In this document: piece after piece, positions 1-64,000 of the stretch
How positions within the stretch are numbered: the stretch's first letter is position 1
Layout: each line of letters begins with the position of its first letter
Assembly: GCA_947302655.1 (NCBI GenBank)
Contig: CAMYVW010000002.1
Span: 233,537-297,536 of the forward strand
DNA: 64,000 nt
Source of the DNA: an uncultured Mycoplasmatota bacterium
GTDB lineage: Bacteria; Bacillota_I; Bacilli_A; RF39; UBA660
Reading direction: 5' to 3'
Program-made: the position numbers and the translations under genes
The notes under the pieces: generated by a model
Database searches by the model: none
Told to the model about the DNA's origin: nothing
The model's input: the letters and a program-made list of their open reading frames with translations, nothing else

Positions 1-314
1 ATGAAAAAGAAGGTGGAGCAAGATGTGCTGTTTGCATTAAAAAAAGAATGGAATATACATGCATTAAAGCCAAAGAACTTGGTTATGATTATTTTGCTAC
101 AACACTTACAGTAAGTCCTCATAAAAATAGTCAAGTTATAAATAAAATTGGTGAGAGTTTAGAATCTTTATATGGAATAAAATTTTTATATAGTGATTTT
201 AAGAAGGAAGATGGCTATTTAAAAAGTATTAATTATTCTAAAGAATACGGTTTATACAGACAAAACTACTGTGGATGTAGGTATTCATTTCATGATGAAA
301 TAGATGGTGATTAA
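1..314 (+). CDS. queH: Epoxyqueuosine reductase QueH (DUF208), 5'-truncated by the window edge. The reading frame is open from position 3.
   Basis: Frame continues upstream of the M at 48 (EKEGGARCAVC...). Conserved Cys motifs CAVC and CGC are present. The C-terminus is typical of the DUF208/QueH family. Confidence 0.5.
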   Translation, partial: EKEGGARCAVCIKKRMEYTCIKAKELGYDYFATTLTVSPHKNSQVINKIGESLESLYGIKFLYSDFKKEDGYLKSINYSKEYGLYRQNYCGCRYSFHDEIDGD

Positions 315-505
315 ATCACCATTTTTTTTATTATAAAATCGTGTATTTTCCCTTGTATTTAAGCATATTATTTGATAAAATACTACTAGCCTTAAAGAAA
401 AGGAAAAAATACACATTAATGGGGATTATTTATATCGAGTGCCTTTATAGGTGTTATAGATGAGTAGATCCATTAAGCGGAAAAAAACGAAGGAGGATGA
501 AATTT

Positions 506-1528
506 ATGGCTGTAGTTTCTATGAGTTATTTATTAGAAGCTGGGGTTCATTTCGGTCATCAAACTAAAAGATGGAACCCTAAAATGAAGGAGTATATTTA
601 TACTTCTAGAGATGATATTTATATTATCGATTTACAAAAGACACAAGCTTTAATCGAAGAAGCTTATGCAGAAATCAAAAGTATTGCAGATAACGGAGGA
701 AACTTCTTATTTGTTGGTACTAAAAAACAAGCTAGTGAAGTAGCTAAGGAAGAAGCAATAAGATCTAATTCTTATTATGTAACTGAAAGATGGTTAGGTG
801 GTACTCTTACAAACTTCAGAACTATCAGAAGTCGTGTAAAAAGAATGGAACAAATTGAAAAAATGGAAGAAGACGGTAAATTTGATTTACTTCCTAAAAA
901 AGAAGTTATCGGTCTTAGAAAAGAACATGATAAACTTGATAGAGTTTTAGGTGGTATTCGTGAAATGGTTAAACTTCCCCAAGCAATAATTATTGTTGAT
1001 CCTAAGAAGGAAGCTAACGCTATCCATGAAGCAAGAAAATTAAATATACCTGTATTTGGTATTGTTGATACAAACTGTGATCCAGATGACGTTGATTATG
1101 TAATTCCTGGTAATGACGATGCTGTTAGATCAGTAAAAGTTATTTTAGGAGTTTTAGCAAATGCTATTTGTGAATCACGTGGACTTGAAATTGTTGATTA
1201 TGTAACTGAAGATGAAACTAAAGTTAAATCTCAAAGAGATGAATTAAAAGAAGAAGTTAAAGAAGAAAAAGCAACTAAAAAAGTTGTAAAAGCTGCTAAA
1301 GAAGAAGTAGTAGAAGAAGTTAAGGAAGAAAAACCTGCTAAAAAAACTACTGCTAAAAAAGAAGAAGTAAAAGAAGAAAAACCTGCTAAAAAAGCTCCTG
1401 CTAAGAAAGAAGCTAAAGAAGATTTATCTTCTAAAACTTTAACTGAACTTAAAGCTATCGCTAAAGAAAAAGGTTTAAAAGGTTACTCAACAATGAAAAA
1501 AGATGAGCTTGTAAAAGCTTTAGGATAA
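506..1528 (+). CDS. rpsB: 30S ribosomal protein S2 with a long K/E-rich C-terminal extension ending in a Rho_N/SAP-like helix-hairpin motif.
   Basis: N-terminus [27 protein letters not shown] is the canonical S2 start, with RBS AAGGAGGA 9 nt upstream. It precedes tsf. The C-terminal tail contains [11 protein letters not shown] repeats and [28 protein letters not shown]. Confidence 0.9.
1313..1408 (+). repeat. Two tandem 48-nt in-frame coding repeats ([11 protein letters not shown](T/A)(T/P)AKK) inside the rpsB tail.
   Basis: Units gaagaagttaaggaagaaaaacctgctaaaaaaactactgctaaaaaa and gaagaagtaaaagaagaaaaacctgctaaaaaagctcctgctaagaaa are read directly from the sequence. Confidence 0.6.
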
Positions 1529-1547
1529 TAAAGGAGAATTACTTATT

Positions 1548-2429
1548 ATGGAAATAACTGCTAGTATGGTTAAAGAATTACGTGAAGCTACTGGAGCTGG
1601 AATGATGGATTGCAAAAAAGCTCTTAGTGAATGTAATGGCAATATGGATGAAGCTGCTAATTGGCTTCGTGAAAAAGGTATTTCTAAATCTGCTAAGAAG
1701 GAATCTAGAATTGCTGCTGAAGGTTTAGCAAATATTTATGTTGAAGGAAATAAAGCTGTTATTTTAGAAGTTAATTCTGAAACAGACTTCGTTTCTAAAA
1801 ATGAAGAATTTAAAGCTATGATCGATGAAATTGGTAATGCTATTTTAAATAGTGATGCTAAAACTATGGACGAAGCTTTAGCACTTAGATCTAGTGAAGG
1901 GACTGTTCAAGATTTAATCGTTGCAAAAGTTGCAAAGATTGGTGAAAAGTTATCTTTCAGAAGATTTGAAGTTATTGAAAAAACTGATGCTGATTTCTTT
2001 GGAGCATATTTACATATGGGTGGAAAAATTGCTGTAGTTGTTGTTACTGAAGGAGCTTCTGAAGAAGTTGCTAAAGATGTTGCAATGCAAGCTGCTGCTA
2101 TGAAACCTAAATATGTATTTACTGAAGATGTTCCAGCTGAAGAAGTTGAAGAAGAAAAGAAAGTTTTAAAAGAACAAGCTATGAATGAAGGTAAACCTGC
2201 TGAAATAGCTGAAAAGATGGTTGCTGGTAGAATTAATAAATTCTATAAAGAAATTTGTTTAACTAAACAAGCTTTTATTAAAGACGGTGACATCGATGTT
2301 GAAACTTATGTAAAAAATAATAAAGGTACAATTAAATCAATGGTTCGTTATGAAGTTGGTGAAGGAATGCAAAAAAGAGAAGAAAACTTTGCTGAAGAAG
2401 TAATGAATCAAGTTAATGGTACTAACTAA
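1548..2429 (+). CDS. tsf: Elongation factor Ts.
   Basis: N-terminus MEITASMVKELREATGAGMMDCKKAL is the EF-Ts signature. It sits directly after rpsB with an RBS. Confidence 0.9.
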   Translation: MEITASMVKELREATGAGMMDCKKALSECNGNMDEAANWLREKGISKSAKKESRIAAEGLANIYVEGNKAVILEVNSETDFVSKNEEFKAMIDEIGNAILNSDAKTMDEALALRSSEGTVQDLIVAKVAKIGEKLSFRRFEVIEKTDADFFGAYLHMGGKIAVVVVTEGASEEVAKDVAMQAAAMKPKYVFTEDVPAEEVEEEKKVLKEQAMNEGKPAEIAEKMVAGRINKFYKEICLTKQAFIKDGDIDVETYVKNNKGTIKSMVRYEVGEGMQKREENFAEEVMNQVNGTN

Positions 2430-2519
2430 TAATTAATAAATAATATAGACACTTTATTAGTAAAGTGTCTTTTAATTTCTTTATAAACTTATTTTTAGAG
2501 TGTATAATTATTTGTATAG

Positions 2520-3107
2520 GTGGTAGCTATGAAAAAATATATAAAGTTATTAATTTTTTGTGTATTTATTGCATTATTTATTTATTTTGGTACTTTAGGT
2601 AAAACTAGTGAATCAAGGAAGAAAAACTCTAATAATAATTCGGTTGATAAATATTTTGGAAGCGCATATGTTTTTGAAGAAATTAATCACTCTAAGCTTT
2701 TGTCAAAACTTAATTCAAATGATCCTACAATGATTATTTATGCATGCTTTAAAGATAGCGATTTATGTGATAGCTATGCACAGCTTATTAATGAAATTGC
2801 AAGAAATTATGAGATAGATGAAATTTTATATTATGATTTTAAAATTGATAAAAAAGAGAAAAATGCAACTTATCAAAAAATCTTATCTAAATTTTCTGAT
2901 TATTTAATGACAGATGATTTTGGTAATCAAGATTTTTATGCACCTACTTTAATTACTATTAAAGATGGCTTTGTTTACGGTTTTGATGATGATCTTGCTT
3001 TAAAAAGAGGAAAAGATTCTCATAACAGAAAATTATCACAAGAAGAACTTGATTTAAAAAGAGAATATTTAATTAATACATTTGAGGAGTTTAAATCTAA
3101 TGAATAG
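2520..3107 (+). CDS. Hypothetical membrane-anchored protein (N-terminal TM), possibly thioredoxin-fold-like.
   Basis: ORF with an N-terminal hydrophobic segment. It occupies the position where pyrH normally sits between tsf and frr. No recognisable catalytic motif. Confidence 0.45.
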   Translation: MVAMKKYIKLLIFCVFIALFIYFGTLGKTSESRKKNSNNNSVDKYFGSAYVFEEINHSKLLSKLNSNDPTMIIYACFKDSDLCDSYAQLINEIARNYEIDEILYYDFKIDKKEKNATYQKILSKFSDYLMTDDFGNQDFYAPTLITIKDGFVYGFDDDLALKRGKDSHNRKLSQEELDLKREYLINTFEEFKSNE

Positions 3108-3873
3108 AAATTTGGAAAGAAGAAGAGATTTTATTGGTAGTATTTTATTTGTTATTTTTGTTTTTATTTTAGTTGTTGGAGGTTTTTTTGCAACTAAATA
3201 TCTAACAAGTGATTCGCAAAAAAAACAAATTCATAAATCTGAACTTAATAAGATAAAAGTAAATTCCGATAAAGATTTTGTTTATTATGATAATGAAGTA
3301 ACAATATGTGAAGATCCAGATATTGTACATAAAGATATTATAATAAATATTCAAGGAACTGATACTTTAAAAGAATTATTAAAAAAAGAAAACGATGAAA
3401 TTAGATCTTCAGTTAAAAAAATTAGTGAAAGTGAAGTTGATACTTCAAAAGAAATTCTTTATAAAGATGGAGATATATTTTTTACAAAAGAAAGAAATTA
3501 TGCTTCATATGAATCTAGTAAATATTTAAGTATAGTTATTACTGATGGTGAATTTAACTGCTATACTGGAAGCCAAATAAAAAGTGTTAAAACATATAAT
3601 TTTAATTTAGCCAATGGTAAACAATTATCTAATGAAACTATTTTAGGTTTCTATAGTATGAGTATAGATGATGTTAAAAATAAAATTTCCACTAAACTTG
3701 CATCAGATCAAGAAGAGTTTGGGGAAAATAGTTTAATTAATGTTGAAGATACACTTAATAGTATTAGTTTAGAAAATGCTGCCATATATTTTAATAAAGC
3801 AGGAAAACTTATGATAAGTGTTATTGTAAAAACAAATCAAGAAAGTTATAATGATACTATAGAACTTAATTAA
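3082..3873 (+). CDS. Hypothetical membrane-anchored protein.
   Basis: ORF with an N-terminal TM helix (ILFVIFVFILVVGGFFA). It overlaps the previous ORF, consistent with an operon. No recognisable family. Confidence 0.45.
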   Translation: MRSLNLMNRNLERRRDFIGSILFVIFVFILVVGGFFATKYLTSDSQKKQIHKSELNKIKVNSDKDFVYYDNEVTICEDPDIVHKDIIINIQGTDTLKELLKKENDEIRSSVKKISESEVDTSKEILYKDGDIFFTKERNYASYESSKYLSIVITDGEFNCYTGSQIKSVKTYNFNLANGKQLSNETILGFYSMSIDDVKNKISTKLASDQEEFGENSLINVEDTLNSISLENAAIYFNKAGKLMISVIVKTNQESYNDTIELN

Positions 3874-3885
3874 GGAGTGATATAT

Positions 3886-4422
3886 ATGGATATAAATGAT
3901 GTAGAACTTAAAATGATGAAAGCCGTTGATACAATGGATTCAAGACTTTTAAATATTAGAGCTGGTAGAGCAAACCCAGCTATGCTTAATGGAATTCAAG
4001 CAGAGTATTATGGAGTGCCAACTCCAATTCAATCTCTTGCAAATATTACTGTTCCAGAAGCAAGACAATTATTTATTAAACCTTTTGATAAATCTGCTTT
4101 AAAAGAAATTGAAAGAGCTATTAATGAAGCAAATTTAGGTATTACACCAACTAATAATGGTGAAATGATTATTTTAACTATTCCAGAACTTAATGAAGAT
4201 AGAAGAAGAGAATATGTTAAACAAGCTAAACAAATTGGTGAAGAAGGAAAAGTAGCTGTTAGAAATGTTAGACAAGATGCTAACAATGATCTTAAAAAGT
4301 TAGAACTTCCAGAAGATGAAGAAAAATTATATTTAGAAGATATTCAAGAACTTACAAATAAATATAATAAGATTATAGAAGATAAAATTAAAGAAAAAGA
4401 AGAAGAACTAATGCAAGTTTAG
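3886..4422 (+). CDS. frr: Ribosome recycling factor.
   Basis: MDINDVELKMMKAVD...RAGRANPAMLNGIQAEYYGVPTPIQSLANITVPEARQL is a canonical RRF. The ATG at 3886 is preferred because RBS AAGGAGTG precedes it; the ORF-track start at 3877 is a GTG. Confidence 0.9.
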   Translation: MDINDVELKMMKAVDTMDSRLLNIRAGRANPAMLNGIQAEYYGVPTPIQSLANITVPEARQLFIKPFDKSALKEIERAINEANLGITPTNNGEMIILTIPELNEDRRREYVKQAKQIGEEGKVAVRNVRQDANNDLKKLELPEDEEKLYLEDIQELTNKYNKIIEDKIKEKEEELMQV

Positions 4423-4510
4423 TTCTTTTTTTTGTATAGTTTATGTATATTGAAAAATTAAGTAAAATATGATATATTATAGACATATTAGAAATAAGGA
4501 GAGTGATTTT

Positions 4511-5065
4511 ATGCCAGTATGGGGATGGATCATAATTGGTGTTGTAGGCTTTATTATTTTATGGGTAGTAGGAGCTTATAACGGACTTGTAAGACTTAGA
4601 AATAGGGTTAGAGATCAATGGGCTCAAATCGATGTTCAACTTAAAAGAAGATTCGATTTAATACCTAACTTAGTAGAAACTGTTAAAGGTTATACTAAAC
4701 ATGAAAGTGAAACTTTAGAGAATGTAGTAAAAGCTAGAAATACTTATTTAAGTGCTACTACACCTGAAGGACAAATGGAAGCTAATGGAGAACTTACTCA
4801 AGCAATATCTAAATTATTTGCTCTAACTGAAAGTTATCCTGATTTAAAAGCTAATTCTAACTTTATGCAAATGCAAGCTGATTTAAAAGAAACTGAAGAA
4901 AAGATTGCATATGCTCGTCAATTCTATAATGACACTGTACTTCAATACAATAATAAAGTTGAAGTTGTTCCAACAAACATTATTGCAGGTTTATTTGGAT
5001 TCAAGAAGGAAGCTTTCTTCCAAGCTACTGAAGCTGAAAGACAAAACGTTGAAGTTAAATTTTAA
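4511..5065 (+). CDS. lemA: LemA family protein.
   Basis: N-terminal TM followed by NGLVRLRNRVRDQWAQIDVQLKRRFDLIPNLVETVKGY, a LemA signature. Start is moved to the ATG after RBS AAGGAGAGTG. Confidence 0.8.
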   Translation: MPVWGWIIIGVVGFIILWVVGAYNGLVRLRNRVRDQWAQIDVQLKRRFDLIPNLVETVKGYTKHESETLENVVKARNTYLSATTPEGQMEANGELTQAISKLFALTESYPDLKANSNFMQMQADLKETEEKIAYARQFYNDTVLQYNNKVEVVPTNIIAGLFGFKKEAFFQATEAERQNVEVKF

Positions 5066-5109
5066 GCTTACTTAAAAGTAAGCTTTTTTTTAAAGAAGGA
5101 GGATATATT

Positions 5110-7047
5110 ATGAAACGTATTTTATTTGCGATTCTTTCTTTTTTTATTTTGCCTCTAGCAGTTTATGCTGGAAGAGCAGTTAATAATGTTAATTTTGATA
5201 TTAAGCAAGATTATTTTAATGTTCATATTCTAGATAATGGTGATGTTAAAGTTCAAGAGTTAATTCGTTATAGTGGATCACTTAATGGAGTATATTTAAA
5301 TCTTGCATTTGGTAATACATTTACAAGCTATAGTGATACTGATTATGCAAATAATGCTATTTATAATTTTGATGGTTATAAAGATGTTAAAATATCAGCA
5401 AAAAAACTAAGTAAAATATCATTTGATACATTTAATAATCTTGATGGTTTTAAAGAATTTGAAGAAACAGATTATGCAACTTCTGGTGATGAGTTTGTAT
5501 ATACTTTAGATTCAAGTTTGGATGAAGATAGTTATAAAATTTTTTATCTTGTTCATAGTGATTCAGTAGTATTTTTATATGAATATACACTAGATAAACC
5601 AGTAGTTATTCATGATGATGTTGCTGAACTTTACTGGCAGATATTTGATACTGATCCAGTAAGACAAAATCAAACTGATGTTTCTGTTAGAGTTTATTTA
5701 CCAGAACCTGATAATGAAGATGTATTTAGAATTTGGACTCATGATATTTTATCAAGTACCATACAATATCTTGAACAAAATGGTGAATTAATTGGTTTTG
5801 AAGTTCATGCTGATAAAATAACACCAGATGATCTATTTGATATCAGAACAACATTTAGTAAGAATTCAATTAAAGATAAATCTGGATTAGACCATTTTTA
5901 TGGAGAAGGACTTAAAAATATATTAGAAGTTGAAAAGGAAAGAGCATATCTTGCTAATGAGGAAAGAGCTCATTTAAAAAGAATATATAATATATATAAA
6001 ACCATTTCTTATGTTCTTTTAATTACATGTCCTATTTTATTTATAATAATATATTTTCTATATGCCATGAAACCAAAAACTAATTTCTACGCAAAATATT
6101 ATAGAGAATTTATTGATGATTATAATGTTGAAGTAATTGATTATTTATATCATAAAAGTTTAACACCTAATGCTTTTTCAGCGGCTATTATGAATTTAGT
6201 ATACCTTAAAAAGATTGAAGTTGAAGAACTTCATGATGGAAAAAATAATGGTAAAAAGAAGGAGTATAAGTTTAAACTTCTATCTAGGGATGATTTAGAT
6301 GAATCAAATTTATATTTAGTAGAGTTCTTATTTGATAGGGTTGGTAAAGATGATGAAGTAACTACTAAAGATATTAAGAATTACGCAGCATCAACTAAGA
6401 CAGGTTCTAAATTTAATACATCTTATACAAAGTGGAATAATAAGGTAAAAGGTATAGGTGCTAAACAAAACTTCTTTAAGAGCAAAGCAGGAGCTTATCT
6501 TGCAGCTGTAATATATTTCTTTATATCTCTTATAATTATGTCTACTGGTTCATCAAGAGGTGTGGATTTATTTACAATTTACTTACCATTTATATTATCA
6601 ATTGCACTATTTATCTATGTATGCACTATTAAAGCATATAATGAAAAAGGTGCACTACATGTTAAAAAATGGAATGCATTTAAGAACTTTTTAAATGATT
6701 TTGGAACATTTGAAGTTAAAGAATTACCTGAAATCAAGCTTTGGGAAAGATATTTAGTTTATGCAACTATGTTTGGACTTGCTGATAAAGTTCAAAAAGT
6801 TATGAATGTAAAAATAAAAGAAGTATCTGAACTTGATAGTACGTATACAAATACAACATTTACACATTTATATATGTATGACTCTTTAAGACATACTGTA
6901 AATAGAGCTGTAAGTGATGGTAGAAGACAGTATGCTGCATCAAGAGCTAATGCTTATTCATCACATTCTTCTGGAGGAGGCTTCGGTGGAGGCGGATCCT
7001 TTGGCGGAGGCTTCGGTGGTGGAGGCGGAGGCCGTGGAGGTTTCTAG
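5110..7047 (+). CDS. DUF2207-family membrane protein with a Gly-rich C-terminus.
   Basis: Signal/TM, a central multi-TM block, and a C-terminal SSGGGFGGGGSFGGGFGGGGGGRGGF tail typical of DUF2207. It is the usual partner gene of LemA. Confidence 0.7.
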   Translation: MKRILFAILSFFILPLAVYAGRAVNNVNFDIKQDYFNVHILDNGDVKVQELIRYSGSLNGVYLNLAFGNTFTSYSDTDYANNAIYNFDGYKDVKISAKKLSKISFDTFNNLDGFKEFEETDYATSGDEFVYTLDSSLDEDSYKIFYLVHSDSVVFLYEYTLDKPVVIHDDVAELYWQIFDTDPVRQNQTDVSVRVYLPEPDNEDVFRIWTHDILSSTIQYLEQNGELIGFEVHADKITPDDLFDIRTTFSKNSIKDKSGLDHFYGEGLKNILEVEKERAYLANEERAHLKRIYNIYKTISYVLLITCPILFIIIYFLYAMKPKTNFYAKYYREFIDDYNVEVIDYLYHKSLTPNAFSAAIMNLVYLKKIEVEELHDGKNNGKKKEYKFKLLSRDDLDESNLYLVEFLFDRVGKDDEVTTKDIKNYAASTKTGSKFNTSYTKWNNKVKGIGAKQNFFKSKAGAYLAAVIYFFISLIIMSTGSSRGVDLFTIYLPFILSIALFIYVCTIKAYNEKGALHVKKWNAFKNFLNDFGTFEVKELPEIKLWERYLVYATMFGLADKVQKVMNVKIKEVSELDSTYTNTTFTHLYMYDSLRHTVNRAVSDGRRQYAASRANAYSSHSSGGGFGGGGSFGGGFGGGGGGRGGF

Positions 7048-7147
7048 TTATAAATAAAAGGTATGAATAATACCTTTTTTTCTTGCATTATATTTAGTTT
7101 TGTATATAATAAGTGTCATAATTTTAATTTTAAGTGAGGTTTTAATT

Positions 7148-7732
7148 ATGAATAATGATGTTTTTAAAAAGCTTTTTTATGCTTACAATATAGATGAAAC
7201 TGATAAGAAAAAATATTCAGCTATTTTAAGTAATGTAAATTTAGCTCCACTTGGAAAACAAGTTAAAAAGAATGTATCTAATGGAACTATTACAGTAAGT
7301 GTACCTGCAATGGCTTATAGATATAATGGGCTTGATTCTAATCCTTATAATACGACATTAAATTTTCTTATTAGACATAATAATGATAATAATAATTACA
7401 ATATAGAGTCATTATTTTTTAATATTGATGAAAATTTTTATAGTGTACATGATTTAGAGTATATTGAAGATATTAATGAAGATAATAATTGGTCAGTTGA
7501 TTTTCAATATGATTTATATGACAGAAATTCTTATTTCTACGCTATATATCAAGGAAAAACACTTGATGTAACACCACAAACTTTTATTGATAATAATATT
7601 AAACCTAATGTAAGTTTAAGTGCTAGTTTTTCACAAACATATATTTATAATATTATAGATGTATGTGTTAGAAGTCTTGATAAACATAAAACATTTAATG
7701 GTCATGATGTTTATCCAAGTAGAACAAAATAA
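7148..7732 (+). CDS. Hypothetical protein, N/Y-rich.
   Basis: ORF preceded by a terminator and RBS AGTGAGG. No family recognised. Confidence 0.4.
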   Translation: MNNDVFKKLFYAYNIDETDKKKYSAILSNVNLAPLGKQVKKNVSNGTITVSVPAMAYRYNGLDSNPYNTTLNFLIRHNNDNNNYNIESLFFNIDENFYSVHDLEYIEDINEDNNWSVDFQYDLYDRNSYFYAIYQGKTLDVTPQTFIDNNIKPNVSLSASFSQTYIYNIIDVCVRSLDKHKTFNGHDVYPSRTK

Positions 7733-7794
7733 TTAAAGGTATTTATATACCTTTTTTTATATGTTAAAATAAATATATAAAGTGGTGATATGAG

Positions 7795-9015
7795 TTGAAA
7801 ACTAAGAGAATAAAAACAAAAAAAGAAAAAATACTTTTAATGCTAGATATATTAGTTGTAGCTATTTGTATATTTAGATGCTTAAAAAACTATAGTTTTT
7901 TTAAAGAAGGATTTCAAGCTTTTAAAGCAATAGGAAATAGTTCTTTTATATCTATATTATTATTTCTTTATTTAATATGGTTATTTATTTTATATATTAT
8001 TGTTAAAAACTTCTTAATACTTGCTATTTATTTAGCTTACAGAATACCTAAAAAAAGAATATTAAAACATAATACTAAATATGAAGTAATAGATAATATA
8101 GATTATTTTAGAGATAGATTTAATAATATTACACCTTCTGAAATTAGTTTATTAACTGATTTAGAAATCGAAACAAAAAAGGATTTAGCTGCATCTATTT
8201 TAAATTTATATAATAAAAAATTAATATCATTTGATAATAAAAAGAAGATGATTATTAGAAAAGATGCAAATACTGATAATTTAAAAGAAAGTGACAAACT
8301 TTTATATAGTTTACTTCTAAATAATAATTTAAATGCTGTAAGTGTTAAAGAATGGAAAAATATTTCAGAAAAAGAAGCTGTAGAAGACGGATTTATTAAA
8401 GAAAAAGGTCGAAAGAAATGGTATGGTTTTACTGATTCTATAACAACAGTTATGAAATGGGTTGGTGTTTTATTTTTATCAGGAATAATAGGTGGTGGAT
8501 ATCTAGTTACACCTGTTGGTCAAAAATTAATGGATAAAATGAATACATATGAAGAACTAACGAAAGATATTAAAGATCAAGATGTTATTGTTGATATGAT
8601 AAAAACTGATAAAGATTTTAGAAAATTAACATATGATATATATGTTGAATCAATTCCAGTATGTATTGTTGGTACATTTGCTGTTATTGCATTATTTGCT
8701 TTATTTTCTATGCCTTTTTATTTAAGAGCAAGAAAAATTACTTATTTCTTAGTTGATGCCAATGATAAATATGAAAGAACTAGTGAAGGTAAAGTATTAG
8801 TAGAGCAAATAGTTGGAATGAAAAACTTTATTCATGATTTTAGTAATTTATCTAAAAGTCAGAAAGATGAAGTTATTTTATGGAATGATTTTTTAGTATA
8901 TGCTGTTTTACTTGAAGAAAATGATAAGATAATTAAAGATATATTTAATTATAAAAAAGTTGATACAGAAGTACTAAAACTTGTTGATAGTAATATTAAT
9001 ATAAAAAATATATAA
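7795..9015 (+). CDS. Hypothetical integral membrane protein.
   Basis: ORF with several predicted TM segments. It is flanked by hairpin terminators. The start is uncertain (TTG at 7795 or ATG at 7840). Confidence 0.45.
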   Translation: MKTKRIKTKKEKILLMLDILVVAICIFRCLKNYSFFKEGFQAFKAIGNSSFISILLFLYLIWLFILYIIVKNFLILAIYLAYRIPKKRILKHNTKYEVIDNIDYFRDRFNNITPSEISLLTDLEIETKKDLAASILNLYNKKLISFDNKKKMIIRKDANTDNLKESDKLLYSLLLNNNLNAVSVKEWKNISEKEAVEDGFIKEKGRKKWYGFTDSITTVMKWVGVLFLSGIIGGGYLVTPVGQKLMDKMNTYEELTKDIKDQDVIVDMIKTDKDFRKLTYDIYVESIPVCIVGTFAVIALFALFSMPFYLRARKITYFLVDANDKYERTSEGKVLVEQIVGMKNFIHDFSNLSKSQKDEVILWNDFLVYAVLLEENDKIIKDIFNYKKVDTEVLKLVDSNINIKNI

Positions 9016-9075
9016 GTAAAAGGTATTTTTAATACCTTTTTTTATATGGTATAATTATTTTTAGGAGGCATAAAT

Positions 9076-9714
9076 ATGGAGATTAAGTTTAATGGCATAG
9101 ATGTTAATATTGTTATTGAAAAAAAACGTAATCGAAACATGTATTTTCGCTTTAAAGACGTAAATACACTTTATGTTACTTGTCCATATTTAACCTCAGA
9201 TAAAACAATAATTAAATTTATTGAAGAAAATTATAATTCTCTATCTAAAATGCATAAAAAAACAATTAAAAATGAAGAATCCGATGAGTATTTTTGTTTT
9301 AAAGGTAAAAGATATATAAGAGTCTTTGATGAATCTTATAAAGGAGTATCTTTTGATGATGATTTTGTTTATGCTAAAGATGAAAAATCTTTAAATTCTT
9401 ATATAAAAAAATATATAAAAGAATATTTCACTAATGAAGTTGATTTAATTAAACCCATGTTTCAAGGTATTCCAGAGTTTGCTTTAAGAATTAGATTTAT
9501 GAAAACCAGATGGGGCGTGTGTAATAGAACTAATAAAATCGTAACTCTTAATAGTGAACTTATTAAAAGAACAAGAGAAGAACTTGATTATGTTATAGTT
9601 CATGAACTATGTCACTTTTATGAAGGAAATCATAGTGCTAAATTCTGGGAACATGTATCAAGGTATATTCCTAATTATAAGGAACTTAGAAAAACAATGA
9701 AGGAGGCAATATAA
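9076..9714 (+). CDS. YgjP/DUF45-family (SprT-like) zinc metallohydrolase.
   Basis: C-terminal HELCHFYEGNHSAKFWEHV contains HExxH plus the downstream His/Glu typical of DUF45. RBS AGGAGG precedes the ATG. Confidence 0.6.
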   Translation: MEIKFNGIDVNIVIEKKRNRNMYFRFKDVNTLYVTCPYLTSDKTIIKFIEENYNSLSKMHKKTIKNEESDEYFCFKGKRYIRVFDESYKGVSFDDDFVYAKDEKSLNSYIKKYIKEYFTNEVDLIKPMFQGIPEFALRIRFMKTRWGVCNRTNKIVTLNSELIKRTREELDYVIVHELCHFYEGNHSAKFWEHVSRYIPNYKELRKTMKEAI

Positions 9715-10442
9715 TGGTAATTACATCAGTAAATAATGATTATATTAAAGAAGTTAATAAACTTCATCAAAAAAAGTATCGTGATGAATCGAAAACATTT
9801 ATTGTTGAAGGTGATCATTTAATTGGTGAAGCTTATAAAAGCGGTTATTTAAAAGAAATAATTACTTTAGAAAACAATTTAGTAAAATATGATGATATTA
9901 AAACAGTGTATGTAACTAAAGAAGTTATGGATAAGATATCTGAGCAAGTATCAAGTACTAATATTATTGGTATATGTAATTATATTGAAAATAAAGATGT
10001 AAATAATAATGTAATTATGTTAGATAGTCTTCAAGATCCAGGTAACTTAGGAACTATTATAAGAAGTGCTGTTGCATTTAATTATAATGTTGTTTTAGGT
10101 GATAATTCGGTAGATATTTATAATAGTAAAGTACTTAGATCTACTGAAGGTATGATATTTAATGTTAATTTTATAAAATCTAATTTATTAGATTTTATTA
10201 ATGAACATAATGATTATAAATACTATATTGCTGATATGAATAGAGGTATTAATGTTAAAAAAATAAATAATATACCTAAACACGGAATTATTGTAGGTAA
10301 TGAAGGTAATGGAATATCTAATGAAATAAGAAATATGGATTTAGATTATGTTCACATAGGGCAAAATAATAAATGTGAAAGTTTAAATGTAGGGGTTGCT
10401 GCAAGTATTATTATGCATGAATTAGGTGATATTAATGAATAA
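9714..10442 (+). CDS. TrmH/SpoU-family RNA 2'-O-methyltransferase.
   Basis: LDSLQDPGNLGTIIRSAVAF and GNEGNGIS are SPOUT-class motifs. Confidence 0.75.
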   Translation: MVITSVNNDYIKEVNKLHQKKYRDESKTFIVEGDHLIGEAYKSGYLKEIITLENNLVKYDDIKTVYVTKEVMDKISEQVSSTNIIGICNYIENKDVNNNVIMLDSLQDPGNLGTIIRSAVAFNYNVVLGDNSVDIYNSKVLRSTEGMIFNVNFIKSNLLDFINEHNDYKYYIADMNRGINVKKINNIPKHGIIVGNEGNGISNEIRNMDLDYVHIGQNNKCESLNVGVAASIIMHELGDINE

Positions 10443-10923
10443 GCTTTATGTTGGTAGAGTTGTTGGAACTCATGGTATAAAAGGAGAAATAAAAATTTCT
10501 TCTGATATAGAAGTGCAAGATAAAGTATTTAAAGAAGGTAATATATTATATTTTGATGATTTAAATAATTCTTATGAAATCGAATCTGTTCGATTTCATA
10601 AAAAGAATTATTTAGTTTTACTTAAAGGTTTTAATAATATTAATGATGTTTTATTCTTGCTTAAGAAGAAAGTATATATTGATAGAGATGCAGTTTTAAG
10701 TAGTGATGAATATGTATATGATGATCTAATTGGTTTTGAAATTGTATGTGATGATAAAGTTTATGGAACTATTTCTGATTATGAAGTAAATAATTCATAT
10801 GCAACCTTCTTTGTTGAAGGAGAATCTAATTTTTATCTTCCTAACGTTTCAGAATACGTTATAAATATTGATTTAAAAAACAAAAAAGTTTATACTAAAA
10901 ACGTAGGGGATTTGATATTATGA
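10435..10923 (+). CDS. rimM: 16S rRNA processing protein RimM.
   Basis: MNKLYVGRVVGTHGIKGEIKI is a canonical RimM N-terminus. It lies upstream of trmD in the conserved rimM-trmD-rplS arrangement. Confidence 0.85.
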   Translation: MNKLYVGRVVGTHGIKGEIKISSDIEVQDKVFKEGNILYFDDLNNSYEIESVRFHKKNYLVLLKGFNNINDVLFLLKKKVYIDRDAVLSSDEYVYDDLIGFEIVCDDKVYGTISDYEVNNSYATFFVEGESNFYLPNVSEYVINIDLKNKKVYTKNVGDLIL

Positions 10924-11582
10924 AAATTGACGTTTTAACACTTTTTCCTGAATCTATTGAAGGATTTATTAATGAATCAATTATTAAAAGAGCAATATCA
11001 TCTGGAAAAGTTGAAATAAATTTAATTAATTTTCGTGATTATTCACCACTTAATAATAAGCAAGTCGATGATACTCCTTATGGTGGTGGAGCTGGTATGG
11101 TACTTAGATGTGAACCAATTTTTAATTGTTTAGATGAAATTAAAACACCTGATTCATATGTTATAATGCTAACTCCAGAAGGAAATACTTATAATCAAAA
11201 AATAGCCAAATCCTTATCTTTAAAAAAACATATAATACTTCTTTGTGGACACTATGAAGGTTTTGATGAAAGAATTAAAACGCTAGTTGATGAGGAAATA
11301 TCTATCGGTGATTATATTTTAACTGGAGGAGAAATCGCGGCTAGTGCTATTATAGATTCTGTTGTAAGACTTATTGATGGTGTTATTACAAAGGATAGTT
11401 TGGAATCTGAAAGTTTTAATGATAATCTTTTAGATTATCCAACTTATACTAAACCTAGTGAATATCGAGGTTTAAAGGTTCCTGATGTTTTAATAAGTGG
11501 TAATCATGAACTTATTAATAAGTGGAGAGAAGAACAAAAAAAAGAAAAAACAAAAAATAAAAGACCTGATCTATTAAAATAG
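10920..11582 (+). CDS. trmD: tRNA (guanine37-N1)-methyltransferase TrmD.
   Basis: MKIDVLTLFPE...GGGAGMV...LLCGHYEGFDER are TrmD motifs. Confidence 0.9.
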   Translation: MKIDVLTLFPESIEGFINESIIKRAISSGKVEINLINFRDYSPLNNKQVDDTPYGGGAGMVLRCEPIFNCLDEIKTPDSYVIMLTPEGNTYNQKIAKSLSLKKHIILLCGHYEGFDERIKTLVDEEISIGDYILTGGEIAASAIIDSVVRLIDGVITKDSLESESFNDNLLDYPTYTKPSEYRGLKVPDVLISGNHELINKWREEQKKEKTKNKRPDLLK

Positions 11583-11593
11583 AGGTGAATATC

Positions 11594-12040
11594 ATGAATT
11601 ATAAAATATATCGTAATAAAAAGAGATTTAATGCTGTTGTAACTTATGCAAAACAAAAGCCATATATATTTAATCCTGCATATAGACGAAGCAACGATAT
11701 AATAGATATTAATAAATTTGTTTTATATAATCCTAAAATGATTGATGGTATTTTAGAACAAAAGTATATTAGAAAATATAGAAATCTTTTAAAAATGGTA
11801 TATTTATTATTTAATGATGCCTTTCCTGGGGATACAGGATATCCTGCTGTGCTTGATGAATCAAGTAAACTTAGAGCTACTTTAATAGATAAATATAATA
11901 AGTATTTAAGTTTAACTAAACAAAAGAAATTTTTAAAACAACTTGATTATATTGATTCTGAAGTTAAAAAGAAATATATAGAACAAAGATTGTTTAAAGA
12001 ACAATTTATGAATATGGACTTTAGAGGAATTAATAGATAA
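11594..12040 (+). CDS. Hypothetical protein.
   Basis: ORF after trmD with RBS AGAGGTGA. No family recognised. Confidence 0.4.
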   Translation: MNYKIYRNKKRFNAVVTYAKQKPYIFNPAYRRSNDIIDINKFVLYNPKMIDGILEQKYIRKYRNLLKMVYLLFNDAFPGDTGYPAVLDESSKLRATLIDKYNKYLSLTKQKKFLKQLDYIDSEVKKKYIEQRLFKEQFMNMDFRGINR

Positions 12041-12204
12041 AAAACATCATCATTTGATGATGTTTTTCATTTATAAATAAGTACTTGTACTTTATATTTA
12101 CTTATGTTATAATCTTTTTGACCCAAAAAATGTAATCCGCCTATCAATTAATTAAGTATGATAATGATTGCAGGTTAATATATATTTATAGAAAGGATAT
12201 TTTT

Positions 12205-12546
12205 ATGGCTAATTTAGTTGATAGAATCAATGAAAAGCACATTAAAAAAGACGTTCCTAAGTTTCAAGTTGGTGACACAGTTCGTGTTGATGTATGGGTT
12301 AAAGAAGGAAAGAAAGAAAGAATTCAATCATTTGAAGGCCTAGTAATAGGAAAGAAAAATGGTGGAGTATCTGAAACATTTACTGTTAGAAAGAAATCTA
12401 GTGGTGTTGGTGTTGAAAGAATCTTCCCTGTTAATGCACCTACAATCGATAAAATTACTGTTATTAAAAAAGGTAGCGTACGTCGTGCTAAGTTAAACTT
12501 TATTAAGAAAATGACTAAAGAATATAAAGTTAAAGAAAGAAATTAA
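12205..12546 (+). CDS. rplS: 50S ribosomal protein L19.
   Basis: MANLVDRINEKHIKKDVPKFQVGDTVRVDVWVKEGKKERIQSFEG is a canonical L19. Confidence 0.9.
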   Translation: MANLVDRINEKHIKKDVPKFQVGDTVRVDVWVKEGKKERIQSFEGLVIGKKNGGVSETFTVRKKSSGVGVERIFPVNAPTIDKITVIKKGSVRRAKLNFIKKMTKEYKVKERN

Positions 12547-12580
12547 GGTTTAACCTTAATTTTTTTACTTAAAAGGAGAT

Positions 12581-13075
12581 TTGATTATTGTGAAAAAGTT
12601 TCTAAAAGATATTTACCCTTATTTAATAATTGTTGCTGTTGTTGTATTAATTAGAACGTTTTTATTTACACCAATTAGAGTTAGTGGTCCATCAATGAAT
12701 CCTAATTTAAAAAATGGTGACATTATGATTTTAAATAAAACAGCAAAGATTGATAGATTTGATATTGTTGTTATCAAAAGTAAAGATGTTGATGATGTTT
12801 TAATTAAAAGAGTAATTGCACTTCCTGGTGAAACTTTTGAAGTAAAAGATGGTGATATCTATATTAATGATAAAAAGATTAATGATAAATATGGATATGG
12901 TGAAACAGCTGATTTTGTTAAACTAAAGGTACCGCAAGGTGAATACTTTGTAATGGGTGATAATAGATCAATATCTGCTGATAGTAGAATGTTTGGTACA
13001 TTTAAGAAGAAAGATATTAAAGGAACTACAAGTTTTATACTATTTCCTTTTAAAAGATTTGGTAAGGTAAAGTAG
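12581..13075 (+). CDS. lepB: Signal peptidase I.
   Basis: N-terminal TM, the SGPSMNPNL serine box and the GDNRSISADSR lysine-box region. A TTG start follows RBS AAAGGAG. Confidence 0.8.
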   Translation: MIIVKKFLKDIYPYLIIVAVVVLIRTFLFTPIRVSGPSMNPNLKNGDIMILNKTAKIDRFDIVVIKSKDVDDVLIKRVIALPGETFEVKDGDIYINDKKINDKYGYGETADFVKLKVPQGEYFVMGDNRSISADSRMFGTFKKKDIKGTTSFILFPFKRFGKVK

Positions 13076-13147
13076 ATATCATAGATGTCTACTTTTTTAC
13101 TTTGTGATATAATTATCAGGATGATTATATTGAAAGGGTGTTAATAT

Positions 13148-13903
13148 ATGCTTACAGTAAAGAATATTAAAAAGAAATTCATTAAGCTTGAAAAGAATAA
13201 CAAAAAGATCGAGATTTATGCAAATAACGGAATAAGTTTTACTGCAAATGAAGGAATGATTCTTGGTGTTTTAGGACCTAACGGGGCCGGTAAAACAACG
13301 TTACTTAGAATTGTTGCGGGAATTATTGAACCAACTGAAGGTACTGTTGATTATGATTCATTAATTTTTAAAGATAATGAGATCGAAATTAAAAGAAATT
13401 TGGCGTATTTATCGGGAAATACTAAAATATATAACACAGTATCTGCATATGAACTTCTGAAAATGTGTGCTGAAGTTTATGGAGTACAAAAGACTCAAAT
13501 TAAAAAGAGAATAGAGGAAATATCTAAAAAGTTGGAAATGGATTCGTTTTTATATAATAGAATATCATCTTTATCTACTGGTCAAACACAAAGAGTTAAT
13601 ATAGCAAGATGCTTAATTCATGATCCTAAATATTATATTTTAGATGAAGCTACTAGTGGTCTTGATATCATATCTAGTCAAATAATACTTGATTTTATTA
13701 AAGAAGAGAAAAAAAGAGGAAAAACCATTCTTTATTCAACACACTATATGGAAGAAGCTGAAAATATATGTGATTATGTTTTAATGATTAATAAAGGCGT
13801 TTTGGTAAAAGAAGGCACACCAGATAGAATTAAAAAAGATACTAAAACTACCAATTTAAGGGACGCTTTCTTTAGTATAATTGGAGGTGTTAAGAATGAA
13901 TAG
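13148..13903 (+). CDS. ABC transporter ATP-binding protein.
   Basis: Walker A GPNGAGKTT, signature LSTGQTQR and Walker B ILDEATSGLD. Confidence 0.85.
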   Translation: MLTVKNIKKKFIKLEKNNKKIEIYANNGISFTANEGMILGVLGPNGAGKTTLLRIVAGIIEPTEGTVDYDSLIFKDNEIEIKRNLAYLSGNTKIYNTVSAYELLKMCAEVYGVQKTQIKKRIEEISKKLEMDSFLYNRISSLSTGQTQRVNIARCLIHDPKYYILDEATSGLDIISSQIILDFIKEEKKRGKTILYSTHYMEEAENICDYVLMINKGVLVKEGTPDRIKKDTKTTNLRDAFFSIIGGVKNE

Positions 13904-15035
13904 TTTATTAATTATTTTAAAAAAAGAATTAAAAGATGTTTTTCGAGATAAAAAGTCTTTATCTATGATGCTTATTATTCCTTTTATGATACCTTTAATA
14001 ATCATTGGAATGTCAGCTCTATTTAATATGGAAGCTAATAAAGATATTAAAACTTATAATAAGATTGGTTTTTGTTATGAGTTAAGCGAAGCGGAATTAA
14101 ATATTGCTAAGGAACTAAATATTGAGGTTATATATAAAGATGAAAATGAACTAAAAAAAGATTACGAAGATGGTTTGATTAATTTGTACGTTACTAAAAT
14201 TGCTGATACATATATACTTAATGGAACCACAGGAGAAAACACTACTTTTGCTGTTGATTTAGTTAACAATTATTTTCATAAATATAAAGAATATTTACAA
14301 GTTAAATATTTAAATGAAAATAATATTAATGCAAATAAATTAATAAATATTATTAATGTTGAAGAAAATATAAAAGAAAAAGATAATTATTTTCAAAACT
14401 ATATTTTTACGTATGGATTCTTATTTATTATAATGGCAATAACTGTTTCTTCTACATATCCTGCAACAGATGCAACAGCTGGTGAAAAAGAAAGAGGCAC
14501 GTTGGAAACTTTAATTACTTTTCCTATTAAAAGTAAGGATATTATATTAGGTAAATTTTTAAGTGTATTTATTTCTAACTTTATTACTGGCATATTAAGT
14601 TTAATTTTTTATTATTTTTCATTAATACTATCAGGTAATATGTTTAAAATATACGAGGGAATTAATTTAGTTCTTCCGTTTAAAACATTTATGTTTATTT
14701 TTAGTGTAATAACTTTATACTCACTTCTTATTGCTGGTGTATGCATAGCTGTTGCAAGTAAATGTAAGACATTTAAAGAAGCACAAAGTGCTTTAACTCC
14801 GTTTACTTTCTTGTCTTTATTTCCTGGAATGCTTGCATTTATGATAAGCTTAAAATCTTCATTATTACTTTCTTTTGTTCCTTGTTTGAACTTTGTTTTA
14901 TTATTCCAAGATTTAATGAACGGAAGCTTAAATATCTTATATTTAATTGTTATGTTTATATCAACAATTGTGATAATAGCTGTTTTACTTGGTGTAATTA
15001 TAAAGCAGTATAAGTCAGAAAAAATTATTATTTAA
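13896..15035 (+). CDS. ABC-2 type transporter permease.
   Basis: Directly follows the ATPase and overlaps it. It is a multi-TM protein with a large first extracytoplasmic loop, typical of ABC-2 permeases. Confidence 0.7.
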   Translation: MNSLLIILKKELKDVFRDKKSLSMMLIIPFMIPLIIIGMSALFNMEANKDIKTYNKIGFCYELSEAELNIAKELNIEVIYKDENELKKDYEDGLINLYVTKIADTYILNGTTGENTTFAVDLVNNYFHKYKEYLQVKYLNENNINANKLINIINVEENIKEKDNYFQNYIFTYGFLFIIMAITVSSTYPATDATAGEKERGTLETLITFPIKSKDIILGKFLSVFISNFITGILSLIFYYFSLILSGNMFKIYEGINLVLPFKTFMFIFSVITLYSLLIAGVCIAVASKCKTFKEAQSALTPFTFLSLFPGMLAFMISLKSSLLLSFVPCLNFVLLFQDLMNGSLNILYLIVMFISTIVIIAVLLGVIIKQYKSEKIII

Positions 15036-15114
15036 TTATAATTAAAGTAAAGTATTTAACTTTACTTTTTTTATGTTATAATTTGTTTATAAAGTAGTAA
15101 GGGTAGTAGTATAA

Positions 15115-16539
15115 ATGAAAAAGAAGTATGTTTTAATTTCATTAATTAGTATTATATTAATATTAATTAGTATATCTATTTTTTACATTGTACGAATTAA
15201 TAAGGTTAAACCAACATTTGCTAGTTTAAATAAAGATTCTTCTGGCAAAGTTGATTTAGTTGTAAAACAAGATGTTTTATCACCCTATATTGATGAAGAT
15301 GTTACTTTAAAACTTGGTGATAAAACTATTGATAAATCAAAATATAAAGTTACTAAAACTGGTATAGTTGATACATCTACTTTAGGAACTTATGAAATCG
15401 AATATATAATTAAGTATTCTTATAGAACTATTAAAGTTAAAAAGACTATTGAAGTTGTTGATCAAACAGCTCCTGAACTTACTATTAATGTTGATGAAGT
15501 AGATAGAGATTTTTGTTCTAAAAAAATTAAACAAAATATCGTATATAGTGCTATTGATAATTATGATGGAGATATTACTTCTAATGTTACAGTTGAAGAA
15601 GGAGAAGATAAATTAATATATTCTATAACTGATTCAAGTGGTAATACTTCAACTAAAGAAGTAAACATTAATTATGGTAAGAAACCAGGAAATAAATTTT
15701 ATATAAATGGTGCTAATCCAATGCATGTTATTATTAATACTGAGTATCAAGAAAAAGGTGCAAGTTATACTGATGGATGTGGAAAAAATATTGGTAAAGA
15801 AATAATTACTTCAGGAACAGTAGATACAACTGTTGAAGGAACATATTATATTAATTATGATGTAGAAGGTGAAGCAACAATTACTAGAAAAGTAATTGTT
15901 GAACATTACGCACCTAAAACAATATATTTAACATTTGATGATGGACCTGGAGCAAATACAGTTAAGGTATTAAATGCTTTAGATAAGTATAATGTTAAAG
16001 CAACATTCTTTGTTACAAATCAATTTCCTCGATATCAATATTTAATTGCTGAGGAATATAATAAGGGTCATAAAATAGGAGTTCATACTTTAACTCATAA
16101 GTGGAGTGTTTATGATAGTTTAGATGCTTATTTAGATGATTTTAACCAAATGAATGAAATAGTTAAAAACCAAACTGGGTCTTATACTAATATATTTAGA
16201 TTTCCTGGTGGATCTGGTAATACTGTAAGTAGAAGTCATAAAACTGGTGTAGTTACAGAAATAGCTAATGAAATGACTAATAGAGGTTATATTTATTTTG
16301 ACTGGAATTTAAGTAGTGGTGATGCTGATGGTAAGGGAGCATCTACTGATAAAATTATAAGTAATGTAGTTAACAGAGTAGATAAGTGCTCTGCTCACTG
16401 TGTTATATTATTTCATGATTATAAACCAACTACAGCAAATGCGATAGAACCAATACTTGCAGAACTTACTAAAAGAGGTTACAATTTTGCGACACTAAAT
16501 GAAAATAGTCCAACAGTACATGCAAAGATTTTAAATTAA
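15115..16539 (+). CDS. Polysaccharide deacetylase (NodB homology domain) with N-terminal TM and Ig-like repeats.
   Basis: TFDDGPGANTVKVLNALDKYNVKATFFV and HTLTH are NodB motifs. Confidence 0.8.
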   Translation: MKKKYVLISLISIILILISISIFYIVRINKVKPTFASLNKDSSGKVDLVVKQDVLSPYIDEDVTLKLGDKTIDKSKYKVTKTGIVDTSTLGTYEIEYIIKYSYRTIKVKKTIEVVDQTAPELTINVDEVDRDFCSKKIKQNIVYSAIDNYDGDITSNVTVEEGEDKLIYSITDSSGNTSTKEVNINYGKKPGNKFYINGANPMHVIINTEYQEKGASYTDGCGKNIGKEIITSGTVDTTVEGTYYINYDVEGEATITRKVIVEHYAPKTIYLTFDDGPGANTVKVLNALDKYNVKATFFVTNQFPRYQYLIAEEYNKGHKIGVHTLTHKWSVYDSLDAYLDDFNQMNEIVKNQTGSYTNIFRFPGGSGNTVSRSHKTGVVTEIANEMTNRGYIYFDWNLSSGDADGKGASTDKIISNVVNRVDKCSAHCVILFHDYKPTTANAIEPILAELTKRGYNFATLNENSPTVHAKILN

Positions 16540-16715
16540 AAAGATATTAGATAGTATCTAATATCTTTTTCTATTGTAAACTTTATTTTTTATTCTATTG
16601 AGATTTTTTTTATTTTGTACTAGAATATCTAAGGTGCTTTAGTAATATAAAGTTTATTAGTTACATTTTAAAATTATTATGTATAAAATAATTAAAGGTG
16701 AAGGAGATAAATAGT

Positions 16716-19130
16716 ATGAGAAAAATAACTGATTTGATTGTTAAATTTAGATATGCTTTTTTAATAATTTTTATTTTACTTGCTGGTCTTTGCTTATATT
16801 TACAAACTAAAGTAAATATTAATGATGATATTATGAAATATTTACCTAAAAGTAGTGAAACAAAAATTGGTAATGACATAATGAATAAAGAATTTGATAA
16901 ATTAAGTACATCAAATTTAGATGTTATGTTTAAAGGTTTAACTAAAAAGGAAAAGGTAAAAACTTTTGAAAGATTATCTAAAGTAAAGGGTGTATCTTCT
17001 GTTAGATATGATAATACTAATGAATATAATATTGGTGATTATACTTTATATAAATTATCAGTAGATGATTATAGTGATTCTAAACTTGCTAAAAATGTAT
17101 ATGAGAGAGTTAAAGATAACTTTAAAGTTGATGCTATGAGTGGATCTATTTATGATGAAAATAAACCACTTTTACAACTTTGGATTGTTTTCTTAGCAAT
17201 AAGCTGTGCGTTAGTAATACTTATTATATTAAGCGATTCTTGGTTTGAGCCATTCTTATTTTTAATAACTATAGGTATAGCTGTATTTATTAATAAAGGT
17301 ACTAACATAATGTTTAGTAGTGTATCATCTATTACTAATGCAATAGTTGCAGTATTACAACTAGCACTTTCAATGGATTATTCAATCATGCTATCTAATA
17401 GATTTAAACAAGAAAAAGAAAAAAATAGTAATAAAATAGAAGCTATGAAAGAAGCACTTTACCAATCATTTAAAGCTATATCTAGTAGTTCATTTACAAC
17501 TATTGTTGGATTACTAGCTTTAGTATTTATGAGCTTTACTATTGGTAAAGATCTAGGATTTATTTTGGCAAAAGGAGTTTTATTAAGTTTAATAAGTATT
17601 TTCTTTTGTTTACCTGCATTACTATTATTTTTCGATACATTCTTAAAAACAACAAAGAAAAAATCATTTAAGTTTAAATTTAATAAAAAACTAAGTAAAT
17701 TTAGTTATAAAAATAAACATGCTTTAACATTTACTATAATAGGTTTATTTTTATTAGCATTCTTATTAAAGGGTAGCGTTCAAATCCTTTATACTGATAT
17801 TCAGCAAGATAAAGTGGGTCAGGTATTTGGTTCTAATAACCAAATTGCTATAGTATATGAAAATAGTTATAGTGATAAAGTTAATAATTATTTACCAAGT
17901 TTAATGGATGATGAAAATGTATCTGCAATTCTTTCTTATGATATGCTTTTGGAAAGAAAATTATCTGCTGATGAATTAACAGCTCTTGCATCTAATTTTT
18001 CATCAAGTATAGATATTGATGAGAGTTTAGTAAAACTTGTTTATTATATGAGATTTGATGGACAGATTCATGATGATTTATCTATTAGTGATCTTCTTAA
18101 AACGATTAATAGTAATGATTATTTAAGTAGTTATGTTAAAAATAATTATAGTGTAGATTTATCGGAGATTATTAATAGTTTAGATGGCGTATCTTTAAAT
18201 GATAAACTTGATGTTAAAACATTATCTAAACTTTTAAATGTAGATGAAAAAGAATTAAATTTATTATATTTATTTTATAATGCAAATGTAAATTATAATA
18301 ATGAATGGTCATTAACCGCAGAAGAAATATTCGCGTTTATTAAAGATACTGTTGCAGAAAATGATTATTTAATGAACTTTATTCCAAATGAGAAAAGATT
18401 AAGTTTACTTGTTAGTTTTAATAAAGTATCTAATATAAAAAATATCTTTGTTTCTGATAAATATAGTAGAGCCGTTTTAAATACTACTTATAAACAGGAA
18501 GGAAAAGAAACATATGAATTTGTTAAAGATATTAATAAGAAGTTAGGTAAAGAAAAAGGTATTTATATTGTAGGTGTTTCACCAATGGCATATGAGATAA
18601 ATAAAACTTTTAACTCTGAACTTAATAAGATTACTTTAATAACAATTATTTTTATCTTCATTGTAGTTGCATTTACATTTAAAGATTTAATAATTCCATT
18701 TGTTTTAGTTTTAATGATTCAGTGCGCTGTATATATTACAATGAGTTATATATCAATTACTGGTGGAAGTGTATACTTTATAGCAATATTAATTGTTCAA
18801 GCTATTTTAATGGGAGCAACAATTGATTATGCAATTGTATTTACATCTTATTATAGAGAAGGAAGACTAACTAAAAATGTTAAAGATTCAATTCTTTATG
18901 CATATAATGGTTCTATTAGAACAATCGTTAGTTCAGCATCTATATTAATAATTGTTACTTTAATTGTTTCTAATTTTGCAACTGCCATAGCCGCTAAAAT
19001 ATGTGAAACAGTTTCTCAAGGAACATTCTGTGCATTATTATTAGTTTTATTAATTCTACCAGGTGTTTTAGCTACATGTGATAAATTAATATGTAGGGGA
19101 GAAAAATATAATAATATTGATAAAAAATAA
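16716..19130 (+). CDS. MMPL/RND-superfamily membrane transporter.
   Basis: About 800 aa. It has two repeats of TM1, a large extracytoplasmic domain, then 5 TM, which is MMPL-like topology. The ATG at 16716 follows RBS AAGGAG. Confidence 0.6.
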   Translation: MRKITDLIVKFRYAFLIIFILLAGLCLYLQTKVNINDDIMKYLPKSSETKIGNDIMNKEFDKLSTSNLDVMFKGLTKKEKVKTFERLSKVKGVSSVRYDNTNEYNIGDYTLYKLSVDDYSDSKLAKNVYERVKDNFKVDAMSGSIYDENKPLLQLWIVFLAISCALVILIILSDSWFEPFLFLITIGIAVFINKGTNIMFSSVSSITNAIVAVLQLALSMDYSIMLSNRFKQEKEKNSNKIEAMKEALYQSFKAISSSSFTTIVGLLALVFMSFTIGKDLGFILAKGVLLSLISIFFCLPALLLFFDTFLKTTKKKSFKFKFNKKLSKFSYKNKHALTFTIIGLFLLAFLLKGSVQILYTDIQQDKVGQVFGSNNQIAIVYENSYSDKVNNYLPSLMDDENVSAILSYDMLLERKLSADELTALASNFSSSIDIDESLVKLVYYMRFDGQIHDDLSISDLLKTINSNDYLSSYVKNNYSVDLSEIINSLDGVSLNDKLDVKTLSKLLNVDEKELNLLYLFYNANVNYNNEWSLTAEEIFAFIKDTVAENDYLMNFIPNEKRLSLLVSFNKVSNIKNIFVSDKYSRAVLNTTYKQEGKETYEFVKDINKKLGKEKGIYIVGVSPMAYEINKTFNSELNKITLITIIFIFIVVAFTFKDLIIPFVLVLMIQCAVYITMSYISITGGSVYFIAILIVQAILMGATIDYAIVFTSYYREGRLTKNVKDSILYAYNGSIRTIVSSASILIIVTLIVSNFATAIAAKICETVSQGTFCALLLVLLILPGVLATCDKLICRGEKYNNIDKK

Positions 19131-19189
19131 TAGGATTCAAATGTATATTTGAACCTTTTTTTGTGTTATAATTTCATTAGGTGTTATAT

Positions 19190-19747
19190 ATGAGTTTAGA
19201 ACAATTATATGAGATTTTATTGTCTGATAATCCTAGTAAATTAATTAAAAAACATGAAGATAAAATATTTGATATGATTCCTGAATTAAAAGCTTGTAAA
19301 GGTTTTAATCAAAATAATATTTGGCATGTGTATGATGTTTATGAACATATTCTTCATGTTATAGATAAAGTAGATAAAGATTTACCCCTTAGACTGAGCG
19401 CACTTTTTCATGATGTTGCTAAACCCAGTGTGTATACCGAAGATTCTGATGGATTTGGGCATTTTCCTTTTCACTGGGTTGAATCAGTTAAAATATTTGA
19501 TAGATTTGTAAATAAATATAATGTAGATTCAACTCTTGCAGAGCAAACGAGAAAACTCATATTTTTTCATGATGCAAATAAGGAAAAACTTAATAGAGTT
19601 TTAGATGTTTTTGATAGTGAATCTATTAAAAAATTATTTAATTTAAAAAGATCTGACTTACTTGCACAAAATCCAAAGTTTCATTATATGATTGATACTT
19701 ATGATGATTTTGAAAAAGAAGCTTTAGATAAAATTAGAAAAAGATAA
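19190..19747 (+). CDS. HD-domain phosphohydrolase.
   Basis: H...H...LSALFHDVAKP HD motif. It is a small standalone HD protein and a paralog of the gene at 23285. Confidence 0.6.
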   Translation: MSLEQLYEILLSDNPSKLIKKHEDKIFDMIPELKACKGFNQNNIWHVYDVYEHILHVIDKVDKDLPLRLSALFHDVAKPSVYTEDSDGFGHFPFHWVESVKIFDRFVNKYNVDSTLAEQTRKLIFFHDANKEKLNRVLDVFDSESIKKLFNLKRSDLLAQNPKFHYMIDTYDDFEKEALDKIRKR

Positions 19748-19777
19748 TTATTAATAATTTATATAGAGGTGAGATAT

Positions 19778-22177
19778 ATGGAAAATAAAGAATATAAATA
19801 TGATGCATTTATTAGTTACAGACACTGTGAACGAGATAAATTTGTTGCCGAGAATTTGCATAGAATTTTAGAAAGTTATGATTTACCAAAAGGTATTAAA
19901 ACTAAACTTGGAGTAGAAGGAAAAGCTTTTAAAAGAATATTTAGAGATCAAGAAGAATTACCACTTTCAAGTAATTTAGAAGATCCTATTATTGATGCTT
20001 TAAATCAATCTAAATATTTAATTGTTATATGCTCACCTAGACTTAAAGATTCTTTATGGTGTAAAAAAGAAATTCAAACCTTTAAAAAAATTAGGGGAAG
20101 AAAAAATATTTTATGTGTTTTAGTTGAAGGGGAACCATCTGAATCTTTCCCTGAAGAAGTTTTGTATGATGAAAAAGAAGTTAAACAAAAAAATGGTAAA
20201 GTTAAAAAAGAAAAGATTCTTGTTGAACCTTTAGCAGCTGATGTAAGGGGTAATTCAAAGTCTGAAGTTTTAAAAAGAATAAAAGAAGAAAAATTAAGAC
20301 TTGTTGCATCCATGTTTAATATTGATTATGATGATCTAAGACAAAGACATAAGTTAAGAAAACAAAAAAGGATTATAGCTTTATCATCTGCTATTGCATG
20401 CTTTTGTCTTTTATTTGCTTTATATACATCTGTAATGTTTCTTAAAATAAATAAACAAAAAAATACATTAAGAGAGCATCAAGCTTTATCTTTATCAGCT
20501 AAAGCACTTGATTATTTAAGTATTGATGATAGATATGATGCTATCGAATCTTCTTATCAAGCTTTAACTAAATTTGATGGTGTAAAAATGCCTTATACTT
20601 CTGATGCTGAGTATGCTCTTGTTGAAAGTCTTGGTTTATATGATGTTGGTTCATCATATAAATCAATATCAGAAATTAAAACTAAAGGTGTTGCTGATTA
20701 TATAAAATCAACATCAGATAAAAAATATGACGCTCTTTATGATGAATCTGGAGAGTTAACTTTATTTGACACTGCAACTATGAAAGTTATAAAGATATTT
20801 AAAGTAAGTGATAAATCATTTAATGAAGAATCATTTTCATTTATAGGAAATGAAAAATTAGTTTATATAAATGATAAAAATAACCTTAATATTGTTAATG
20901 TAGAAAATGGAAAATTAATTAAAGAAATTAAAAAAGATGATAGATATTTTAATTCTGTTTTAGGTGAATCAACTGGAAAATATCTAGCTTATGATACAAA
21001 TAAAAATTTTTATTTATATGATTTAGAAAATGATAAGTTAATTACTCAATTATCTACTGATAACAAGTTTATGAAAGAATTATATTTTTCAAGTGATAGT
21101 AGTTATGTTTTTACTTCTTCGATAAAAGAAAGTCCTAGTATTAGTGAAGAAGATTATATAACAGTTCATACTATTAATATTAAAACTGGTAAAGAAGTTA
21201 GTTCTATTACTTTTGCTGCTGGTTATTTATCAGGTATAGTTACTAAAGAAAATAATGCTTATGTTCTTCTTAATGAAGCAATAGGTACTAAATTTAATAT
21301 GATAGTTGCTTCTTATAACTATACTGATGGTAAGAGTAACTGGACGAAAACATTTGATAATAATTGGGGTACATTTATTGTTCCATCTTATGATGAAAAA
21401 ATAGATCATATTGCTGTTGTTAATCATGATGCTTTTAAATTAATTAGTTCAAAAGATGGAGATGTTGTTCAGTCAACTACTGCAGCTAAAGAAATTATTG
21501 ATATATATACATCAGCAGGCAAGGAAATCTATACATTATTCTTAGCTAATGGTGATGTTAACTTTTATAATGCTGATGCAAAAGATAATATTAATTTACT
21601 TGGTAAGTTTGAATTTAATTTAGATAGATATTCTAAAGTTGCTTTAGCATCACATGGATTCTTATTAATACCGGAAAACTCTAATAGAGTGATTCTTTAT
21701 GAAGAAAAATTTAATAAAGATATTAAAAAAGAAAATATTAAAGTTGATTATGTAAATGATGATTCAATAAATATAACTAAATTTGAAGAAGTTATAAATA
21801 AATATAGTATTAAAAATAAAAGTTTAGTTGAAAAGATTTTTTATGATGATAAAAAAGAAGTTATGTTTGTTAATTATACTAATAAGGATATTTCTGTATA
21901 TGATGTAAAAACTAAAAAGCTTTTAAAAACTATTGAAAATGTTGATACAGTTTATCATTATTTTGGTAAAGATAAATTAGGTAGAACCTATCTTGGAGAT
22001 ATGTCTGATGCATATATATTTGATAAAGACTATAATAAAGTTGGTCATATTAAAAGTCTTGTAAAACTTGATAAAGATAAAGTATATATTTTATACAATA
22101 GTGAATATTATTCTTTAAAAGTTTATGATTTAGAAGATATATTAAAAGAAGCTAAAAATTATTTAAATAAAAAATAA
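19778..22177 (+). CDS. TIR-domain protein with topology N-terminal cytoplasmic TIR, single TM, large extracytoplasmic domain.
   Basis: YDAFISYRHCERDKFVAENL...FRDQEELPLSSNLEDPIIDALNQSKYLIVICSPRLKDSLWCKKEIQTF matches TIR motifs, including the conserved Glu position. A TM helix (IIALSSAIACFCLLFALYTSVMFL) lies at about aa 200-225, followed by roughly 570 aa. Confidence 0.7.
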   Translation: MENKEYKYDAFISYRHCERDKFVAENLHRILESYDLPKGIKTKLGVEGKAFKRIFRDQEELPLSSNLEDPIIDALNQSKYLIVICSPRLKDSLWCKKEIQTFKKIRGRKNILCVLVEGEPSESFPEEVLYDEKEVKQKNGKVKKEKILVEPLAADVRGNSKSEVLKRIKEEKLRLVASMFNIDYDDLRQRHKLRKQKRIIALSSAIACFCLLFALYTSVMFLKINKQKNTLREHQALSLSAKALDYLSIDDRYDAIESSYQALTKFDGVKMPYTSDAEYALVESLGLYDVGSSYKSISEIKTKGVADYIKSTSDKKYDALYDESGELTLFDTATMKVIKIFKVSDKSFNEESFSFIGNEKLVYINDKNNLNIVNVENGKLIKEIKKDDRYFNSVLGESTGKYLAYDTNKNFYLYDLENDKLITQLSTDNKFMKELYFSSDSSYVFTSSIKESPSISEEDYITVHTINIKTGKEVSSITFAAGYLSGIVTKENNAYVLLNEAIGTKFNMIVASYNYTDGKSNWTKTFDNNWGTFIVPSYDEKIDHIAVVNHDAFKLISSKDGDVVQSTTAAKEIIDIYTSAGKEIYTLFLANGDVNFYNADAKDNINLLGKFEFNLDRYSKVALASHGFLLIPENSNRVILYEEKFNKDIKKENIKVDYVNDDSINITKFEEVINKYSIKNKSLVEKIFYDDKKEVMFVNYTNKDISVYDVKTKKLLKTIENVDTVYHYFGKDKLGRTYLGDMSDAYIFDKDYNKVGHIKSLVKLDKDKVYILYNSEYYSLKVYDLEDILKEAKNYLNKK

Positions 22178-22196
22178 TTAATGAGGTGATATATAT

Positions 22197-22724
22197 ATGT
22201 TTACTCCTGAGCTTGAAACAGAAAGATTAATTCTAAGAAGATTTAATAGTTCAGATATTAATTTATTTCATGAATTAATATCTGATAAAAAAGTCAATGA
22301 ATTTAATTATTATCCCGATACATCTATAGAGTATGCATCTAAATATATAAATAACATTATCAATAATATTGATAATAATCCATATGAATCATGGGTAATT
22401 GAAATAAAGGATACACATATTCCAATTGGAAAGATAAATGTTAATAACATTTATTCTAGATTTAATTACTGTAATGTTGGTTATACTCTTAAGTATGATT
22501 ACTGGGGTAATGGATATGCTGCCGAAGCTTTAGCTAAAGTAACTGATCACCTATTAAATGATGTAAAATATCATTTGGTGGAGTGTTCTATTGATGATAG
22601 GAATGTAAGATCTATAAGAGTAGTTGAAAAAGCTGGTTTTATAAAAGATGGATATATTAATGGTAGAAGACCTAATGGTGATGGAACATATTCTGGTATA
22701 TCATATTATAGTAAATCTTTATAA
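22197..22724 (+). CDS. GNAT family N-acetyltransferase (RimJ/RimL-like).
   Basis: LILRRFNSSD... with GNAT motif A near WGNGYAAEA. Confidence 0.7.
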   Translation: MFTPELETERLILRRFNSSDINLFHELISDKKVNEFNYYPDTSIEYASKYINNIINNIDNNPYESWVIEIKDTHIPIGKINVNNIYSRFNYCNVGYTLKYDYWGNGYAAEALAKVTDHLLNDVKYHLVECSIDDRNVRSIRVVEKAGFIKDGYINGRRPNGDGTYSGISYYSKSL

Positions 22725-22766
22725 TAATATAATAATAGTCAAAGTATTGAGAATGGAGAATATAAT

Positions 22767-23213
22767 ATGGAATATTTAGTTGAAAGCCATATGGGTGGAC
22801 ATTATATAAGTAATTGTGATCCAGAAATTATTGAGGCAATTTGTGATCAGTGTGGTGATTTTGATCGTATTATTTTATCATGGGAAAATGGAGAAATGTT
22901 AGATACATTGTTAGAATACTTTTCTTATATAAAAAGGTCAGTTGAACAATTGGAAAAGGATAAAAACGAATTAGATTTAATGAAAGAAGAATTAATTGAT
23001 AGTTTAACATGGTCTTATGATGAGGATAGATACTTAATATGTGAATTATCAGAAGATGGTATAATTAGTCCTGATGAGAAGAAGACATTATTAAAACAAA
23101 TCACTTGTTCTCAAAAGAGACAATTTGAAACACTAAAAAGTATATATTATCCAAATGGATATGTAAGGGTAAAGAAGTTTAATAATAAAAACAAAAGGAA
23201 TTGCTCCAAATAA
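22767..23213 (+). CDS. Hypothetical protein.
   Basis: ORF with an RBS. No family recognised. Confidence 0.4.
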   Translation: MEYLVESHMGGHYISNCDPEIIEAICDQCGDFDRIILSWENGEMLDTLLEYFSYIKRSVEQLEKDKNELDLMKEELIDSLTWSYDEDRYLICELSEDGIISPDEKKTLLKQITCSQKRQFETLKSIYYPNGYVRVKKFNNKNKRNCSK

Positions 23214-23217
23214 ATGT

Positions 23218-23242
23218 AAATAAAACTAATATAAACTGGTTG
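23218..23242 (+). repeat. rbgA-5'-end repeat copy A (AAATAAAACTAATATAAACTGGTTG).
   Basis: The exact 23-mer is also found at 23831 and 25592 (the latter is the rbgA codon 5-12 region). Confidence 0.7.
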
Positions 23243-23284
23243 GTAATAATTTAGTTAAAACTGTGTAAACAAGAGGTAATTTAT

Positions 23285-23836
23285 ATGAACTTAAATGAAA
23301 TATTATTATCAGATAATGTAGTTGAATCCATTAATGAAAATATTGACTACTTATTACAAATAATTCCAGAAATTAAAAATATGATTGGGTTTGAACATAA
23401 ACATCCACATCATCACTTAGATGTTTGGAATCACACTTTATTAGCATTAAGTTTATCTGAAAATGATTTTGATGTAAGGTTGTGTTTATTACTTCATGAT
23501 ATAGGTAAACCTTTTTCATATCAAGATGAAGATGTGAGACATTTTAGAAATCATGCGGTAGTATCTGCTAATATGTCAAAGATAATATTAAAAAGGTTAG
23601 GATTTGATGATGACTATATAAAATATGTTTGTTATCTAATTGAACACCATGATACTCAAATTAGTAATGAACAAATCGTAAATGATTATGATTTATGTTT
23701 AAAGTTATTAAAAATACAAAAGTGCGATGCATTAGCACATCATCCTGATAAATTAGAAAAAAGAAAGAAATATATTGATGAAATATATAAAGAACTAGTA
23801 TTAAATAAAGAAGTTGACTCTCATGAATGGAAATAA
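23285..23836 (+). CDS. HD-domain phosphohydrolase.
   Basis: HKHPHHHLDVWNHT...LLLHDIGKP HD motif. It is a paralog of the gene at 19190. Confidence 0.6.
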   Translation: MNLNEILLSDNVVESINENIDYLLQIIPEIKNMIGFEHKHPHHHLDVWNHTLLALSLSENDFDVRLCLLLHDIGKPFSYQDEDVRHFRNHAVVSANMSKIILKRLGFDDDYIKYVCYLIEHHDTQISNEQIVNDYDLCLKLLKIQKCDALAHHPDKLEKRKKYIDEIYKELVLNKEVDSHEWK

Positions 23837-23905
23837 AACTAATATAAACTGGTTGATATTGATTTAGTCAAAGATTCATTCAAACTCCTATAAGATAAGG
23901 AAAAC
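23831..23905 (+). repeat. rbgA-5'-end repeat copy B with a ~50-bp extension.
   Basis: aaataaaactaatataaactggttgatattgatttagtcaaagattcattcaaactcctataagataaggaaaa is nearly identical over ~70 bp to copy C at 24849. Confidence 0.7.
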
Positions 23906-23968
23906 TAAGTGTTTAGTAATTACATTTTTTAATAAATGATATTAAAAAGAACAAAATAACTAAAATAG

Positions 23969-24673
23969 TTATTTTGTTCTTTTTCTTACGTATTCTTTTT
24001 CTAAAGCTTTACTATCTATATTGTAATTGTATATTTTATTTTTTTTGATCTCGTTTTGCAATTTGTTTTCTTCTTTTTTATCGATTGTTTTTTCGTCATC
24101 ATCTTTTTCTATATTAATATTAGTATTATTCTTTTGCTTTATTTTATCTTTAAGCTGTATAGACAAGCTTGCTACTCCAAGTGATGCCATTGAAGTTGTT
24201 AATAATATACTTAAAATAGAATTTAAGGATACATTATTTAAAAGTATGATTGATATTCCTGTTAGGGCTGTAAATAATCTGCTTATTGATAATCCTTGAA
24301 CAGTTCTTTCTTCTTTATTTTTAGTTTTAGCAAGATTAATTGCACCACCAGTTAAAAGGATGGAATTATAACCTATGATAGTTGTTGCAAATGTCGGAGA
24401 AATTTTTTTTGTAATTAATAAACCTATAAGACATAAAAAAATTCCGGTTTTATCAGTTATAGTATCCATTATTCTAAATCTTAATTTATCTTTTTCATTG
24501 TTATATTTTCTTGATATTTTTCCATCAAATATATCAGATGTCATTATAACAGTTGTTAGTAATATTTGGCTAAGTAATGTTATTGAAAGCACATTGAATG
24601 TGCTTAGGATTATTGGAATGAATGATATTATTCTTGTTGTGAGAAGAGCATATGGTATATTCTTTTTTTTCAT
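23969..24673 (-). CDS. CDP-alcohol phosphatidyltransferase family protein (divergent).
   Basis: Multi-TM protein with DIFDGKISRK...RIMDTITD resembling the D-x2-DG-x2-AR...D-x3-D motif. The start is moved to the internal ATG (MKKKNIPYAL) that follows RBS GAGGTGA. It is a minus-strand gene inside the repeat-bounded region. Confidence 0.5.
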   Translation of the reverse strand: MKKKNIPYALLTTRIISFIPIILSTFNVLSITLLSQILLTTVIMTSDIFDGKISRKYNNEKDKLRFRIMDTITDKTGIFLCLIGLLITKKISPTFATTIIGYNSILLTGGAINLAKTKNKEERTVQGLSISRLFTALTGISIILLNNVSLNSILSILLTTSMASLGVASLSIQLKDKIKQKNNTNINIEKDDDEKTIDKKEENKLQNEIKKNKIYNYNIDSKALEKEYVRKRTK

Positions 24674-24819
24674 AACCATCACCTCATATAGTTGGTTATT
24701 ATACAATACTATTTAAATTTGTACAATGTTTATTGTATTAACCATGATATCTAAAATCATAAAAAATATGATATAATTAATTAGTGAAGTTTTCTTAAAA
24801 AGAAAAGGGAGTGATTCGT

Positions 24820-24882
24820 ATGAATAGTAATGAAAAAGTTGAGCTAGACAAAACCAATATAAACTGGTTGATATTGATTTAG
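24820..24882 (+). pseudogene. Fossil rbgA 5' end (MNSNEKVELDKTNINWLILI*) with its own -10 box and RBS.
   Basis: Compare the true rbgA start MNNENKTNINWYPGHM. It is preceded by TATGATATAAT (24767-24777) and AAGGGAGTGA, and contains repeat copy C. Confidence 0.45.
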
Positions 24883-24919
24883 TCAAAGATTTATTCAAAC
24901 TCCTATAAAATAAGGAAAA
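24849..24919 (+). repeat. rbgA-5'-end repeat copy C (variant) with a ~50-bp extension.
   Basis: caaaaccaatataaactggttgatattgatttagtcaaagatttattcaaactcctataaaataaggaaaaaac is a direct repeat of copy B. Confidence 0.7.
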
Positions 24920-25055
24920 AACAAGTATATACTTGTTACACAATTTGATAAAAATATATAAAATAATGATAAAAATAACAAAAAAAGTTTTAAAAATAGC
25001 ATAGTATTTGATACTTGGTATTGACGGTTAAGCCATTAATATAAGAGGTGAAAAT

Positions 25056-25571
25056 ATGAGTGATTTATCTAAAATAATTTTAGGAACAGGTAATTATTAT
25101 CATGTAAAAAGTGGTAATACTGTATCCGTTACTGGTGATGGTGGTAATGCATGGGGATATTTTGGACCAGCATATAAAAAATTAGCTCCTAAACTAGTTA
25201 CTTATACACCTTATGCTGAAAAATTAGAAGTATTAGAAGAATTAAAAAAAGATGTCTCTAAATTAAAAGAATATATAGAATTTAGAAAACAAATAGAAGA
25301 TGAATATATAAAAAGTTATTATAATATAAGACTAAAAGATTTAGATGTTAAAGAGTTACTTTATATATTAAATGAGAAATTTGGTAATGATATAATATTA
25401 TTGTGTCATGAACCAATAGATGAATTTTGTCATAGAAGATTGATTGCAGATTATATAGAACTTGAAACAGGTATATATATACCAGAAGTAAGTGTAGATG
25501 AACAAGGTAATGTTAAAAAACTTGTTCCAATAAGATATAAAAATAGACTAAAAGAAGTAATAAAAAAGTAG
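25056..25571 (+). CDS. DUF488-like protein (C-terminal LLCHE...CHRRL motif).
   Basis: LLCHEPIDEFCHRRLIADYIE resembles the conserved C-terminal motif of DUF488. The N-terminus is divergent. Confidence 0.35.
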   Translation: MSDLSKIILGTGNYYHVKSGNTVSVTGDGGNAWGYFGPAYKKLAPKLVTYTPYAEKLEVLEELKKDVSKLKEYIEFRKQIEDEYIKSYYNIRLKDLDVKELLYILNEKFGNDIILLCHEPIDEFCHRRLIADYIELETGIYIPEVSVDEQGNVKKLVPIRYKNRLKEVIKK

Positions 25572-25580
25572 GTGATTTAC

Positions 25581-26441
25581 ATGAATAACGAAAATAAAAC
25601 TAATATAAACTGGTATCCAGGACATATGCAAAAAACTAAACGACTAATTGAAGAAATGAAAGATCAAATAGATGTTGTTATAGAGTTAATTGATGCAAGA
25701 TGCCCATACTCATCTAAAATGAGAGATATAGATAATCTAATTAAAAATAAACCTAGACTTTTGGTTTTAACAAAAAAAGATCTATGTGATATTAATGAAA
25801 CTAATAAATGGATTAAGTATTATGAAGATGAAGGTTATAATACAGCACTTATTAGTGGTATTAATGATAAGGACTATAAAGTTATTTATGAAAAACTAAG
25901 TGATATTACTTCTTCTATTCAAGAAAAAAGAATATCTAAAGGTTTAAAGATAAAAGAAATTAGATGTTTAGTTATAGGTATACCAAATGTAGGTAAATCA
26001 ACGTTAATTAATAAAATGGTTGGTAGAAAGGTAGCTAATATAGGAAATAGACCTGGAGTTACAACTTCTTTAAACTGGCTTAAAACAAATGCTGGAGTAC
26101 TACTTTTAGATTCTCCTGGTATTTTATGGCCTAAATTTGATGAAGAAGAAGTAGCTTTAAACTTAGCTGCAATATCATCAATTAGAACAGAAGTAATAGA
26201 TATTGATTCTGTTGCTGTTCATATATTAAAATTTTTAGAAAAATATTATCCAGATATTCTAGAGTCTAGATATAAAATTACAAACACAGAAGATATCTTA
26301 GAAGTATATAATAGTATAGGAAAACAAATAGGAGCATATAAAAATGGTGAAGCTGATTTTGATAGAGTTAGTAATAAAATTATTAATGATATTAAATCAG
26401 AAGCTATTAAAGGAGTAACATTTGATAGATGGAGAAAATAG
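25581..26441 (+). CDS. rbgA: Ribosome biogenesis GTPase A (YlqF/RbgA).
   Basis: MNNENKTNINWYPGHMQKT, a circularly permuted GTPase with G4 LTKKDL, G1 GIPNVGKST and G3 DSPG. It precedes rnhB as in Bacillus. Confidence 0.85.
   Translation: MNNENKTNINWYPGHMQKTKRLIEEMKDQIDVVIELIDARCPYSSKMRDIDNLIKNKPRLLVLTKKDLCDINETNKWIKYYEDEGYNTALISGINDKDYKVIYEKLSDITSSIQEKRISKGLKIKEIRCLVIGIPNVGKSTLINKMVGRKVANIGNRPGVTTSLNWLKTNAGVLLLDSPGILWPKFDEEEVALNLAAISSIRTEVIDIDSVAVHILKFLEKYYPDILESRYKITNTEDILEVYNSIGKQIGAYKNGEADFDRVSNKIINDIKSEAIKGVTFDRWRK
25592..25614 (+). repeat. rbgA-5'-end repeat copy D (the native site inside rbgA codons 5-12).
   Basis: Exact AAATAAAACTAATATAAACTGGT. Confidence 0.7.
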
Positions 26442-27067
26442 ATTTACTAGTTTATGAAAAAAAATTATATAAGAAAAACATCACTTTAATAGCTGGTGTT
26501 GATGAAGTAGGAAGAGGACCACTAGTTGGTCCTGTTGTTGCTGCTGCAGTAATACTTCCTAAAAATTATAAGTTAGAAGGTCTAAATGATTCTAAGAAAC
26601 TATCAGAGAAAAAAAGAGAAGAATTATATCCTATTATAATGAAAGATGCTATAGCTATTGGTATAGGTGAAGTATCAGCAAAGGAAATAGATAAAATTAA
26701 TATCTATGAAGCATCAAGAAAAGCTATGATGATAGCTATAGATAATTTAAGTGTAAAGCCAGAGTATATATTAGTTGATGCTATGCCACTCTTTACAGAT
26801 ACACCACATGATGCTATAATTCATGGCGATGCTCTTTCTTTATCAATTGCTGCAGCAAGCGTAATTGCTAAAGTTACTAGAGATAAAATGATGATTGAAC
26901 TAGATAAAAAGTATCCTTTATATGGATTTAAAAATCATAAAGGATATCCAACAAAAGCTCACTTAGAAGCATTAAAAAAGTATGGACCACTTAAAAATTA
27001 TAGATTTACATATGGCCCAGTTCGTGATTTAATTATAAAAGAAAGTTGTGATTTATGTGAAAAGTAG
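26429..27067 (+). CDS. rnhB: Ribonuclease HII.
   Basis: LIAGVDEVGRGPLVGPVVAAAVILP is a canonical RNase HII N-terminus. Confidence 0.9.
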   Translation: MEKIDLLVYEKKLYKKNITLIAGVDEVGRGPLVGPVVAAAVILPKNYKLEGLNDSKKLSEKKREELYPIIMKDAIAIGIGEVSAKEIDKINIYEASRKAMMIAIDNLSVKPEYILVDAMPLFTDTPHDAIIHGDALSLSIAAASVIAKVTRDKMMIELDKKYPLYGFKNHKGYPTKAHLEALKKYGPLKNYRFTYGPVRDLIIKESCDLCEK

Positions 27068-29138
27068 ACTAACTGAATTTATAAAAACTACATGGTTTAG
27101 ATATATGGCCATTCTTTTTTTAGGCATTTTTTCTGGTGAAATAATTTTTAGATCATGTGCCCATATGCCTGTATTTAGTTATCCTACTTTTAGAGTATTT
27201 ATATCTACTTTATTTTTAAGTGGTTTATTTGGATACTTACTTTCATTTTGTAATAAAATTGTTGCAAGAGTATTAATAGGTCTTTTAATATTTTTAACTA
27301 ATTTTTATGCATACTTACAACTTGGATTTAATAATTTTTTAGGTGTATATATGTCTTTTGGTACATCTAGTCAACTTGGAGCTGTAGTTGATTATATTAA
27401 AGATTTCTTACATAGCATAAAACTTGTATATTATACAACTTTTATTCCATTTATATTAATTCTTCCTTATTTAATATTATTTGAAAAGAAAATATATAAT
27501 AATGATAGAAATAATATTGATAAAGAAGGAAAAAAATATAAATTTTATATAAAATCATTATTAATGTTAGGTTCTGTATTAATATTTATATCAGTTTATT
27601 ATTTAACGCTTACACTTAAATTTATGCAAAATGATTTACAATTAACTAAAAATACTGATTTATTTGTCAATCCATCTGTTCCATCTACAGCAATACAACA
27701 ATTTGGTACAACTGTATTTGCTTTAGGTGATATAAAGGTAACTTTATTTCCAATGGATGAACAACTTACTTATAACCATAAAAAGAGAAATAATAAGAGT
27801 TCTAACTCTGATTCTGATCTAACTAGAAAAATAGATGATACAGCATGGGAAAGTGTTATAGCAAATGAAAAAAATAATACTTATAATACTTTAAATAATT
27901 ATTTTATTAGTCAAGAAATTACTAATAAAAATGAATATACAGGTATGTTTAAAGGTAAGAATGTTATCTTTATAATGATGGAATCCGTATCTGATATTAT
28001 GATTAATCCAGATTTATTTCCTAATTTTTATAAAATGTATTCTGAAGGATGGCATTGGGAAAATAACTTTTCTCCAAGAAATGCATGTGCTACAGGTAAT
28101 AATGAAATGAGTGGAATGCTGTCTTTATATACTATTAATAATAACTGTACAGCTAATAACTATAAATATAATACATACTTTGAGAGTATATTTAATATAT
28201 ATAAAAATGATGGTTATAGAACTTCTAGTATGCATGATTATACAGAAGCATATTATTATAGATCTACAATTCATAAAAATATGGGATCTGAAGCATACTA
28301 TGGGGTAAATCAACTTAAAATACCTTATCAAACAGAGTATGTTAACTGGGCTTCTGATGAAGACTTTATGAATAAAGCTTTAGAAATACTTACAAATACT
28401 GATGATACAAAACCATTTATGACATGGCTTACAACAGTATCAGGTCATCAACCATATACAGCATCATCTATATTAGGTGATAAATATTTAAAAGATTTTT
28501 CTGATTTAGGTTATTCAACTGAAATGAAAAGATATTTATCTAAAATTAAAGTTACTGATGATGGACTTGGAGTACTTCTTAAAGGTTTAGAAGAAAAAGG
28601 TATTTTAGATGATACAGTTATCGTTATGTATGGAGATCACTATCCATATGGAATGAATAGAAATACTATAAAACAAGTACTTACTTATGATTTAAATGAT
28701 TATGAGATTGAAAGAGTTCCTTTTGTAATATATAATAGCAAGATGGAACCAAAAACATTTACTAGTTATACATCATATATAAATATAGTTCCAACACTAG
28801 CAAATCTATTTGATTTAAATTATGATCCAAGACTTTATATGGGTCATGATTTACTAGATCCAAATTATGAATCTATGGTTGTATTTGCTGATGGCTCATG
28901 GAAAAATGAAAAAGCATATTATAATGCTCAAAATGGTGTTGTTAAAAACTATACTGATACACCTTATACTAATGAAGAAATTAAAGCTATAAATGAAAAG
29001 GTTTCATATAAAATGAAGATGAGTAGTTTAGCAATAAGAAATAATTACTTTAAATATTTAGATAACCAGTTATCTAAATATAAAGTAGTAGAAGTATCTT
29101 CTACTACTGGTGATAACGTTGCAGTAGCTACTAATTAA
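27048..29138 (+). CDS. LTA synthase family protein (LtaS-like sulfatase-domain phosphoglycerol transferase).
   Basis: Five N-terminal TM helices plus an extracellular sulfatase-like domain (MMESVSDIMINPDLFPNFYKM...SPRNACATGNNEMSGMLSL). Confidence 0.7.
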   Translation: MIYVKSRLTEFIKTTWFRYMAILFLGIFSGEIIFRSCAHMPVFSYPTFRVFISTLFLSGLFGYLLSFCNKIVARVLIGLLIFLTNFYAYLQLGFNNFLGVYMSFGTSSQLGAVVDYIKDFLHSIKLVYYTTFIPFILILPYLILFEKKIYNNDRNNIDKEGKKYKFYIKSLLMLGSVLIFISVYYLTLTLKFMQNDLQLTKNTDLFVNPSVPSTAIQQFGTTVFALGDIKVTLFPMDEQLTYNHKKRNNKSSNSDSDLTRKIDDTAWESVIANEKNNTYNTLNNYFISQEITNKNEYTGMFKGKNVIFIMMESVSDIMINPDLFPNFYKMYSEGWHWENNFSPRNACATGNNEMSGMLSLYTINNNCTANNYKYNTYFESIFNIYKNDGYRTSSMHDYTEAYYYRSTIHKNMGSEAYYGVNQLKIPYQTEYVNWASDEDFMNKALEILTNTDDTKPFMTWLTTVSGHQPYTASSILGDKYLKDFSDLGYSTEMKRYLSKIKVTDDGLGVLLKGLEEKGILDDTVIVMYGDHYPYGMNRNTIKQVLTYDLNDYEIERVPFVIYNSKMEPKTFTSYTSYINIVPTLANLFDLNYDPRLYMGHDLLDPNYESMVVFADGSWKNEKAYYNAQNGVVKNYTDTPYTNEEIKAINEKVSYKMKMSSLAIRNNYFKYLDNQLSKYKVVEVSSTTGDNVAVATN

Positions 29139-29152
29139 GAAAGGAATATTTT

Positions 29153-31177
29153 ATGAATAAAGTTGTTATAGTAGAATCACCTGCTAAAAGTAAAACTATT
29201 GAAAAATACTTAGGTAGTGATTTTACAGTAGTATCAAGTAAAGGTCATATTAGAGATTTAGCAACATCTGGTAAGTTTGGACTAGGCGTTGATATTGATA
29301 ATAACTTTGCTCCAAAATATATTATTATTAAGGGCAAAAACAAGGATGTTTCTGCCCTTAAAAAATTAACTGATAAAGCTGATATGGTCTATCTTGCAAC
29401 AGATCCAGACCGTGAAGGAGAAGCTATCAGTTGGCATTTATTTGATGAACTTAAAATACCAAATGATAAATATGAAAGAGTAGTCTTTAACGAAATTACG
29501 AAAAATGTTGTTAAAGAAGCTATTGATAATCCTAGAAAAATAGATATGGATTTAGTCCATAGTCAGGAAACAAGAAGAATTCTTGATAGAATTATTGGTT
29601 TTAGATTATCTAAATTAATGCAATCTAAAACAGGTGGTAAGTCTGCTGGTAGAGTTCAAAGTGTAGCTCTTAAAATAATTGTTGATAGAGAAAGAGAAAT
29701 TGAAGCATTTAATCCAGAAGAGTACTGGACTATTACTTCTAATTTTGGTTCTTTTGAAGCAACACTTGAAAAATATCATGGAAAAAATATTGAAATAAAA
29801 AATGAAGTTGAAGCTAATGAAATTTTAGATAAACTTTCTAATTCTTTTGAAATTGATTCTATTGATGAAACAGAAAAAAATAGAAAGAGTAAAGAAGTAT
29901 TCAGAACTTCAACTATGCAACAGGCTATATATAATAAATATGGTTTTGATTCATCTAAAACAATGCGTATAGCACAAAAGCTTTATGAAGGTATTGATTT
30001 AGGTGATGAAACTGTCGGTTTAATTACATACATGAGAACAGATTCAGTTAGAGTATCTCCAGAATTTGTTAAAGATACATTTGGCTATATTAAAGGTAAA
30101 TATGGCTCTGAATATGTAGGATCTGTTAAAACAGGTAAAAAGAATGAAAATATTCAAGATGCTCATGAAGGTATTAGACCTACATCTATTAATAGAAAAC
30201 CAGAAGATGTTAAAGAATATTTAACACCTGATGAATATAAAGTATATAAAATGATTTATTATAGAGCTTTAGCATCACTAATGGCTGATTCTAAATATTT
30301 ATCTACTACTGTAAATTTAGATAATAATGGATATTTATTTAAAGCTAGTGGATCTGTTACAACTTTTGATGGTTATTTAAAAGTTTATGGTGAATTTGAA
30401 GAAAAAGAAGATAATACTTTACCTGATTTTAAATCATATAAAAGTAAAACTTTAGTTTGTGATGAAATAAATAAAGAACAACACTTCACTAAAGCTCCTG
30501 CTAGATATACTGAAAGTACTTTAATTAAAGAACTAGAAGCACTTGGTATTGGTAGGCCTTCTACTTATGCAACTATTATGCAAACTATTAAAGCTAGAGG
30601 TTATGTATCACTGGTTGAAAAAAGATTTGTTCCTACTAAAATAGGTATAGAAACAAACGATAAACTTCAAGAATTCTTTAATTCAATAATAAATGTTGAA
30701 TATACCGCTAATATGGAAAAAGATTTAGATGAAATAGCAGAAGATAAAAAAGATTCTACTAAAGTTTTAAAAGATTTCTATGCTGGTTTTGAACCACTTT
30801 TAGATAAAGCATTTAATGAGATGGAGAAAAAACAAGCAGAGGAAACTGGAGAAATGTGTCCAAATTGTGGAAGCCCACTTGTTATAAGAAACGGTAGATT
30901 TGGAGAATTTGTAGCTTGCTCAAATTATCCAAAATGTAAATATATTAAACAAGAAGAAAGAGAAGTTAATGTGGTTTGTAAATGCCCTAAATGTTCTTCA
31001 GATATTGTTGAAAAAAGAACAAGAAGAGGGAAAATCTTTTATGGATGTTCAAACTATCCTAAATGTGATTTTGCTGTATGGAATAAACCCATTGATAGGA
31101 AATGCCCAGAGTGTGGAAATATCCTAACGGAGAAGGGTAAAAAAATTGCTTGTTCTTCATGCGATTATAGTGAATAA
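29153..31177 (+). CDS. topA: DNA topoisomerase I.
   Basis: The TOPRIM N-terminus VVIVESPAKSKTIEKYLG and the active-site region are present. The C-terminus carries several C4 zinc ribbons. Confidence 0.9.
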   Translation: MNKVVIVESPAKSKTIEKYLGSDFTVVSSKGHIRDLATSGKFGLGVDIDNNFAPKYIIIKGKNKDVSALKKLTDKADMVYLATDPDREGEAISWHLFDELKIPNDKYERVVFNEITKNVVKEAIDNPRKIDMDLVHSQETRRILDRIIGFRLSKLMQSKTGGKSAGRVQSVALKIIVDREREIEAFNPEEYWTITSNFGSFEATLEKYHGKNIEIKNEVEANEILDKLSNSFEIDSIDETEKNRKSKEVFRTSTMQQAIYNKYGFDSSKTMRIAQKLYEGIDLGDETVGLITYMRTDSVRVSPEFVKDTFGYIKGKYGSEYVGSVKTGKKNENIQDAHEGIRPTSINRKPEDVKEYLTPDEYKVYKMIYYRALASLMADSKYLSTTVNLDNNGYLFKASGSVTTFDGYLKVYGEFEEKEDNTLPDFKSYKSKTLVCDEINKEQHFTKAPARYTESTLIKELEALGIGRPSTYATIMQTIKARGYVSLVEKRFVPTKIGIETNDKLQEFFNSIINVEYTANMEKDLDEIAEDKKDSTKVLKDFYAGFEPLLDKAFNEMEKKQAEETGEMCPNCGSPLVIRNGRFGEFVACSNYPKCKYIKQEEREVNVVCKCPKCSSDIVEKRTRRGKIFYGCSNYPKCDFAVWNKPIDRKCPECGNILTEKGKKIACSSCDYSE

Positions 31178-31281
31178 AAAGTATCATTAATTGATACTTT
31201 TTTTATTTAAAACTGTTTTATTTATTAACAAAATGTTTTATAATAATCACACTTTTTCGTATTTAAGGAGGTGATATCTAT

Positions 31282-32268
31282 ATGGATAATCTTAATAAGT
31301 ATGTTGAAGAAATGAAGGAAGAAGTTCTTATCCGAAATCTTAAAACTGAACTTGAAATTATAAAATTTGTATATTTTGATTTGGGTAATAGATTTTCATT
31401 TGATCCAAAATTTATTCCTTTTGGTGATAGCAGATATAGACAAAATTTTTATAGATATCACGCAGGAAACATTTATGATTTAAATGAATGTATGGAAAAC
31501 GGGATTATTATTTGTAAGTCAGTTTCACATATACTTGAATATGTTTTATCAAAATTTGATATTGATATTAAAATATATGAAGATGTATCTGAAAAGAGAA
31601 AACACTGTCCTCATGTATGTAATCAAGTTACATTAAAAGATGGTAGAAAATTTGTTATTGATCTTCAAGAAGATATACGTAACATTAAACTAAATTTCTT
31701 TACATCAAATTTTGGCGTTAAATCGTTATATGGAACTGATTATGTTATTAGTAAAGATGAGCAAAGAAAAGTTGATGTTAAGCTTGGATATATATCTAAT
31801 AATAATGATTATACAGATGAATATATTAGTGTTTTAGAATCGCTTGTTAGTGGTGTTGATGATATATTTTTAAAACTTGATATTATCTTAAATAATATAG
31901 ATATTATTACTCCTACTAACTTAAGTTATACTGATAGACTGTGGTATCATAAAGATATCTTAGAGAAAATCTTTACTTATTTTGAATTTAATTATTCCGC
32001 TGTTTCACAGTCTGGTTCAGGTAAGATAAAAATTATTAATTGTCATTTAAATGTTGATCAGGATAAAGTATATGTATGTTTAATTCAAGTGTTTGATAAG
32101 GGTAAGGCCGTTTATTATATGTATGATGATGTTAGTTATAAGTATAATAAGATTTCACTTGAGGAACTTGCGGATTATTATCAGTATGGATTAGTAGTAC
32201 ATAATTCTCGAATACATGGATTACGAAAAGAATTAAAAGCAAGAAGAAATAAAGAAAAAAATAATTAA
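31282..32268 (+). CDS. Hypothetical protein.
   Basis: ORF with RBS AAGGAGGTGA. No family recognised. Confidence 0.45.
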   Translation: MDNLNKYVEEMKEEVLIRNLKTELEIIKFVYFDLGNRFSFDPKFIPFGDSRYRQNFYRYHAGNIYDLNECMENGIIICKSVSHILEYVLSKFDIDIKIYEDVSEKRKHCPHVCNQVTLKDGRKFVIDLQEDIRNIKLNFFTSNFGVKSLYGTDYVISKDEQRKVDVKLGYISNNNDYTDEYISVLESLVSGVDDIFLKLDIILNNIDIITPTNLSYTDRLWYHKDILEKIFTYFEFNYSAVSQSGSGKIKIINCHLNVDQDKVYVCLIQVFDKGKAVYYMYDDVSYKYNKISLEELADYYQYGLVVHNSRIHGLRKELKARRNKEKNN

Positions 32269-32374
32269 ATAATTATTTTTTACTTTATTTTTTTAATGTA
32301 AATATGTATATAAAAAAAACTTTTTTAATAATTACTTTTCATGCTATAATTTAAATATGAAAGTAGGATAGTAT

Positions 32375-34324
32375 ATGAAGAGAAAATTATTGTTTTTCGT
32401 TTCACTTAGTTTAGTTGTTGTTTTATCATATTTTACTGTTAAAGCTTTAACTTATAATCATGAAACTCTTGATATAATTGATATTCATAAAAACGGTGGA
32501 ACAGCTGCTACAACTCATGAGAAAGATGTAAGAGAAACAAATGTAACTGTTGAAAACTTAGGTTATACATCAAGTGGTTATTTAGGTAAAGTTACTTTAG
32601 ATGTAGAACCAGGATATTATGTATCTAGTTTTGAAGCAACGCATATGTCTGTAGATGGCCCGTTAATGCTTGGTTTTGAAGCTGGAGCTGAATCTGGAGG
32701 ATTCTTTAGAGATAATCCTTATAGAGCAGATAAAACTGAATATCAGTTTTTAATACCAGAAGGTGCTTCTGATGAAGATCCGGTTAATGTAACTTATAAT
32801 CTTACGCAAAAGAAACCTATTGATATAACTTATTTTAAATATACAAGTAATGATACTTCAGAAAATGCTTATGGTGACATAAGTAATTATGATTTAGATA
32901 ACGAACTTCCTTTAATTGATGCATATAGAGATGGTGATATCATTTTACCAGAAGATTGTATGGAAAAAGGATGTGCCGTAAAATTTAAATTTACTAATGA
33001 AGATGAGTATAATGAATATAAAAATCATAAAATAACTGAAGAACATACTCCATGGGTATGGGCTGATGGATTTATATTTACTGATCATGGTGATGAAAGA
33101 ACTTTAATTGCTAATGATCAAATGTGTGTTGAAAATGATAATGCTGATGGATACTATTGCTACTTAGTAGTTACAAAAGGTTTTGAAGAAGTTGGTAATG
33201 CACCATTTACTATTGGTTATACAAAAATGAATATTTTTGCTCCAAATACAGCTGGAATTAAAGTGTCTTTAGATATTGAAAACTTCTTTGATACTCTTAA
33301 TGATAAAGATCAAATAACATTTAGTAATAATAAAAAAGAGGCTAGTATTGAAGCTTTCTATGGAACTAGAACAATTACTTTAGAAAAACTTACTCCTAAA
33401 GCTTTAGTTAAAGATGGTAGTCAACATATGGGTTCACTTAAATCATTTGATGATATAACTGGTTCTGGTTATGGATATAATGTTTACTATAATAATATGA
33501 CTGGAAAAGGCTTTATAAATATTGATTCTTATTATCAAGATAAAATAGCAATAGAGTTTAATATTACTAATAATAATGAAGATATCTTTGGTGGTAAAGT
33601 TAAAATAAATCTTGATAGATTTGCATTTAATAACTGGGTTACTGAAGTTGATGCTCAAGGTAGAAACTGTGAAGAAGGCAATAATGGCAACAACTGTGCT
33701 AGTGGTAGATATTATTCAGTGCAGTATAGAGGTATTCCTAAGTTTATGTATATAACTGAAGAAGAACAAGAAAAACAGCAAACTACTGGACCTCAAACTG
33801 TTATTGATTGGTATTATGAAGATGATGCTTCACATGATGGGGAATTAATTCTTAGAAAGGTAGGACCTACAAATGATCCTGTCTATGAAAGAAACACAGA
33901 ATTTAATCCACATGCTATAGCGCTATTTTATGATGAAAATGATGAAATAGTATTAACTAAAGATTTTGATTTAAATAGTGAAGTATATTATGAAGGATTT
34001 GTTACTAGAGATAAATTTAATGAATTATATGAAGGCGCAGATGTAAAAGACGAAGATGGAAATCCAGTAACTGTTGATGAGGATTATGTTAGATTAGGTA
34101 TAAATAATATGCCTCTAATTAAAGATGTTACTTATTTCTTTAGAAATATAGAAGGAACTATAATGCATGAAATAGTTTTAATTAGTAAAGAAGAAGCTAG
34201 TGACATGCATATTAAAAAGATAGCGTTATTCTTAATTAATGGTGAACTAGATAATGGTAATATACCAGAACTTACATATGGACTTGGTGAAGGTAGAACA
34301 TTTGAAATAAGAGGTGAGAATTAA
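32375..34324 (+). CDS. Hypothetical secreted protein (signal peptide).
   Basis: N-terminal signal or anchor LLFFVSLSLVVVLSYFTVKA followed by a large acidic secreted domain. Confidence 0.5.
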   Translation: MKRKLLFFVSLSLVVVLSYFTVKALTYNHETLDIIDIHKNGGTAATTHEKDVRETNVTVENLGYTSSGYLGKVTLDVEPGYYVSSFEATHMSVDGPLMLGFEAGAESGGFFRDNPYRADKTEYQFLIPEGASDEDPVNVTYNLTQKKPIDITYFKYTSNDTSENAYGDISNYDLDNELPLIDAYRDGDIILPEDCMEKGCAVKFKFTNEDEYNEYKNHKITEEHTPWVWADGFIFTDHGDERTLIANDQMCVENDNADGYYCYLVVTKGFEEVGNAPFTIGYTKMNIFAPNTAGIKVSLDIENFFDTLNDKDQITFSNNKKEASIEAFYGTRTITLEKLTPKALVKDGSQHMGSLKSFDDITGSGYGYNVYYNNMTGKGFINIDSYYQDKIAIEFNITNNNEDIFGGKVKINLDRFAFNNWVTEVDAQGRNCEEGNNGNNCASGRYYSVQYRGIPKFMYITEEEQEKQQTTGPQTVIDWYYEDDASHDGELILRKVGPTNDPVYERNTEFNPHAIALFYDENDEIVLTKDFDLNSEVYYEGFVTRDKFNELYEGADVKDEDGNPVTVDEDYVRLGINNMPLIKDVTYFFRNIEGTIMHEIVLISKEEASDMHIKKIALFLINGELDNGNIPELTYGLGEGRTFEIRGEN

Positions 34325-34325
34325 T

Positions 34326-35555
34326 ATGAAAAAAATAAAATACTTACTTCTTACAGTATTATTTATTTTCCCAATAAAAGCATATGCTACTACTATTAAT
34401 ACTGATTTTGATGAAAGCACATGTACACTTAATGTATCTGGTAATTTTACAGGCGTTAGTGCTCATGATGTACAAGTATTACTTACGAAAAAACCTAATG
34501 AAACAAAAGGTTTAAAAAATACTGAATTAAATAATAATAGTTATTCTACAAGTTTTGTTTTAACATTTGATGAAGAAACAAAACTTGATGTAACTGTTGC
34601 AGATCAAAATGGATCAGGCGATACAACAAAAGAAGATGTTACTATTCCTGCTTGTGAACTTGCAGTTCAAGAGGGAAGAGTTACAACAATTGAAGATTTT
34701 GATCATCATGGACACTCTATTACAATTAAAGATACTACTATTGGTTTTGATGAACATGATAGATTAGATATTGATATGCTTGATATCGATGGAATTAATG
34801 CAATGTTACAATTATTTGAAGGTAGTGAAGAATACGATGGATTCTTAGCTATTAAAAATGGTATTATAGAACAATTAGGTGAATATAAAGTATTTGCTCA
34901 ATTTATGAATGTTTATTTAAGAAATTCACATTTAAATGATATTGATTATTCAAATTATACTAAAGGATTTATTTTAAGATTAAATATGCCTAAAGAAGTA
35001 TATAATCAATATCCTGGTTTAAAAGCAGCTTATTTTGATCAAGCAAATATTAAAATAGGTGATGTTATTGAAACATCTTATGATGAAGAAAATGAATTAT
35101 TTATATTAAATATTTCTAAACCTGGTCAATTTGTACTTTATATAGATAATGATTATGAATTTATCGATAATACTGCTAATCCTAAAATTACTTTAGGAGA
35201 ATCTAATAATTTAACTTTAAAAATTAATGCTGAATTATCTAAATTTAAAAAATTAACTATTGATGGTAAAGATATAAAAGATGTAGATAAAAAATCTGGA
35301 AGCACTATTCTAACTATATCAAAAGATTATTTAAACACTTTATCTGCAGGTAAACATGATGTTGTTGCATATTTTGCTGATGGATCAGCTAAAACAACAT
35401 TAACAGTTGCAGAAAAAGAAGAATCTGTTATTTCTAAGTTAGTTAATCCAAAAACAAGTGATCCTGTATATATTTATATTAGATTAGCTATCTTATCATT
35501 TGCAGGATTATCTACTGTAGTTGCAGTAAATAAATTTAAAAAGAAAAATAATTAA
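34326..35555 (+). CDS. Hypothetical cell-surface protein (signal peptide plus C-terminal TM anchor).
   Basis: Signal peptide LLLTVLFIFPIKAYA and a C-terminal hydrophobic anchor followed by KKKNN. Confidence 0.5.
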   Translation: MKKIKYLLLTVLFIFPIKAYATTINTDFDESTCTLNVSGNFTGVSAHDVQVLLTKKPNETKGLKNTELNNNSYSTSFVLTFDEETKLDVTVADQNGSGDTTKEDVTIPACELAVQEGRVTTIEDFDHHGHSITIKDTTIGFDEHDRLDIDMLDIDGINAMLQLFEGSEEYDGFLAIKNGIIEQLGEYKVFAQFMNVYLRNSHLNDIDYSNYTKGFILRLNMPKEVYNQYPGLKAAYFDQANIKIGDVIETSYDEENELFILNISKPGQFVLYIDNDYEFIDNTANPKITLGESNNLTLKINAELSKFKKLTIDGKDIKDVDKKSGSTILTISKDYLNTLSAGKHDVVAYFADGSAKTTLTVAEKEESVISKLVNPKTSDPVYIYIRLAILSFAGLSTVVAVNKFKKKNN

Positions 35556-35585
35556 AAAAAACACATCAAATGATGTGTTTTTTTG
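35555..35585. terminator. Bidirectional Rho-independent terminator.
   Basis: aaaaaaaACACATCAaaTGATGTGTttttttt is a perfect 8-bp stem with A-tracts and T-tracts on both sides. Confidence 0.65.
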
Positions 35586-35619
35586 TATATTTTTTAAGAT
35601 TGTTTGATATAATTAATAT

Positions 35620-35697
35620 GTAAGTGCTACCCATGTTGGGCAGTGCCTACTATGATTTCGGACACCGGCTCACTTAAGGGCTGGTGACTTTTTTTAT
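35620..35697 (+). ncRNA. Candidate antitoxin sRNA, convergent with and overlapping the 3' end of the small toxin ORF.
   Basis: Extended -10 TGaTATAAT at 35605-35613. The GC-rich body (GUGCUACCCAUGUUGGGCAGUGCC...) stands out in an AT-rich genome. The terminator CACCGGCucacuuaaggGCUGGUG plus UUUUUUU lies at 35664-35697. Confidence 0.45.
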
Positions 35698-35762
35698 ATT
35701 AATCTTAAGATAACAAGAATTAACATAATTATTATTACTAAAAAACAAAAGTCTTTGTTCAT
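35694..35762 (-). CDS. Candidate type I toxin: a 22-aa hydrophobic peptide MNKDFCFLVIIIMLILVILRLI.
   Basis: Perfect RBS AAGGAGG 6 nt upstream of the ATG on the minus strand. It forms a single TM-like helix. A sigma-A-like promoter (TTGAAA-16-TATAAT) sits about 100 nt upstream, with a GC-rich structured 5'UTR. An antisense sRNA is encoded opposite its 3' end. Confidence 0.45.
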   Translation of the reverse strand: MNKDFCFLVIIIMLILVILRLI

Positions 35763-35866
35763 AGCCTATGCCTCCTTTACTTAAAACCCCCTGGTTCTTC
35801 AGGACTACGAAATCCTAAGCAAAAAAGTTAAAGCAGGCACCACCAACGTAGGTAACACGGAAAGTT

Positions 35867-35894
35867 ATTATAGATATTTATTTATATATTTCAA
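35867..35894 (-). promoter_or_regulatory. Putative sigma-A promoter for the toxin mRNA.
   Basis: On the minus strand: TTGAAA (35894-35889), 16-nt spacer, TATAAT (35872-35867). Confidence 0.4.
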
Positions 35895-36046
35895 CATCTC
35901 TCCTAAAACATATTATTATTCGACAAATATTAATATAAAATCTTTACATTTTTATAGTGTAAATCTATGTAAAATTAGTTATTATTTATTGCCTTAAAAT
36001 AGGCACTTTGCTATAATAATTTTTGTGAAATTGGAGGAATAAAAAT

Positions 36047-38677
36047 ATGACTAAATATGTATACTTATTTAGTGAAGGTAATGCTGATATGAGAAACCTT
36101 CTTGGTGGTAAAGGTGCTAACCTTGCTGAAATGACTAATATTGGTCTTCCAGTACCTCAAGGTTTTACTATCACTACTGAAGCTTGTACTAAGTATTATG
36201 AAGATGGAAGAGAAATTAACTCTGAAATCCAAGAACAAATTAATGAATATATCGTTAAGATGGAAGAAATTACTGGAAAGAAATTTGGAGATGTAGAAAA
36301 TCCACTTTTAGTTTCAGTAAGATCTGGTGCTAGAGCATCAATGCCTGGTATGATGGATACTATTTTAAATTTAGGTTTAAATGAAGAAGTAGTAGAATCA
36401 ATTGCTAAACAATCTAATAATCCTAGATGGGCATGGGATTGTTATAGAAGATTTATTCAAATGTATTCTGACGTAGTTATGGAAGTTGGTAAGAAATACT
36501 TTGAAGAATTAATTGATAAAATGAAAGAAGCTAAGGGAGTTAAACAAGATGTTGAACTTTCTGCTGAAGATTTAAAAGAATTAGCTAATGAGTTTAAAGC
36601 TGAATATAAAGCTAAAATCGGTAGTGAGTTCCCAACTGATCCAAAAGAACAATTAATGGGAGCTATTAAAGCTGTATTTAGATCTTGGGATAACCCTAGA
36701 GCTAACGTATATAGAAGAGATAATGATATTCCATATTCATGGGGAACTGCTGTAAATGTTCAATCTATGGCATTCGGTAATATGGGAGATGACTGTGGTA
36801 CAGGTGTTGCCTTTACTCGTGACCCTGCAACAGGTGAAAAAGGTTTATTTGGTGAATTCTTAACTAATGCACAAGGTGAAGACGTTGTTGCTGGTGTTAG
36901 AACTCCAATGCATATAACTGAAATGGAAGAAAAATTCCCAGAAGCATTTAAACAATTTAAAGAAGTTTGTGAAACTCTAGAAAAACATTATAGAGATATG
37001 CAAGATATGGAATTTACTGTTGAACATGGTAAACTTTACATGCTTCAAACAAGAAATGGTAAAAGAACTGCTAAAGCAGCACTAAAAATTGCTTGTGATT
37101 TAGTAGATGAAGGAATGAGATCAGAAGAAGAAGCTGTAGCTATGATTGATCCTCGTAACCTTGATACATTACTACATCCACAATTTGATGCTACTGCACT
37201 TAAAAATGCATCAGTACTTGGTAAAGGTTTAGGAGCATCTCCTGGAGCTGCTTGTGGACAAATCGTATTTAGTGCTGAAGATGCTGTTAAATGGAAAGAA
37301 AATGGTAAAAAAGTCGTTTTAGTTAGACTTGAAACTTCACCAGAAGATATTACTGGTATGAAAGCTTCTCAAGGTATTTTGACTGTTCGTGGTGGTATGA
37401 CAAGTCATGCTGCAGTAGTTGCTCGTGGTATGGGTACTTGCTGTGTATCTGGTTGTGGAGATATCGCAATGGATGAAGCTAATAAACAATTTACTTTAGC
37501 TGGTAAAACATTCCATGAAGGTGATGAAATTTCTATTGATGGTACTACAGGTGTTATTTATGAAGGATTAGTTCCTACAGTTGATGCTACTATTTCAGGT
37601 GAATTTGGCAGAGTTATGGAATGGGCTGATAAATTCAGAACATTAAAGGTTAGAACTAATGCTGATACTCCAAGAGATGCTAAAAAAGCTCATGAACTTG
37701 GAGCACAAGGTATTGGTTTATGTAGAACAGAACATATGTTCTTCGAAGAAGATAGAATTGCTGCATTTAGAGAAATGATTTGTGCAGATACAGTTGAAGA
37801 AAGAGAAGCTGCACTTGATAAGATTTTACCTTATCAACAATCAGACTTTGAAAATATGTATGAAGCCCTTGAAGGTGATTCAATGGTAGTTAGATACTTA
37901 GACCCACCTCTACATGAATTCGTTCCAACTGAAGAAGCTGATATTAAAAAACTTGCTGATGCTCAAGGTAAATCAGTTGAAAGAATTAAAGAAATTATTG
38001 ATGCACTTCATGAATTTAACCCAATGATGGGTCATAGAGGATGTCGTTTAGCTGTTACTTATCCAGAAATAGCTAAGATGCAAACTAAAGCTGTTATTAG
38101 AGCTGCTATTAATGTTAATAAGAAACATCCAGAATGGAATATAACTCCAGAAATTATGATTCCTCTTGTTGGAGAAGTTAAAGAGTTAAAATATGTTAAA
38201 GATGTAGTTGTTGCTACAGCTGATGAAGAAATTAAAAATGCTGGAGTTGAAATGAAATACCAAGTTGGTACTATGATTGAAATTCCAAGAGCTGCTTTAA
38301 CTGCTGATGAAATTGCTAAAGAAGCTGAATTCTTCTCATTTGGTACTAACGACTTAACTCAAATGACATTTGGATTCTCAAGAGATGATGCTGGTAAATT
38401 CTTACCTGCTTACTATGAAAAGAAAATTTATGAAGAAGATCCATTTAAGACACTTGATCAAACTGGTGTTGGTCAATTAATTAAAATGGCTGCTGAAAAA
38501 GGAAGAAGCACTAGACCTGAACTTCATTTAGGAGTTTGTGGTGAAACTGGTGGAGATCCTAAATCAATTGAATTCTATAATGCTGTTGGACTAGATTATG
38601 TATCTTGCTCACCATTTAGAGTTCCAGTTGCTAGACTTGCTGCTGCACAAGCTGCAATTAAAGCAAAGAAGAACTAA
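36047..38677 (+). CDS. ppdK: Pyruvate, phosphate dikinase.
   Basis: 876 aa with the PEP-utilising enzyme mobile-domain motif GGMTSHAAVVARGMG and the nucleotide-binding N-terminus. Full-length PPDK. Confidence 0.9.
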   Translation: MTKYVYLFSEGNADMRNLLGGKGANLAEMTNIGLPVPQGFTITTEACTKYYEDGREINSEIQEQINEYIVKMEEITGKKFGDVENPLLVSVRSGARASMPGMMDTILNLGLNEEVVESIAKQSNNPRWAWDCYRRFIQMYSDVVMEVGKKYFEELIDKMKEAKGVKQDVELSAEDLKELANEFKAEYKAKIGSEFPTDPKEQLMGAIKAVFRSWDNPRANVYRRDNDIPYSWGTAVNVQSMAFGNMGDDCGTGVAFTRDPATGEKGLFGEFLTNAQGEDVVAGVRTPMHITEMEEKFPEAFKQFKEVCETLEKHYRDMQDMEFTVEHGKLYMLQTRNGKRTAKAALKIACDLVDEGMRSEEEAVAMIDPRNLDTLLHPQFDATALKNASVLGKGLGASPGAACGQIVFSAEDAVKWKENGKKVVLVRLETSPEDITGMKASQGILTVRGGMTSHAAVVARGMGTCCVSGCGDIAMDEANKQFTLAGKTFHEGDEISIDGTTGVIYEGLVPTVDATISGEFGRVMEWADKFRTLKVRTNADTPRDAKKAHELGAQGIGLCRTEHMFFEEDRIAAFREMICADTVEEREAALDKILPYQQSDFENMYEALEGDSMVVRYLDPPLHEFVPTEEADIKKLADAQGKSVERIKEIIDALHEFNPMMGHRGCRLAVTYPEIAKMQTKAVIRAAINVNKKHPEWNITPEIMIPLVGEVKELKYVKDVVVATADEEIKNAGVEMKYQVGTMIEIPRAALTADEIAKEAEFFSFGTNDLTQMTFGFSRDDAGKFLPAYYEKKIYEEDPFKTLDQTGVGQLIKMAAEKGRSTRPELHLGVCGETGGDPKSIEFYNAVGLDYVSCSPFRVPVARLAAAQAAIKAKKN

Positions 38678-38690
38678 TATAAATAATTAA

Positions 38691-38717
38691 AGACTAGGTA
38701 AAACTAGTCTTTTTTTA
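38691..38717 (+). terminator. ppdK terminator, followed directly by the extended -10 TGaTATAAT at 38718-38726.
   Basis: AGACTAGgtaaaaCTAGTCT plus T7. This hairpin-plus-promoter module recurs at each cassette junction. Confidence 0.7.
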
Positions 38718-38743
38718 TGATATAATTTATGTAGGTGATAATT

Positions 38744-39277
38744 ATGACAATTAATTATTCTGATCAAGAAGTTATAAAAAATCAGAAATCTATATTTTTA
38801 GCTGGCCCAACTCCAAGGGGTGAAAATGTTATATCTTGGAGAACTAAAGCTTGCAATATAATAGAACAACTAGGATTTGATGGAATAGTATATGTTCCAG
38901 AATATTCAACATGGAAACCCAAAGCAGATTATGTAGATCAAGCACAGTGGGAAAGAGACGCATTATCCAATGCTTCAGTAATAGCTTTCTGGATCCCAAG
39001 AACATTACCAGATATGCCAGCATTTACAACAAATGTAGAATTCGGTTATTGGTTACATACTGGTAAAGTATTATATGGAAGACCTGATGATGCTAAAAAG
39101 ATTAAATACCTTGATTGGTTATATAAAACTGATACAAATAAAACCCCATATTCAAGCTTAGAAGAATTATTATATGGTTCTATAAAATTAGCAAACCAAC
39201 TTGGTGTTAATGATGAAACAGAAATATTAACATTAGAAAAAAGATTGATTATGAGCAAAAGTAATCATAATAAATGA
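38744..39277 (+). CDS. Nucleoside 2-deoxyribosyltransferase-like protein (cassette 1).
   Basis: SIFLAGPTPRGE N-terminus plus ASVIAFWIPR...FTTNVEFGYWLHTGKVLYG resembles the Nuc_deoxyri_tr2 fold. RBS AGGTGATA and an ATG lie 17 nt after the -10. Confidence 0.5.
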   Translation: MTINYSDQEVIKNQKSIFLAGPTPRGENVISWRTKACNIIEQLGFDGIVYVPEYSTWKPKADYVDQAQWERDALSNASVIAFWIPRTLPDMPAFTTNVEFGYWLHTGKVLYGRPDDAKKIKYLDWLYKTDTNKTPYSSLEELLYGSIKLANQLGVNDETEILTLEKRLIMSKSNHNK

Positions 39278-39340
39278 CATGTCAAAAAAACAAGGCCTAG
39301 CCATGTAGAAATAGTATGTATTTTAGAAAGGAAATAAGAA

Positions 39341-39964
39341 ATGAAAACTATTTATTTAATAAGACATTCTGCGCCTTTTATTGAAATAGAAAATTATGAA
39401 GATTATAAAAATGTTCCATGGAATGATTATAATCGAAATATGATTCTTTCTAGTGAAGGTGAAGAAAAAGCAAAAAGGCTTTGCGAATTAGATGAATTAA
39501 AAGATTTAGATTCTATATATTCGGCTGATTCATTTAGAGCAATCGGTACTGCAAAATTTGTTGCAGAGATGAATAATTTAAAGATAAAAATAGATACCAG
39601 AATAAATGAAAGAAATCTTGGAGTAAATACTATTAGTGAATTACCTGATAATCAAACAATAAAATCATTTAGTAATAAAGATTATAAATTTGGAAATGCT
39701 GAATCACTTAATGAAATGGATAATAGATTCAATTCGTTTATAAAAGATGTATTAAGAAGTGATAATAATAAAATAGCATTATTTATTCATGGAATAATAA
39801 TGATGTCTTTTCTTCAAAATAATACCGATTTTTCTTTTGATGGTAAAAATATGAAATTATTATTTAATGATAAAGAAGTATATAATGATAAAATGATAAA
39901 TCCTATGGTTTTTAAAATAGAATATGAAGATACTAGAATAATAAACGTTGAATTTATTGGATAG
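39341..39964 (+). CDS. Histidine phosphatase (PGAM-like) family protein.
   Basis: MKTIYLIRHSAPF is the catalytic RHS/RHG N-terminus. A conserved His lies near the C-terminus (FIHG). Confidence 0.7.
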   Translation: MKTIYLIRHSAPFIEIENYEDYKNVPWNDYNRNMILSSEGEEKAKRLCELDELKDLDSIYSADSFRAIGTAKFVAEMNNLKIKIDTRINERNLGVNTISELPDNQTIKSFSNKDYKFGNAESLNEMDNRFNSFIKDVLRSDNNKIALFIHGIIMMSFLQNNTDFSFDGKNMKLLFNDKEVYNDKMINPMVFKIEYEDTRIINVEFIG

Positions 39965-40103
39965 GAATGACTTAGCAATAATACGCTAAAAACTAGGAAA
40001 ATTTTATTAAGATGAATTATTTCCAGAAACTAAAAAAACTTATGATTTATTAGTTATTATTAAAGATGTTAAAATAATATTAACTCTATGGAAGGAATTA
40101 GAT

Positions 40104-40742
40104 ATGAAAACAATTGTATATATTTCAAGACATTCTTTAACTTTAAAAACGAAAGTATTAAATGAAAATCAGAGCAGTGTTATTCAAAACATAAAAACTC
40201 CATTATCGGTTAAGGGTGAAGAAAACGCTAAAAAATTGAGTGAATATATCGAGTTAAGCTCAGTGGATGCTGTTTATTCTAGCAATTATACAAGAGCAAT
40301 TTCTACTGCAAAATATATTGCTAATAAAAATAACTTAAATGTAATAGTTGACTATAGATTTGGAGAAAGATTACATGGTGTAAAGAATGATTATAACGAA
40401 CTTCCATATGACTTTGAGATGATGCAATTAAAGGACGAAAACTATAAATATGGAGAAGGTGAGTCAAGGAAAGAAGTTACAGAGAGAATGAGAACTGCAT
40501 TATTTGATGCAGTAAATACAAATGCTGGTAAAACTATTTATATCACCTCTCATTCAACTGCTATGATGGATTTATTTATTTCATTTGGTTATGCAAAAAT
40601 TGAAGATGGTAGGTTTAGTATAATTGTTAATGATATTGAATTATTAAATAGTGATTTTGAATGGAATACTAATTCTCCCGAACTTTTTAAACTTGACTTT
40701 GAAGATGATAGATTGGTAAATATTAATTATGTTAAATGGTAA
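40104..40742 (+). CDS. Histidine phosphatase (PGAM-like) family protein.
   Basis: IVYISRHSLT catalytic motif with ITSHS near the C-terminus. It is a paralog of the gene at 39341, but divergent. Confidence 0.7.
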   Translation: MKTIVYISRHSLTLKTKVLNENQSSVIQNIKTPLSVKGEENAKKLSEYIELSSVDAVYSSNYTRAISTAKYIANKNNLNVIVDYRFGERLHGVKNDYNELPYDFEMMQLKDENYKYGEGESRKEVTERMRTALFDAVNTNAGKTIYITSHSTAMMDLFISFGYAKIEDGRFSIIVNDIELLNSDFEWNTNSPELFKLDFEDDRLVNINYVKW

Positions 40743-40875
40743 TTTCTATATGTTACTGTATAGTTGGTATTTACCAACTTCTTTTATGTATTAGAATATT
40801 GTGTAAAGTTAACGTATTAATATCAATGTGAAAGTAAATTTTGATATAATGTTTATAGTAAGGAAGTGTGGTCAA

Positions 40876-42513
40876 ATGGAAAATAAAGTCTTTTTAGAAT
40901 TATCTGAAGATGAGAATCTTAAAAAAATGAATATTGATCCACTTTTAGTTGATTCTTTTAAAAGGGTTATGATAAAGATTCAAGAATACTTTGACGCTAA
41001 TGGGTATACTGATGAAATTGATTTTAATTCTATTGTAAAAGAATATATAATGCCTCGTGATGTTGTTGATAAAGATACAGTAAGAAGTAATGAAGAATTC
41101 ATCACTTCACTTAACAGTGCAAAAAAAGCCTACAACGATTTAGAGAAACTTTTTGGTGCAAAATTACCACCATTTAGTGATGAGGATTACTTGTCGAATT
41201 ATATTCAAAAAAACTATAATGTAGGTTTGTGTATTACTGTTTCCTCAAATAGCAGTAGTTTTTATGATAATTATGGTCAGTACGAACCTTCTGTTAATCA
41301 GATAATTATAAATAAAGCTTCAAATGTTTTTAATTCAGACGAGCTAGATAGAGTAATATGTCATGAATTTATTCATTGTTTAACAATGTGTGGCAGTCCA
41401 TCTATTAGTTCTGTTAGTGATGAGATGCCAAGTGTTATGTTTGAGCCAATAACTGAAATGATTTCATCCGAAATAATTGGAGAAGGTATTCCACATTCAT
41501 ATAGAAGTTTTTGTAAGATAATTAAATATATGAATAAAATCGCTGGAGTTAATGACTATAGTTCTTTTTTAAATAGGAAACTTGATTCTAGGTATAATTC
41601 ATTTACATCAGTAATTGACTTAATGGATAATGCGTTTAATAAAGGAAGTTTTAATGAGGACCGTAAATATGGTGTGATTAATAAAGAAGATATGGTAAGT
41701 GTACTTACATCCATTACAAGTGAGCTTGTAATTAGAAATTATAGTGGTGTTGATGATTTGATTGATAACCTAATTCATATTTATAGTTTAAAGGGAGATC
41801 TTTCAATTGATACAATAAAAAATATCCAAGAAATAATCGTAAAGAGTTATTTATCTAAAAATAGAATTTCTGATGAGATAACGGCACAAAAAATAATGCA
41901 ATTATTAGAAGTAAAAAATACTCGAAGATTGATAGATGGTAGAGAGTTTTCTACAATTGATATCGATGGTACAAATTACTACGTTGATAGAAATGGTGGT
42001 ATTTATTACCATGATGAAAATGTTATTAATAAACTTTCTTTCGCTGCATTAGCACATGATTTAAATAATGGGACATTGCTTATAGGTAGTGGTTCTACAT
42101 TCAAAGGCTTTGATTTATCAAGCATGGATTTTAGTAAACTTGGAGATAGTTTAGAAGAAAAACAAAAGCTATTGGAAAGTGAAATAAGTTTATTAATAGG
42201 AGGTAAGAAATTGAATAGACCATATATAAAACAAAGCGTTATATCTATAATTGAATCTAGAGATAAAGCTATTACACCTAGCAAGCAGGAGTATAAAAAG
42301 AAGCTTAAAAGACCATACATTAATCCTGCTACTAAATCTTTACTTGAAGAAAAGATTAAATCATTCGAATTTGAAAAAGAGAGGGAAAAATTATTATCTC
42401 AAAAAAACAATATTCAACAGATTATGACAGAACAGCAGTTACTTGCTAATCAACAAGCTGTAATGGCTTCTCTTGAAGAACAAGATGAACAAGATATGAG
42501 TATGGGAATGTAA
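40876..42513 (+). CDS. Hypothetical 545-aa protein with an HExxH motif (putative metallohydrolase-like).
   Basis: VICHEFIHCL contains HExxH. It has a Q-rich C-terminus. Own promoter TTGATATAAT at 40844. No ppdK-type repeat lies upstream. Confidence 0.4.
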   Translation: MENKVFLELSEDENLKKMNIDPLLVDSFKRVMIKIQEYFDANGYTDEIDFNSIVKEYIMPRDVVDKDTVRSNEEFITSLNSAKKAYNDLEKLFGAKLPPFSDEDYLSNYIQKNYNVGLCITVSSNSSSFYDNYGQYEPSVNQIIINKASNVFNSDELDRVICHEFIHCLTMCGSPSISSVSDEMPSVMFEPITEMISSEIIGEGIPHSYRSFCKIIKYMNKIAGVNDYSSFLNRKLDSRYNSFTSVIDLMDNAFNKGSFNEDRKYGVINKEDMVSVLTSITSELVIRNYSGVDDLIDNLIHIYSLKGDLSIDTIKNIQEIIVKSYLSKNRISDEITAQKIMQLLEVKNTRRLIDGREFSTIDIDGTNYYVDRNGGIYYHDENVINKLSFAALAHDLNNGTLLIGSGSTFKGFDLSSMDFSKLGDSLEEKQKLLESEISLLIGGKKLNRPYIKQSVISIIESRDKAITPSKQEYKKKLKRPYINPATKSLLEEKIKSFEFEKEREKLLSQKNNIQQIMTEQQLLANQQAVMASLEEQDEQDMSMGM

Positions 42514-42522
42514 GGAGAAAAT

Positions 42523-42846
42523 ATGGAAAAAGAATTTTTATTAAAAAAAGAAGATATAAAACCATTAATTAAACTTGGGTTTAGTTGTATAGCATCTGAT
42601 AGAATTACGCTAGATGGTAAAAAAGTAGGTTATATGTATAGAGAAGGTTCAACAAGCCAATCTGATACTGGATGGAGATTTTTTGCTGGTGATGAAAATG
42701 AAATCTATACTGATAATCCTGATAATTTTGAAATATACGATTTAAATACAATATGTAATTATGATAAGGATATTATTCCCTATCTAACTAAACCAGTTGG
42801 ATCTAAATTAGAGAGAAACGGAACTGAATTTACTGAAGTTGACTAA
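42523..42846 (+). CDS. Small hypothetical protein (107 aa), possibly a DUF2185-like immunity-type protein.
   Basis: Translationally coupled to the upstream HExxH protein (9-nt gap, RBS AAGGAG). The GWRFFAGDE motif is reminiscent of DUF2185. The assignment is uncertain. Confidence 0.35.
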   Translation: MEKEFLLKKEDIKPLIKLGFSCIASDRITLDGKKVGYMYREGSTSQSDTGWRFFAGDENEIYTDNPDNFEIYDLNTICNYDKDIIPYLTKPVGSKLERNGTEFTEVD

Positions 42847-42859
42847 TAATAATTAAAGA

Positions 42860-43045
42860 TTGTTTTGTATAAGTTTTATTCTTAGAAAGAAAATAACTAT
42901 GATTAAAAGCATTAATAAGGTTGATACAAATATGGAACCATATAATAGTATTGAAGATTTATTATTATCATCAATTTTTAAGGCGAATGAAGTTGGTATT
43001 AATTATGAAAATGAAATGCTTCCTTTACAAAAAAGAAAATTATAG
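42860..43045 (+). pseudogene. 3' remnant of a nucleoside 2-deoxyribosyltransferase-like cassette gene.
   Basis: KVDTNMEPYNSIEDLLLSSIFKANEVGINYENEMLPLQKRKL aligns with the C-terminus of the 38744 gene (KTDTNKTPYSSLEELLYGSIKLANQLGVNDETEILTLEKRLI). It lacks the N-terminal two-thirds. Confidence 0.55.
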
Positions 43046-43056
43046 AAATGATAGTA

Positions 43057-43107
43057 TTTTAATTTCATATAACTTTTACTCCCTTCCATGATGGAAGTAC
43101 AAGCTGC
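43057..43107 (+). repeat. 51-bp perfect direct repeat (left copy) ending in the ppdK-end-like core CAAGCTGC.
   Basis: ttttaatttcatataacttttactcccttccatgatggaagtacaagctgc is identical to 43638-43688. Confidence 0.8.
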
Positions 43108-43184
43108 TATCAAGCAAGGAAGTAAAAATTAATTTCTAAGAGATTAAGTGAAAACTTAATCTTTTTCTATGATATAATTATTAT

Positions 43185-43637
43185 ATGTTGGTGATAAATG
43201 TGGAAACAAAATATGAATTTTTTATAGCAGGTAAAACTAGAAATAAGAATAATATTTTAAAAATATGTGATATTTTTGATAAATATAATATTTCTTATTA
43301 TTGTTTTTTAAAAAATGATGATACTATGAACAGTTATGGTGAAGAAGGCCAAACTGAAGATGAAAAAATGAAAGTGTTTGAAAATCTTGGCTTAAAAAGT
43401 GATATTGTTTTAAATATATTTAAACAAGATTTAGATAACGAAAAAGCATGTAAAAATTTATTATTGGTTCTACCGGCTGGTAAATCTGGTCATATTGAAG
43501 CTGGGATAGCATATGGTATGGGTAAAAAATGCTATGCGATTGGTGAATTTGATGCCACTGATTCATTATATAATATTTTTGAAAACATCTTTGAAAGTGA
43601 GCAACAATTAGAAGAGTTTTTAAAACAATATAATTAG
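43185..43637 (+). CDS. Nucleoside 2-deoxyribosyltransferase-like protein.
   Basis: FIAGKTR N-terminus and LVLPAGKSGHIEAGIAYGMGKKCYAIGE resemble the C-terminal catalytic-Glu region of the PF05014-type fold. The true start may be the GTG at 43200, after RBS GGTGATA. Confidence 0.5.
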   Translation: MLVINVETKYEFFIAGKTRNKNNILKICDIFDKYNISYYCFLKNDDTMNSYGEEGQTEDEKMKVFENLGLKSDIVLNIFKQDLDNEKACKNLLLVLPAGKSGHIEAGIAYGMGKKCYAIGEFDATDSLYNIFENIFESEQQLEEFLKQYN

Positions 43638-43688
43638 TTTTAATTTCATATAACTTTTACTCCCTTCCATGATGGAAGTACAAGCTGC
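43638..43688 (+). repeat. 51-bp perfect direct repeat (right copy).
   Basis: Identical to 43057-43107. It starts immediately after the stop codon of the 43185 gene. Confidence 0.8.
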
Positions 43689-43710
43689 AATTAAAGCAAA
43701 GAAGAATTAA
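43680..43710 (+). repeat. ppdK-3'-end-like core (near-identical to the ppdK terminus).
   Basis: acaagctgcaattaaagcaaagaagaattaa compared with ppdK acaagctgcaattaaagcaaagaagaactaa. It is followed by the hairpin agactaggtaaaactagtct, identical to the ppdK terminator. Confidence 0.8.
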
Positions 43711-43768
43711 TAAATAAGGACTAGGTAAAACTAGTCTTTTTTATGGTATAATGTGGATAGGCGATAAT

Positions 43769-44281
43769 ATGGAAAAAATAATTACAAATGATTATAATCT
43801 AAAAGATGAAGATATGACTGAACTTGTAGTAAGAGTTAAAATATTATTAATTAATAGTAATAATGAAATTCTATTAGGTTATTCACATAATGAGTATCAA
43901 TGTCCAGGTGGTCATGTTGAAGAAGGTGAAAATCTAATAAGTGCCATTAATAGGGAAGTGCAAGAAGAGACAGGTATTGAATTAAATATTAAAGATGCTG
44001 AACCGTTTGCATGCTCAATAGGCTATTATAAGGATTGGCCAGCAGTTGGTAAAAATAGAAAGATTGAAATTTATTATTACGAGATTAAGACAGATGAAAG
44101 ACCGAATCTAGATAATACAAAGTATACTGAATCAGAAAAGAATGGTAATTTTGAATTAAGATACATTCCAATAGAAAACGTGGAAAATGAGTTTATTAAA
44201 AATGCTGAAATCTATGAAGATAAACACGGTATAGCAAAAGAAATGTTAAAAGTATTTGAAATATATAAAAATATAAATTAA
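43769..44281 (+). CDS. NUDIX hydrolase.
   Basis: Nudix box GGHVEEGENLISAINREVQEETGI. The ATG at 43769 is preferred because the 43751 ATG overlaps the -10 box. Confidence 0.75.
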   Translation: MEKIITNDYNLKDEDMTELVVRVKILLINSNNEILLGYSHNEYQCPGGHVEEGENLISAINREVQEETGIELNIKDAEPFACSIGYYKDWPAVGKNRKIEIYYYEIKTDERPNLDNTKYTESEKNGNFELRYIPIENVENEFIKNAEIYEDKHGIAKEMLKVFEIYKNIN

Positions 44282-44310
44282 TATACAAGTCATCTTAGCC
44301 TTAATCGGCT

Positions 44311-44353
44311 CGAACTTACCTATAGTGCAAGCTGCAATAAAAGCAAAAAACAA
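44311..44353 (+). repeat. ppdK-3'-end-like core (degenerate).
   Basis: cgaacttacctatagtgcaagctgcaataaaagcaaaaaacaa. Confidence 0.7.
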
Positions 44354-44480
44354 CAAGTAATTAAACTAATAAAGACTAGAGAAATCTAGTCTTTTTTGTT
44401 CAGAAAATAGTAATATTGTGATTACTAAAAGTAAGAAAAAAAGTATATTCTTGTGATATAATGAATATGAGGTGTAAACT

Positions 44481-45224
44481 ATGAATGAGTATATTAATTT
44501 AGATGAAAAGAATATTGATGAAGAACATATTTGTTGTGCAATAGGAGATCCTAAACATCAAGATGGTGTTGATAAAAAGAAAGAATGGATTAAAAGCAAA
44601 TTAAAAGATGGTCATGTATTTAGAAAGTTAAATGCAAGAGGTAAAATCTTTATTGAGTATGAACCAATAGAAACTGCTTGGGTTCCTATCAATGGTAAAA
44701 ACTATATGCATATTTATTGTTTATGGGTAGCAGGTAGTTTTAAAGGAAAAGGTATTGGTAAAGAATTATTAGAATATGCTATTGAAGATGCAAAAAATAA
44801 AAAAATGAGTGGTGTATGTACATTAGTATCACAAAAGAAGAAACCATTTATTGGAGATAAGAAATTCTTTGAACATTATGGATTTAAAGTAGTTGATACA
44901 ATTAATGACTATGAATTAATGGCATTACAATTTGATGATAAAGAAGCGCCTAAGTTTAGTGATAGTGCTAGAAAGATGGAGATTGATAGTCAAGATTTCA
45001 CTATATATTATTCTAATGAATGTCCATATGTTGAATATGAAGTAAAAGAGTTATCTGATTATGCTAAAGATAAAGGCATTAAGTTAAACTTTATAAAAAT
45101 AGATTCATTAGAGAAAGCTAAAAATGCTCCATGTGTTTTTAATAATTGGGCAAACTTTTATAAAGGAAAGTTTGTTTCAAATACAATATTAAATGCAAAT
45201 GCATTTGAAAAATTGATTAAATAA
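44481..45224 (+). CDS. GNAT N-acetyltransferase with a YoaP-like C-terminal domain.
   Basis: CLWVAGSFKGKGIGKELLEYA is GNAT motif A. The C-terminal ~100 aa resemble the YoaP-like domain. Confidence 0.6.
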   Translation: MNEYINLDEKNIDEEHICCAIGDPKHQDGVDKKKEWIKSKLKDGHVFRKLNARGKIFIEYEPIETAWVPINGKNYMHIYCLWVAGSFKGKGIGKELLEYAIEDAKNKKMSGVCTLVSQKKKPFIGDKKFFEHYGFKVVDTINDYELMALQFDDKEAPKFSDSARKMEIDSQDFTIYYSNECPYVEYEVKELSDYAKDKGIKLNFIKIDSLEKAKNAPCVFNNWANFYKGKFVSNTILNANAFEKLIK

Positions 45225-45320
45225 AATGATCGTAATATTTTAAGATTGCGATATCCTTGTTATAATTAACTAGATAAGCAATTTAGTTAATATTAGTTTA
45301 GCTTCCCAGCTTTGACATTA

Positions 45321-45353
45321 TTGCAAGCTGCAATTAATGCAAAAAAGAATTAA
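45321..45353 (+). repeat. ppdK-3'-end-like core (degenerate).
   Basis: ttgcaagctgcaattaatgcaaaaaagaattaa. Confidence 0.7.
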
Positions 45354-45428
45354 TATATAATTATTAGAAGACTAGAGAAATCTAGTCTTTTTATGATATA
45401 ATAAAAATATATTCGGGGAGGTTTACTT

Positions 45429-46373
45429 ATGAAAGATTTTAGAAAAATAGATGATAAACTATATTATGCAAAATATTGTGATAAGAAAGTTGGTAATCCA
45501 AAAGAAATTTGGAGTTCAATTAAAAGTAATAGGGAATTATTAGAATGGGCAATCAAACCAACTAAAGATAAATTTGGAGAAAGAGATTTAGTAAATGGTT
45601 TAGCAATATGTGAGGATATGCTTGTTGATTTTAATAATGTTGATAATGAAGTGTATCAAAAACTTGTAGACTTGATTTATTCTAATAGACAAATTGCTAG
45701 AATTGTTTTAGATGGTTATAGTAATGGTGGTTATTCATATTTACTGATGACTTTATGGAATCCTAATTTAAAACTAACAGAATATCAAAAAGCATTTGCA
45801 GTTGATGAAGCAATGAATAAAATTGGTACTACTAGATATGAAAATGCTAAGAATGAATATTCTAAAAAACTAGATGAAAAAGGCATTACAGATGAACAAA
45901 CTATGTATACTGAATTTGGTGGGTCCATTAATCCTGTAGGTGCTAAAACTGGTAATATGTACATGACTAGTTTATTTGGTTCATTAAGTGATACTCAAGC
46001 TCATGGTTCAGGAGATTTTGATATAAGATATTGGATACTTAGAAATCCAAATTGGTCATTCGAAGAAAAACAAAAACTAATTATTGATTTTTGGTTTAAT
46101 GACGAAGATTATGACGAAACATTAGAACAATGGGAATGGGGTATTGTTAATGATCATGCAAATTATAAAGGAAACCCAATGCCTTTGTTTGATAGAGATG
46201 AATTGTATGAGTATTCTTATGATGGATTATTAAAGTTCTATGGTGATAAAGAAACTACAGATAGAATATGGGAAGAAATCCAATTTTGTAAACAAATGCA
46301 TCAATTAAGACCTCAACAATGGGAATTAGAATTTGTTAAACCAAGAGTTTTAGAAAAAATAATACAAAATTAA
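45429..46373 (+). CDS. Hypothetical protein (314 aa).
   Basis: ORF with RBS GGGGAGG after the repeat, terminator and promoter module. No family recognised. Confidence 0.45.
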   Translation: MKDFRKIDDKLYYAKYCDKKVGNPKEIWSSIKSNRELLEWAIKPTKDKFGERDLVNGLAICEDMLVDFNNVDNEVYQKLVDLIYSNRQIARIVLDGYSNGGYSYLLMTLWNPNLKLTEYQKAFAVDEAMNKIGTTRYENAKNEYSKKLDEKGITDEQTMYTEFGGSINPVGAKTGNMYMTSLFGSLSDTQAHGSGDFDIRYWILRNPNWSFEEKQKLIIDFWFNDEDYDETLEQWEWGIVNDHANYKGNPMPLFDRDELYEYSYDGLLKFYGDKETTDRIWEEIQFCKQMHQLRPQQWELEFVKPRVLEKIIQN

Positions 46374-46476
46374 AAAATTACACAATTAAAGAAACAAAAT
46401 TATTGTTATAAAATAACATAAATAGTTATCTTAGTCCGCGAATTGGTTCTTTATTGTTCTAATCTTTACTGTCGGG

Positions 46477-46500
46477 CAAGCTGCTATTCGTTCTAAGCAA
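46477..46500 (+). repeat. ppdK-3'-end-like core (most degenerate copy).
   Basis: gggcaagctgctattcgttctaagcaa. Confidence 0.5.
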
Positions 46501-46637
46501 TCTAAATGAAATATGCATAAAGGCTGAGTAAAATCAGTCTTTTTCTATGTTCGGAAAATAGAAAATTTTACGATTACTCAAATTATTAAAAAAAATCAAA
46601 AAACGTGTTATAATTATATATATAATAGGAGTTGCAT

Positions 46638-47924
46638 ATGAAAAAGAAAGTTATAATTATAAGTTCAATAACATTAGTATTTGTTTTGGCAGTGGCATTA
46701 ATAGTTTTATTGGTATTTAATAAAGATAAAGATTTAAATACAGAAAAAGAAAAATTTGATAATGAAATTGTTTCGATATTAACTATTGATGTTAATCCTA
46801 GTATTGAAATAAACTTAAATAAAAACAATATTGTTGTTAGTGTTGTTGCTTTAAATGATGATGCTAAAGTTGTTACTAATAATTTAAATTATGAGAAAGA
46901 AAAATTAGAAAATGTTTTATCAATGTTGGTTGATTCTTTAAAACAAAATAATTATTTATCTGATGAAAATAATTTAATACTAATTAATGTTGATTCAAAA
47001 GATGAAAAATTATTGGAATTGGTTAAAAATAAAACAAATGAATCGTTAGAAAAAAATAAAGTTAATGGGGAAATAGTTATACAACAAGTTGAAGAAACTA
47101 GTGAATTGAAAGAATTAGCAGAAAAAAATAATATTACAATTTCAAAAGCATATTATATTCAAGAACAAATAAAAAATGAAGAAGGTTTAAAGGTAGAAGA
47201 CTTTAAGGATACATCTATAACTGAAATAAAAGAAAAAATAAATAATTACAAACAAGAACAGGAACAAAAGAAACAAGAAGAACTAAAAGAAAAGACAACG
47301 ACAAAACAAACAAACACTAATACAAGTAAAAATACAACACCAAATACTAACACAACAACTCAAAAGGTGACTAAGACTTATACATGTACACCACCAAACG
47401 ATTTAAAAGATACTGAATGGTGTAACTGGAATAATAAAAGACCTCAAAGTTGTGAATTCTATTATGATGATATTAGTACTGATAAAGTCAGAGGGTACGC
47501 ACTTTCTCGTTATAATTTAGATGATTCAGCCAGTACTTATATTACAACCCAAGAATATAAAGGTGCTTCTTACTGTAGAGCACATATTGTAAAAATTAAT
47601 ACTTCAAGTGAAAAAATTATAAGTTATTGGGATTCACATACTGGAGAATTCTTAAAAGAAAAAAGAGAAACCGCTCCAACCTATATTAGTACCGAGACAG
47701 CCCAGACAGTTGCTAAAAATTATATTAAGAATAATAAAAATAACGCTTTTGATGAAGCAGAAATAAAGTATTCTGAAGTTAATAGTGGAACAGATCGTGA
47801 TGGTGGACCAGATGAATATTATAGACATCAAGTATTATTTATAATGAATGACGGTACTCATTATACAGTGGATGTAGATGCTGTAACAAAAGAAGTTAAA
47901 TACTACCGTACATGGACAAATTAA
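46638..47924 (+). CDS. Hypothetical membrane-anchored or secreted protein with a T/N/Q-rich linker.
   Basis: N-terminal TM IIISSITLVFVLAVALIVLLVF followed by a KTTTKQTNTNTSKNTTPNTNTTTQ linker and a C-terminal globular domain. Confidence 0.45.
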   Translation: MKKKVIIISSITLVFVLAVALIVLLVFNKDKDLNTEKEKFDNEIVSILTIDVNPSIEINLNKNNIVVSVVALNDDAKVVTNNLNYEKEKLENVLSMLVDSLKQNNYLSDENNLILINVDSKDEKLLELVKNKTNESLEKNKVNGEIVIQQVEETSELKELAEKNNITISKAYYIQEQIKNEEGLKVEDFKDTSITEIKEKINNYKQEQEQKKQEELKEKTTTKQTNTNTSKNTTPNTNTTTQKVTKTYTCTPPNDLKDTEWCNWNNKRPQSCEFYYDDISTDKVRGYALSRYNLDDSASTYITTQEYKGASYCRAHIVKINTSSEKIISYWDSHTGEFLKEKRETAPTYISTETAQTVAKNYIKNNKNNAFDEAEIKYSEVNSGTDRDGGPDEYYRHQVLFIMNDGTHYTVDVDAVTKEVKYYRTWTN

Positions 47925-48050
47925 AAAAAGAAGAGTCTAGTGATACAAACTAGACTTTTTGAATGTTCGCAATATTTTTGTTTTTACGAACACAGATACA
48001 TGATATAATTAGTTTGGATAAGCAATTTAGTAAAAATATAGTTTTGCTAC

Positions 48051-48097
48051 CCGAACTTGCTTATAGTACAAGCTGCAATCAAGGCAAAGAAGAATAA
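48051..48097 (+). repeat. ppdK-3'-end-like core (close copy).
   Basis: ccgaacttgcttatagtacaagctgcaatcaaggcaaagaagaataa compared with ppdK agacttgctgctgcacaagctgcaattaaagcaaagaagaactaa. Confidence 0.8.
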
Positions 48098-48157
48098 GTA
48101 ATAATTAAGACTAGGTAAACCTAGTCTTTTTTATGTTATAATTGAGTTGGTGATAAT

Positions 48158-48514
48158 ATGAAATATAATTTTGACATAAATAATAGAGCTTTTAATGCTA
48201 TTAAAAATAAAACTAAAAGAGTAGAAATTAGAACTACTAAATTGGGTAAAAATCATTTTGACTATGGCATTCTAAAAAGTGGAGATAAAATTATATTTAA
48301 ATCATATGATGGTGAAATAATTAATTGTGTAGTTGGTGATGTTAATCATTATGATTCAATTGAGGAATTATTAACACTTGAGGGAACAAGATATACATTA
48401 TCATCTACAAATGATTTTAATGAAGGTATTAAATCTATCAATAGTATAAATGGTTATGAAGAAGCAATAAAAGTTAATGGCGTGTACGCTATACATATTA
48501 CACCTATAGAATAA
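48158..48514 (+). CDS. ASCH (PUA-like) domain protein.
   Basis: KTKRVEIRTTKL...SGDKIIFKS...GVYAIHI matches the ASCH beta-barrel pattern. The size (118 aa) is typical. Confidence 0.45.
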   Translation: MKYNFDINNRAFNAIKNKTKRVEIRTTKLGKNHFDYGILKSGDKIIFKSYDGEIINCVVGDVNHYDSIEELLTLEGTRYTLSSTNDFNEGIKSINSINGYEEAIKVNGVYAIHITPIE

Positions 48515-48545
48515 TTAATTATAAGTCATTTTAGCCTTAATCACC

Positions 48546-48593
48546 CCTAACTTGCCTATAGTACAATCCGCAATTAAAGCAAAACAAACTAAA
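48546..48593 (+). repeat. ppdK-3'-end-like core (degenerate).
   Basis: cctaacttgcctatagtacaatccgcaattaaagcaaaacaaactaa. Confidence 0.7.
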
Positions 48594-48675
48594 TAATTAC
48601 AATTAAATCAAGAAAACTAGTTAACTTCATACAACCTAGTTTTTTTATGATATAATTTACGTGTAGGTGATAAGT

Positions 48676-49152
48676 ATGGATTATCAATTAGCAAAAGTTA
48701 AATATCAAGCTAAAGATAAGTTATATAGACTTCTTGAATACTCATTATATGAAGGCTCTTTTTATATGGATAAAGATGTAAATGATGAATGTTTATTTGA
48801 ATATAAGTGGTTTGATAATTATTTTACTGATGATGATAGAGATGCCTATTTTATTAAGACTAATAATAAATATATAGGTTATGTTATGGTTAACGAAAAT
48901 TTAAAATTTAATAAGTGTGGAAAGTGTATTGCAGAGTTTTTTATTATGCCTAAGTATAGAAGAAATCATGTAGGTAAGAATGTTGCTTTTGAAATATTTG
49001 ATATGTATCAAGGAGACTGGGAAGTTCAACCTATGGAAAATAATATAAATGCATATTCTTTTTGGAGTAACATTATAAAAGAATATACCAATGGTAATTA
49101 CACCATAAAGAATGATGGTATTGAAGATGTTTTTATTTTTAAAAGCAGATAG
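48676..49152 (+). CDS. GNAT-family acetyltransferase.
   Basis: FFIMPKYRRNHVGKNVAFEIF is a motif A-like segment. Confidence 0.5.
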   Translation: MDYQLAKVKYQAKDKLYRLLEYSLYEGSFYMDKDVNDECLFEYKWFDNYFTDDDRDAYFIKTNNKYIGYVMVNENLKFNKCGKCIAEFFIMPKYRRNHVGKNVAFEIFDMYQGDWEVQPMENNINAYSFWSNIIKEYTNGNYTIKNDGIEDVFIFKSR

Positions 49153-49194
49153 TTAATTCTTTTTTATTAGTTTTATAATTTAAGGAGTCATTAT

Positions 49195-50085
49195 ATGGAA
49201 TTATTAAAAGCTAAAACAATTTTATCTAAGGTAAACTATGGTAATGATTGGTACGGTGTAGATTATAATATAAATCTTTATAGAGGATGTTCTCATGGCT
49301 GTATTTATTGTGATAGTAGAAGTAATTGCTATCACATAGATAATTTTGATGTTCCAAAAGGTAAAGAAAATGCCTTATTAATACTTGAAAAAGAATTATC
49401 TAAAAGAAATGATCATGGTGTAGTAGGAATAGGTTCTATGTCTGATACTTATAATCCTTTAGAAATAAAGCATGAACAAACAAGAGGAACTTTAAAGTTA
49501 TTATCTAAATATAATTATGGTGTATCTATCGATACTAAAAGTGATTTAATATTAAGAGACTTAGATTTACTTAAAGAAATAAATTCTAAAAATAACGTTA
49601 TTATTAAATTTACTATAACAACCCCAAATGATGAATTATCTAAAATAATTGAACCTCATGTTTGTGTATCTTCAAAAAGATTTGAAGCTATTAAAAAGTT
49701 ATCTGATAATGGTATATTTGTTGGAATAATGATGAATCCAGTTTTACCATTTATTACTGATAGTGAAGAAGATATAATAAAACTAGTTAAGTTTGCTCAT
49801 GATAGTGGTGCTAAATTTATCCATACATTTATGGGAATGACATTAAGAGAAAATCAAAGAGATTATTACTTTGAAGAACTTGATAAATATTTTAAGGGAT
49901 TAAAAGAAAAGTATATTAAGTATTATGGACAAAGTTATAATTGTGCTGTTCCTAATTATAAATCATTATATAAAGCGTTTACTAATGAGTGTGATAAATA
50001 TAAAATACTTTATAATATGAAAGATATTATAAAAACCTATAAAAAAGAGATAAAGGATGATAATGAACAAATATCATTATTTTGA
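49195..50085 (+). CDS. Radical SAM protein, SplB/COG1533 (DNA photolyase-like) family.
   Basis: NLYRGCSHGCIYCDSR carries the CxxxCxxC cluster in the context characteristic of COG1533. Confidence 0.6.
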   Translation: MELLKAKTILSKVNYGNDWYGVDYNINLYRGCSHGCIYCDSRSNCYHIDNFDVPKGKENALLILEKELSKRNDHGVVGIGSMSDTYNPLEIKHEQTRGTLKLLSKYNYGVSIDTKSDLILRDLDLLKEINSKNNVIIKFTITTPNDELSKIIEPHVCVSSKRFEAIKKLSDNGIFVGIMMNPVLPFITDSEEDIIKLVKFAHDSGAKFIHTFMGMTLRENQRDYYFEELDKYFKGLKEKYIKYYGQSYNCAVPNYKSLYKAFTNECDKYKILYNMKDIIKTYKKEIKDDNEQISLF

Positions 50086-50155
50086 TAAAATAGTTATTAA
50101 TTAATTGCAATACATAAATTAAGTATGTTAAAATATGCGGAAATGGGTGGGTTTT

Positions 50156-51178
50156 ATGAAAAAAACAAAAAGATTAAAAAAAATAGAAAATAAAAACAAT
50201 AAAAATACTTATGATGCCATAGTTGATATTGTTTCTTATACAGAAAATATTCAGTATTATTCTTATAAAAGAGAAGATTATAAAGAACTTGTTCTAAATG
50301 CACTAGTTAATAATTCTTCTTCAATTAAGTATGTTTCACCATTATCAAATGATTATGCATTTTTTTGTGAGGAAGCAGTAAAACAAGACTATCAAAATTT
50401 CCTGCTTATAAATGATAGTGTTACTAATTATAAAGAGCTTGGAATTAAAGCAATTTTAGTTAATCCTTTTGTTGTATGTGATTTACCAAAATTTTCAAAA
50501 TATTATTATTTCTTTTGGAAGCTTGCTGTATTTAATTGTTTTAGTGTTTTAATGTCAATTAAAGAAGATAATAAAGAGTTATTTTCTTTAATAGCTATAG
50601 CACTTGATAAAGAACCTAAAGCTATTTTATATGTTGACCATGAATTATCTATATACAATAATTTATGCAAGTTTGCTTATAGTAAAGATGTTGAATCTGT
50701 TGATTATATGGATATAAATTATGTAGATAAAAAACTTGCTTTAGAAATAATTAAAAGAGATCCTAAAAAAATTGATTGTTTAAATATAGATAGTCCTTAT
50801 TATAACGAAGCTTGGAGGCTTGCAGTTAGTTTAAATAGTGAATTAATAAATACTGTTTGTTTTCATAATATGGAACAAAGACTTGATTTTTTCTTAGAAT
50901 TAATTAATTCTATAAAATTAGAGAATCCTGGTATTATGAAAAGTTATAACGTTCTTAAAGCTTTATATTTTAAAAATAAACGTGATAAAGAAAAAGTTAT
51001 TAATTCATGTGATTCACCGGATGAAGAATTTTTCAAATTGCTAGGTGATTTAGATAATGACGGTAAGTTATTATATAAAAAATTATTAGAGGCACGTGAA
51101 AACTTTTATAAATCATCTAAATCAAATAGCTATATTTATTCAGAACATGAATGTCCTATTAGAGTTAAAACTAGGTAA
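50156..51178 (+). CDS. Hypothetical protein.
   Basis: ORF. The ATG at 50156 is preferred, after RBS GGGTGGG. No family recognised. Confidence 0.4.
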   Translation: MKKTKRLKKIENKNNKNTYDAIVDIVSYTENIQYYSYKREDYKELVLNALVNNSSSIKYVSPLSNDYAFFCEEAVKQDYQNFLLINDSVTNYKELGIKAILVNPFVVCDLPKFSKYYYFFWKLAVFNCFSVLMSIKEDNKELFSLIAIALDKEPKAILYVDHELSIYNNLCKFAYSKDVESVDYMDINYVDKKLALEIIKRDPKKIDCLNIDSPYYNEAWRLAVSLNSELINTVCFHNMEQRLDFFLELINSIKLENPGIMKSYNVLKALYFKNKRDKEKVINSCDSPDEEFFKLLGDLDNDGKLLYKKLLEARENFYKSSKSNSYIYSEHECPIRVKTR

Positions 51179-51228
51179 TGTTATATAACCTAGTTTTTTT
51201 ATGTTATAATTTACGTGTGGGTGATAGT

Positions 51229-51810
51229 ATGAATCTTATATTTTTAAGACATGGTGAAGCAACTGATAATGTTAAAGAACTAATCTCTGATAAAGAAATT
51301 TACTGGTCTATATTAACTGATAAAGGAATAAAAGATGTAAAAGAATCAATTGAGTTATTACCAAGTAATATAGATATAGTTTATGTTTCACCACTTCCAA
51401 GAACAATTCAAACAGCTCATTTTGTTTATGAAAAATATCCTCATTTAAACTTTTTAATAGATGATAGAATTAGAGAAATACAATATGGTAAATATTCTCA
51501 TTTTAAGAATAATGAAGAATTAGATGAAACAAGAAAAAAACAAATTGCTGGCGATTATTTAGTTAGATTTGGTGACTACGGTGAAAATAAGCTAGATATT
51601 GAAAGAAGATTATCAAATTTTTTAATTGATATATCTAAAAGTAAATATGAAAATGTATTAATTGTATCTCACGGATCAGTGATATCTTATATGAAGAGAT
51701 TATTAGATTTAAAATCTTCACATATTAAAAAAGGTGAAATAGAAATATTTAATGATGTAGATTTTAATTATTTATTAAAGTATCAAGATATTCTTGATAG
51801 ATTTAAATAG
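51229..51810 (+). CDS. Histidine phosphatase (PGAM-like) family protein.
   Basis: MNLIFLRHGEATDN is a canonical RHG catalytic N-terminus with a VSHG C-terminal His. It is preceded by the terminator-plus-TGtTATAAT module. Confidence 0.75.
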   Translation: MNLIFLRHGEATDNVKELISDKEIYWSILTDKGIKDVKESIELLPSNIDIVYVSPLPRTIQTAHFVYEKYPHLNFLIDDRIREIQYGKYSHFKNNEELDETRKKQIAGDYLVRFGDYGENKLDIERRLSNFLIDISKSKYENVLIVSHGSVISYMKRLLDLKSSHIKKGEIEIFNDVDFNYLLKYQDILDRFK

Positions 51811-51908
51811 TAAATATAATTTATAAAAAAATGTTATATATGTATAAATATTTAATATATTTGTTTCTTTTATTTTAGTGTTATTATACATTTTAAGGGA
51901 GTGGTATT

Positions 51909-52601
51909 ATGGATTTATATTTTTTAGAAGATAGAATAAAGATACGTGAGTATTCAAAGAAAGCTAAAAAAATTGCTATTAAGCTTGGAACTTGGGAAAA
52001 ATATAGAAAAGGTGAATTCTCAGGATGTAAATATCATGATATAACATTATCTAAAAATGACCCTTATGGTTTAAACATTACATATTGTTCAAGTGATGAT
52101 ATTTATATAGAGTATAATAATAAAATAGTTATGGATTCAAAACATAAAACTATTGAAAGAGGTCCATGGGAGGATGTTCTTCTTGAAACATATAATAGAT
52201 TACCAAGTATTTTAAGAGAAAAACAAGAGCAGGAACGCCTTAACGAAAGAGCCCTTAAATTTATGGAAGTACTTTATGCTATTAATAAATATATGGGTGT
52301 GGAAGTTTCTATTAGTCCTAATATAGAAGTTACTATATCATACTCTTATACGGAAGGTTATTATTCTTGCTCTATTTCTGGAAGATACTATACGATTAAA
52401 GTAGATGATAAAGTAGTTTTCTCTGCAAGTGATGGTGGATCTACAACGTATACTAAAATACACAAATATATTCCTGGTGAATGGGAAAATGATGTTAAAA
52501 GAGCTATGTATAATGGAATGAATGAATATAACAGAAAAGTAAGAGCAAATGAACAAAGGCAAGCAGAAGAATCAATTCAAAGATTAAGAAAAAAATATTA
52601 A
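51909..52601 (+). CDS. Hypothetical protein.
   Basis: ORF with RBS AAGGGAG. No family recognised. Confidence 0.4.
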   Translation: MDLYFLEDRIKIREYSKKAKKIAIKLGTWEKYRKGEFSGCKYHDITLSKNDPYGLNITYCSSDDIYIEYNNKIVMDSKHKTIERGPWEDVLLETYNRLPSILREKQEQERLNERALKFMEVLYAINKYMGVEVSISPNIEVTISYSYTEGYYSCSISGRYYTIKVDDKVVFSASDGGSTTYTKIHKYIPGEWENDVKRAMYNGMNEYNRKVRANEQRQAEESIQRLRKKY

Positions 52602-52629
52602 AAAAACTAGATTTTTTAAATCTAGTTTT

Positions 52630-53118
52630 TTAATACCCTAATTTTCCTTCTAGGCTTTCATCATTTTTTATCCATTCATCAACTTCATAGATAGTAAAAT
52701 CAGTTTTATTTTCTCTTGCAATAACTCTTTTTATACCTGCATTAATAACGAATCTTTTACAAAGCATACAAGGCGATGCACTTTTAACATATTCTCCTGT
52801 TTTATAATCTTTACCAACTAAGTATAAATCAGCGCCAATCATTTTATCTCTTGATGCAGATATGATTGCATTTTGCTCTGCATGAACGCTTCTGCATAGT
52901 TCATATCTTTCACCTCGAGCAACATTCATTTTTTCTCTTAAACAATAATTTAAATCACAGCAATTTTTTCTACCTCTTGGAGCTCCAGTATAACCAGTTG
53001 AAATGATTTCATCATTTTTTACAATAATTGCTCCAAAATTTCTTCTTAAACAAGTGCCTCTTTCTAAAGCAGCTTCTGCTATATCTAAATAATAATTAGT
53101 TTTATCTATTCTTCCCAT
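52630..53118 (-). CDS. dCMP/deoxycytidylate deaminase (ComEB-like).
   Basis: HAEQNAI and PCMLCKRFVINAGIKRV are zinc-binding CDA-fold motifs typical of dCMP deaminase. Confidence 0.8.
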   Translation of the reverse strand: MGRIDKTNYYLDIAEAALERGTCLRRNFGAIIVKNDEIISTGYTGAPRGRKNCCDLNYCLREKMNVARGERYELCRSVHAEQNAIISASRDKMIGADLYLVGKDYKTGEYVKSASPCMLCKRFVINAGIKRVIARENKTDFTIYEVDEWIKNDESLEGKLGY

Positions 53119-53213
53119 ACTATCACCATATAAATTATAATATATATTTATTTAAAAAAACAATTTCTTTTTTTAAAATTTTCTGCTATAGTATGTACCT
53201 GAAGGATGATTTT

Positions 53214-53936
53214 ATGGGTAAATTATTTGTTATTGGAGTTGGAACTGGTAATATTGATGATTTAACAGTTAAAGCTGATAGAATAATTAGAAGTTCTGAC
53301 TTTGTATATTGTGATGAAAAAATGTTTCAAAAAATGAGATTATATTATGATATTAATAAACTTATTCCAAATGATTATACCAAAACAACAACTAGATGTA
53401 TAAATGCGATTAATCAAGCTAAAGAAAGTGATTTAGTATCTATTCTAGGTAGTGGTGATACAGGAATTTATGGTATAGCAGGAATTGTTTTAGATAAAAT
53501 AGATGAAATGAATGTTAATATTGATGTTGAGATTATACCGGGAATGACATCAGCTATTTTAGGTTCATCTTTACTTGGATCACCAATAACAAAAGACTTT
53601 GCTGTTATAACTTTAAGTGATCACTTTGTAAATAAAGAAGAATTTGAACAAAAAATAAAAAATATTGCTACTTCTGATTTAAGTATTGTTTTTTATAGTC
53701 CTTCTAATCCAACTAAAGAAAATTTAATTAGAGCTAAAGAAATTTTACTTAAATATAGAGATAGTAAAACTTTAGTTGGAATAACTAATAATATTGGTAA
53801 TGATGATCAAAATATCATTATTACTAATTTAGAAGAATTTGATTTATCTTTTGTTAATTCATTATCAACAATATTTATTGGAAATAACGACACTCATTTA
53901 ACAAGGACAAGAAAAATGGTAACTAAATTATATTAA
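53214..53936 (+). CDS. Tetrapyrrole (corrin/porphyrin) methylase family protein (CbiH/CobJ-like domain).
   Basis: KLFVIGVGTGNIDDLTVKA N-terminal motif and a GDTGIYG mid motif. Confidence 0.5.
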   Translation: MGKLFVIGVGTGNIDDLTVKADRIIRSSDFVYCDEKMFQKMRLYYDINKLIPNDYTKTTTRCINAINQAKESDLVSILGSGDTGIYGIAGIVLDKIDEMNVNIDVEIIPGMTSAILGSSLLGSPITKDFAVITLSDHFVNKEEFEQKIKNIATSDLSIVFYSPSNPTKENLIRAKEILLKYRDSKTLVGITNNIGNDDQNIIITNLEEFDLSFVNSLSTIFIGNNDTHLTRTRKMVTKLY

Positions 53937-54064
53937 TAATAAGACTATAAAATTATAGTCTTTTTTTGATATAATATTAATAGAGTAGTAATTAACTCAA
54001 CTTCCAGTTCGTATAAATATTTAAATGATTATTGTATATTTATAACCAGAAAGGAGCAATTCAC

Positions 54065-54670
54065 ATGGATCAAATTAAAATAGGAAATTTTATTCAAGAA
54101 AAAAGAAAAGAAAAAAATATAACACAGTTAGAACTTGCTGAAAGACTTGGCATTACTGATAGAGCTGTATCAAAATGGGAAAATGGTATATGTTTACCTG
54201 ATGCTGGAACAATGCCTGAACTTTGCTCAATTCTTGATATTTCTATTAATGATTTATTTAGTGGAGAGGAAGTTGATATGAAAAACAATGAAAAGAAATT
54301 AGAAGAAAATTTACTTGAAATGACTAAAGCAAAAGAAGAAAGGGATAAACAACTACTTCATTTGGAATATGTAGTTGGTTTAATTTCTATTATTGTATTT
54401 ATAATATTAGTATTACTTGCATCTTATGCACCTATGAAAGATTGGGTTAGATTTGTAATTATTGGTGTAACTACAGCTGCTATTATTTTAGTTGCTTTTG
54501 TTTTACTTAAGATTGAGCAAGTTGCTGGTTATTATGAATGCAAACATTGTCATAATAAATATGTTCCAACATATTTATCTGTACAAAAAGCTATGCATTT
54601 TGGAAGAACTAGATATATGAAATGCCCAAAATGTGGTAAGAAAAGTTGGCAAAAGAAAGTATTAAAATAA
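54065..54670 (+). CDS. XRE-family HTH regulator with two TM helices and a C-terminal zinc ribbon.
   Basis: FIQEKRKEKNITQLELAERLGITDRAVSKWENG is an HTH_3 motif. TM helices lie at about aa 110-160. The C-terminus carries CKHC...CPKC. Confidence 0.65.
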   Translation: MDQIKIGNFIQEKRKEKNITQLELAERLGITDRAVSKWENGICLPDAGTMPELCSILDISINDLFSGEEVDMKNNEKKLEENLLEMTKAKEERDKQLLHLEYVVGLISIIVFIILVLLASYAPMKDWVRFVIIGVTTAAIILVAFVLLKIEQVAGYYECKHCHNKYVPTYLSVQKAMHFGRTRYMKCPKCGKKSWQKKVLK

Positions 54671-54797
54671 ATTAAAAAATAACTTAAAGATTTAAGTTAT
54701 TTTTTGATTTTTATATATATCATGTTTTCTTATATGTGGTACAATTATATATGTATAATGAATATAGATAAAAGATATTAATATGGAGGAATCATAT

Positions 54798-55427
54798 ATG
54801 AAAAGAAAAGATTTAATATTTATTATTGTCGTTTTAATTATTGTTGTTGGTTTTATTACTTTTTCTAATTTTATAGGAAGTAATAAATCTAGTAAAACAA
54901 CAAAAAAAGATAAGGTTAACTTATTAAGCGGTAAACATTATGTTCTTATTACGGTCAAAGATTATGGAGAAATTAAACTTGAACTAGATGCAGATATAGC
55001 TCCAATTACTGTAACAAATTTTATAAATCTTGTTAGTGATAAATTTTATGATGGACTTACTTTCCACAGAATTATGAAAGGTTTTATGATTCAAGGTGGT
55101 GGATATGAAGTTGATGGAACTAGAAAAAATGCTGACACTATAAAAGGGGAGTTTTTACAAAATAATGTTAAAAACACTATTTTGCACAAAAGAGGAGTTA
55201 TATCAATGGCAAGAGCTAATGATATGAACTCTGCATCTTCAGAGTTTTTTATAATGCATGAAGATGATGATTATTTAGATGGTAAATATGCAGCTTTTGG
55301 TAAGGTAATTAGTGGAATGGATGTCGTAGATAAAATTGCTAATAATGCTAAACCTACTGATAATAATGGCTCTATTTTACTTAATGAAAGACCAGTTATA
55401 AAATCAATTAGAGTTGTAGAAAATTAG
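54798..55427 (+). CDS. Peptidyl-prolyl cis-trans isomerase, cyclophilin type (membrane-anchored).
   Basis: FHRIMKGFMIQGGG and SMARANDMNSASSEFFI are cyclophilin motifs, with an N-terminal TM anchor. Confidence 0.85.
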   Translation: MKRKDLIFIIVVLIIVVGFITFSNFIGSNKSSKTTKKDKVNLLSGKHYVLITVKDYGEIKLELDADIAPITVTNFINLVSDKFYDGLTFHRIMKGFMIQGGGYEVDGTRKNADTIKGEFLQNNVKNTILHKRGVISMARANDMNSASSEFFIMHEDDDYLDGKYAAFGKVISGMDVVDKIANNAKPTDNNGSILLNERPVIKSIRVVEN

Positions 55428-55442
55428 TTTGGAGGAATATTT

Positions 55443-55853
55443 ATGGATAAAGTATTAAAAGCTGGATGTGTTGTAATTAATCCTGCGGATAAAACTGTAG
55501 CTTTAGTTTATCGTTCTAAGTTTAATGATTTTTCTTTTCCAAAAGGACATTTAGAAGAAGGAGAATCATTAATTGAATGTGCTTTAAGAGAAACAGCAGA
55601 AGAAACAAAAAGAGATGTTGAGATTTTAGATGAGAATCCTATTTATATTGAGGAATATTACACACCAAGAGATGAAGATGTAAGACTTTATTACTACCTT
55701 GCTAAAGATATAGGGCCAAGTACTAATGATTCAACTGACACTCATGATTTATATTGGATTAGTTTTGATGAAGTACTTGATAAACTTACTCATGATAGTG
55801 TTAAAGAAGTATGGAACTCTATTAAAGATAAAGTAAAGACATATTTTAATTAA
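55443..55853 (+). CDS. NUDIX hydrolase.
   Basis: Nudix box GHLEEGESLIECALRETAEETK. Confidence 0.7.
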   Translation: MDKVLKAGCVVINPADKTVALVYRSKFNDFSFPKGHLEEGESLIECALRETAEETKRDVEILDENPIYIEEYYTPRDEDVRLYYYLAKDIGPSTNDSTDTHDLYWISFDEVLDKLTHDSVKEVWNSIKDKVKTYFN

Positions 55854-55869
55854 ATTTTAGGAGATGAAA

Positions 55870-57099
55870 ATGATGAAAAAAGAAGAAAAAGAAGAGTTTA
55901 TTGATGAAGTTGGTGTAAAAAGTAAAGGTAAATTTAAATTTATTTTAATTATCATTATTCTTTTACTTATAATTGCTGGTTTAATGGTTTGGATAATTAA
56001 ATATGATGTATTAAAAAAAGATGATAAGAAAGTATCATCAAAAAGTAATGATAAAGTCATTTTAAAACATAGTAATCCTCAAACAGTTAAATCAGAAGGT
56101 GTTTATATAACTGATGTATCTGATGTAGTTGATGAAGTAATGCCATCAATTGTATCTATTACAAGTAAAACAATTATTGATTCTGGTAATTATGGCTTTT
56201 ACTTTTATGGTGGAAAGTATACAACTGAAGGCGCAGGATCTGGAATTATCGTTTCAGAAAATGAAAAAGAAATATTTATTTTAACTAATTATCATGTAGT
56301 TAAAAATACTGATGAACTATCTGTTAAATTTATTGATGATAAAAGCGTTGATGCCAAAGTAAAGGGTGTTTCAGAGAGAAATGATATTGCAATTGTTTCC
56401 GTTGAAAAATCTAAACTTGATAGCAAGACTCTTGATAGTATTAAAATTGCTACTTTAGGTAATAGTAATGAACTTAAAGTTGGTAATGGTATTATAGCTA
56501 TAGGTAATGCCCTTGGTTATGGTCAATCTGTTACAACAGGTGTTGTAAGTGCTCTTAATAGAGAAGTATCAACTGATGAAGCTAGTCAAGATATGATTCA
56601 AATAGATGCAGCTATTAATGGGGGAAACAGTGGTGGAGCTTTACTTAATAGTAAGGGAGAAGTAGTTGGCATTAATACTGCTAAGTATTCTTCTAGTTTG
56701 ACTTCATCATCTTCTGCAAGTATTGAAGGTATGGGTTTTGCTATTCCTATATCTGATGTTGAAAATTTAATTACTGATTTAATAAGTGGTAAAGATGATG
56801 AAGAAGGTCTTTTACTTGGTGTTGAAGGCTATATGACTAATTCAACTGAATTATCATCTTATGGATTTCCTACAGGGTTTTATGTTTCAGGAATAGTTAA
56901 AGGTGGTAATGCAGCTGATTCAGATCTTGAAATTGGAAACATTATTGTAAAAGCTGATGGTAAAGAAATTACTTCATTTTCTTCCTTAAAAAAAGTATTA
57001 AATAAGAAAAATAAAGGTGATACCGTTAAGCTTACAATTAAATATGTTAAAGGAAATGAATATAAAGAAAAAGATATAAATATTAAATTAGAAAAATAA
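55870..57099 (+). CDS. HtrA/DegP-family serine protease with a PDZ domain.
   Basis: Trypsin-like catalytic His (TNYHVV), Asp, and Ser in GNSGGAL. The C-terminal PDZ domain and the N-terminal TM are present. Confidence 0.8.
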   Translation: MMKKEEKEEFIDEVGVKSKGKFKFILIIIILLLIIAGLMVWIIKYDVLKKDDKKVSSKSNDKVILKHSNPQTVKSEGVYITDVSDVVDEVMPSIVSITSKTIIDSGNYGFYFYGGKYTTEGAGSGIIVSENEKEIFILTNYHVVKNTDELSVKFIDDKSVDAKVKGVSERNDIAIVSVEKSKLDSKTLDSIKIATLGNSNELKVGNGIIAIGNALGYGQSVTTGVVSALNREVSTDEASQDMIQIDAAINGGNSGGALLNSKGEVVGINTAKYSSSLTSSSSASIEGMGFAIPISDVENLITDLISGKDDEEGLLLGVEGYMTNSTELSSYGFPTGFYVSGIVKGGNAADSDLEIGNIIVKADGKEITSFSSLKKVLNKKNKGDTVKLTIKYVKGNEYKEKDINIKLEK

Positions 57100-57159
57100 A
57101 TTAAAACAAAAATTGACATAAATATTGTTATGTGTTAGAGTTTAATTGGAGGATGAGTT

Positions 57160-57645
57160 ATGGCGAAGTTTTGTGGTAAATGTGGTGCAGAAATTACTGA
57201 AGATTTTTGTACAAGTTGTGGAGCAAAAGCAAGTGAAGCAACTGCAACAGTAAACAGTGATGTTAATGAATATTTCCGTGATAAACTAATGAGCAAGAAA
57301 AGACATAATGCTTACCGTATTGCTGCTGGTGTTATTATGTTAATACTTGGATTCTTAGTTACTATTGCAGGTCTTTTATATGATGATTTAGATGTATCTA
57401 TTGCTTTTGATAATGTTGCTCTTGCATTAGTACTTCCTGGTATCTTTACTTTTGTTGGTGGACTACTTAGCATTATTAGTAAAAAAGTAAATGTATTACT
57501 TCTTTGTTCAGGAATATCTTATATATTAGCTGCTATATTTAACGCTGTTGGAATTCAAAATATTTCTTTAATATTTATTTTATGCGCAATATATGCACCA
57601 ATTAATATTGTTTACTATTTTCAAGCTGAGAAGCTAGAAAAATAA
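57160..57645 (+). CDS. Zinc-ribbon domain membrane protein.
   Basis: N-terminal CGKCGAEITEDFCTSCGA zinc ribbon followed by 4 TM segments. Confidence 0.5.
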   Translation: MAKFCGKCGAEITEDFCTSCGAKASEATATVNSDVNEYFRDKLMSKKRHNAYRIAAGVIMLILGFLVTIAGLLYDDLDVSIAFDNVALALVLPGIFTFVGGLLSIISKKVNVLLLCSGISYILAAIFNAVGIQNISLIFILCAIYAPINIVYYFQAEKLEK

Positions 57646-57713
57646 AAACAAAAAACCTATATAAATAGGTTTTTTTTATGCTATAATTTTATGGTAAAGT
57701 ATGGTGATATATC

Positions 57714-58358
57714 GTGGTAGAAAAACTAAACAGTATTAGAAGCTATGATAAGAAATATAACAAAAAAAGAGCATTAATTATAACAATAGTTATTCTTTTA
57801 TTTGGTATTTTAGTGGGTATTGTAGCTAAATGCTTAGATAATTTAGCTCTTGATAATAATATATGGTGGCATAATATTATTGCTCATTTTGATATAGGAA
57901 ATATTCTCTCTTGTATGGGTATATGGCTTTTAATAGCACTTATTATATCTATATATAGTAAAACTCCATTTAGAGCTGCTTTAAATGTATTTTTGTTTTT
58001 TATTGGTATGAATGTAAGTTATCATATATGGACCATAGTTTATAGTGGTTTTAATCCAAGTAGATACATGATGATATGGTACAATTTAACTATTTTATCT
58101 CCTTTATTAGCTTATATTTCGTGGTATTCTAAAGGTAGTCATATAGTATCAATTATAATAAGTTCATTTATTATAGGTGTAATGATGGTTTTTAGTTTTA
58201 GTACTGGCTACTGGTATATATATTTTAAAAGTATAATAGATACATTAATTTTTATATTTACTCTTATAGTTTTATTTCATGATTATAAAACAAGTATTAA
58301 AAGTTTAATTGTAGGTATATTATTATCCTTTATTTTAGTAAATTATATCCATTTTTAA
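57714..58358 (+). CDS. Hypothetical integral membrane protein.
   Basis: ORF (GTG start) with 6 predicted TM helices. Confidence 0.4.
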   Translation: MVEKLNSIRSYDKKYNKKRALIITIVILLFGILVGIVAKCLDNLALDNNIWWHNIIAHFDIGNILSCMGIWLLIALIISIYSKTPFRAALNVFLFFIGMNVSYHIWTIVYSGFNPSRYMMIWYNLTILSPLLAYISWYSKGSHIVSIIISSFIIGVMMVFSFSTGYWYIYFKSIIDTLIFIFTLIVLFHDYKTSIKSLIVGILLSFILVNYIHF

Positions 58359-58419
58359 TTCTTTATTTTTAGTTATTTATATTGTATAATACATTTAGAA
58401 TAGAAAAGGTGATTGATAA

Positions 58420-59604
58420 ATGAAAGCACTAGTAATTGGACATTCTTCATATGATATTGCATGCCCTGTTAACGAGTATCCAGTTGAAAACACTAAGTAT
58501 CGTTTAGATGAAGTTGTAACTTGTGGTGGAGGACCTGCAGGTAATGCTGCTTATTTACTTGGTAAATGGGGTATTGAAACTTATTATGCTGGTGTTGTTG
58601 GCTCTGATGATTTTGGAACTAAAATCAAAAAAGAGTTTGAAAACATAGGTGTTCATACAGAATATTTGGAGACTAATTATGAAAAACCTACTTCAGTTTC
58701 ATTTATCATGATTAATAAACAAAACGGAAGTCGTACTTTATTTAATATTGCCGGTGAAAGACCAAATATGAAAAAGTATGATTTTAATATTGATCCAGAT
58801 GTTATATTAATTGATGGGCATGATTATAACGCTTCAATGGCAGCACTTAATAAATATCCTAATGCAATAAGTGTTATAGACGCTGGAAGAATTACTCCAG
58901 AATTATTAGAATTGTGTAAGTATACAAAATATATTGTTACTTCTAAAGGATTTGCTGAGACAGTAGCAAAAATGAAATTTGATTTTTCAAATCCTAATTC
59001 TTTAGTTCAAATTTATACAATTGTAAAAAATAGATATCCTAAATCAGAAATAGTTATAACTCTAGAAGAAAAAGGATGTTTATATGCTGTTAATAATGAA
59101 ATAAAAATAATGCCAGGTTTAAAAGTTCAAGCTGCTGATACAACAGGTGCTGGAGATATATTTCATGGAGCATTTACTTATGCAATTTCTAAAGGATATG
59201 ATATTGAAAAGTGTGTAAGACTTTCAAATATTACGGCTGGTTTATCTGTTCAAAAAATTGGTGCAAGACTTTCAATACCTACACTTACTGAAGTAACTAA
59301 TTATTATAATGAGAAATTTCCACAAACTAATCAAAGTATTCAGCAACCTACACCAACAGTTGAGCAAACACCAGTAAATACAAACAATTCTCAAGCAAAT
59401 ATTAATCAGGTAGTTAATAATCAAAATATGGTTCAAAATACTAATCAAATACCTAATCAAATACAGAATACTAATAATCAAGCTGTTTCTAACCAAGAAC
59501 CAGTTTCTCAAGTTAATCAAAACGTTCAGCAACCTGCTGTAATGAGTTATGAGCAAGCTATGCAAGCTCAAAATAATGCTAATGGGGGAAATTTAAATGG
59601 CTAA
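58420..59604 (+). CDS. PfkB-family carbohydrate kinase with a ~90-aa Q/N-rich C-terminal tail.
   Basis: Ribokinase-like motifs (DTTGAGDIFHGAF). The C-terminus is QQPTPTVEQTPVNTNNSQANINQVVNNQNMVQNTNQIPNQIQNTNNQ.... Confidence 0.7.
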   Translation: MKALVIGHSSYDIACPVNEYPVENTKYRLDEVVTCGGGPAGNAAYLLGKWGIETYYAGVVGSDDFGTKIKKEFENIGVHTEYLETNYEKPTSVSFIMINKQNGSRTLFNIAGERPNMKKYDFNIDPDVILIDGHDYNASMAALNKYPNAISVIDAGRITPELLELCKYTKYIVTSKGFAETVAKMKFDFSNPNSLVQIYTIVKNRYPKSEIVITLEEKGCLYAVNNEIKIMPGLKVQAADTTGAGDIFHGAFTYAISKGYDIEKCVRLSNITAGLSVQKIGARLSIPTLTEVTNYYNEKFPQTNQSIQQPTPTVEQTPVNTNNSQANINQVVNNQNMVQNTNQIPNQIQNTNNQAVSNQEPVSQVNQNVQQPAVMSYEQAMQAQNNANGGNLNG

Positions 59605-59863
59605 TAACATTCTAACTAGTAAATCACCTAGATTAGATGTACATGGGGAAACATATGATAGTGTTTCCCTTTATGTTTCTCAATTTGTTGATGATAATTA
59701 TAAATTAGGTAATAAATATATTGCAATAGTTCATGGTAAGGGTGAAGGAATCCTTAAAAATAGGGTACATGAGCTATTAAAAGTAAATAAAAAAGTTGAA
59801 GATTATTATCTTAATAATTGGAATATTGGAGAAACAATAATTGTACTTAAAACTGATAGATAA
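59597..59863 (+). CDS. Smr domain protein.
   Basis: LDVHGETYDS...IAIVHGKGEGILKNRVHELL matches Smr (LDLHG / HGKG). It overlaps the kinase stop by 8 nt. Confidence 0.6.
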   Translation: MANNILTSKSPRLDVHGETYDSVSLYVSQFVDDNYKLGNKYIAIVHGKGEGILKNRVHELLKVNKKVEDYYLNNWNIGETIIVLKTDR

Positions 59864-59980
59864 AGATATTTATCAAAAAAAGTTGACATTTGTTCGAAAA
59901 AATGTTATTATTAAAGCATCAAAAGAAGGGTAACAAAGAAATAGTGCTAAATTTCTTTTGAATAAACAGGGGGATATATT

Positions 59981-60403
59981 ATGAAAGGTTATGTTTTAGA
60001 TTATATCAACGAAAACGAATATAAAAAACTTGAAAGAGCATTAAAGAAATATAATATGCTTGCTTTTAAGAAATTAACATTCGATTATTATCATGCTTTA
60101 AAAAACGGTAATTTCGTTGGTGAAAAGATTTCTTCTAATAAGAAAGAAAACACAGAAACATATGAGTTAAAATTACCTAGTGATAAGATGTTTGCTCAAA
60201 TATATGGTGATATTAAAGTAAAATATATTGTTTATAAAAAAGATAAAATTGTTATGCTTGATACTATAACACCAACTGATATTTTACTTGAAGGTCATAG
60301 ATCTGAACTTACTACTTATAAAGGTATAATGATTTCTAAGAACAATGCTTCTAAAGAAATGTTTAAAATTGATTTACTTAATATGCTTCAAGGAGATAAG
60401 TAA
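59981..60403 (+). CDS. Hypothetical protein.
   Basis: ORF with RBS GGGGGA. No family recognised. Confidence 0.4.
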   Translation: MKGYVLDYINENEYKKLERALKKYNMLAFKKLTFDYYHALKNGNFVGEKISSNKKENTETYELKLPSDKMFAQIYGDIKVKYIVYKKDKIVMLDTITPTDILLEGHRSELTTYKGIMISKNNASKEMFKIDLLNMLQGDK

Positions 60404-60499
60404 TTTATTACTTATCTTTTTTTCTTTGAAAAGCCGGATGCTATATATAAAAATGGTGTTGCAACATATAATATTTTATGTTATTATTAAATAGCAATT

Positions 60500-60576
60500 G
60501 GACCTCTAGCTCAGTTGGTTAGAGCATCCGGCTCATAACCGGGCGGTCGTAGGTTCGAGTCCTACGAGGTCCACCA
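60500..60576 (+). tRNA. tRNA with CAU anticodon. It is most similar to Firmicute tRNA-Ile2 (lysidine) but formally reads as tRNA-Met.
   Basis: GGACCTCTAGCTCAGTTGGTTAGAGCATCCGGCTCATAACCGG...GGTTCGAGTCCTACGAGGTCCACCA folds as a cloverleaf with a 7-bp acceptor stem (GGACCUC/GAGGUCC), a TPsiC loop GGTTCGAGTCC and an encoded CCA. Confidence 0.85.
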
Positions 60577-60585
60577 TTTATATTT

Positions 60586-60670
60586 GCAGGTATGGCGAAA
60601 TTGGTAGACGCACTAGACTTAGGATCTAGCGGAGCGATCCATATGGGTTCAAGTCCCTTTACCTGCACCA
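60586..60670 (+). tRNA. tRNA-Leu (UAG anticodon), class II with a long variable arm.
   Basis: Acceptor GCAGGTA/TACCTGC plus ACCA, D-loop GCGAAATTGGTAGACGC, anticodon loop CTTAGGA, TPsiC GGTTCAAGTCC. 85 nt. Confidence 0.8.
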
Positions 60671-60674
60671 CTTA

Positions 60675-60703
60675 AAAATAAAGCCACAAAGTGGCTTTTT
60701 TAA
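60675..60703 (+). terminator. Rho-independent terminator after the tRNA pair.
   Basis: aaaataAAGCCACaaaGTGGCTTttttaa. Confidence 0.7.
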
Positions 60704-60750
60704 TTGCTTTTTCAGTATATTTTTGATATATTTTATTAAGAGATTGGAAG

Positions 60751-61398
60751 ATGAATATGAAAAAGAAAATTTGTTTATTTTTAATTATGTTTTTATCATT
60801 TTTTATGATATCACCTAAAGTTGAAGCTAAGAAAAGTGATAAAGTAACTATTTATTTATTTAGAGGAAAAGGATGCGGATATTGTCGTTCATTTTTAACA
60901 TTCTTAAGTAATATAAATGAAGAATATGGTAAATATTTTGAACTTGAATCTTATGAAGTTTGGTACGATGCTGATAATAATGCATTAATGAAAACAATTT
61001 CTAACTTCTTAGGTGAAGAAGCTAGGGGAGTACCATATATTATTATTGGTGATAAAGTTTTTGCTGGTTATAGTAGCTCTGATGATGCTGAAATTAAATC
61101 TACAATTAAAAAATTATATAACACTAAAAAAAGTAAAAGATATGATGTATTTAAAGAATACAAAAAAGAAAACAAATTAACTGGTGACTATACTTCTAAA
61201 AATTTGAAGAAAACATTAGAAGATGAAAGTATTGAACTTAAAGGAGAAAAGAAAGTAACTTCTATACAATTAGAAGGTTTACCTAATGTTGTACTTAATT
61301 TCCTTTTTGTAGCTGCTGGAACAGGTATTGTAATTTTCTATAACAACAGGAAATTTAAAAGTTTAGAAGATAAATTAAATAGTAAAAAAAATAAATAA
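60751..61398 (+). CDS. Secreted thioredoxin-fold protein with a CxxC motif and a C-terminal TM anchor.
   Basis: Signal peptide, GKGCGYCRSF (CxxC) and a C-terminal hydrophobic helix. Confidence 0.5.
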   Translation: MNMKKKICLFLIMFLSFFMISPKVEAKKSDKVTIYLFRGKGCGYCRSFLTFLSNINEEYGKYFELESYEVWYDADNNALMKTISNFLGEEARGVPYIIIGDKVFAGYSSSDDAEIKSTIKKLYNTKKSKRYDVFKEYKKENKLTGDYTSKNLKKTLEDESIELKGEKKVTSIQLEGLPNVVLNFLFVAAGTGIVIFYNNRKFKSLEDKLNSKKNK

Positions 61399-61452
61399 TT
61401 AAAAAAATCTCATTAACATGAGATTTTTTATATTGTTAATTAGGTGAGTAAT

Positions 61453-62265
61453 ATGATTAGTAGAAATAAATTTAAGAAAATATATTTTGAAATAACAAAT
61501 GCATGTAATTTATCATGTCCTTTTTGTTTAAAAACAAAAAGAGATAAAAAGTCGGTTACATTTGATGAATTTAAGTATGTTCTTAATCAGATTAAACCGT
61601 ATACAAAATATTTATATTTTCATGTTTTAGGAGAGCCTCTATTACATAATGATATAAATAAATTTATTAATTATGCATCAAAAGATTTTTACATAAATAT
61701 AACTACAAATGGTTACTTAATAAATAATATAAATACTAATAATATCAGGCAGATAAATATATCTTTACATAGTTTTAATGATAAATATAATAAAACTTTA
61801 TCTGCTTACTTAAATGATTTATATAAATTTGAAGAAATGTATTCAGGTAATACATATGTTAATTACAGGCTTTGGGTTAATAATAAATATTATAATCAAA
61901 TTATTGATAGTATTTCTAAACATTATGATGTTAATATTCCTGATAATTTTTCTAATGTTAAACTTAAGAAAAATGTATATATTAATTCATCTAATGAATT
62001 TGTTTGGCCGCAAGATAATAACTCTGATAAAAACTATGATGGAGTGTGCTATGCTCTTAAAGATCATATTGCTATATTATCAAATGGCGATGTAACTGCT
62101 TGTTGTTTAGATGGAAATGGTGTATTAAAGTTTGGTAATATTTTTAAAGTAGATTTCAAAAATATAATTTCTTCAAAAAGTTTTGCTGATATGAAAAGTG
62201 ATTTAACTAATGGTAAAAGAACTAAAAAATTATGTAAGAAATGTAATTTCTTATTTAGAGATTAA
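61453..62265 (+). CDS. Radical SAM protein with a C-terminal Cys-rich (SPASM/twitch-like) region.
   Basis: FEITNACNLSCPFC carries the CxxxCxxC cluster. The C-terminus has GVCYALKDHIAILSNGDVTACCLDGNG...CKKC. Confidence 0.6.
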   Translation: MISRNKFKKIYFEITNACNLSCPFCLKTKRDKKSVTFDEFKYVLNQIKPYTKYLYFHVLGEPLLHNDINKFINYASKDFYINITTNGYLINNINTNNIRQINISLHSFNDKYNKTLSAYLNDLYKFEEMYSGNTYVNYRLWVNNKYYNQIIDSISKHYDVNIPDNFSNVKLKKNVYINSSNEFVWPQDNNSDKNYDGVCYALKDHIAILSNGDVTACCLDGNGVLKFGNIFKVDFKNIISSKSFADMKSDLTNGKRTKKLCKKCNFLFRD

Positions 62266-62334
62266 ATTTATTAATTATTATTTTTAATTTTCGACAAATT
62301 TGTTATACTATTAAAGTAGAATAGGAGTATAGAT

Positions 62335-63510
62335 ATGAAAGATAAATCATTATTAGTTTTAATATTATCATCTTTTGTAGCTGTACTTCTTCTTTTATTT
62401 ATTCCTGATAAAAGTCAAATAAAAGAAGTTAAATATCAAAAGAGCCTTTATTCTTCGTTTAAAAATATATCTACATTAACCGGTGGAGTTTATAAACTTG
62501 CTAGTGAAAAGAGATTAAGTAATAATATCTTAAATTTACTTTATTATAATAATGAAACAGATGACTATTTATCTTTCTTTATTGATAATAAAACCGGTAA
62601 GAAAATATCATTTGCTGCCTTATTAAAAGATGATTCTATTAAATCTTTTTCTGAAGTTGAAAATAGACTTTTAAGGCTTAAATATCCTAAATTTGTTGTA
62701 GATGCTATTTCTTCTAATGAAGTTACTAAAACTTATAGAGTACTTGATAATGAAATTATTATATATTATAAAAATGTTCATACAAATCCAGAAATAACTG
62801 ATAAATTTTATATTAAAATTAACAATAATGAAATAACTGATTATCTTAATTATGATCATAAACTTGATTTAGAGTATCATAATGAAAATAGTTTTGAATA
62901 TGACTCTTCAAAAAAATATATCGCATTTACATTTGATGATGGACCTAGTAAAAATAACACCAAAGATGTTGTTAATTACTTAAATGATAATAATGCTCAC
63001 GCAACATTTTTCATGTTAGGTAATTCGATGGCAAATAATCCTGATATTGTTAAATATGTTTTAGATAATGGTAATGAAGTTGGTTCTCACACATATTCTC
63101 ATAAGAATTTAAAACGTCTTTCTTTAGATGAGGTAGAAAGAGAAATGCAGCTTACTCAAGATGTATATAAAAATATTACTAATAATGACATTGAACTTTT
63201 AAGACCTCCATACGGAGCGATAAATGAAAAAATAAAAGATTCTTTTTCATATCCTTATATTTTATGGAGCGTTGATACATTAGATTGGCAATATAAAGAT
63301 AGTGATTATTTATATAATTATGTTATTAATAATGTTCGTGATGGAGATATTGTATTAATGCATGATATTCATGATACAACTAAAATAGCAGTTGAAAGAA
63401 TTTTACCTGAATTATATGCTCGAGGATATAGGGTAGTAAGTGTAAGTGAACTTGCTAAATTAAAAGGTGTTATCCTTGAAGATAATCACAGCTATAGATC
63501 TATAAAATAA
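62335..63510 (+). CDS. Polysaccharide deacetylase (NodB domain), membrane-anchored.
   Basis: IAFTFDDGPSKNNT, HTYSH and LMHD are NodB motifs. Confidence 0.75.
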   Translation: MKDKSLLVLILSSFVAVLLLLFIPDKSQIKEVKYQKSLYSSFKNISTLTGGVYKLASEKRLSNNILNLLYYNNETDDYLSFFIDNKTGKKISFAALLKDDSIKSFSEVENRLLRLKYPKFVVDAISSNEVTKTYRVLDNEIIIYYKNVHTNPEITDKFYIKINNNEITDYLNYDHKLDLEYHNENSFEYDSSKKYIAFTFDDGPSKNNTKDVVNYLNDNNAHATFFMLGNSMANNPDIVKYVLDNGNEVGSHTYSHKNLKRLSLDEVEREMQLTQDVYKNITNNDIELLRPPYGAINEKIKDSFSYPYILWSVDTLDWQYKDSDYLYNYVINNVRDGDIVLMHDIHDTTKIAVERILPELYARGYRVVSVSELAKLKGVILEDNHSYRSIK

Positions 63511-63536
63511 AAAATAATGTAAGACTTTGTCTTACA

Positions 63537-63725
63537 TTATTTATTTTTTCTTATAATTATATATCTTCCAATTAAAAATACTACTGAGAATACTGCTAGA
63601 ACAATTGCAATTATATATTCCCATAGTGTATTTCTCTTACTTACATAATTTTCAACAATTATTGCTGTAGAAATACCAAGACCAAATATACCATAAATAA
63701 ATAGTCTACTAAGAGGGCTTTTCAA
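63537..63725 (-). CDS. Small two-TM membrane protein (62 aa, TTG start).
   Basis: RBS AGGTGATG upstream on the minus strand. A bidirectional terminator (AATGTAAGACtttgTCTTACATT) lies downstream. Two hydrophobic helices. Confidence 0.35.
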   Translation of the reverse strand: MKSPLSRLFIYGIFGLGISTAIIVENYVSKRNTLWEYIIAIVLAVFSVVFLIGRYIIIRKNK

Positions 63726-63812
63726 ATTACATCACCTAACTTAATTTTAACATATAATGTTAATATTTGCATTATTTTATTACTTTGATATAATTATTGT
63801 GGGTGGAAGTTG

Positions 63813-64000
63813 ATGAAGCAGTTACTAGGTAAATCATATATTATTAAATTAATATGGATTTTTATTATTGGTTCTTTATGCGGTTATTTTATTGAAACAA
63901 GTTACTACTTCTTAAAACACGGAGTATTTATGAATAAGCAAGGTTTATTATATGGACATATTAAGCCCATATATGGTTTTGCTTCTATTCTAATTACTTT
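63813..64000 (+). CDS. CmpB/DUF1113-like (putative ABC-transporter type IV) membrane protein, 3'-truncated by the window edge.
   Basis: MKQLLGKSYIIKLIWIFIIGSLCGYFIETSYYFLKHGVFMNKQGLLYGHIKPIYGFASIL matches the conserved N-terminal pattern (GW..E........F.NrG.L.GP..PIYGFG) of PF06541. RBS GGTGGAAG. Confidence 0.45.
   Translation, partial: MKQLLGKSYIIKLIWIFIIGSLCGYFIETSYYFLKHGVFMNKQGLLYGHIKPIYGFASILIT

Follow-up and report, generated by a model that had tools for sequence, protein, structure and literature searches.

The window, that is, the whole stretch of 64,000 nucleotides analysed here, contains a gene whose product joins an N-terminal TIR domain through one membrane helix and a helical stalk to a large β-propeller region (Table 1). 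The open reading frame that the original prediction had placed at 19778–22177 is present in the ORF list, and all orthologues begin with M-E-x-K at the same ATG. The gene lies in a run of same-strand genes with the order MMPL-HD-TIR-GNAT-unknown-HD and intergenic gaps of 19–71 nt, beyond which a hairpin likely acts as terminator. A promoter scan was uninformative in this DNA of 25% GC, returning 93 sites against 98 expected. Housekeeping genes (rimM-trmD-rplS-lepB and rbgA-rnhB-topA) surround the run, and this synteny is kept in the Bacilli clade; in Lachnospiraceae the conserved order is purH-DHH-TIR-glnS. The window also has a deacetylase gene, an MMPL transporter gene and an LtaS-like gene near the TIR gene.

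Table 1. Features of the TIR gene and its neighbours, in window coordinates
Feature	Coordinates	Strand	Basis
HD-domain phosphohydrolase upstream of the TIR gene (gap of 30 nt), 188 aa	19181..19747	+	Pfam HD 22.2 bits
Shine-Dalgarno sequence GAGGTG, 6 nt before the ATG at 19778	19766..19771	+	Read from sequence
TIR/TM/stalk/β-propeller protein, whole gene, 799 aa; stop codon ends at 22177	19778..22177	+	ORF list
Cytoplasmic TIR domain, residues 8–179, (βα)5 fold, BB loop 57–69	19799..20314	+	Pfam, PDB profile, Foldseek, AF2
W94-C95-K96-K97-E98, start of αC, putative catalytic Glu and adjacent Cys	20057..20071	+	Alignment, conservation
Lys/Glu-rich β-hairpin insertion, residues 130–148, between αD and βE	20165..20221	+	DSSP on models
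Conserved basic juxtamembrane segment, residues 183–198: DYDDLRQRHKLRKQKR	20324..20371	+	Conservation, AF2
Single TM helix, residues 199–221	20372..20440	+	Hydropathy, homologue comparison
Extracytoplasmic helical stalk, residues 222–285, invariant MPYT (271–274)	20441..20632	+	AF2, conservation
Extracytoplasmic WD40-type β-propeller array, residues 286–781, ~11 four-stranded blades	20633..22120	+	AF2, Foldseek
Conserved C-terminal amphipathic helix, residues 785–797	22130..22168	+	AF2
HD-domain paralogue downstream, 183 aa; ends the same-strand run	23285..23836	+	Pfam HD 41.4 bits; HDIG 31.8 bits
19-bp hairpin between convergent genes, likely bidirectional terminator of the gene run	23944..23984		Terminator scan

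The N-terminal region had been assigned to the TIR fold from three motifs, all of which were found: FISYRH (residues 11–16), FRDQEELP (55–62) and SPRLKDSLWCKKEI (86–99). Both Pfam TIR families proposed for this region scored above cut-off, TIR_2 (PF13676) with 41.3 bits against 28 over residues 11–119 (E 2.5e-10) and TIR (PF01582) with 21.7 bits against 21.3, while a ThsB_TIR match of 29.6 bits was weaker than the overlapping TIR_2 match. Homologues from Lachnospiraceae, Butyrivibrio and Fusobacterium likewise gave Pfam TIR matches above cut-off. A PDB profile search returned TIR domains only, from TLRs, plants, AbTir and TcpB (E 3e-6 to 8e-3), and TIR structures dominated the top 50 Foldseek matches of the N-terminal model with probability 1.0. 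A few weaker matches in this top 50 were flavodoxin-like or Rab domains. In the AF2 model of the protein (pLDDT 87.7, pTM 0.70), the succession of βA (8–13), αA, βB (54–56), a low-confidence BB loop, αB, βC (78–85), αC (93–106), βD (111–115), αD, βE (153–155) and αE (161–179) follows the TIR order, with the flavodoxin-like five-stranded fold and the BB loop in place, so that profile searches and structure comparison agree on a TIR domain. The hairpin inserted in this fold, with strands at 130–136 and 142–148 by DSSP in both models, varies among orthologues and is sometimes deleted; its identity is 54%, whereas the TIR core reaches 86%.

The glutamate conserved in TIR NADases was expected in the third motif and corresponds to E98. 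W94-C95-x-x-E98 aligns with SKWCLMEL of the flax L6 TIR domain and EWCKYEL of TLR2, and each of the three residues is kept in at least 95% of 82 homologues, a set whose overall identities range from 28 to 60%. The protein thus has in common with the NADases AbTir, ThsB, SARM1, L6/L7, RUN1 and RPP1 both its TIR fold and a WxxxE motif whose Glu occupies the catalytic position, and the Cys adjacent to the Glu is also conserved in plant TIRs, where it corresponds to C132 of L7, next to E135 (for the roles of both residues see bioRxiv 10.1101/2021.11.09.467869). Foldseek placed the active NADases SARM1, RUN1, L7, AbTir and SPARTA among the structural neighbours of the TIR model. From its sequence we infer that the domain is an NADase, but the WxxxE glutamate does not by itself imply this activity, because TLR TIR domains, classically regarded as scaffolds, carry the same residue. 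A non-enzymatic role, in which the TIR domain tethers a cytoplasmic partner to a surface propeller with a structural, adhesive or cell-wall function, would fit the presence of such TLR domains, with the same WCxxE, among the best PDB sequence matches, and a TIR surface that is near-invariant throughout (86% identity) is as compatible with a conserved binding partner as with catalysis. Cell-wall enzymes at other loci (Peptidase_M15_4 in 4 and Amidase_3/SPOR in 3 of 87 flanking genes) and the deacetylase, MMPL and LtaS-like genes of the window point the same way. Even so, we consider a scaffold quite unlikely: the W, C and E, all of the positions with a known importance for catalysis in plant and bacterial TIRs, persist across phyla in 95% or more of the homologues, active NADases are among the structural neighbours, and a conserved gene for a cytoplasmic partner was not found beside the window gene.

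Residues 199–221 form the sole hydrophobic segment of the protein (Kyte-Doolittle 19-residue mean 2.26), and exactly one TM segment lies at the same place in 80 of the 82 homologues, consistent with the single helix predicted at about 200–225. The predicted lack of a signal peptide also held, because the N-terminus is hydrophilic. Across the 82 homologues, the 15-residue flanks of the helix contain on average 6.1 Lys/Arg on the N side versus 2.5 on the C side; therefore, the TIR domain is probably inside and the propellers outside, as had been proposed. The distribution of Cys in the Bacilli clade, four per ~200 cytoplasmic residues versus zero to two per ~575 ectodomain residues, supports the same orientation, and the propeller region of the window protein has no Cys. 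The protein has a single TM helix, lacks a cleavable signal peptide and is more positively charged on the N side of the helix; the positive-inside rule and composition argue for an N-in/C-out, type II topology. Next to the membrane, D185, D186, R190 and H191 of the juxtamembrane segment are kept in at least 95% of the 82 homologues, and this segment starts one continuous AF2 helix (184–248) that joins the TIR domain through the membrane to the stalk. We read the gene product as a single-pass type II membrane protein of receptor-like type.

The original prediction described this arrangement as an inverted Toll-like topology, which is correct for the N-to-C order (type II versus type I) but not for the membrane topology, since TLRs likewise have the sensor outside, one TM helix and the TIR domain inside. 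In PDB comparisons by sequence and by structure, the TIR domains of TLR2, TLR15, TLR6 and TLR1 ranked among the best matches to that of the window protein. However, the two kinds of protein are alike as members of the TIR superfamily and are not orthologues: TLRs are type I proteins with a C-terminal TIR domain and an LRR ectodomain, whereas the window protein has an N-terminal TIR domain, no signal peptide and a WD40 propeller, and MyD88-type adaptors are absent here. Membership of the Toll-like receptors was rejected on the missing signal peptide, the N-terminal TIR domain and the propeller in place of LRRs. The topology also bears on whether the protein is a host-directed effector of the Tcp type, like TcpB/BtpA and TcpC, that disturbs animal TLR signalling in gut or rumen. 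The carriers are animal gut and rumen commensals and the TIR profile weakly matches the TcpB and PdTIR structures, but a TIR domain without a signal peptide on the cytoplasmic side of its anchor cannot reach host cells, and secretion-system neighbours are absent. We rejected this explanation as highly improbable.

The C-terminal 578 residues are repeat-rich β structure, which the original prediction had proposed as a possible β-propeller. AF2 modelled helices at 184–248, 252–263 and 275–285 with pLDDT above 90, followed by an all-β region over residues 290–781 with about 43 strands (pLDDT ~85–97) arranged as propeller blades. A Foldseek search with the ectodomain model retrieved tandem WD40 proteins (Utp21, Gemin5, Apaf-1 and 2ymu; E ~1e-16, probability 1.0), and TM scores against single propellers of seven to eight blades were 0.77–0.79, so that the modelled ectodomain has the features of a WD40-type β-propeller. 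Pfam β-propeller matches in this region were weak and mostly under their thresholds, and the Foldseek matches are generic, with 8–13% identity, and point to no ligand. In the C-terminal helix L785, L789, A792, Y795 and L796 are nearly invariant.

The architecture belongs to a very large, chromosomally stable family. At E ≤ 1e-30, 3,267 clusters (50% identity) matched, relatives occur in at least 579 species genomes, and at least 120 full-length orthologues share 53–73% identity; carriers include rumen and gut Bacilli, Lachnospiraceae (e.g. Lachnospiraceae bacterium AB2028), Butyrivibrio fibrisolvens (WP_167562754.1 in strain D1) and Fusobacterium vincentii. Relatives in genome contigs were found by an alignment-based scan, a single-protein query having matched none, and same-species rumen contigs were reached through the cluster member P0121; searching contigs for the exact sequences of the window protein and of the adjacent GNAT protein gave no match. 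Because the same layout recurs at full length in hundreds of genomes, the combination of TIR domain, TM helix and propeller is far beyond chance, and a family this large and conserved makes the architecture common in gut Firmicutes and present also in Fusobacterium. The original prediction had called it unusual, which holds solely in comparison with those bacterial TIR proteins that have been characterised.

Conservation is unequal along the protein. Orthologues are ~86% identical in the TIR domain and ~56% in the ectodomain; by part, identity is 86% in the TIR core, 71% in the stalk and 50–60% in the propeller. Some Lachnospiraceae carry tandem paralogues that are 58–72% identical in the TIR domain and 28–37% in the ectodomain. 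A conserved TIR domain with diverging ectodomains and tandem paralogues suggests receptor-like evolution, resembling the conserved-TIR/variable-ectodomain pattern and paralogue arrays of TLR families. Codon differences within the species (32 synonymous versus 14 non-synonymous) indicate purifying selection, and the ectodomain, with 23 synonymous and 7 non-synonymous differences, shows no non-synonymous excess.

Among bacterial TIR proteins that have been characterised, most function in phage defence (e.g. PMC11350192), raising the possibility, included in the original prediction, that the protein is an abortive-infection sensor whose propellers detect phage adsorption or genome injection and whose TIR domain depletes NAD+ and kills or arrests the cell. 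An ectodomain that diverges much faster than the TIR domain and tandem arrays with diversified ectodomains, which look like immune-receptor families, would suit such a role, as would a weak PADLOC match to the candidate family PDC-S66 (E 1.4e-5). The genomic context disfavours it, however. The TIR gene lies within conserved housekeeping synteny in two bacterial classes, no recurrent PADLOC family was found among its immediate neighbours (87 flanking genes tested), and relatives were absent from 2.9 million IMG/VR viral contigs and 50,697 phage genomes. Orthologues of 53–73% identity in many MAGs indicate stable inheritance, not the patchy, island-borne pattern typical of defence, and the codon differences in the ectodomain add no sign of an excess of amino acid changes within the species. 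The locus is not a defence island; this absence from defence islands leaves room for an anti-phage role, which we nonetheless regard as rather unlikely. The original prediction was partly supported: its fold, conserved glutamate, TM helix, orientation, propeller and HD pair held, its topology wording and rarity needed correction, and its abortive-infection reading is disfavoured by the context.

More specific assignments were rejected, prophage or plasmid cargo among them. The protein is not a Thoeris ThsB, as no SIR2, SLOG or Macro domain occurs in about 30 Pfam-scanned flanking genes and PADLOC gave no Thoeris match, nor a CBASS or Pycsar TIR effector, as neither the protein nor its neighbours contain a cyclase or a SAVED/STING domain. 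Known TIR enzymes are soluble or fused to cytoplasmic sensor domains (NB-ARC, SAVED, STING, APAZ or SAM), whereas the window protein is membrane-anchored with a putative external sensor and has no ThsA, cyclase or Argonaute partner nearby; near the window gene we found neither an obligatory downstream effector nor an obligatory partner.

To our knowledge, the bacterial TIR proteins characterised to date are defence enzymes, either soluble or regulated in the cytoplasm. Other bacterial proteins, such as PknD of Mycobacterium tuberculosis and the hybrid two-component sensors of Bacteroides, combine an extracytoplasmic propeller, a TM helix and a cytoplasmic enzyme. They resemble the window protein in coupling an external propeller via one TM helix to a cytoplasmic output, but in place of a TIR domain they have a Ser/Thr kinase or a histidine kinase/response regulator as output, and their propellers are NHL or Reg_prop, not WD40-like. 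TIR defence systems of E. coli with TM segments show that bacteria can join TIR domains to transmembrane elements (PMC11350192); unlike the window protein, these are small, located in defence islands and phage-validated, and none is described with an external propeller of ~580 residues. According to the same survey, bacterial TIR systems seem to lack TLR-like features, including a transmembrane receptor architecture (PMC11350192), and we found nothing relevant on a bacterial TIR-TM-propeller protein in the literature searched.

We propose a model of outside-in signalling in which the protein acts as a receptor and its clustering switches on the TIR enzyme in the cytoplasm, a reading that we find credible but offer with reserve. 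The propeller array would bind a cell-surface or external ligand, or sense a disturbance of the envelope, and either event would alter how the protein oligomerises within the membrane. Through the juxtamembrane helix, which is short and conserved, the cytoplasmic TIR domains could then be drawn together to build composite active sites of the kind that other TIR enzymes form, and the clustered domains would cleave NAD+ using E98 and possibly C95. Cleavage would lead to depletion of NAD+ or to an ADPR-derived or cyclic-nucleotide signal, and the output might be a cytoplasmic stress, growth-arrest or signalling response. Because the gene is vertically inherited at a housekeeping locus and does not lie on a mobile element, a conserved role in envelope or surface surveillance is favoured over a mobile anti-phage module.

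The window thus holds a member of a very large, conserved, unstudied family with a sensor outside, a TM helix and a TIR domain inside, which may relay cell-surface signals to NAD-based signalling inside the cell. If the TIR domain is active and externally controlled, this would be the first example of bacterial transmembrane TIR signalling; it would bear on the origin of receptor-type TIR signalling and would provide a new way for abundant gut, rumen and oral bacteria, including the culturable Butyrivibrio fibrisolvens and Fusobacterium vincentii, to sense their surroundings or the state of their envelope. A stronger version, which we think doubtful, is that the protein is a prokaryotic counterpart of Toll-type outside-in signalling, converting a surface cue into a TIR-catalysed, NAD+-derived second messenger in a physiological pathway, not in suicide defence. 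Such a pathway might be conserved in gut Firmicutes and Fusobacteria, with a cell-wall fragment, a neighbouring cell or a host or phage component as the cue.

Two HD-domain genes lie in the same run as the TIR gene, and the original prediction had taken them for paralogues. Both proved real, with 30.6% identity over 157 residues (E 1e-17). The Pfam match of the upstream protein is barely over the 22-bit cut-off, and the protein is similar to the HD part of CCA-adding enzymes (NCBIfam TIGR02692, E 5e-11); it is a possible functional neighbour of the TIR protein. HD paralogues occurred within three genes of the TIR gene in 6 of 66 cases in the Bacilli clade versus 1 of 175 (Fisher p = 0.002), but these loci are not phylogenetically independent and the association is seen in only 4 of the 11 non-redundant loci of this clade, so the weak link between HD and TIR proteins serves only as a lead. 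NUDIX genes showed no enrichment near the TIR gene (p = 0.32). In Lachnospiraceae, a DHH phosphoesterase gene precedes the TIR gene, often overlapping it, in 43 to 48 of ~65 loci, according to the way in which loci are counted; as a universal partner it was rejected, being missing from the Bacilli clade and the window. Speculatively, these nearby nucleotide phosphoesterases, HD here and DHH in Lachnospiraceae, could end the signal. A TM-TrkA_N-RyR neighbour, not present in the window, was seen at six loci in four lineages, and under the Toll-counterpart reading HD, DHH or TM-TrkA_N-RyR proteins could be signal terminators or effectors.

The original prediction of a membrane-spanning TIR-domain protein held at the level of the gene, which has a GAGGTG Shine-Dalgarno sequence 6 nt before its ATG and a start methionine at the position used by all orthologues, and every quoted motif was present in the product. 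Pfam searches matched TIR_2 to residues 11-119 (E 2.5e-10; 41.3 bits, cut-off 28), with the ThsB_TIR and TIR models above threshold too, and gave weak WD40/beta-propeller matches over the C-terminal two thirds. A PDB profile search with 44 diverse N-terminal domains of the family returned TIR domains only (E 3e-6 to 8e-3), namely TLR15/2/6/1, Arabidopsis AtTIR, flax L6, AbTir, TcpB, Roq1 and Cat1. In the AF2 model of residues 1-198 (pLDDT 82.6), strands and helices follow the canonical beta-alpha order; the BB loop is of low confidence, and an additional beta-hairpin occupies 130-148. The model's Foldseek neighbours were overwhelmingly TIR domains (probability 1.0), including the active NADases SARM1, RUN1, L7, AbTir and SPARTA. 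All three approaches back the predicted TIR fold, and the protein is clearly a member of the TIR superfamily, built of already known domains. Assignment to Thoeris, to CBASS/Pycsar or to the TLRs proper was tried and rejected.

In pairwise alignment, the SLWCKKE segment of the window protein lies opposite SKWCLMEL of L6. The L7 TIR is near-identical to that of L6; its NADase catalytic residue is Glu135, and 2',3'-cNMP synthetase activity requires the adjacent Cys132 (bioRxiv 10.1101/2021.11.09.467869). Of 82 homologues, at least 95% keep W94, C95 and E98. Since TLR TIR domains carry the same W-C-x-x-E-type motif, it makes catalytic competence plausible but is not proof of activity. A non-enzymatic scaffold appears distinctly unlikely.

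As predicted, a Kyte-Doolittle scan found one hydrophobic segment, at residues 199-221, with a mean of 2.26; because the N-terminus is hydrophilic, there is no signal peptide. Exactly one such segment, at about residue 200, occurs in 80 of the 82 homologues longer than 700 aa, whose 15-residue flanks contain on average 6.1 K/R on the N side versus 2.5 on the C side. Exported proteins of Firmicutes are known to exclude cysteine, a pattern matched by the Bacilli clade of close orthologues, which has 3-5 Cys in the cytoplasmic 200 residues versus 0-2 in the ~575-residue C-terminal part (none in the window protein); the bias was not seen in the more distant Lachnospiraceae homologues. From the single segment, the flank asymmetry and the Bacilli-clade cysteine distribution we infer an N-in/C-out protein. 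The proposed inverted Toll-like topology thus stands in placing the TIR inside and the rest outside, but the inversion is limited to chain order, the membrane topology being that of a Toll-like receptor. The tethering of the TIR domain on the cytoplasmic side contradicts a host-directed Tcp-like effector, which is highly improbable.

The whole-protein AF2 model, run on an alignment of 94 orthologues, reached pLDDT 87.7 and pTM 0.70, and its long helix runs from a conserved basic juxtamembrane stretch (DYDDLRQRHK...) through the TM segment into an external stalk. Foldseek matched the ectodomain to tandem WD40 propellers (Utp21, Gemin5, Apaf-1, 2ymu; E about 1e-16, identity just 8-13%) and to single 7-8-bladed propellers (TM 0.77-0.79), which, with the modelled strands, supports the suggested beta-propeller; no specific ligand-binding family could be named from these matches.

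Features and loci (L numbers are loci carrying relatives of the TIR gene; identities are within 94 orthologues)
Feature	Location	Position	Strand	Identity	Source
TIR gene, product 799 aa	window	19778-22177	+		ORF list
TIR	protein	8-179			AF2 model
TIR core	protein			86%	
Uninterrupted helix	protein	184-248			AF2 model
Juxtamembrane segment	protein			80%	
TM helix	protein			50%	
Stalk	protein			71%	
Two further helices	protein	up to 285			AF2 model
~43 beta-strands, roughly 11 blades	protein	290-781			AF2 model
Propeller region	protein			50-60%	
Conserved C-terminal helix	protein	after propeller region			AF2 model
Tandem arrays	L016	9968-17493			
	L080	4923-12460			
	L017, L026, L035, L044				
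Longer subfamily	L088	5974-9030			
	L063, L068, L071-L073, L075, L078, L079, L082				
DHH/DHHA1 phosphoesterase (example)	L013	8437-10011			
TrkA_N-RyR protein	L087	10754-12568			
	L088	9034-10860			
	L028	7825-9618			
	L063	13056-14486	-		
	L071, L079				
209-230-aa protein	L001	10399-11028			
	L005, L006, L009				
Strain-variable region	L084	14265-19549			
	window	23900-26400			
DUF2207 proteins and intervening ORF	window	5110-9015			
171-aa protein	window	25056-25571			
Three consecutive ORFs	window	31282-35555			
PF15891 and His_Phos_1 genes	window	38735-40742			
561-aa ORF	window	40828-42513			

The best 120 database matches were all full-length proteins (783-825 aa, 53-73% identity) of 'Bacilli bacterium' MAGs. 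When one genome per GTDB species was scanned with a degenerate pattern, at least 579 relatives emerged; the 80 best came from ruminant-gut Bacilli MAGs and numerous Lachnospiraceae (Acetatifactor, Wujia, Butyrivibrio, isolate AB2028) and aligned over their full length with 28-36% identity. At E<=1e-30, a profile searched against 1.84 billion representatives yielded 3,267 clusters; the 150 strongest all had E below 1e-110, and almost all of them were 760-1060 aa long. Butyrivibrio fibrisolvens D1 and Fusobacterium vincentii SB055, both represented by complete genomes, encode proteins of this TIR-TM-propeller layout, the former one of 814 aa on the 243-kb replicon pNP243 and the latter one of 1018 aa. 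The F. vincentii protein belongs to a longer subfamily (about 960-1030 aa) with the same TIR and TM and an ectodomain ~180 aa longer. NCBI labels the relatives just 'TIR domain-containing protein', our literature search found no paper describing the architecture, and according to a survey (PMC11350192) bacterial TIR systems seem to lack membrane features of the TLR-like kind. As far as could be found, this receptor-like combination is experimentally undescribed in the literature searched, yet very common, and it raises a question that can be tested directly in culturable species, namely whether bacteria have transmembrane TIR signalling.

Positions conserved at >=95% across Bacilli and Lachnospiraceae lie almost all in the cytoplasmic domain. 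Tandem arrays of two or three paralogues occur at six Lachnospiraceae loci, with TIRs 58-72% identical versus only 28-37% for the ectodomains, which looks like a diversifying receptor family. The window gene differs from same-species rumen contigs by 32 synonymous and 14 non-synonymous codons, indicating purifying selection. Beyond the established architecture, predicted topology, conservation pattern, family breadth and housekeeping context, we tentatively propose outside-in activation, at slightly less than even confidence: engagement or perturbation of the ectodomain would alter oligomerisation, the short rigid juxtamembrane helix would draw the TIR domains together, and these would cleave NAD+ or make a nucleotide signal.

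At about 25% GC, the window is a low-GC piece of chromosome whose genes almost all share one strand. The bias is extreme: across 1-64000, ORFs >=90 aa fall almost without exception on the + strand, and every 2-kb bin has a positive GC skew, which fits a leading-strand segment of a small rumen Bacilli genome. The classical rimM-trmD-rplS-lepB ... rbgA-rnhB-topA region houses the TIR gene, whose surroundings encode an ABC transporter, a polysaccharide deacetylase, an MMPL transporter, the two HD proteins, a GNAT, a CDP-alcohol phosphatidyltransferase and an LtaS-like sulfatase; in other Bacilli-clade genomes the TIR gene sits a few kb upstream of rbgA-rnhB-topA with varying immediate neighbours. 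Among 87 immediate neighbours, excluding DHH (43) and GlnRS genes (19), no PADLOC defence family recurred in more than three, the recurring matches being TIR paralogues or the HD proteins themselves, and the commonest Pfam families (EAL, Peptidase_M15_4, Amidase_3/SPOR, NUDIX, RyR) had 3-4 members each. No relatives were found in IMG/VR or INPHARED phages. The gene is not on a defence island or mobile element, and a dedicated surface anti-phage Abi sensor seems somewhat unlikely.

The two predicted HD genes flanking the TIR gene both exist and are distant paralogues (30.6% identity, E 1e-17). In the Bacilli clade, 4 of 11 non-redundant loci have HD paralogues no more than three genes away from the TIR gene (6/66 versus 1/175 genes; Fisher p = 0.002, overstated because the loci share ancestry). 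The HD proteins resemble the HD region of CCA-adding enzymes, which has 2',3'-cyclic phosphodiesterase activity, and offer a lead as possible partners. Lachnospiraceae show a recurrent order, purH - DHH/DHHA1 phosphoesterase (~510 aa) - TIR gene - glnS, with the DHH gene directly upstream on the same strand in 43 to 48 loci, depending on locus counting, and often overlapping by 1-4 nt; this neighbour is absent from the Bacilli clade and the window. Directly beside the TIR gene, six loci of four lineages encode a membrane protein that combines a TrkA_N-like Rossmann domain with a RyR domain (PF02026, 30.8 bits) at the C-terminus; these loci are from B. fibrisolvens, F. vincentii, one Erysipelotrichaceae MAG and three MAGs of Lachnospiraceae. 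The window lacks this protein, which in some of the genomes could act as partner or effector. Across the compared loci no neighbour was universal. An unannotated cytoplasmic protein of 209-230 aa, with no Pfam or NCBIfam match and not in the window, is encoded 1-4 genes downstream in four non-redundant Bacilli-clade loci.

Same-species rumen contigs (L084; TIR gene 98% identical) depart from the window downstream of the second HD gene, where GNAT, WDGH, DUF3658, methyltransferase and NADAR genes replace the CDP-alcohol phosphatidyltransferase; this strain-variable spot adjoins a conserved HD-TIR-GNAT-unknown-HD block. Just upstream of rbgA, a 171-aa protein has weak DUF488 and PADLOC candidate-family matches (PDC-M45C, E 2.4e-5). 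Three consecutive same-strand ORFs just after topA (328, 649 and 413 aa) and a 561-aa ORF have no Pfam match at E<=1e-4, and a 210-aa ORF without family match separates two DUF2207 membrane proteins (645 and 406 aa). A nucleoside 2-deoxyribosyltransferase-like gene (PF15891) and, after it, two paralogous histidine-phosphatase (His_Phos_1) genes contribute to the region's notable density of small enzymes that metabolise nucleotides.

What the first reader, a model, noticed from the sequence alone, without database searches (positions are those of the whole stretch)
23218..25614. Second cassette-like array, bounded by repeated copies of the rbgA 5' end, including a fossil rbgA promoter, RBS and start
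The exact 23-mer AAATAAAACTAATATAAACTGGT is present in rbgA codons 5-12 (25592-25614) and recurs at 23218 and 23831. A variant with an rbgA-like start (MNSNEKVELDKTNINW..., compared with rbgA MNNENKTNINWYPGHM) occurs at 24820-24882, preceded by a promoter (TATGATATAAT) and an RBS. Copies at 23831 and 24849 share a further ~50 bp (ttgatattgatttagtcaaagatt[c/t]attcaaactcctataa[g/a]ataaggaaaa) and bracket the only minus-strand gene of the region, the CDP-alcohol phosphatidyltransferase. Thus three units are each bounded by the rbgA-start motif: HD phosphohydrolase; the CDP-OH phosphatidyltransferase; and the DUF488-like gene. This is the mirror image of the ppdK array, because the repeated site derives from the 5' end of the target gene, and it implies serial insertion immediately at the rbgA start.
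Basis: seen in the sequence. Interest (0 to 1): 0.6.

Follow-up and report, generated by a model that had tools for sequence, protein, structure and literature searches.

The report
Mobile gene cassettes stacked at rbgA start
Three small mobile gene cassettes have inserted one after another at exactly the same spot in the first codons of the essential gene rbgA; each brings its own replacement start for that gene, and related gut bacteria show the same insertion site being used, most likely through a large serine recombinase.

Summary
The rbgA 5' end (…AAAACTAATATAAAC-TG-GT) occurs four times (23218, 23831, 24846, 25592). Identity to rbgA stops sharply after TGGT.

Each internal copy is followed by a conserved ~125-nt "left-end module". 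This has a half-site GTTGATnnnnATTTAGTC, a palindrome CCTTAT-NNN-ATAAGG, and a promoter-like TTGCAA-N17-TAAAAT.

In 160 related loci from uncultured low-GC gut and rumen Bacilli, the ancestral order is lepB–rbgA. Most genomes have 1–12 unrelated genes there, 93% co-oriented with rbgA.

Two conspecific genomes (rbgA 99.8% identical) give a clean empty and occupied site. A 4,724-bp element carrying a large serine recombinase (LSR) is inserted at the TG of the Trp codon, with the same left-end module. It changes RbgA's N-terminus.

LSR homologs at 85, 72 and 49% identity also lie just upstream of rbgA. No tyrosine integrase recurs.

The window's newest cassette (DUF488-like) recurs as a complete unit inside another genome's array.

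The window's three cassettes have no recombinase. They are either trans- or cis-mobilisable members of this family, or its relics.

The closest known cases are Tn5253 (same rbgA site, tyrosine integrase), SCC composite islands, CIMEs and Dehalococcoides ssrA islands. I class this as a new variant of a known kind.

The parts
23183..23284 (+). Junction A. It holds a decayed rbgA-5' mimic (23183-23240, ATG lost), the crossover TG at 23237-23238, and a shortened left end of cassette 1 (GTTGGTAATAATTTAGTT...) running straight into the RBS of the HD gene.
   Evidence: D3, D8, D11. A junction profile built only from other genomes hits 23194-23262 with E=2e-12.
23239..23851 (+). Cassette 1. It holds the HD-domain gene (23285-23836) and its right-end rbgA-5' mimic (about 23796-23851, ATG at 23823).
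   Evidence: Pfam HD E=2e-10. The mimic ORF reads MNGNKTNINWLILI*.
23852..23965 (+). Left-end module of cassette 2. It has the half-site GTTGATATTGATTTAGTC (23852-23869), the palindrome CCTATAAGATAAGG (23887-23900), and a promoter-like TTACAT...TATTAA.
   Evidence: E=6e-26 with the independent profile. It is conserved in 36 distinct junctions from many species.
23852..24866 (-). Cassette 2. It holds the CDP-alcohol phosphatidyltransferase gene on the minus strand (23969-24706), a terminator hairpin (23944-23984), and at its right end an outward-facing promoter-like TATGATATAAT (24767-24777), an RBS (about 24806-24814), and an rbgA-type start (ATG 24820, MNSNEKVELDKTNINW).
   Evidence: Pfam CDP-OH_P_transf E=2.5e-11. 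The terminator is the only call in the region. Sequence. A similar N-terminus (MNNTNENARLDKTVINW) is the working RbgA start in L075.
24867..25055 (+). Left-end module of cassette 3. It has the same half-site and palindrome (24902-24915) as cassette 2, 96% identical over about 55 nt, followed by promoter-like sequence and an RBS.
   Evidence: D3; E=2.4e-23. It is 85-86% identical to modules in L082 and 78% to the L156 module, both flanking unrelated cargo.
24867..25612 (+). Cassette 3, the newest. It holds the DUF488-like gene (25056-25571) and the right-end mimic that now supplies the RBS (GTAGGTGA), the ATG (25581) and codons 1-11 of rbgA.
   Evidence: The whole unit 24847-25614 aligns to L161 5781-6559 at 85% and ends exactly at TGGT. 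In L161 it is internal to an array.
25581..26441 (+). rbgA (ribosome biogenesis GTPase A). The attachment site is in codons 5-12, with the crossover TG at 25611-25612 (Trp codon of INW|YPGHM). Everything 5' of the TG is element-derived.
   Evidence: Pfam MMR_HSR1. The junction profile matches rbgA genes only up to the TGGT. attB/attL/attR reconstruction is.
13076..23182 (+). Older accessory block in the same lepB-rbgA gap. It holds ABC transporter genes, a polysaccharide deacetylase, MMPL, HD, TIR-WD40, GNAT and an unknown 148-aa gene. No junctions are recognisable, so its origin by the same route is inferred only.
   Evidence: Pfam. lepB abuts rbgA in L009 and L078. No junction remnants were found at relaxed thresholds.

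Best explanation
The region is a tandem accretion of three small, recombinase-less integrative cassettes at a site-specific attachment site in the 5' end of rbgA.

**Cassette structure.** Each cassette has three parts:
- A conserved left-end module. This holds the element-side half of the att site (GTTGATnnnnATTTAGTC), a 15-bp palindrome and a promoter-like sequence.
- One cargo gene.
- A right end that mimics the rbgA 5' end (RBS, ATG and a few N-terminal codons up to ...AAC-TG).

**Integration.** Recombination at the TG of the Trp codon places the cassette between the old rbgA start and the rbgA body. The cassette's own mimic becomes the new start of this essential gene. The old start is left behind as a short dead ORF.

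Because the mimic recreates the left half of the target, the rbgA-proximal junction stays a usable target. New cassettes can therefore stack up, with the newest next to rbgA. The inferred order here is HD, then CDP-OH transferase, then DUF488-like.

**Recombinase.** It is most probably a large serine recombinase (LSR) of a clade that sits at this site in sister elements of related genomes. The window's cassettes have none. They depend on an LSR supplied in trans, or on co-excision with an LSR-bearing neighbour. Otherwise they are now immobile relics.

**Shown:** the repeats, the sharp boundary, the element-borne junctions, insertion at the TG, cassette transfer between genomes, and LSR linkage to the site.

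**Inferred:** catalysis by the LSR, the exact crossover dinucleotide, current mobility of the window's cassettes, and promoter activity.
For: **Repeats and the sharp boundary**
-.

**Hypervariable lepB-rbgA gap**
- It holds 307 ORFs, 93% co-oriented with rbgA.

**Junction structure**
- There are 36 distinct junctions. The left half is variable, the sequence ...AAC-TG- is invariant, and the right half is conserved.
- The window junction reads ATATAAAC-TG-GTTGATAT, 7 of 8 palindromic about the TG by direct reading of the junction sequences printed. A broader two-block symmetry score of 11 of 14 was reached by 224 of 20,000 shuffles.

**Empty and occupied sites in one species**
- L129 and L065 have rbgA 99.8% identical and flanks 99.8-99.9% identical.
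- The insert is 4,724 bp and the common core is AATTGGT.
- The LSR is the only recombinase recognised in the insert.

**LSRs at the site**
- LSRs lie directly upstream of rbgA in L036, L047, L049 (two), L065, L075 (two) and L148. LSR fragments occur in L053, L056, L059 and L060.
- Homologs of the L065 LSR at 85, 72 and 49% identity are again just upstream of rbgA, in three different host backgrounds.
- The LSR's nearest solved relatives are TnpX and SPbeta SprA.
- No tyrosine integrase appears among the recurrent families in 197 large array ORFs.

**Horizontal transfer**
- Array segments are 90-100% identical between genomes whose rbgA genes are about 70% identical.
- L115 and L136 are 100% identical up to ...AACTGGTATCCTGGCCACATGG, then about 75%.
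- The window's DUF488-like cassette recurs as a unit inside L161's array.

**Indirect support**
- Contig ends are about 7 times enriched at the rbgA 5' end, 28 loci against 4 at the 3' end.
- There are 81 distinct RbgA N-termini among 138 loci.
Against: - No recombinase is encoded in the window. Activity on these particular cassettes is therefore unproven.
- Canonical LSRs recombine only attP with attB and need a directionality factor for excision. How a site that is half mimic and half target behaves is unknown.
- Left-end modules follow host lineage more than cargo. This hints that homologous exchange or gene conversion also shapes the arrays.
- Some arrays or LSR units are not next to rbgA (L161; L173 and L174).
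- In streptococci the same rbgA position is used by tyrosine integrases (PMC8571831, PMC4701971). Singleton tyrosine integrases in the arrays cannot be excluded with the batch scans used.
- The 10 kb upstream of junction A shows no junctions.
Confidence: 0.72

Rival explanations
1. The same architecture arises, but through a Tn5252/Tn5253-type tyrosine integrase. The conserved 125-nt left end would then be an arm region with accessory-protein sites, and the LSRs nearby would be unrelated cargo or separate elements.
For: Tn5253 integrates after nt 20 of rbgA and restores the CDS with an 84-bp attTn at its right end. Streptococcal ICEs at the rbgA 5' end encode tyrosine integrases. The 7-bp common core AATTGGT would also suit a tyrosine recombinase overlap. 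The left-end conservation extends well beyond a 25-bp half-site.
Against: No Phage_integrase family appears among the recurrent families in 130 + 67 large array ORFs. The 4.7-kb polymorphic insert in L065 holds an LSR and no recognisable tyrosine integrase. The LSR clade is repeatedly adjacent to rbgA. The dyad arms ATCAA/TTGAT are separated by only 4 bp around the TG, which is too short for a typical 6-8 bp tyrosine-recombinase overlap. That last point is my inference from general knowledge of those enzymes.
Confidence: 0.07
2. The recombinase-less single-gene cassettes are not moved by a site-specific enzyme. They are exchanged by homologous recombination after DNA uptake, using the conserved junctions (mimic plus left-end module, about 180-250 bp on each side) as portable homology arms. 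Site-specific integration founded the arrays only.
For: Junction modules are 75-96% identical between cassettes and genomes. Module type follows the host lineage rather than the cargo. Strains with identical rbgA share the proximal cassette but differ further upstream. DUF488-like homologs also sit in compact arrays without junctions.
Against: Cassette ends coincide exactly with the TG junction in independent genomes. Homology arms of 50-200 bp at about 80% identity are poor RecA substrates (general knowledge). This does not explain why left halves of junctions are so varied while the breakpoint is fixed.
Confidence: 0.15
3. The window's three cassettes are inert relics. They are deletion derivatives of once complete LSR elements that lost their recombinase, and are no longer mobile by any route.
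For: No LSR is in the window. LSR fragments are seen in other arrays. Junction A is decayed, with its ATG lost and its module truncated.
Against: Junctions B and C are intact and score as highly as any. Single-gene cassettes with intact modules and no LSR debris are the norm in L082, L159 and L161. The DUF488-like cassette is shared as a precise unit with a distant genome.
Confidence: 0.25
4. Local duplication or gene conversion of the rbgA 5' end, with no mobile DNA involved.
For: The copies are direct repeats close to the source gene.
Against: The sequence right of each copy is a conserved module absent from empty sites and shared across species. Cargo differs completely between close relatives. 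Cassettes are shared between genomes with divergent rbgA.
Confidence: 0.01

Closest known systems
Tn5253 / Tn5252-type ICEs integrating in the 5' end of rbgA (Streptococcus, Enterococcus)
   Same: The target gene is the same, and within 1-2 nt so is the position. Tn5253 inserts after nt 20 of the CDS, just past the Trp codon of IQW|FPGHM; here the site is at or just after the TG of INW|YPGHM. The element's right end carries a copy of the rbgA upstream region plus first codons that restores the essential gene. The N-terminus or upstream region may be altered (PMC8571831, PMC4701971).
   Different: Those are large conjugative elements with a tyrosine integrase and excisionase. Here the units are 0.6-5 kb with no conjugation genes. 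The linked recombinase is a large serine recombinase, and up to six or more units are stacked. The positional equivalence rests on my recollection of the streptococcal N-terminus (MATIQWFPGHM) plus the paper's 'nt 20'.
SCC elements and SCC composite islands at rlmH (orfX) in staphylococci
   Same: Large serine recombinases (CcrAB/CcrC) insert elements at the end of a conserved housekeeping gene. The site is regenerated, so elements stack in tandem, separated by direct repeats. Recombinase-less 'pseudo-SCC' units sit in the same arrays (e.g. 10.1101/336396 and PMC7029136, listed; the rest is general knowledge). LSR pairs also occur here (L049, L075).
   Different: SCC targets the 3' end. Here the 5' end is targeted, so each unit must supply an RBS, a start codon and N-terminal codons, and sometimes a promoter, for an essential gene. 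The units here are mostly single genes with a standard 125-nt left-end module.
CIMEs (cis-mobilisable elements) and accretion-mobilisation of ICEs/IMEs
   Same: Units flanked by att sites but lacking their own recombination genes sit in tandem with integrase-bearing relatives. The concept of co-excision from an outer att site applies (PMC5704250, listed; general knowledge).
   Different: CIMEs are usually seen as one or two decayed elements with tyrosine integrases. They are not arrays of many single-gene units with uniform ends.
Dehalococcoides ssrA-specific genomic islands
   Same: Serine-recombinase islands are inserted in tandem at one conserved gene end, each leaving a direct repeat of the target (PMC3146451, listed).
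   Different: The target is the tmRNA 3' end. The islands are multi-gene (10-30 kb), and each typically keeps its own recombinase.
Integrons (and sedentary chromosomal integrons)
   Same: Arrays of co-oriented, mostly single-gene cassettes with very diverse small-enzyme or defence-type cargo. The newest cassette sits next to the insertion point. The cassettes themselves lack a recombinase.
   Different: There is no IntI tyrosine integrase, no attI, and no attC hairpins. Cassettes carry their own promoter-like module. The recombination site is a mimic of a housekeeping gene end.

Membership tests
Large-serine-recombinase integrative element | Encodes a large serine recombinase (Resolvase + Recombinase + Zn-ribbon domains) | tested here: not met
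   The window has none between lepB and rbgA or in the ppdK array (tblastn). Sister elements at the same site do: L036, L047, L049, L065, L075, L148, L170, L175 and L179.
Large-serine-recombinase integrative element | Discrete insertion with reconstructible attB, attL and attR and a short common core | tested here: met
   L129 (empty) against L065 (occupied) gives a 4,724-bp insert with core AATTGGT and flanks 99.8-99.9% identical. The window junctions have the same attL-type structure.
Large-serine-recombinase integrative element | att site with imperfect dyad symmetry centred on a non-palindromic crossover dinucleotide | tested here: inconclusive
   ATATAAAC-TG-GTTGATAT (window) and AATCAAT-TG-GTTGATAT (L065 attP) are symmetric about the TG. 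The symmetry score was reached by 224 of 20,000 shuffles. The exact crossover dinucleotide cannot be fixed from sequence alone.
Large-serine-recombinase integrative element | The recombinase catalyses attP x attB recombination | not testable with these tools
   This needs an in vivo or in vitro recombination assay.
Integron | IntI-type tyrosine integrase next to attI with a Pc promoter | tested here: not met
   No tyrosine integrase is in the window region or among the recurrent array families.
Integron | Cassettes end in attC sites that fold as imperfect hairpins | tested here: not met
   Junctions are rbgA-5' mimics plus a module. Alifold predicts no consensus structure, and the only palindrome has invariant arms. 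Rfam gives no match.
Tn5252/Tn5253-type ICE | Integration in the rbgA 5' end with restoration of the CDS by the element's right end | tested here: met
   compared with PMC8571831.
Tn5252/Tn5253-type ICE | Tyrosine integrase/excisionase and a conjugation module | tested here: not met
   None in the window or in the LSR-bearing units examined.
CIME / pseudo-SCC-like recombinase-less unit | Flanked by att sites of a site-specific element family, with no recombination genes of its own | tested here: met
   Window cassettes 1-3 are bounded by junctions A, B, C and rbgA and carry one cargo gene each.
CIME / pseudo-SCC-like recombinase-less unit | Mobilised in cis or trans by the recombinase of a related element | not testable with these tools
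   There is only indirect support. The DUF488-like cassette is shared as a precise unit between distant genomes, and there is strain-level turnover.

The most novel reading that the evidence does not exclude
These arrays are a working cassette-capture system of uncultured low-GC gut Bacilli, analogous to an integron but built on large serine recombinases.

- Standardised single-gene cassettes (left-end module with its own promoter and operator-like palindrome, then cargo, then a mimic of a housekeeping-gene terminus) are individually excised and inserted in trans.
- Several such platforms exist per genome. In this window they are the rbgA 5' end and the ppdK 3' end.
- They draw on a shared pool of small nucleotide- and NAD-metabolising, immunity or defence genes.
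- Every insertion rewrites the N-terminus and expression signals of an essential gene.
Probability: 0.3. Interest if true: 0.8.

Novelty: new variant of a known kind. Interest (0 to 1): 0.6.

Why it matters
It shows that the boundary between RbgA's dispensable N-terminus and its conserved core is a recurrent landing pad for mobile DNA. The site is used in streptococci by tyrosine integrases, and here apparently by an unrelated serine recombinase clade. If the attribution holds, that is convergent targeting.

It explains several features of these uncultured gut and rumen Bacilli:
- why RbgA's N-terminus is hypervariable (81 variants in 138 loci);
- why short-read assemblies break at rbgA;
- where much of their strain-specific accessory gene content (NUDIX, GNAT, HD, NADAR, TIR, reverse transcriptases, RhuM and others) is stored.

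The LSR and att pairs found here are also candidate genome-engineering tools with a defined, short target. If the cassettes prove individually mobile, this would be an integron-like gene-capture system in Firmicutes-type bacteria, where integrons are essentially absent.

Tried and rejected
- Exact-sequence look-ups of the window's RbgA, with either start, found nothing on record. The source genome itself could not be examined for an LSR.
- The Rfam scan of 22500-26000 gave only one sub-threshold chance hit (STnc350, 22 bits against 60). The left-end module is not a known RNA.
- I considered the module palindrome as an RNA hairpin or terminator and rejected it. The arms are invariant, the 3-nt centre flips between AAA and TTT, alifold finds no structure, and there is no T-tract on either strand.
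- The consensus promoter/terminator scan is uninformative for promoters in this AT-rich DNA.
- I considered that the distal half-site motif (ACTAAT against ACTAAAT) is displaced by 5 bp, as in attB against attP half-sites of serine integrases. The profile comparison supports an unshifted and a 5-bp-shifted register about equally, so I make no claim.
- I searched for decayed junctions in the older 10 kb (13000-23190) with a relaxed profile search. Nothing scored above noise.
- tblastn of seven LSRs against the window found no gene or remnant.
- I looked for the window's cargo genes in the 160 rbgA loci. Only HD1 has relatives there (L128, L129, L131).
- The Xer/dif idea came from resemblance of TAATATAAACT to the Firmicute XerD arm, recalled from memory. 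I dropped it because the breakpoint lies to the right of that motif, and LSRs, not Xer, are linked to the site.

Full report
**1. Observation**

The 23-mer AAATAAAACTAATATAAACTGGT lies in rbgA codons 5-12 (25592-25614). It recurs exactly at 23218 and 23831, and with three mismatches at 24846. None is expected by chance.

The copies at 23835 and 24850 share a further stretch, 96% identical over 70 nt. The copy at 23222 is a more diverged relative, 61%.

Translation gives MNGNKTNINWLILI* (23823-23867) and MNSNEKVELDKTNINWLILI* (24820-24882), against RbgA's MNNENKTNINWYPGHM. The leftmost copy has lost its ATG.

The genes between the copies are an HD-domain protein, a minus-strand CDP-alcohol phosphatidyltransferase, and a DUF488-like protein. 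The window is 26% G+C.

The gene order is rplS, lepB, ten kb of accessory genes (ABC transporter, polysaccharide deacetylase, MMPL, HD, TIR-WD40, GNAT, unknown), the three units, rbgA, rnhB, an LtaS-like sulfatase, and topA. No recombinase is encoded anywhere in this stretch.

**2. The phenomenon is lineage-wide**

RbgA relatives were retrieved from 80 genome loci and 80 metagenome loci. All come from uncultured gut or rumen bacteria, labelled variously as Bacilli, Tenericutes, Erysipelotrichaceae or Firmicutes CAG. I think this is GTDB order RF39, but that is from memory and was not tested.

The ancestral arrangement is rplS-lepB-rbgA-rnhB. L009 and L078 have lepB directly next to rbgA. Nearly all other species have 1-12 unrelated genes in the gap. 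These amount to 307 ORFs, 93% on the rbgA strand.

Many genomes carry upstream copies of their own rbgA 5' end.

A profile of the junction matches real rbgA genes only up to the TGGT. It matches internal junctions for a further ~125 nt. A profile built without any window sequence finds exactly the three window junctions (E = 6e-26, 2e-23, 2e-12) and nothing else in the window.

Contigs end within 200 nt upstream of rbgA in 28 of 160 loci, with 7 more ending inside the gene. At the 3' side the figures are 4 and 3. That is the signature of a repeat that breaks assemblies.

**3. Anatomy of a junction**

There are 36 distinct junctions.

- The left half varies. Several unrelated rbgA 5' versions occur, such as ...AAAACTAATATAAAC, ...TCGGTCGGAATTAAC and ...CTACGAGTATCAAC. 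All end in A(A/T)(C/T)-TG.
- The base after the TG varies (G, C or A).
- A conserved right half follows: GTTGATnnnnATTTAGTC, then a palindrome CCTTAT-(AAA or TTT)-ATAAGG at about +40, then TTGCAA-N17-TAAAAT-like sequence at about +80 to +115.

The palindrome's arms are invariant and no RNA structure is predicted, so I read it as a protein-binding site.

Around the TG the site is an imperfect inverted repeat, ATATAAAC-TG-GTTGATAT in the window. The symmetry score was reached by 224 of 20,000 shuffles. This is suggestive, not conclusive.

**4. The junctions are made by insertion of discrete elements**

L129 (also L128 and L131) and L065 have rbgA genes 99.8% identical.

- In L129, the 892 bp upstream of rbgA are contiguous with the gene.
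- In L065, they lie 4,724 bp further away.

The aligned sites are as follows:

- attB: ...AAAACCAATATAAAT-TG-GTATCCAGG
- attL: the same left half joined to GTTGATATTGTTTTATTCAACC... and the left-end module
- attR: ...TTTTCTAATACGGTAATCAAT-TG-GTATCCAGG

The common core is AATTGGT, and the flanks are 99.8-99.9% identical. The insertion changes RbgA from MNDNKTNINW... to MNESDKKVFSNTVINW....

The insert encodes a Zn-ribbon protein, two unknowns and a large serine recombinase. The inferred attP, AATCAAT-TG-GTTGATAT, is symmetric about the TG.

**5. Link to the serine recombinase**

LSRs with Resolvase, Recombinase and Zn_ribbon_recom domains lie on the rbgA strand just upstream of rbgA in L036, L047, L049 (a pair), L065, L075 (a pair) and L148. 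LSR fragments lie in L053, L056, L059 and L060.

L047 and L148 are minimal units of 3.9 and 2.7 kb, bounded by an attL-type junction and rbgA.

In batch Pfam scans of 130 and 67 large array ORFs, LSR domains were the only recurrent recombinase family in the first set. The second set showed no recurrent recombinase family at all, its single LSR (L148) being known from tblastn. RhuM, Bro-N, KilA-N and YhcG are also frequent in these scans. Singleton tyrosine integrases cannot be excluded by this method.

Homologs of the L065 LSR at 85%, 72% and 49% identity, looked up independently, are again immediately upstream of rbgA. They are directly adjacent, or have one 98-aa or ~524-aa gene in between. 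The host backgrounds differ downstream of rbgA. One relative at 73% is not followed by rbgA.

The nearest solved relatives are TnpX and SPbeta SprA.

**6. Cassettes move between genomes**

Array segments are 90-100% identical between genomes whose rbgA genes are about 70% identical, and they occupy different positions in the arrays. L115 and L136 are 100% identical through ...AACTGGTATCCTGGCCACATGG and about 75% after it.

L082 is a close relative of the window (RbgA 87%). It has five junction modules that separate GNAT | NUDIX | NADAR + unknown | unknown | WDGH | unknown | rbgA. No cargo is shared with the window, but the modules are about 85% identical.

The window's DUF488-like protein has 967 homologs. 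In L161, the whole unit (window 24847-25614: module, cargo and mimic) is present at 85% identity and ends exactly at TGGT. There it is followed by another cassette's left end, so it is internal to an array of six or more junctions. The present start of the window's rbgA therefore belongs to that cassette.

Homologs also occur inside compact arrays that lack junctions.

**7. Mechanism proposed**

The mechanism is a Campbell-type site-specific insertion of a circular element. Its attP consists of its right-end rbgA mimic and its left-end half-site, with the crossover at or just left of the TG of the Trp codon.

Because the mimic resembles the target's left half, the rbgA-proximal junction remains target-like. 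Elements therefore accumulate, with the newest nearest rbgA.

The minus-strand cassette carries an outward promoter-like element, an RBS and a start. It would have needed these to keep rbgA expressed when it was the proximal unit. The DUF488-like gene's stop codon overlaps the rbgA RBS, which implies co-transcription.

All expression statements are inferred from sequence.

Recombinase-less cassettes could move in three ways:

- with an LSR supplied in trans;
- by co-excision with an LSR-bearing neighbour from an outer junction, as for CIMEs and pseudo-SCC units;
- by homologous exchange through the conserved junctions.

**8. Unresolved points**

- Module type follows the host lineage more than the cargo. 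The window's cassettes 2 and 3 have modules 96% identical. The orthologous DUF488-like cassette in L161 has a module only 60-82% identical, against about 92% for its cargo.
- Strains with identical rbgA share the proximal cassette but differ upstream.
- L161's array, and the LSR units in L173 and L174, are not next to rbgA.
- The older 10 kb of the window's island has no junctions.

**9. Comparison with what is known**

- **Tn5253 and related streptococcal ICEs.** They use essentially the same position in rbgA and restore the gene in the same way, but with tyrosine integrases and as large conjugative elements.
- **SCC composite islands, CIMEs and Dehalococcoides ssrA islands.** They show the same logic of tandem accretion.
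- **Integrons.** They share the array-of-single-gene-cassettes look but none of the defining parts.

I found no description of these arrays in the searched literature.

**Verdict**

It is a new variant of a known kind of system. It has a credible but unproven integron-like reading that would be considerably more interesting.

Noticed in passing
window 38647-48607 (ppdK 36047-38677 and downstream): This is a mirror-image array. The ppdK 3' end (ACAAGCTGCAATTAAAGCAAAGAAGAA + stop + terminator hairpin) recurs at 43680, 44327, 45323, 48068 and 48563. Each copy is preceded by a conserved cassette right-end (...AACTTGCCTATAGT|ACAAGC...), giving a sharp boundary with a different att sequence from rbgA's. 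Cargo includes a nucleoside deoxyribosyltransferase-like protein, histidine phosphatases, Imm33, NUDIX, GNAT-YoaP and an RsgI-like protein. No recombinase is present.
   Followed up: partly
window 48613-48672 and 51167-51226: An 88%-identical terminator-hairpin + TATG(A/T)TATAAT + RBS module is repeated 2.5 kb apart, beyond the last ppdK-end copy. This may mark further cassette boundaries of another type (D9).
   Followed up: no
window 38735-39277, 44481-45224, 49195-50085 vs L040, L060, L062: Three genes of the window's ppdK array (deoxyribosyltransferase-like, GNAT-YoaP, radical SAM) have homologs inside rbgA arrays of other species. Arrays at different target genes therefore draw on a shared cargo pool.
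   Followed up: partly
RbgA N-termini in 138 loci (e.g. L041, L105, L115): Many real rbgA genes begin with a long basic extension, MDMYQKRK(I/M)R(A/Q)EKKNN...(I/V)(N/S)W, of about 30 residues before the conserved WYPGHM. This extension too is duplicated at junctions (L041, L042). Whether it affects RbgA function is unknown.
   Followed up: no
L161 11149-11800: An array of six or more rbgA-type junctions ends with a junction and an 'empty' left-end module. A T-box-like leader and a tRNA synthetase gene follow, instead of rbgA.
   Followed up: no
L173/L174 5001-8001: An LSR 73% identical to the L065 LSR, with its 98-aa companion gene, is followed by a minus-strand HTH_38 gene (possibly an IS30-type transposase) and cell-wall genes, not by rbgA. 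This may be a rearrangement or a secondary site.
   Followed up: no
LSR-bearing units L036, L170-L180: Cargo of the LSR-bearing units looks like anti-phage defence. It includes AAA_21 + OLD-TOPRIM, a 647-aa SMC_N/AAA_13 protein, RVT_1 reverse transcriptases (494-510 aa), and HEPN + pP_pnuc_1. RhuM is the most common array protein and often lies directly next to rbgA.
   Followed up: no
window 19769-22177 and 19181-19747 / 23285-23836: An 802-aa TIR + WD40/beta-propeller protein sits in the older part of the island, and a 70%-nt-identical homolog heads the array in L162. Two HD-domain paralogs (HD1, HD2) lie 4 kb apart. HD1 has 52-53% identical relatives in the arrays of L128, L129 and L131.
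   Followed up: partly
window 31282-35555: Three consecutive large ORFs after topA (328, 649 and 413 aa) have no significant Pfam match. The only hit is a sub-threshold CBM_X2 match at E=0.008.
   Followed up: no

Follow-up and report, generated by a model that had tools for sequence, protein, structure and literature searches.

A conserved peptide gene and convergent small RNA upstream of ppdK: a candidate type I toxin-antitoxin module with a predicted mRNA fold-back

Just upstream of ppdK, the window analysed here (the whole 64-kb stretch of DNA from an uncultured bacterium) contains two short blocks that stand out from their surroundings by GC content (up to 0.55 at 35630-35689 and up to 0.45 at 35750-35809, the flanks having 0.12-0.20), as a sequence-only reading of the region had pointed out. 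[quoted passage not shown] Eight full copies of the module and one decayed copy (L011) were identified, each just upstream of ppdK on contigs of uncultured rumen or gut Bacillota. Since the full arrangement (promoters, 22-codon ORF, sRNA hairpin and terminator) recurs in seven further loci, its features are more than chance. We consider it probable, though by no means assured, that the locus represents an undescribed family of type I toxin-antitoxin-like modules, in this case a chromosomal one; the label "toxin-antitoxin" is one that we infer from architecture.

The peptide gene and its convergent small RNA

At the level of genes, the earlier picture of a gene for a small hydrophobic peptide, transcribed through a long leader from a sigma-A promoter of its own and facing a convergent sRNA that abuts its stop codon, survives the eight-module comparison (Table 1). 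The reading frame with its AAGGAGG and ATG, the sigma-A-like TTGAAA-16-TATAAT promoter and the plus-strand extended -10 box all lie where they had been placed, and the plus-strand terminator lies within 1-2 nt of its proposed position. Two details needed correction. The leader is indeed long and structured, but its predicted length is ~98 nt rather than the ~90 nt first given, counting from a predicted transcription start at ~35860; and while the sRNA and the peptide mRNA do overlap, the overlap does not extend into the last sense codons as had been claimed, the U-tract covering the stop codon only. The proposed 3'-overlap layout is otherwise borne out, with the overlap confined to the 3' ends of the two transcripts and lying outside the ribosome-binding site.

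Table 1. Positions of the module's features in the window.
Feature	Position	Strand	Description
Bidirectional terminator hairpin	35555..35584	both	A- and T-runs on either side; ends upstream gene
sRNA A promoter, extended -10 TGATATAAT	35605..35613	+	TGnTATAAT in 8/8 full modules, 6 nt 5' of GTAAGTG
sRNA A, candidate antitoxin	35618..35696	+	~75-79 nt (predicted); 5' hairpin, linker, intrinsic terminator
sRNA A 5' hairpin	35620-35650	+	
sRNA A single-stranded linker	35651-35662	+	
sRNA A intrinsic terminator	35663-35686	+	9-pair stem, then U7 (T7 in the DNA) at 35689-35695
Element A*, 3' arm of fold-back helix	35626..35651	-	mRNA 3'UTR; exact antisense of sRNA 5' hairpin
Candidate type I toxin ORF	35694..35762	-	22 codons; peptide MNKDFCFLVIIIMLILVILRLI; stop codon 35694-35696
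Shine-Dalgarno AAGGAGG	35772..35778	-	9 nt 5' of ATG; GGAG-type SD in all modules
Small hairpin AACC-AGGG-GGUU	35785..35796	-	directly 5' of SD; AGGGG invariant
Peptide mRNA 5'UTR	35763..35860	-	~98 nt (predicted); element B, variable hairpin, conserved small hairpin, SD
Element B, 5' arm of fold-back helix	35832..35856	-	same-sense copy of sRNA hairpin; ~first 25 nt of mRNA
Peptide mRNA promoter	35867..35894	-	-35 TTGAAA 35894-35889, 16-nt spacer, -10 TATAAT 35872-35867; 11/12 matches

The peptide is 22 aa long in all eight modules, with invariant start and stop positions and an invariant reading frame, and substitutions within its ORF are skewed to synonymous or hydrophobic-for-hydrophobic changes. 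In each divergent pair of modules pS (0.42-0.84) exceeds pN (0.19-0.38), the ORFs of the window and of L051 differ by five synonymous and no non-synonymous changes, and mean pairwise identity declines from 0.71 in the ORF to 0.62 in the 5'UTR and 0.46 in the stretch antisense to the terminator. Judged by these comparisons, the ORF is genuine and under purifying selection. Its product, for which neither Pfam nor NCBIfam gave any match, is presumed to be a single-helix hydrophobic peptide of membrane type and is a candidate toxin: it falls within the description of type I toxins that we adopted, a conserved hydrophobic protein of under about 60 aa (here 22 aa, in eight modules). For a toxin that spans the membrane 22 aa is a small size, although Ibs peptides are shorter still.

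The convergent RNA, which we call A, folds more stably than shuffled sequences (z = -3.1), and its hairpin-linker-terminator fold is common to all eight A copies folded, the L011 remnant included; the L051 copy, left out of the separate folding, scores 62.8 bits against a covariance model of A, whose matches are confined to these module copies. Read on the plus strand, the A hairpin has G·U in 22 cells and A·C in 1. The extended -10 TGnTATAAT and the GTAAGTG that follows it are conserved in all eight full modules, L011 having TATAAA instead, and on the minus strand the TTGAA and TATA.T of the peptide promoter are invariant in 8/8. Because the T-run of the A terminator is present on the plus strand only, this terminator is unidirectional. 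What is conserved is thus a separate antisense RNA gene with promoter, hairpin and plus-strand-only terminator, whose transcript is predicted from these elements. Pairing of A in trans with the leader or ribosome-binding site, in the manner of SprA1AS or Fst, was considered and set aside: the RNAduplex energies resemble those of shuffled A (z from -0.9 to +1.3).

Translation of the peptide may be restrained by the leader itself. Predicted structures of the seven mRNAs folded leave the Shine-Dalgarno sequence (SD) and AUG mostly paired in every case (SD unpaired probability 0.00-0.48), and an anti-SD helix is predicted in 7/7, its pairing register varying among modules with no covariation between columns. 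The small hairpin directly 5' of the SD pairs columns 115-118 with 123-126 of the RNAalifold alignment, with one compensatory change, and together with the U-run 3' of it makes a weak terminator-like site (match at 35804..35789). Downstream of the stop codon, the mRNA is likely to cross the sRNA gene and end at the bidirectional terminator hairpin, an equivalent of which is found in L012, L020, L021 and L051; in L013 and L014 there is no terminator hairpin after A*.

Copied blocks and a long-distance helix in the mRNA

A point absent from the earlier reading is that one GC-rich block is a copy of the other. Alignment of A with the corresponding part of the leader (element B) gives 73% column identity, and the motif common to both blocks occurs twice in the window against an expectation of zero from shuffled sequences. 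As B repeats the sRNA hairpin in the same sense, it is complementary to A*, the antisense of that hairpin in the mRNA's own 3'UTR, and the two ends of the mRNA could therefore pair with each other. RNAalifold returns a 22-bp 5'-3' helix (columns 54-78 with 261-286) in which 96% of cells are paired over the eight modules and 7 pairs show compensatory changes; these counts come from eight related modules of one narrow clade and are not independent events. The observed pairing was reached in 0/500 shuffles, and slid controls were 31-45% paired. The B:A* helix is part of the minimum free energy structure in 7/7 mRNAs folded, and in the window its duplex energy is -40.2 kcal/mol, against -5.7 and -13.6 kcal/mol for the two local hairpins (-25 to -47 kcal/mol over the modules, against -1.5 to -13.6 kcal/mol for the local hairpins). 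The covarying pairs at columns 63-65/275-277 (n = 3) fall in what would be the loops of those local hairpins, which lends support to the long-range helix specifically. We conclude that this mRNA is predicted to join its 5' end to its 3'UTR in a long-distance helix of the kind seen in hok-type fold-back. Complementarity between sRNA and mRNA needs an mRNA that continues past 35651, and the covariation of B with A* implies such an extension.

The mismatches between B and A* bear on whether the blocks have a meaning at the RNA level at all. Within the B:A* helix, read as minus-strand RNA, G·U occurs in 29 cells and A·C in 2, and this excess points to selection on the minus-strand RNA. Were the arms instead a DNA-level inverted repeat (the relic of a mobile element, a recombination site or a pair of gene-converted arms), with the ORF a by-product of T-rich sequence, the two mismatch types would be expected equally from processes acting on DNA. 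The arms are indeed inverted on the DNA and flank the ORF, and T-rich sequence does encode hydrophobic residues; such an origin nevertheless leaves the fixed length of the ORF and the purifying selection on it out of account, and the A-specific (GTAAGTG) and B-specific flanks are distinct in all modules, so that no tract-wide conversion has taken place. Only one arm is kept in L011, and neither the window nor the viral contigs hold further copies. We regard this explanation as scarcely credible.

Another way to account for two similar blocks would be to see in A and B a duplicated cis-regulatory RNA (either a riboswitch or a protein-binding leader with an attenuator), the copies being alike through a common ligand, with B controlling the peptide gene and A left as an orphan or acting as an sRNA sponge. 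Both copies begin ~7 nt after a -10 box and in both a 5' hairpin precedes a terminator-like hairpin that carries a U-run, as this account would have it. A common ligand would, however, conserve the same nucleotides everywhere, whereas the hairpin tops vary among loci yet match within each locus, and the G·U bias is that expected of B:A* pairing and not of two independent aptamers. The sequence-only reading had itself named a match of the GC-rich segments to a known structured RNA family as evidence against its proposal; no Rfam family reached its gathering score, in the window or in the seven other loci, and a search at E values up to 10 for a riboswitch or known sRNA gave only weak matches, due to AT-rich sequence or terminator hairpins, whose scores of 15.7-22.2 bits compare with cut-offs of 39-92. 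The two-copy explanation is accordingly one that we rate as very improbable, and we proceed with B and A* as the two arms of a fold-back helix.

Pairing of A with the 3'UTR would compete with this helix. The linker that could serve as a toehold is predicted to be single-stranded in both partners. When the 3'UTR is blocked, as in an A-bound state, the predicted accessibility of the SD drops in L013 (from 0.27 to 0.07) and in the second L020 module, L020b (from 0.17 to 0.00), and is unchanged elsewhere, so that in these models closed and A-bound mRNA hardly differ in accessibility.

Distribution of the module and the nature of the peptide

The module is distributed patchily. It is absent from the close relatives L019 and L015-L018 (the relatives compared for presence or absence have PpdK proteins 92-99% identical to that of the window), L020 carries a tandem duplication of the whole module, and the L011 remnant has kept the sRNA while its peptide gene has been stripped of promoter, leader and first codons. 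The module is not accompanied by mobile-element genes and does not lie in a prophage or skin-like element. A second copy in the 64-kb window was found neither by pattern nor by covariance model. A scan of genome contigs with the shared motif TACCYAYGTTGGN{1,4}GTGCCTRC gave 10 single matches in unrelated phyla, roughly the chance number by a hand estimate, and no relative, which indicates that the clade's representative genomes lack either the exact motif or the module. Scanning metagenome contigs with the conserved ppdK promoter returned one locus, L013. Viral contigs gave 29 matches to the sRNA promoter plus 5' end; none scores with the covariance model of A, and these matches are put down to chance. 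Exact look-up of the window's PpdK and of protein P0001 found neither on record.

Tandem duplication, patchy presence and a remnant truncated in the toxin gene that retains A together fit the behaviour of a toxin-antitoxin locus in populations, as far as it can be read from these sequences. Gene architecture by itself makes no distinction between a toxin and a benign small protein, and the peptide could be a harmless membrane protein, such as a modulator of a transporter or sensor, that is tuned by a cis-antisense RNA and the fold-back and has no role in toxicity or addiction. Its fixed position by ppdK in all eight loci also fits vertical inheritance with antisense control, and both the absence of attached mobile-element genes and that of a match to any known toxin family count in favour of such a protein. 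Against it, the duplication in L020, the patchy presence and the L011 remnant are typical of toxin-antitoxin modules and atypical of housekeeping small proteins, and three layers of repression (antisense RNA, fold-back and a predicted paired SD) are characteristic of dangerous products. A benign peptide thus seems to us unlikely, if worth keeping in mind, and a toxin remains the preferred reading of the gene.

Relation to known type I systems and a proposed switch

The closest parallel in layout is the TxpA/RatA group of Bacillus subtilis (with BsrG/SR4, BsrE/SR5 and YonT/SR6), which shares with the module convergent genes, pairing at the 3' ends and a Gram-positive genome; searches of Pfam, NCBIfam and Rfam gave no sequence homology between the module and TxpA, BsrG, RatA or SR4. 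The toxins of this group are 30-59 aa long against 22 aa here. In our module the 3'UTR target of the candidate antitoxin is predicted to pair also with the 5' end of the mRNA, itself a copy of the antitoxin, and we know of no 5'-3' helix of this kind in TxpA/RatA, BsrG/SR4, BsrE/SR5 or YonT/SR6. In TxpA/RatA the ~75-nt pairing at the 3' ends lies outside the translation initiation region and the antitoxin acts mainly through RNase III-dependent decay of the mRNA (PMC4147584), and SR4 in addition tightens SD sequestration in bsrG from a distance (PMC3834814).

The fold-back has its counterpart elsewhere. T1TAdb names long-distance 5'-3' interactions among the features that chiefly determine how type I toxin mRNAs are structured (PMC8594479), and in hok the tac/fbi helix, which joins the extreme 5' end to the 3'UTR, stabilises the full-length mRNA and keeps it untranslated (PMC9841398). 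A long-distance helix closes the toxin mRNA of hok/Sok and of AapA1/IsoA1 of Helicobacter pylori, and is predicted to do likewise in the module. The host here is one of the Bacillota, not of the Proteobacteria or Campylobacterota, and the peptide has no match in Pfam, whether to Hok or to another family. The antitoxins of hok and AapA1 act on the 5' leader by pairing, and exonucleolytic trimming removes the 3' element. In the module, by contrast, predicted pairing of A with the leader does not exceed that of shuffled RNA, and the antitoxin's target is the 3' element itself, for which the antitoxin and the mRNA 5' end would compete.

The par locus of pAD1 (Fst, of the Fst/Ldr superfamily) has convergent RNAs that meet at a terminator past the toxin stop codon, repeats in both RNAs and a 5' structure that hides the SD (PMC4147584, PMC7472228). 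All of these, and the Gram-positive host, have equivalents in the module, the SD-hiding structure being predicted. The repeats differ in kind: DRa and DRb of par are direct on the DNA and hence complementary between RNA I and RNA II, where they block the ribosome, whereas the module's repeat is inverted on the DNA and hence same-sense in the two RNAs. Further, par has a shared bidirectional terminator against a unidirectional one with its U-run on the plus strand only, the complementarity of its RNAs at the 5' end contrasts with an A-leader duplex of z ~0, and the peptide has no match to the Fst-type family. Ibs/Sib, with five copies in E. coli MG1655, likewise has a very short and extremely hydrophobic toxin (PMC4147584). 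The Ibs peptides (18-19 aa against 22 aa) are unrelated to ours in sequence, and Sib is antisense to the entire ibs ORF and its ribosome-binding site, whereas the sRNA of the module is predicted to overlap the stop codon and 3'UTR only. We read the module as joining a 3' overlap of the TxpA/RatA kind to a fold-back like that of hok, with sRNA A and the mRNA 5' end competing for one site.

A mechanism can be outlined on this basis. The strong minus-strand sigma-A promoter would give an mRNA of ~300 nt for the 22-aa presumed membrane toxin, and the convergent plus-strand gene, from its extended -10, the ~75-nt sRNA A. As the A terminator is inactive in the other direction, the mRNA would read through the whole A gene and so carry a perfect antisense (A*) in its 3'UTR. 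Pairing of B with A* would close the mRNA into a 5'-3' fold-back that, like full-length hok mRNA, may be stable and poorly translated, with its SD sequestered. sRNA A could then nucleate on the complement of its single-stranded linker in the 3'UTR and displace B, forming with the 3'UTR a perfect duplex of ~75 bp that RNase III would cleave, as in TxpA/RatA, with destruction of the mRNA; the freed 3' arm of B may at the same time lengthen the anti-SD helix, as in SR4/bsrG. Loss of A would allow the peptide to build up and damage the membrane. Such an mRNA would be a three-state switch: closed (stable, silent and resistant to the antitoxin), antitoxin-bound (cleaved) or open (translated). We put forward only tentatively, as a serious possibility, that the 5' end of the mRNA is an evolved mimic of its own antitoxin, which arose by inverted duplication and merged a hok-type fold-back with RatA-type 3' antisense control in this switch.

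If these proposals are correct, the module would extend the type I toxin-antitoxin systems by a family found in uncultured Bacillota of the rumen and gut, among which, to our knowledge, no system has been characterised. Its 22-aa peptide, if a toxin, would be among the shortest known, and ORFs so short are missed by standard gene finders; the eight-module alignment and the covariance model provide a means of finding further members. The module would also offer a simple, testable model in which the fate of a toxin mRNA depends on whether an intramolecular or a competing intermolecular helix forms, and would suggest, in the inverted duplication of an antitoxin gene, a route by which fold-back control may evolve.

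The ppdK-proximal module and its relatives

We show here that the very AT-rich, 490-nt spacer between the end of a plus-strand ORF (35555) and a ppdK-like gene carries a conserved pair of convergent genes, an ORF conserved as coding sequence, and a 5'-3' helix that is under selection and has the antisense of a small RNA as its 3' strand. [quoted passage not shown] A match of the GC-rich segments to a known structured RNA family would have counted against that reading; the window has no Rfam match at gathering score, and searching it at E up to 10 returned only terminator hairpins or AT-rich noise.

Positions of features in the window (helix arms and hairpin listed 5' to 3' on their own strand)
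Feature	Position	Strand	Detail
Two upstream ORFs	32375-35555	+	649 aa and about 409 aa
Terminator hairpin	35555-35584	both	bidirectional; next minus-strand terminator beyond A*
sRNA A extended -10	35605-35613	+	TGATATAAT
sRNA A, predicted RNA	35618-35697	+	
A* arm of helix	35651-35626	-	RNAalifold, alignment columns 261-286
GC-rich block	35630-35689		GC 0.55
sRNA A terminator	35663-35686, 35689-35695	+	stem, T7
Peptide ORF	35762-35694	-	22 codons
GC-rich block	35750-35809		GC 0.45
SD	35772-35778	-	AAGGAGG, 9 nt 5' of ATG
Small leader hairpin	35796-35785	-	AACC-AGGG-GGUU
B arm of helix	35856-35832	-	RNAalifold, alignment columns 54-78
Peptide promoter	35894-35867	-	TTGAAA-16-TATAAT, matches 11/12
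Conserved motif	35919-35928	+	TCGACAAA-like
Inverted repeat	35943-35973		TTTACA-N9-TGTAAA, then a second TGTAAAA
ppdK-like gene	36047-38677		PPDK_N, PEP-utilizers, PEP-utilizers_C domains in homologues

PpdK homologues at 89-100% identity are nearly all unnamed proteins of ENA metagenome assemblies from rumen and gut, and the one name given to any of them is 'Firmicutes/Bacillota bacterium'. We sampled the DNA surrounding twelve such ppdK genes, together with one JGI contig found by the ppdK promoter pattern. Seven complete modules (peptide gene plus sRNA A) were identified beyond the window, all directly 5' of ppdK: one each in loci L012, L013, L014, L021 and L051, and two in tandem between topA and ppdK in L020 (1653-2500). 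The comparative set is thus a narrow phylogenetic sample of eight full modules. The tandem copies, L020a and L020b, encode diverged peptides (MNKDFCFLVIIIMLILVVLRLI and MRYYVMFWIIEILLILIILKLI, respectively), and each has its own matching pair of hairpins, one in A and one in B, the 5' part of the peptide mRNA. A decayed module lies in L011 (2756-2880), where sRNA A is intact (62 bits with a covariance model) and the peptide gene is reduced to its 3' half (..WIIEILLTLIILKLY); the promoter, leader, SD, start and first codons are gone, and the stop codon is lost through a 1-nt deletion. No module was found in L019, whose PpdK is 99% identical to that of the window, or in L015-L018 (92-94%), and a shared-motif scan of GTDB representative genomes gave chance matches only. 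Tandem duplication, patchy distribution and a remnant that keeps the sRNA beside a destroyed peptide gene are consistent with a toxin-antitoxin pair.

The surroundings of the module were also surveyed. The ppdK promoter (TTGCCTTaAAATAGGnnCTTTGCTATAAT) is almost invariant, and just upstream of it lies the inverted repeat, with a further TGTAAAA after it, some 40-70 nt 5' of the ppdK -35; the repeat is strongly conserved in all loci (the window, L011-L014, L019-L021 and L051), module present or absent, and is a candidate operator for a ppdK regulator. The TCGACAAA-like motif, 10-30 nt upstream of the peptide promoter -35 and on the opposite strand, recurs at the equivalent position in L012, L014, L020, L021 and even module-less L019, and may be a regulator site or an insertion boundary. 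Neither upstream ORF has a Pfam domain; the shorter has a signal-like segment at its N-terminus and, at its C-terminus, NPKTS ahead of a hydrophobic anchor and basic tail, an arrangement that looks sortase-like. At this position other loci have topA or other genes, so the topA-ppdK region is variable. With HTH and ParB_N genes downstream of ppdK in L011, L016 and L017, and a phage-type integrase upstream of it in L018, the ppdK flanks look like an integration hotspot. L020 additionally contains an ordinary T-box leader (5201-5484, plus strand; Rfam RF00230, 105 bits) upstream of a tRNA-synthetase gene (tRNA-synt_2 domain).

The peptide gene and the convergent sRNA

Judged by its conservation, the 22-codon ORF is a real gene. 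Its product is 22 aa long in 8/8 full modules (MNKDFCFLVIIIMLILVILRLI in the window, L021 and L051, MTKSFMLYVIIILLIVVILRLI in L012, MTRSTILYIIIILLIIVILKLV in L014 and MRKDVWSLIIEILLIAVILHLI in L013, besides the L020 pair). The N-terminus is polar and basic, ~15 hydrophobic residues make up the core, and a basic residue stands three positions from the end. The module alignment places indels in the UTRs and none at the ORF start or stop; pS (0.42-0.84) exceeds pN (0.19-0.38) in every divergent pair, the window and L051 are separated by five substitutions, all of them synonymous, and mean pairwise identity falls from 0.71 in the ORF to 0.62 in the leader and 0.46 in the terminator-antisense stretch. 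Pfam and NCBIfam searches of all module peptides returned no family.

Comparative evidence likewise marks the sRNA as a real plus-strand gene. All eight full modules keep both TGnTATAAT and GTAAGTG; in the L011 remnant TATAAA replaces the extended -10. In the predicted window RNA the fold comprises a 5' hairpin, an unpaired linker and the terminator (-27.5 kcal/mol, z = -3.1 against shuffles). Folding A from seven full modules and from L011 gave one common architecture in 8/8 RNAs, 68-79 nt long. RNAalifold recovered the hairpin (11 bp), in which plus-strand G·U cells outnumber A·C cells 22 to 1, indicating selection as a plus-strand RNA. The terminator stems vary in sequence and always fold, with a following U-run on the plus strand only. 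A covariance model found every copy of A (62-82 bits); across the window and 29 viral contigs it matched nothing else.

By alignment, the two GC-rich blocks are same-sense copies of each other: with each taken in its direction of transcription, the A gene and the minus-strand leader share 73% of columns, in the common order TATAAT, ~7-10 nt, GTGyTACCyAyGTTGG..GTGCCTrCT and a terminator-like hairpin. The window (64 kb) contains exactly two occurrences of this motif, where 0 are expected. Being a same-sense copy of A, B is complementary to A*, the antisense of A in the 3'UTR of the peptide mRNA.

A 5'-3' fold-back helix in the peptide mRNA

RNAalifold, applied to the aligned modules in mRNA orientation, predicted a 22-bp helix between B and A*. 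Across the eight modules 96.0% of its cells are paired and 7 pairs have changed on both sides, values that 0/500 column shuffles reach; sliding the partner by 1-3 columns lowers pairing to 31-45%. Three covarying pairs (columns 63-65 with 275-277) sit at the would-be loops of local B and A* hairpins, and so argue for the long-range helix rather than two local hairpins. The non-Watson-Crick cells comprise 29 G·U (14 columns) against 2 A·C (2 columns). The two kinds would be equally frequent under a DNA-level inverted repeat or gene conversion, and free drift of A to its own G·U pairs would generate A·C in B:A*. The bias thus points to selection for pairing in the minus-strand RNA, which implies that the peptide mRNA does extend across the A gene; no minus-strand terminator was found between the peptide stop codon and A*. 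The helix closes the MFE structure in 7/7 mRNAs folded, at -25 to -47 kcal/mol versus -1.5 to -6.7 for the local B and -5.8 to -13.6 for the local A* hairpins.

The SD and/or AUG is predicted to be largely paired in all seven mRNAs (SD unpaired probability 0.00-0.48), usually with the segment directly 3' of B, in a register that varies between modules and lacks covariation support. Blocking the 3'UTR, which mimics bound A, left SD accessibility the same in the window, L012 and L014, caused no more than a slight change in L020a and L021, and clearly lowered it in L013 (0.27 to 0.07) and L020b (0.17 to 0.00). Directly 5' of the SD, all modules have the small leader hairpin, with AGGGG invariant and U-rich sequence after it, which might serve as an attenuator or decoy SD, or as a site contacted by protein or RNA.

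Predicted contact between sRNA and mRNA, and a proposed mechanism

Pairing of A with the leader or ribosome binding site is no better than that of shuffled A (z -0.9 to +1.3), so these results do not support a trans mechanism like that of Fst or SprA1AS. Between A and the mRNA 3'UTR complementarity is perfect. The 6-10-nt linker of A is predicted to be single-stranded (0.85-0.97), as mostly is the complement in the closed mRNA (0.37-0.87), and the two could form a natural toehold from which A displaces B.

T1TAdb counts such 5'-3' interactions among the features that chiefly determine how type I toxin mRNAs are structured (PMC8594479). From its sequence and predicted folds, the locus resembles the 3'-overlap type I systems TxpA/RatA and BsrG/SR4 combined with a 5'-3' lock of the hok or AapA1 type; it belongs to none of these families. 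It has no protein or RNA family match, its repeat is inverted and same-sense, whereas par has direct repeats (DRa and DRb), and the candidate antitoxin is directed at the lock's 3' partner instead of the leader.

We propose that the closed peptide mRNA would be stable and silent, like full-length hok mRNA, whose SD is sequestered and whose closed form owes its stability to the tac/fbi stem (PMC9841398). A would bind through its linker and open the B:A* helix, and the resulting duplex of ~75 bp would be cleaved by RNase III, as with txpA and RatA, which overlap by ~75 nt at their 3' ends and show rnc-dependent decay (PMC4147584). The freed 3' arm of B may also lengthen the anti-SD helix, resembling the action of SR4, which binds bsrG at a distant 3' site and from there extends the helix that sequesters its SD (PMC3834814). 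If A were missing, the peptide would be translated and inserted into the membrane.
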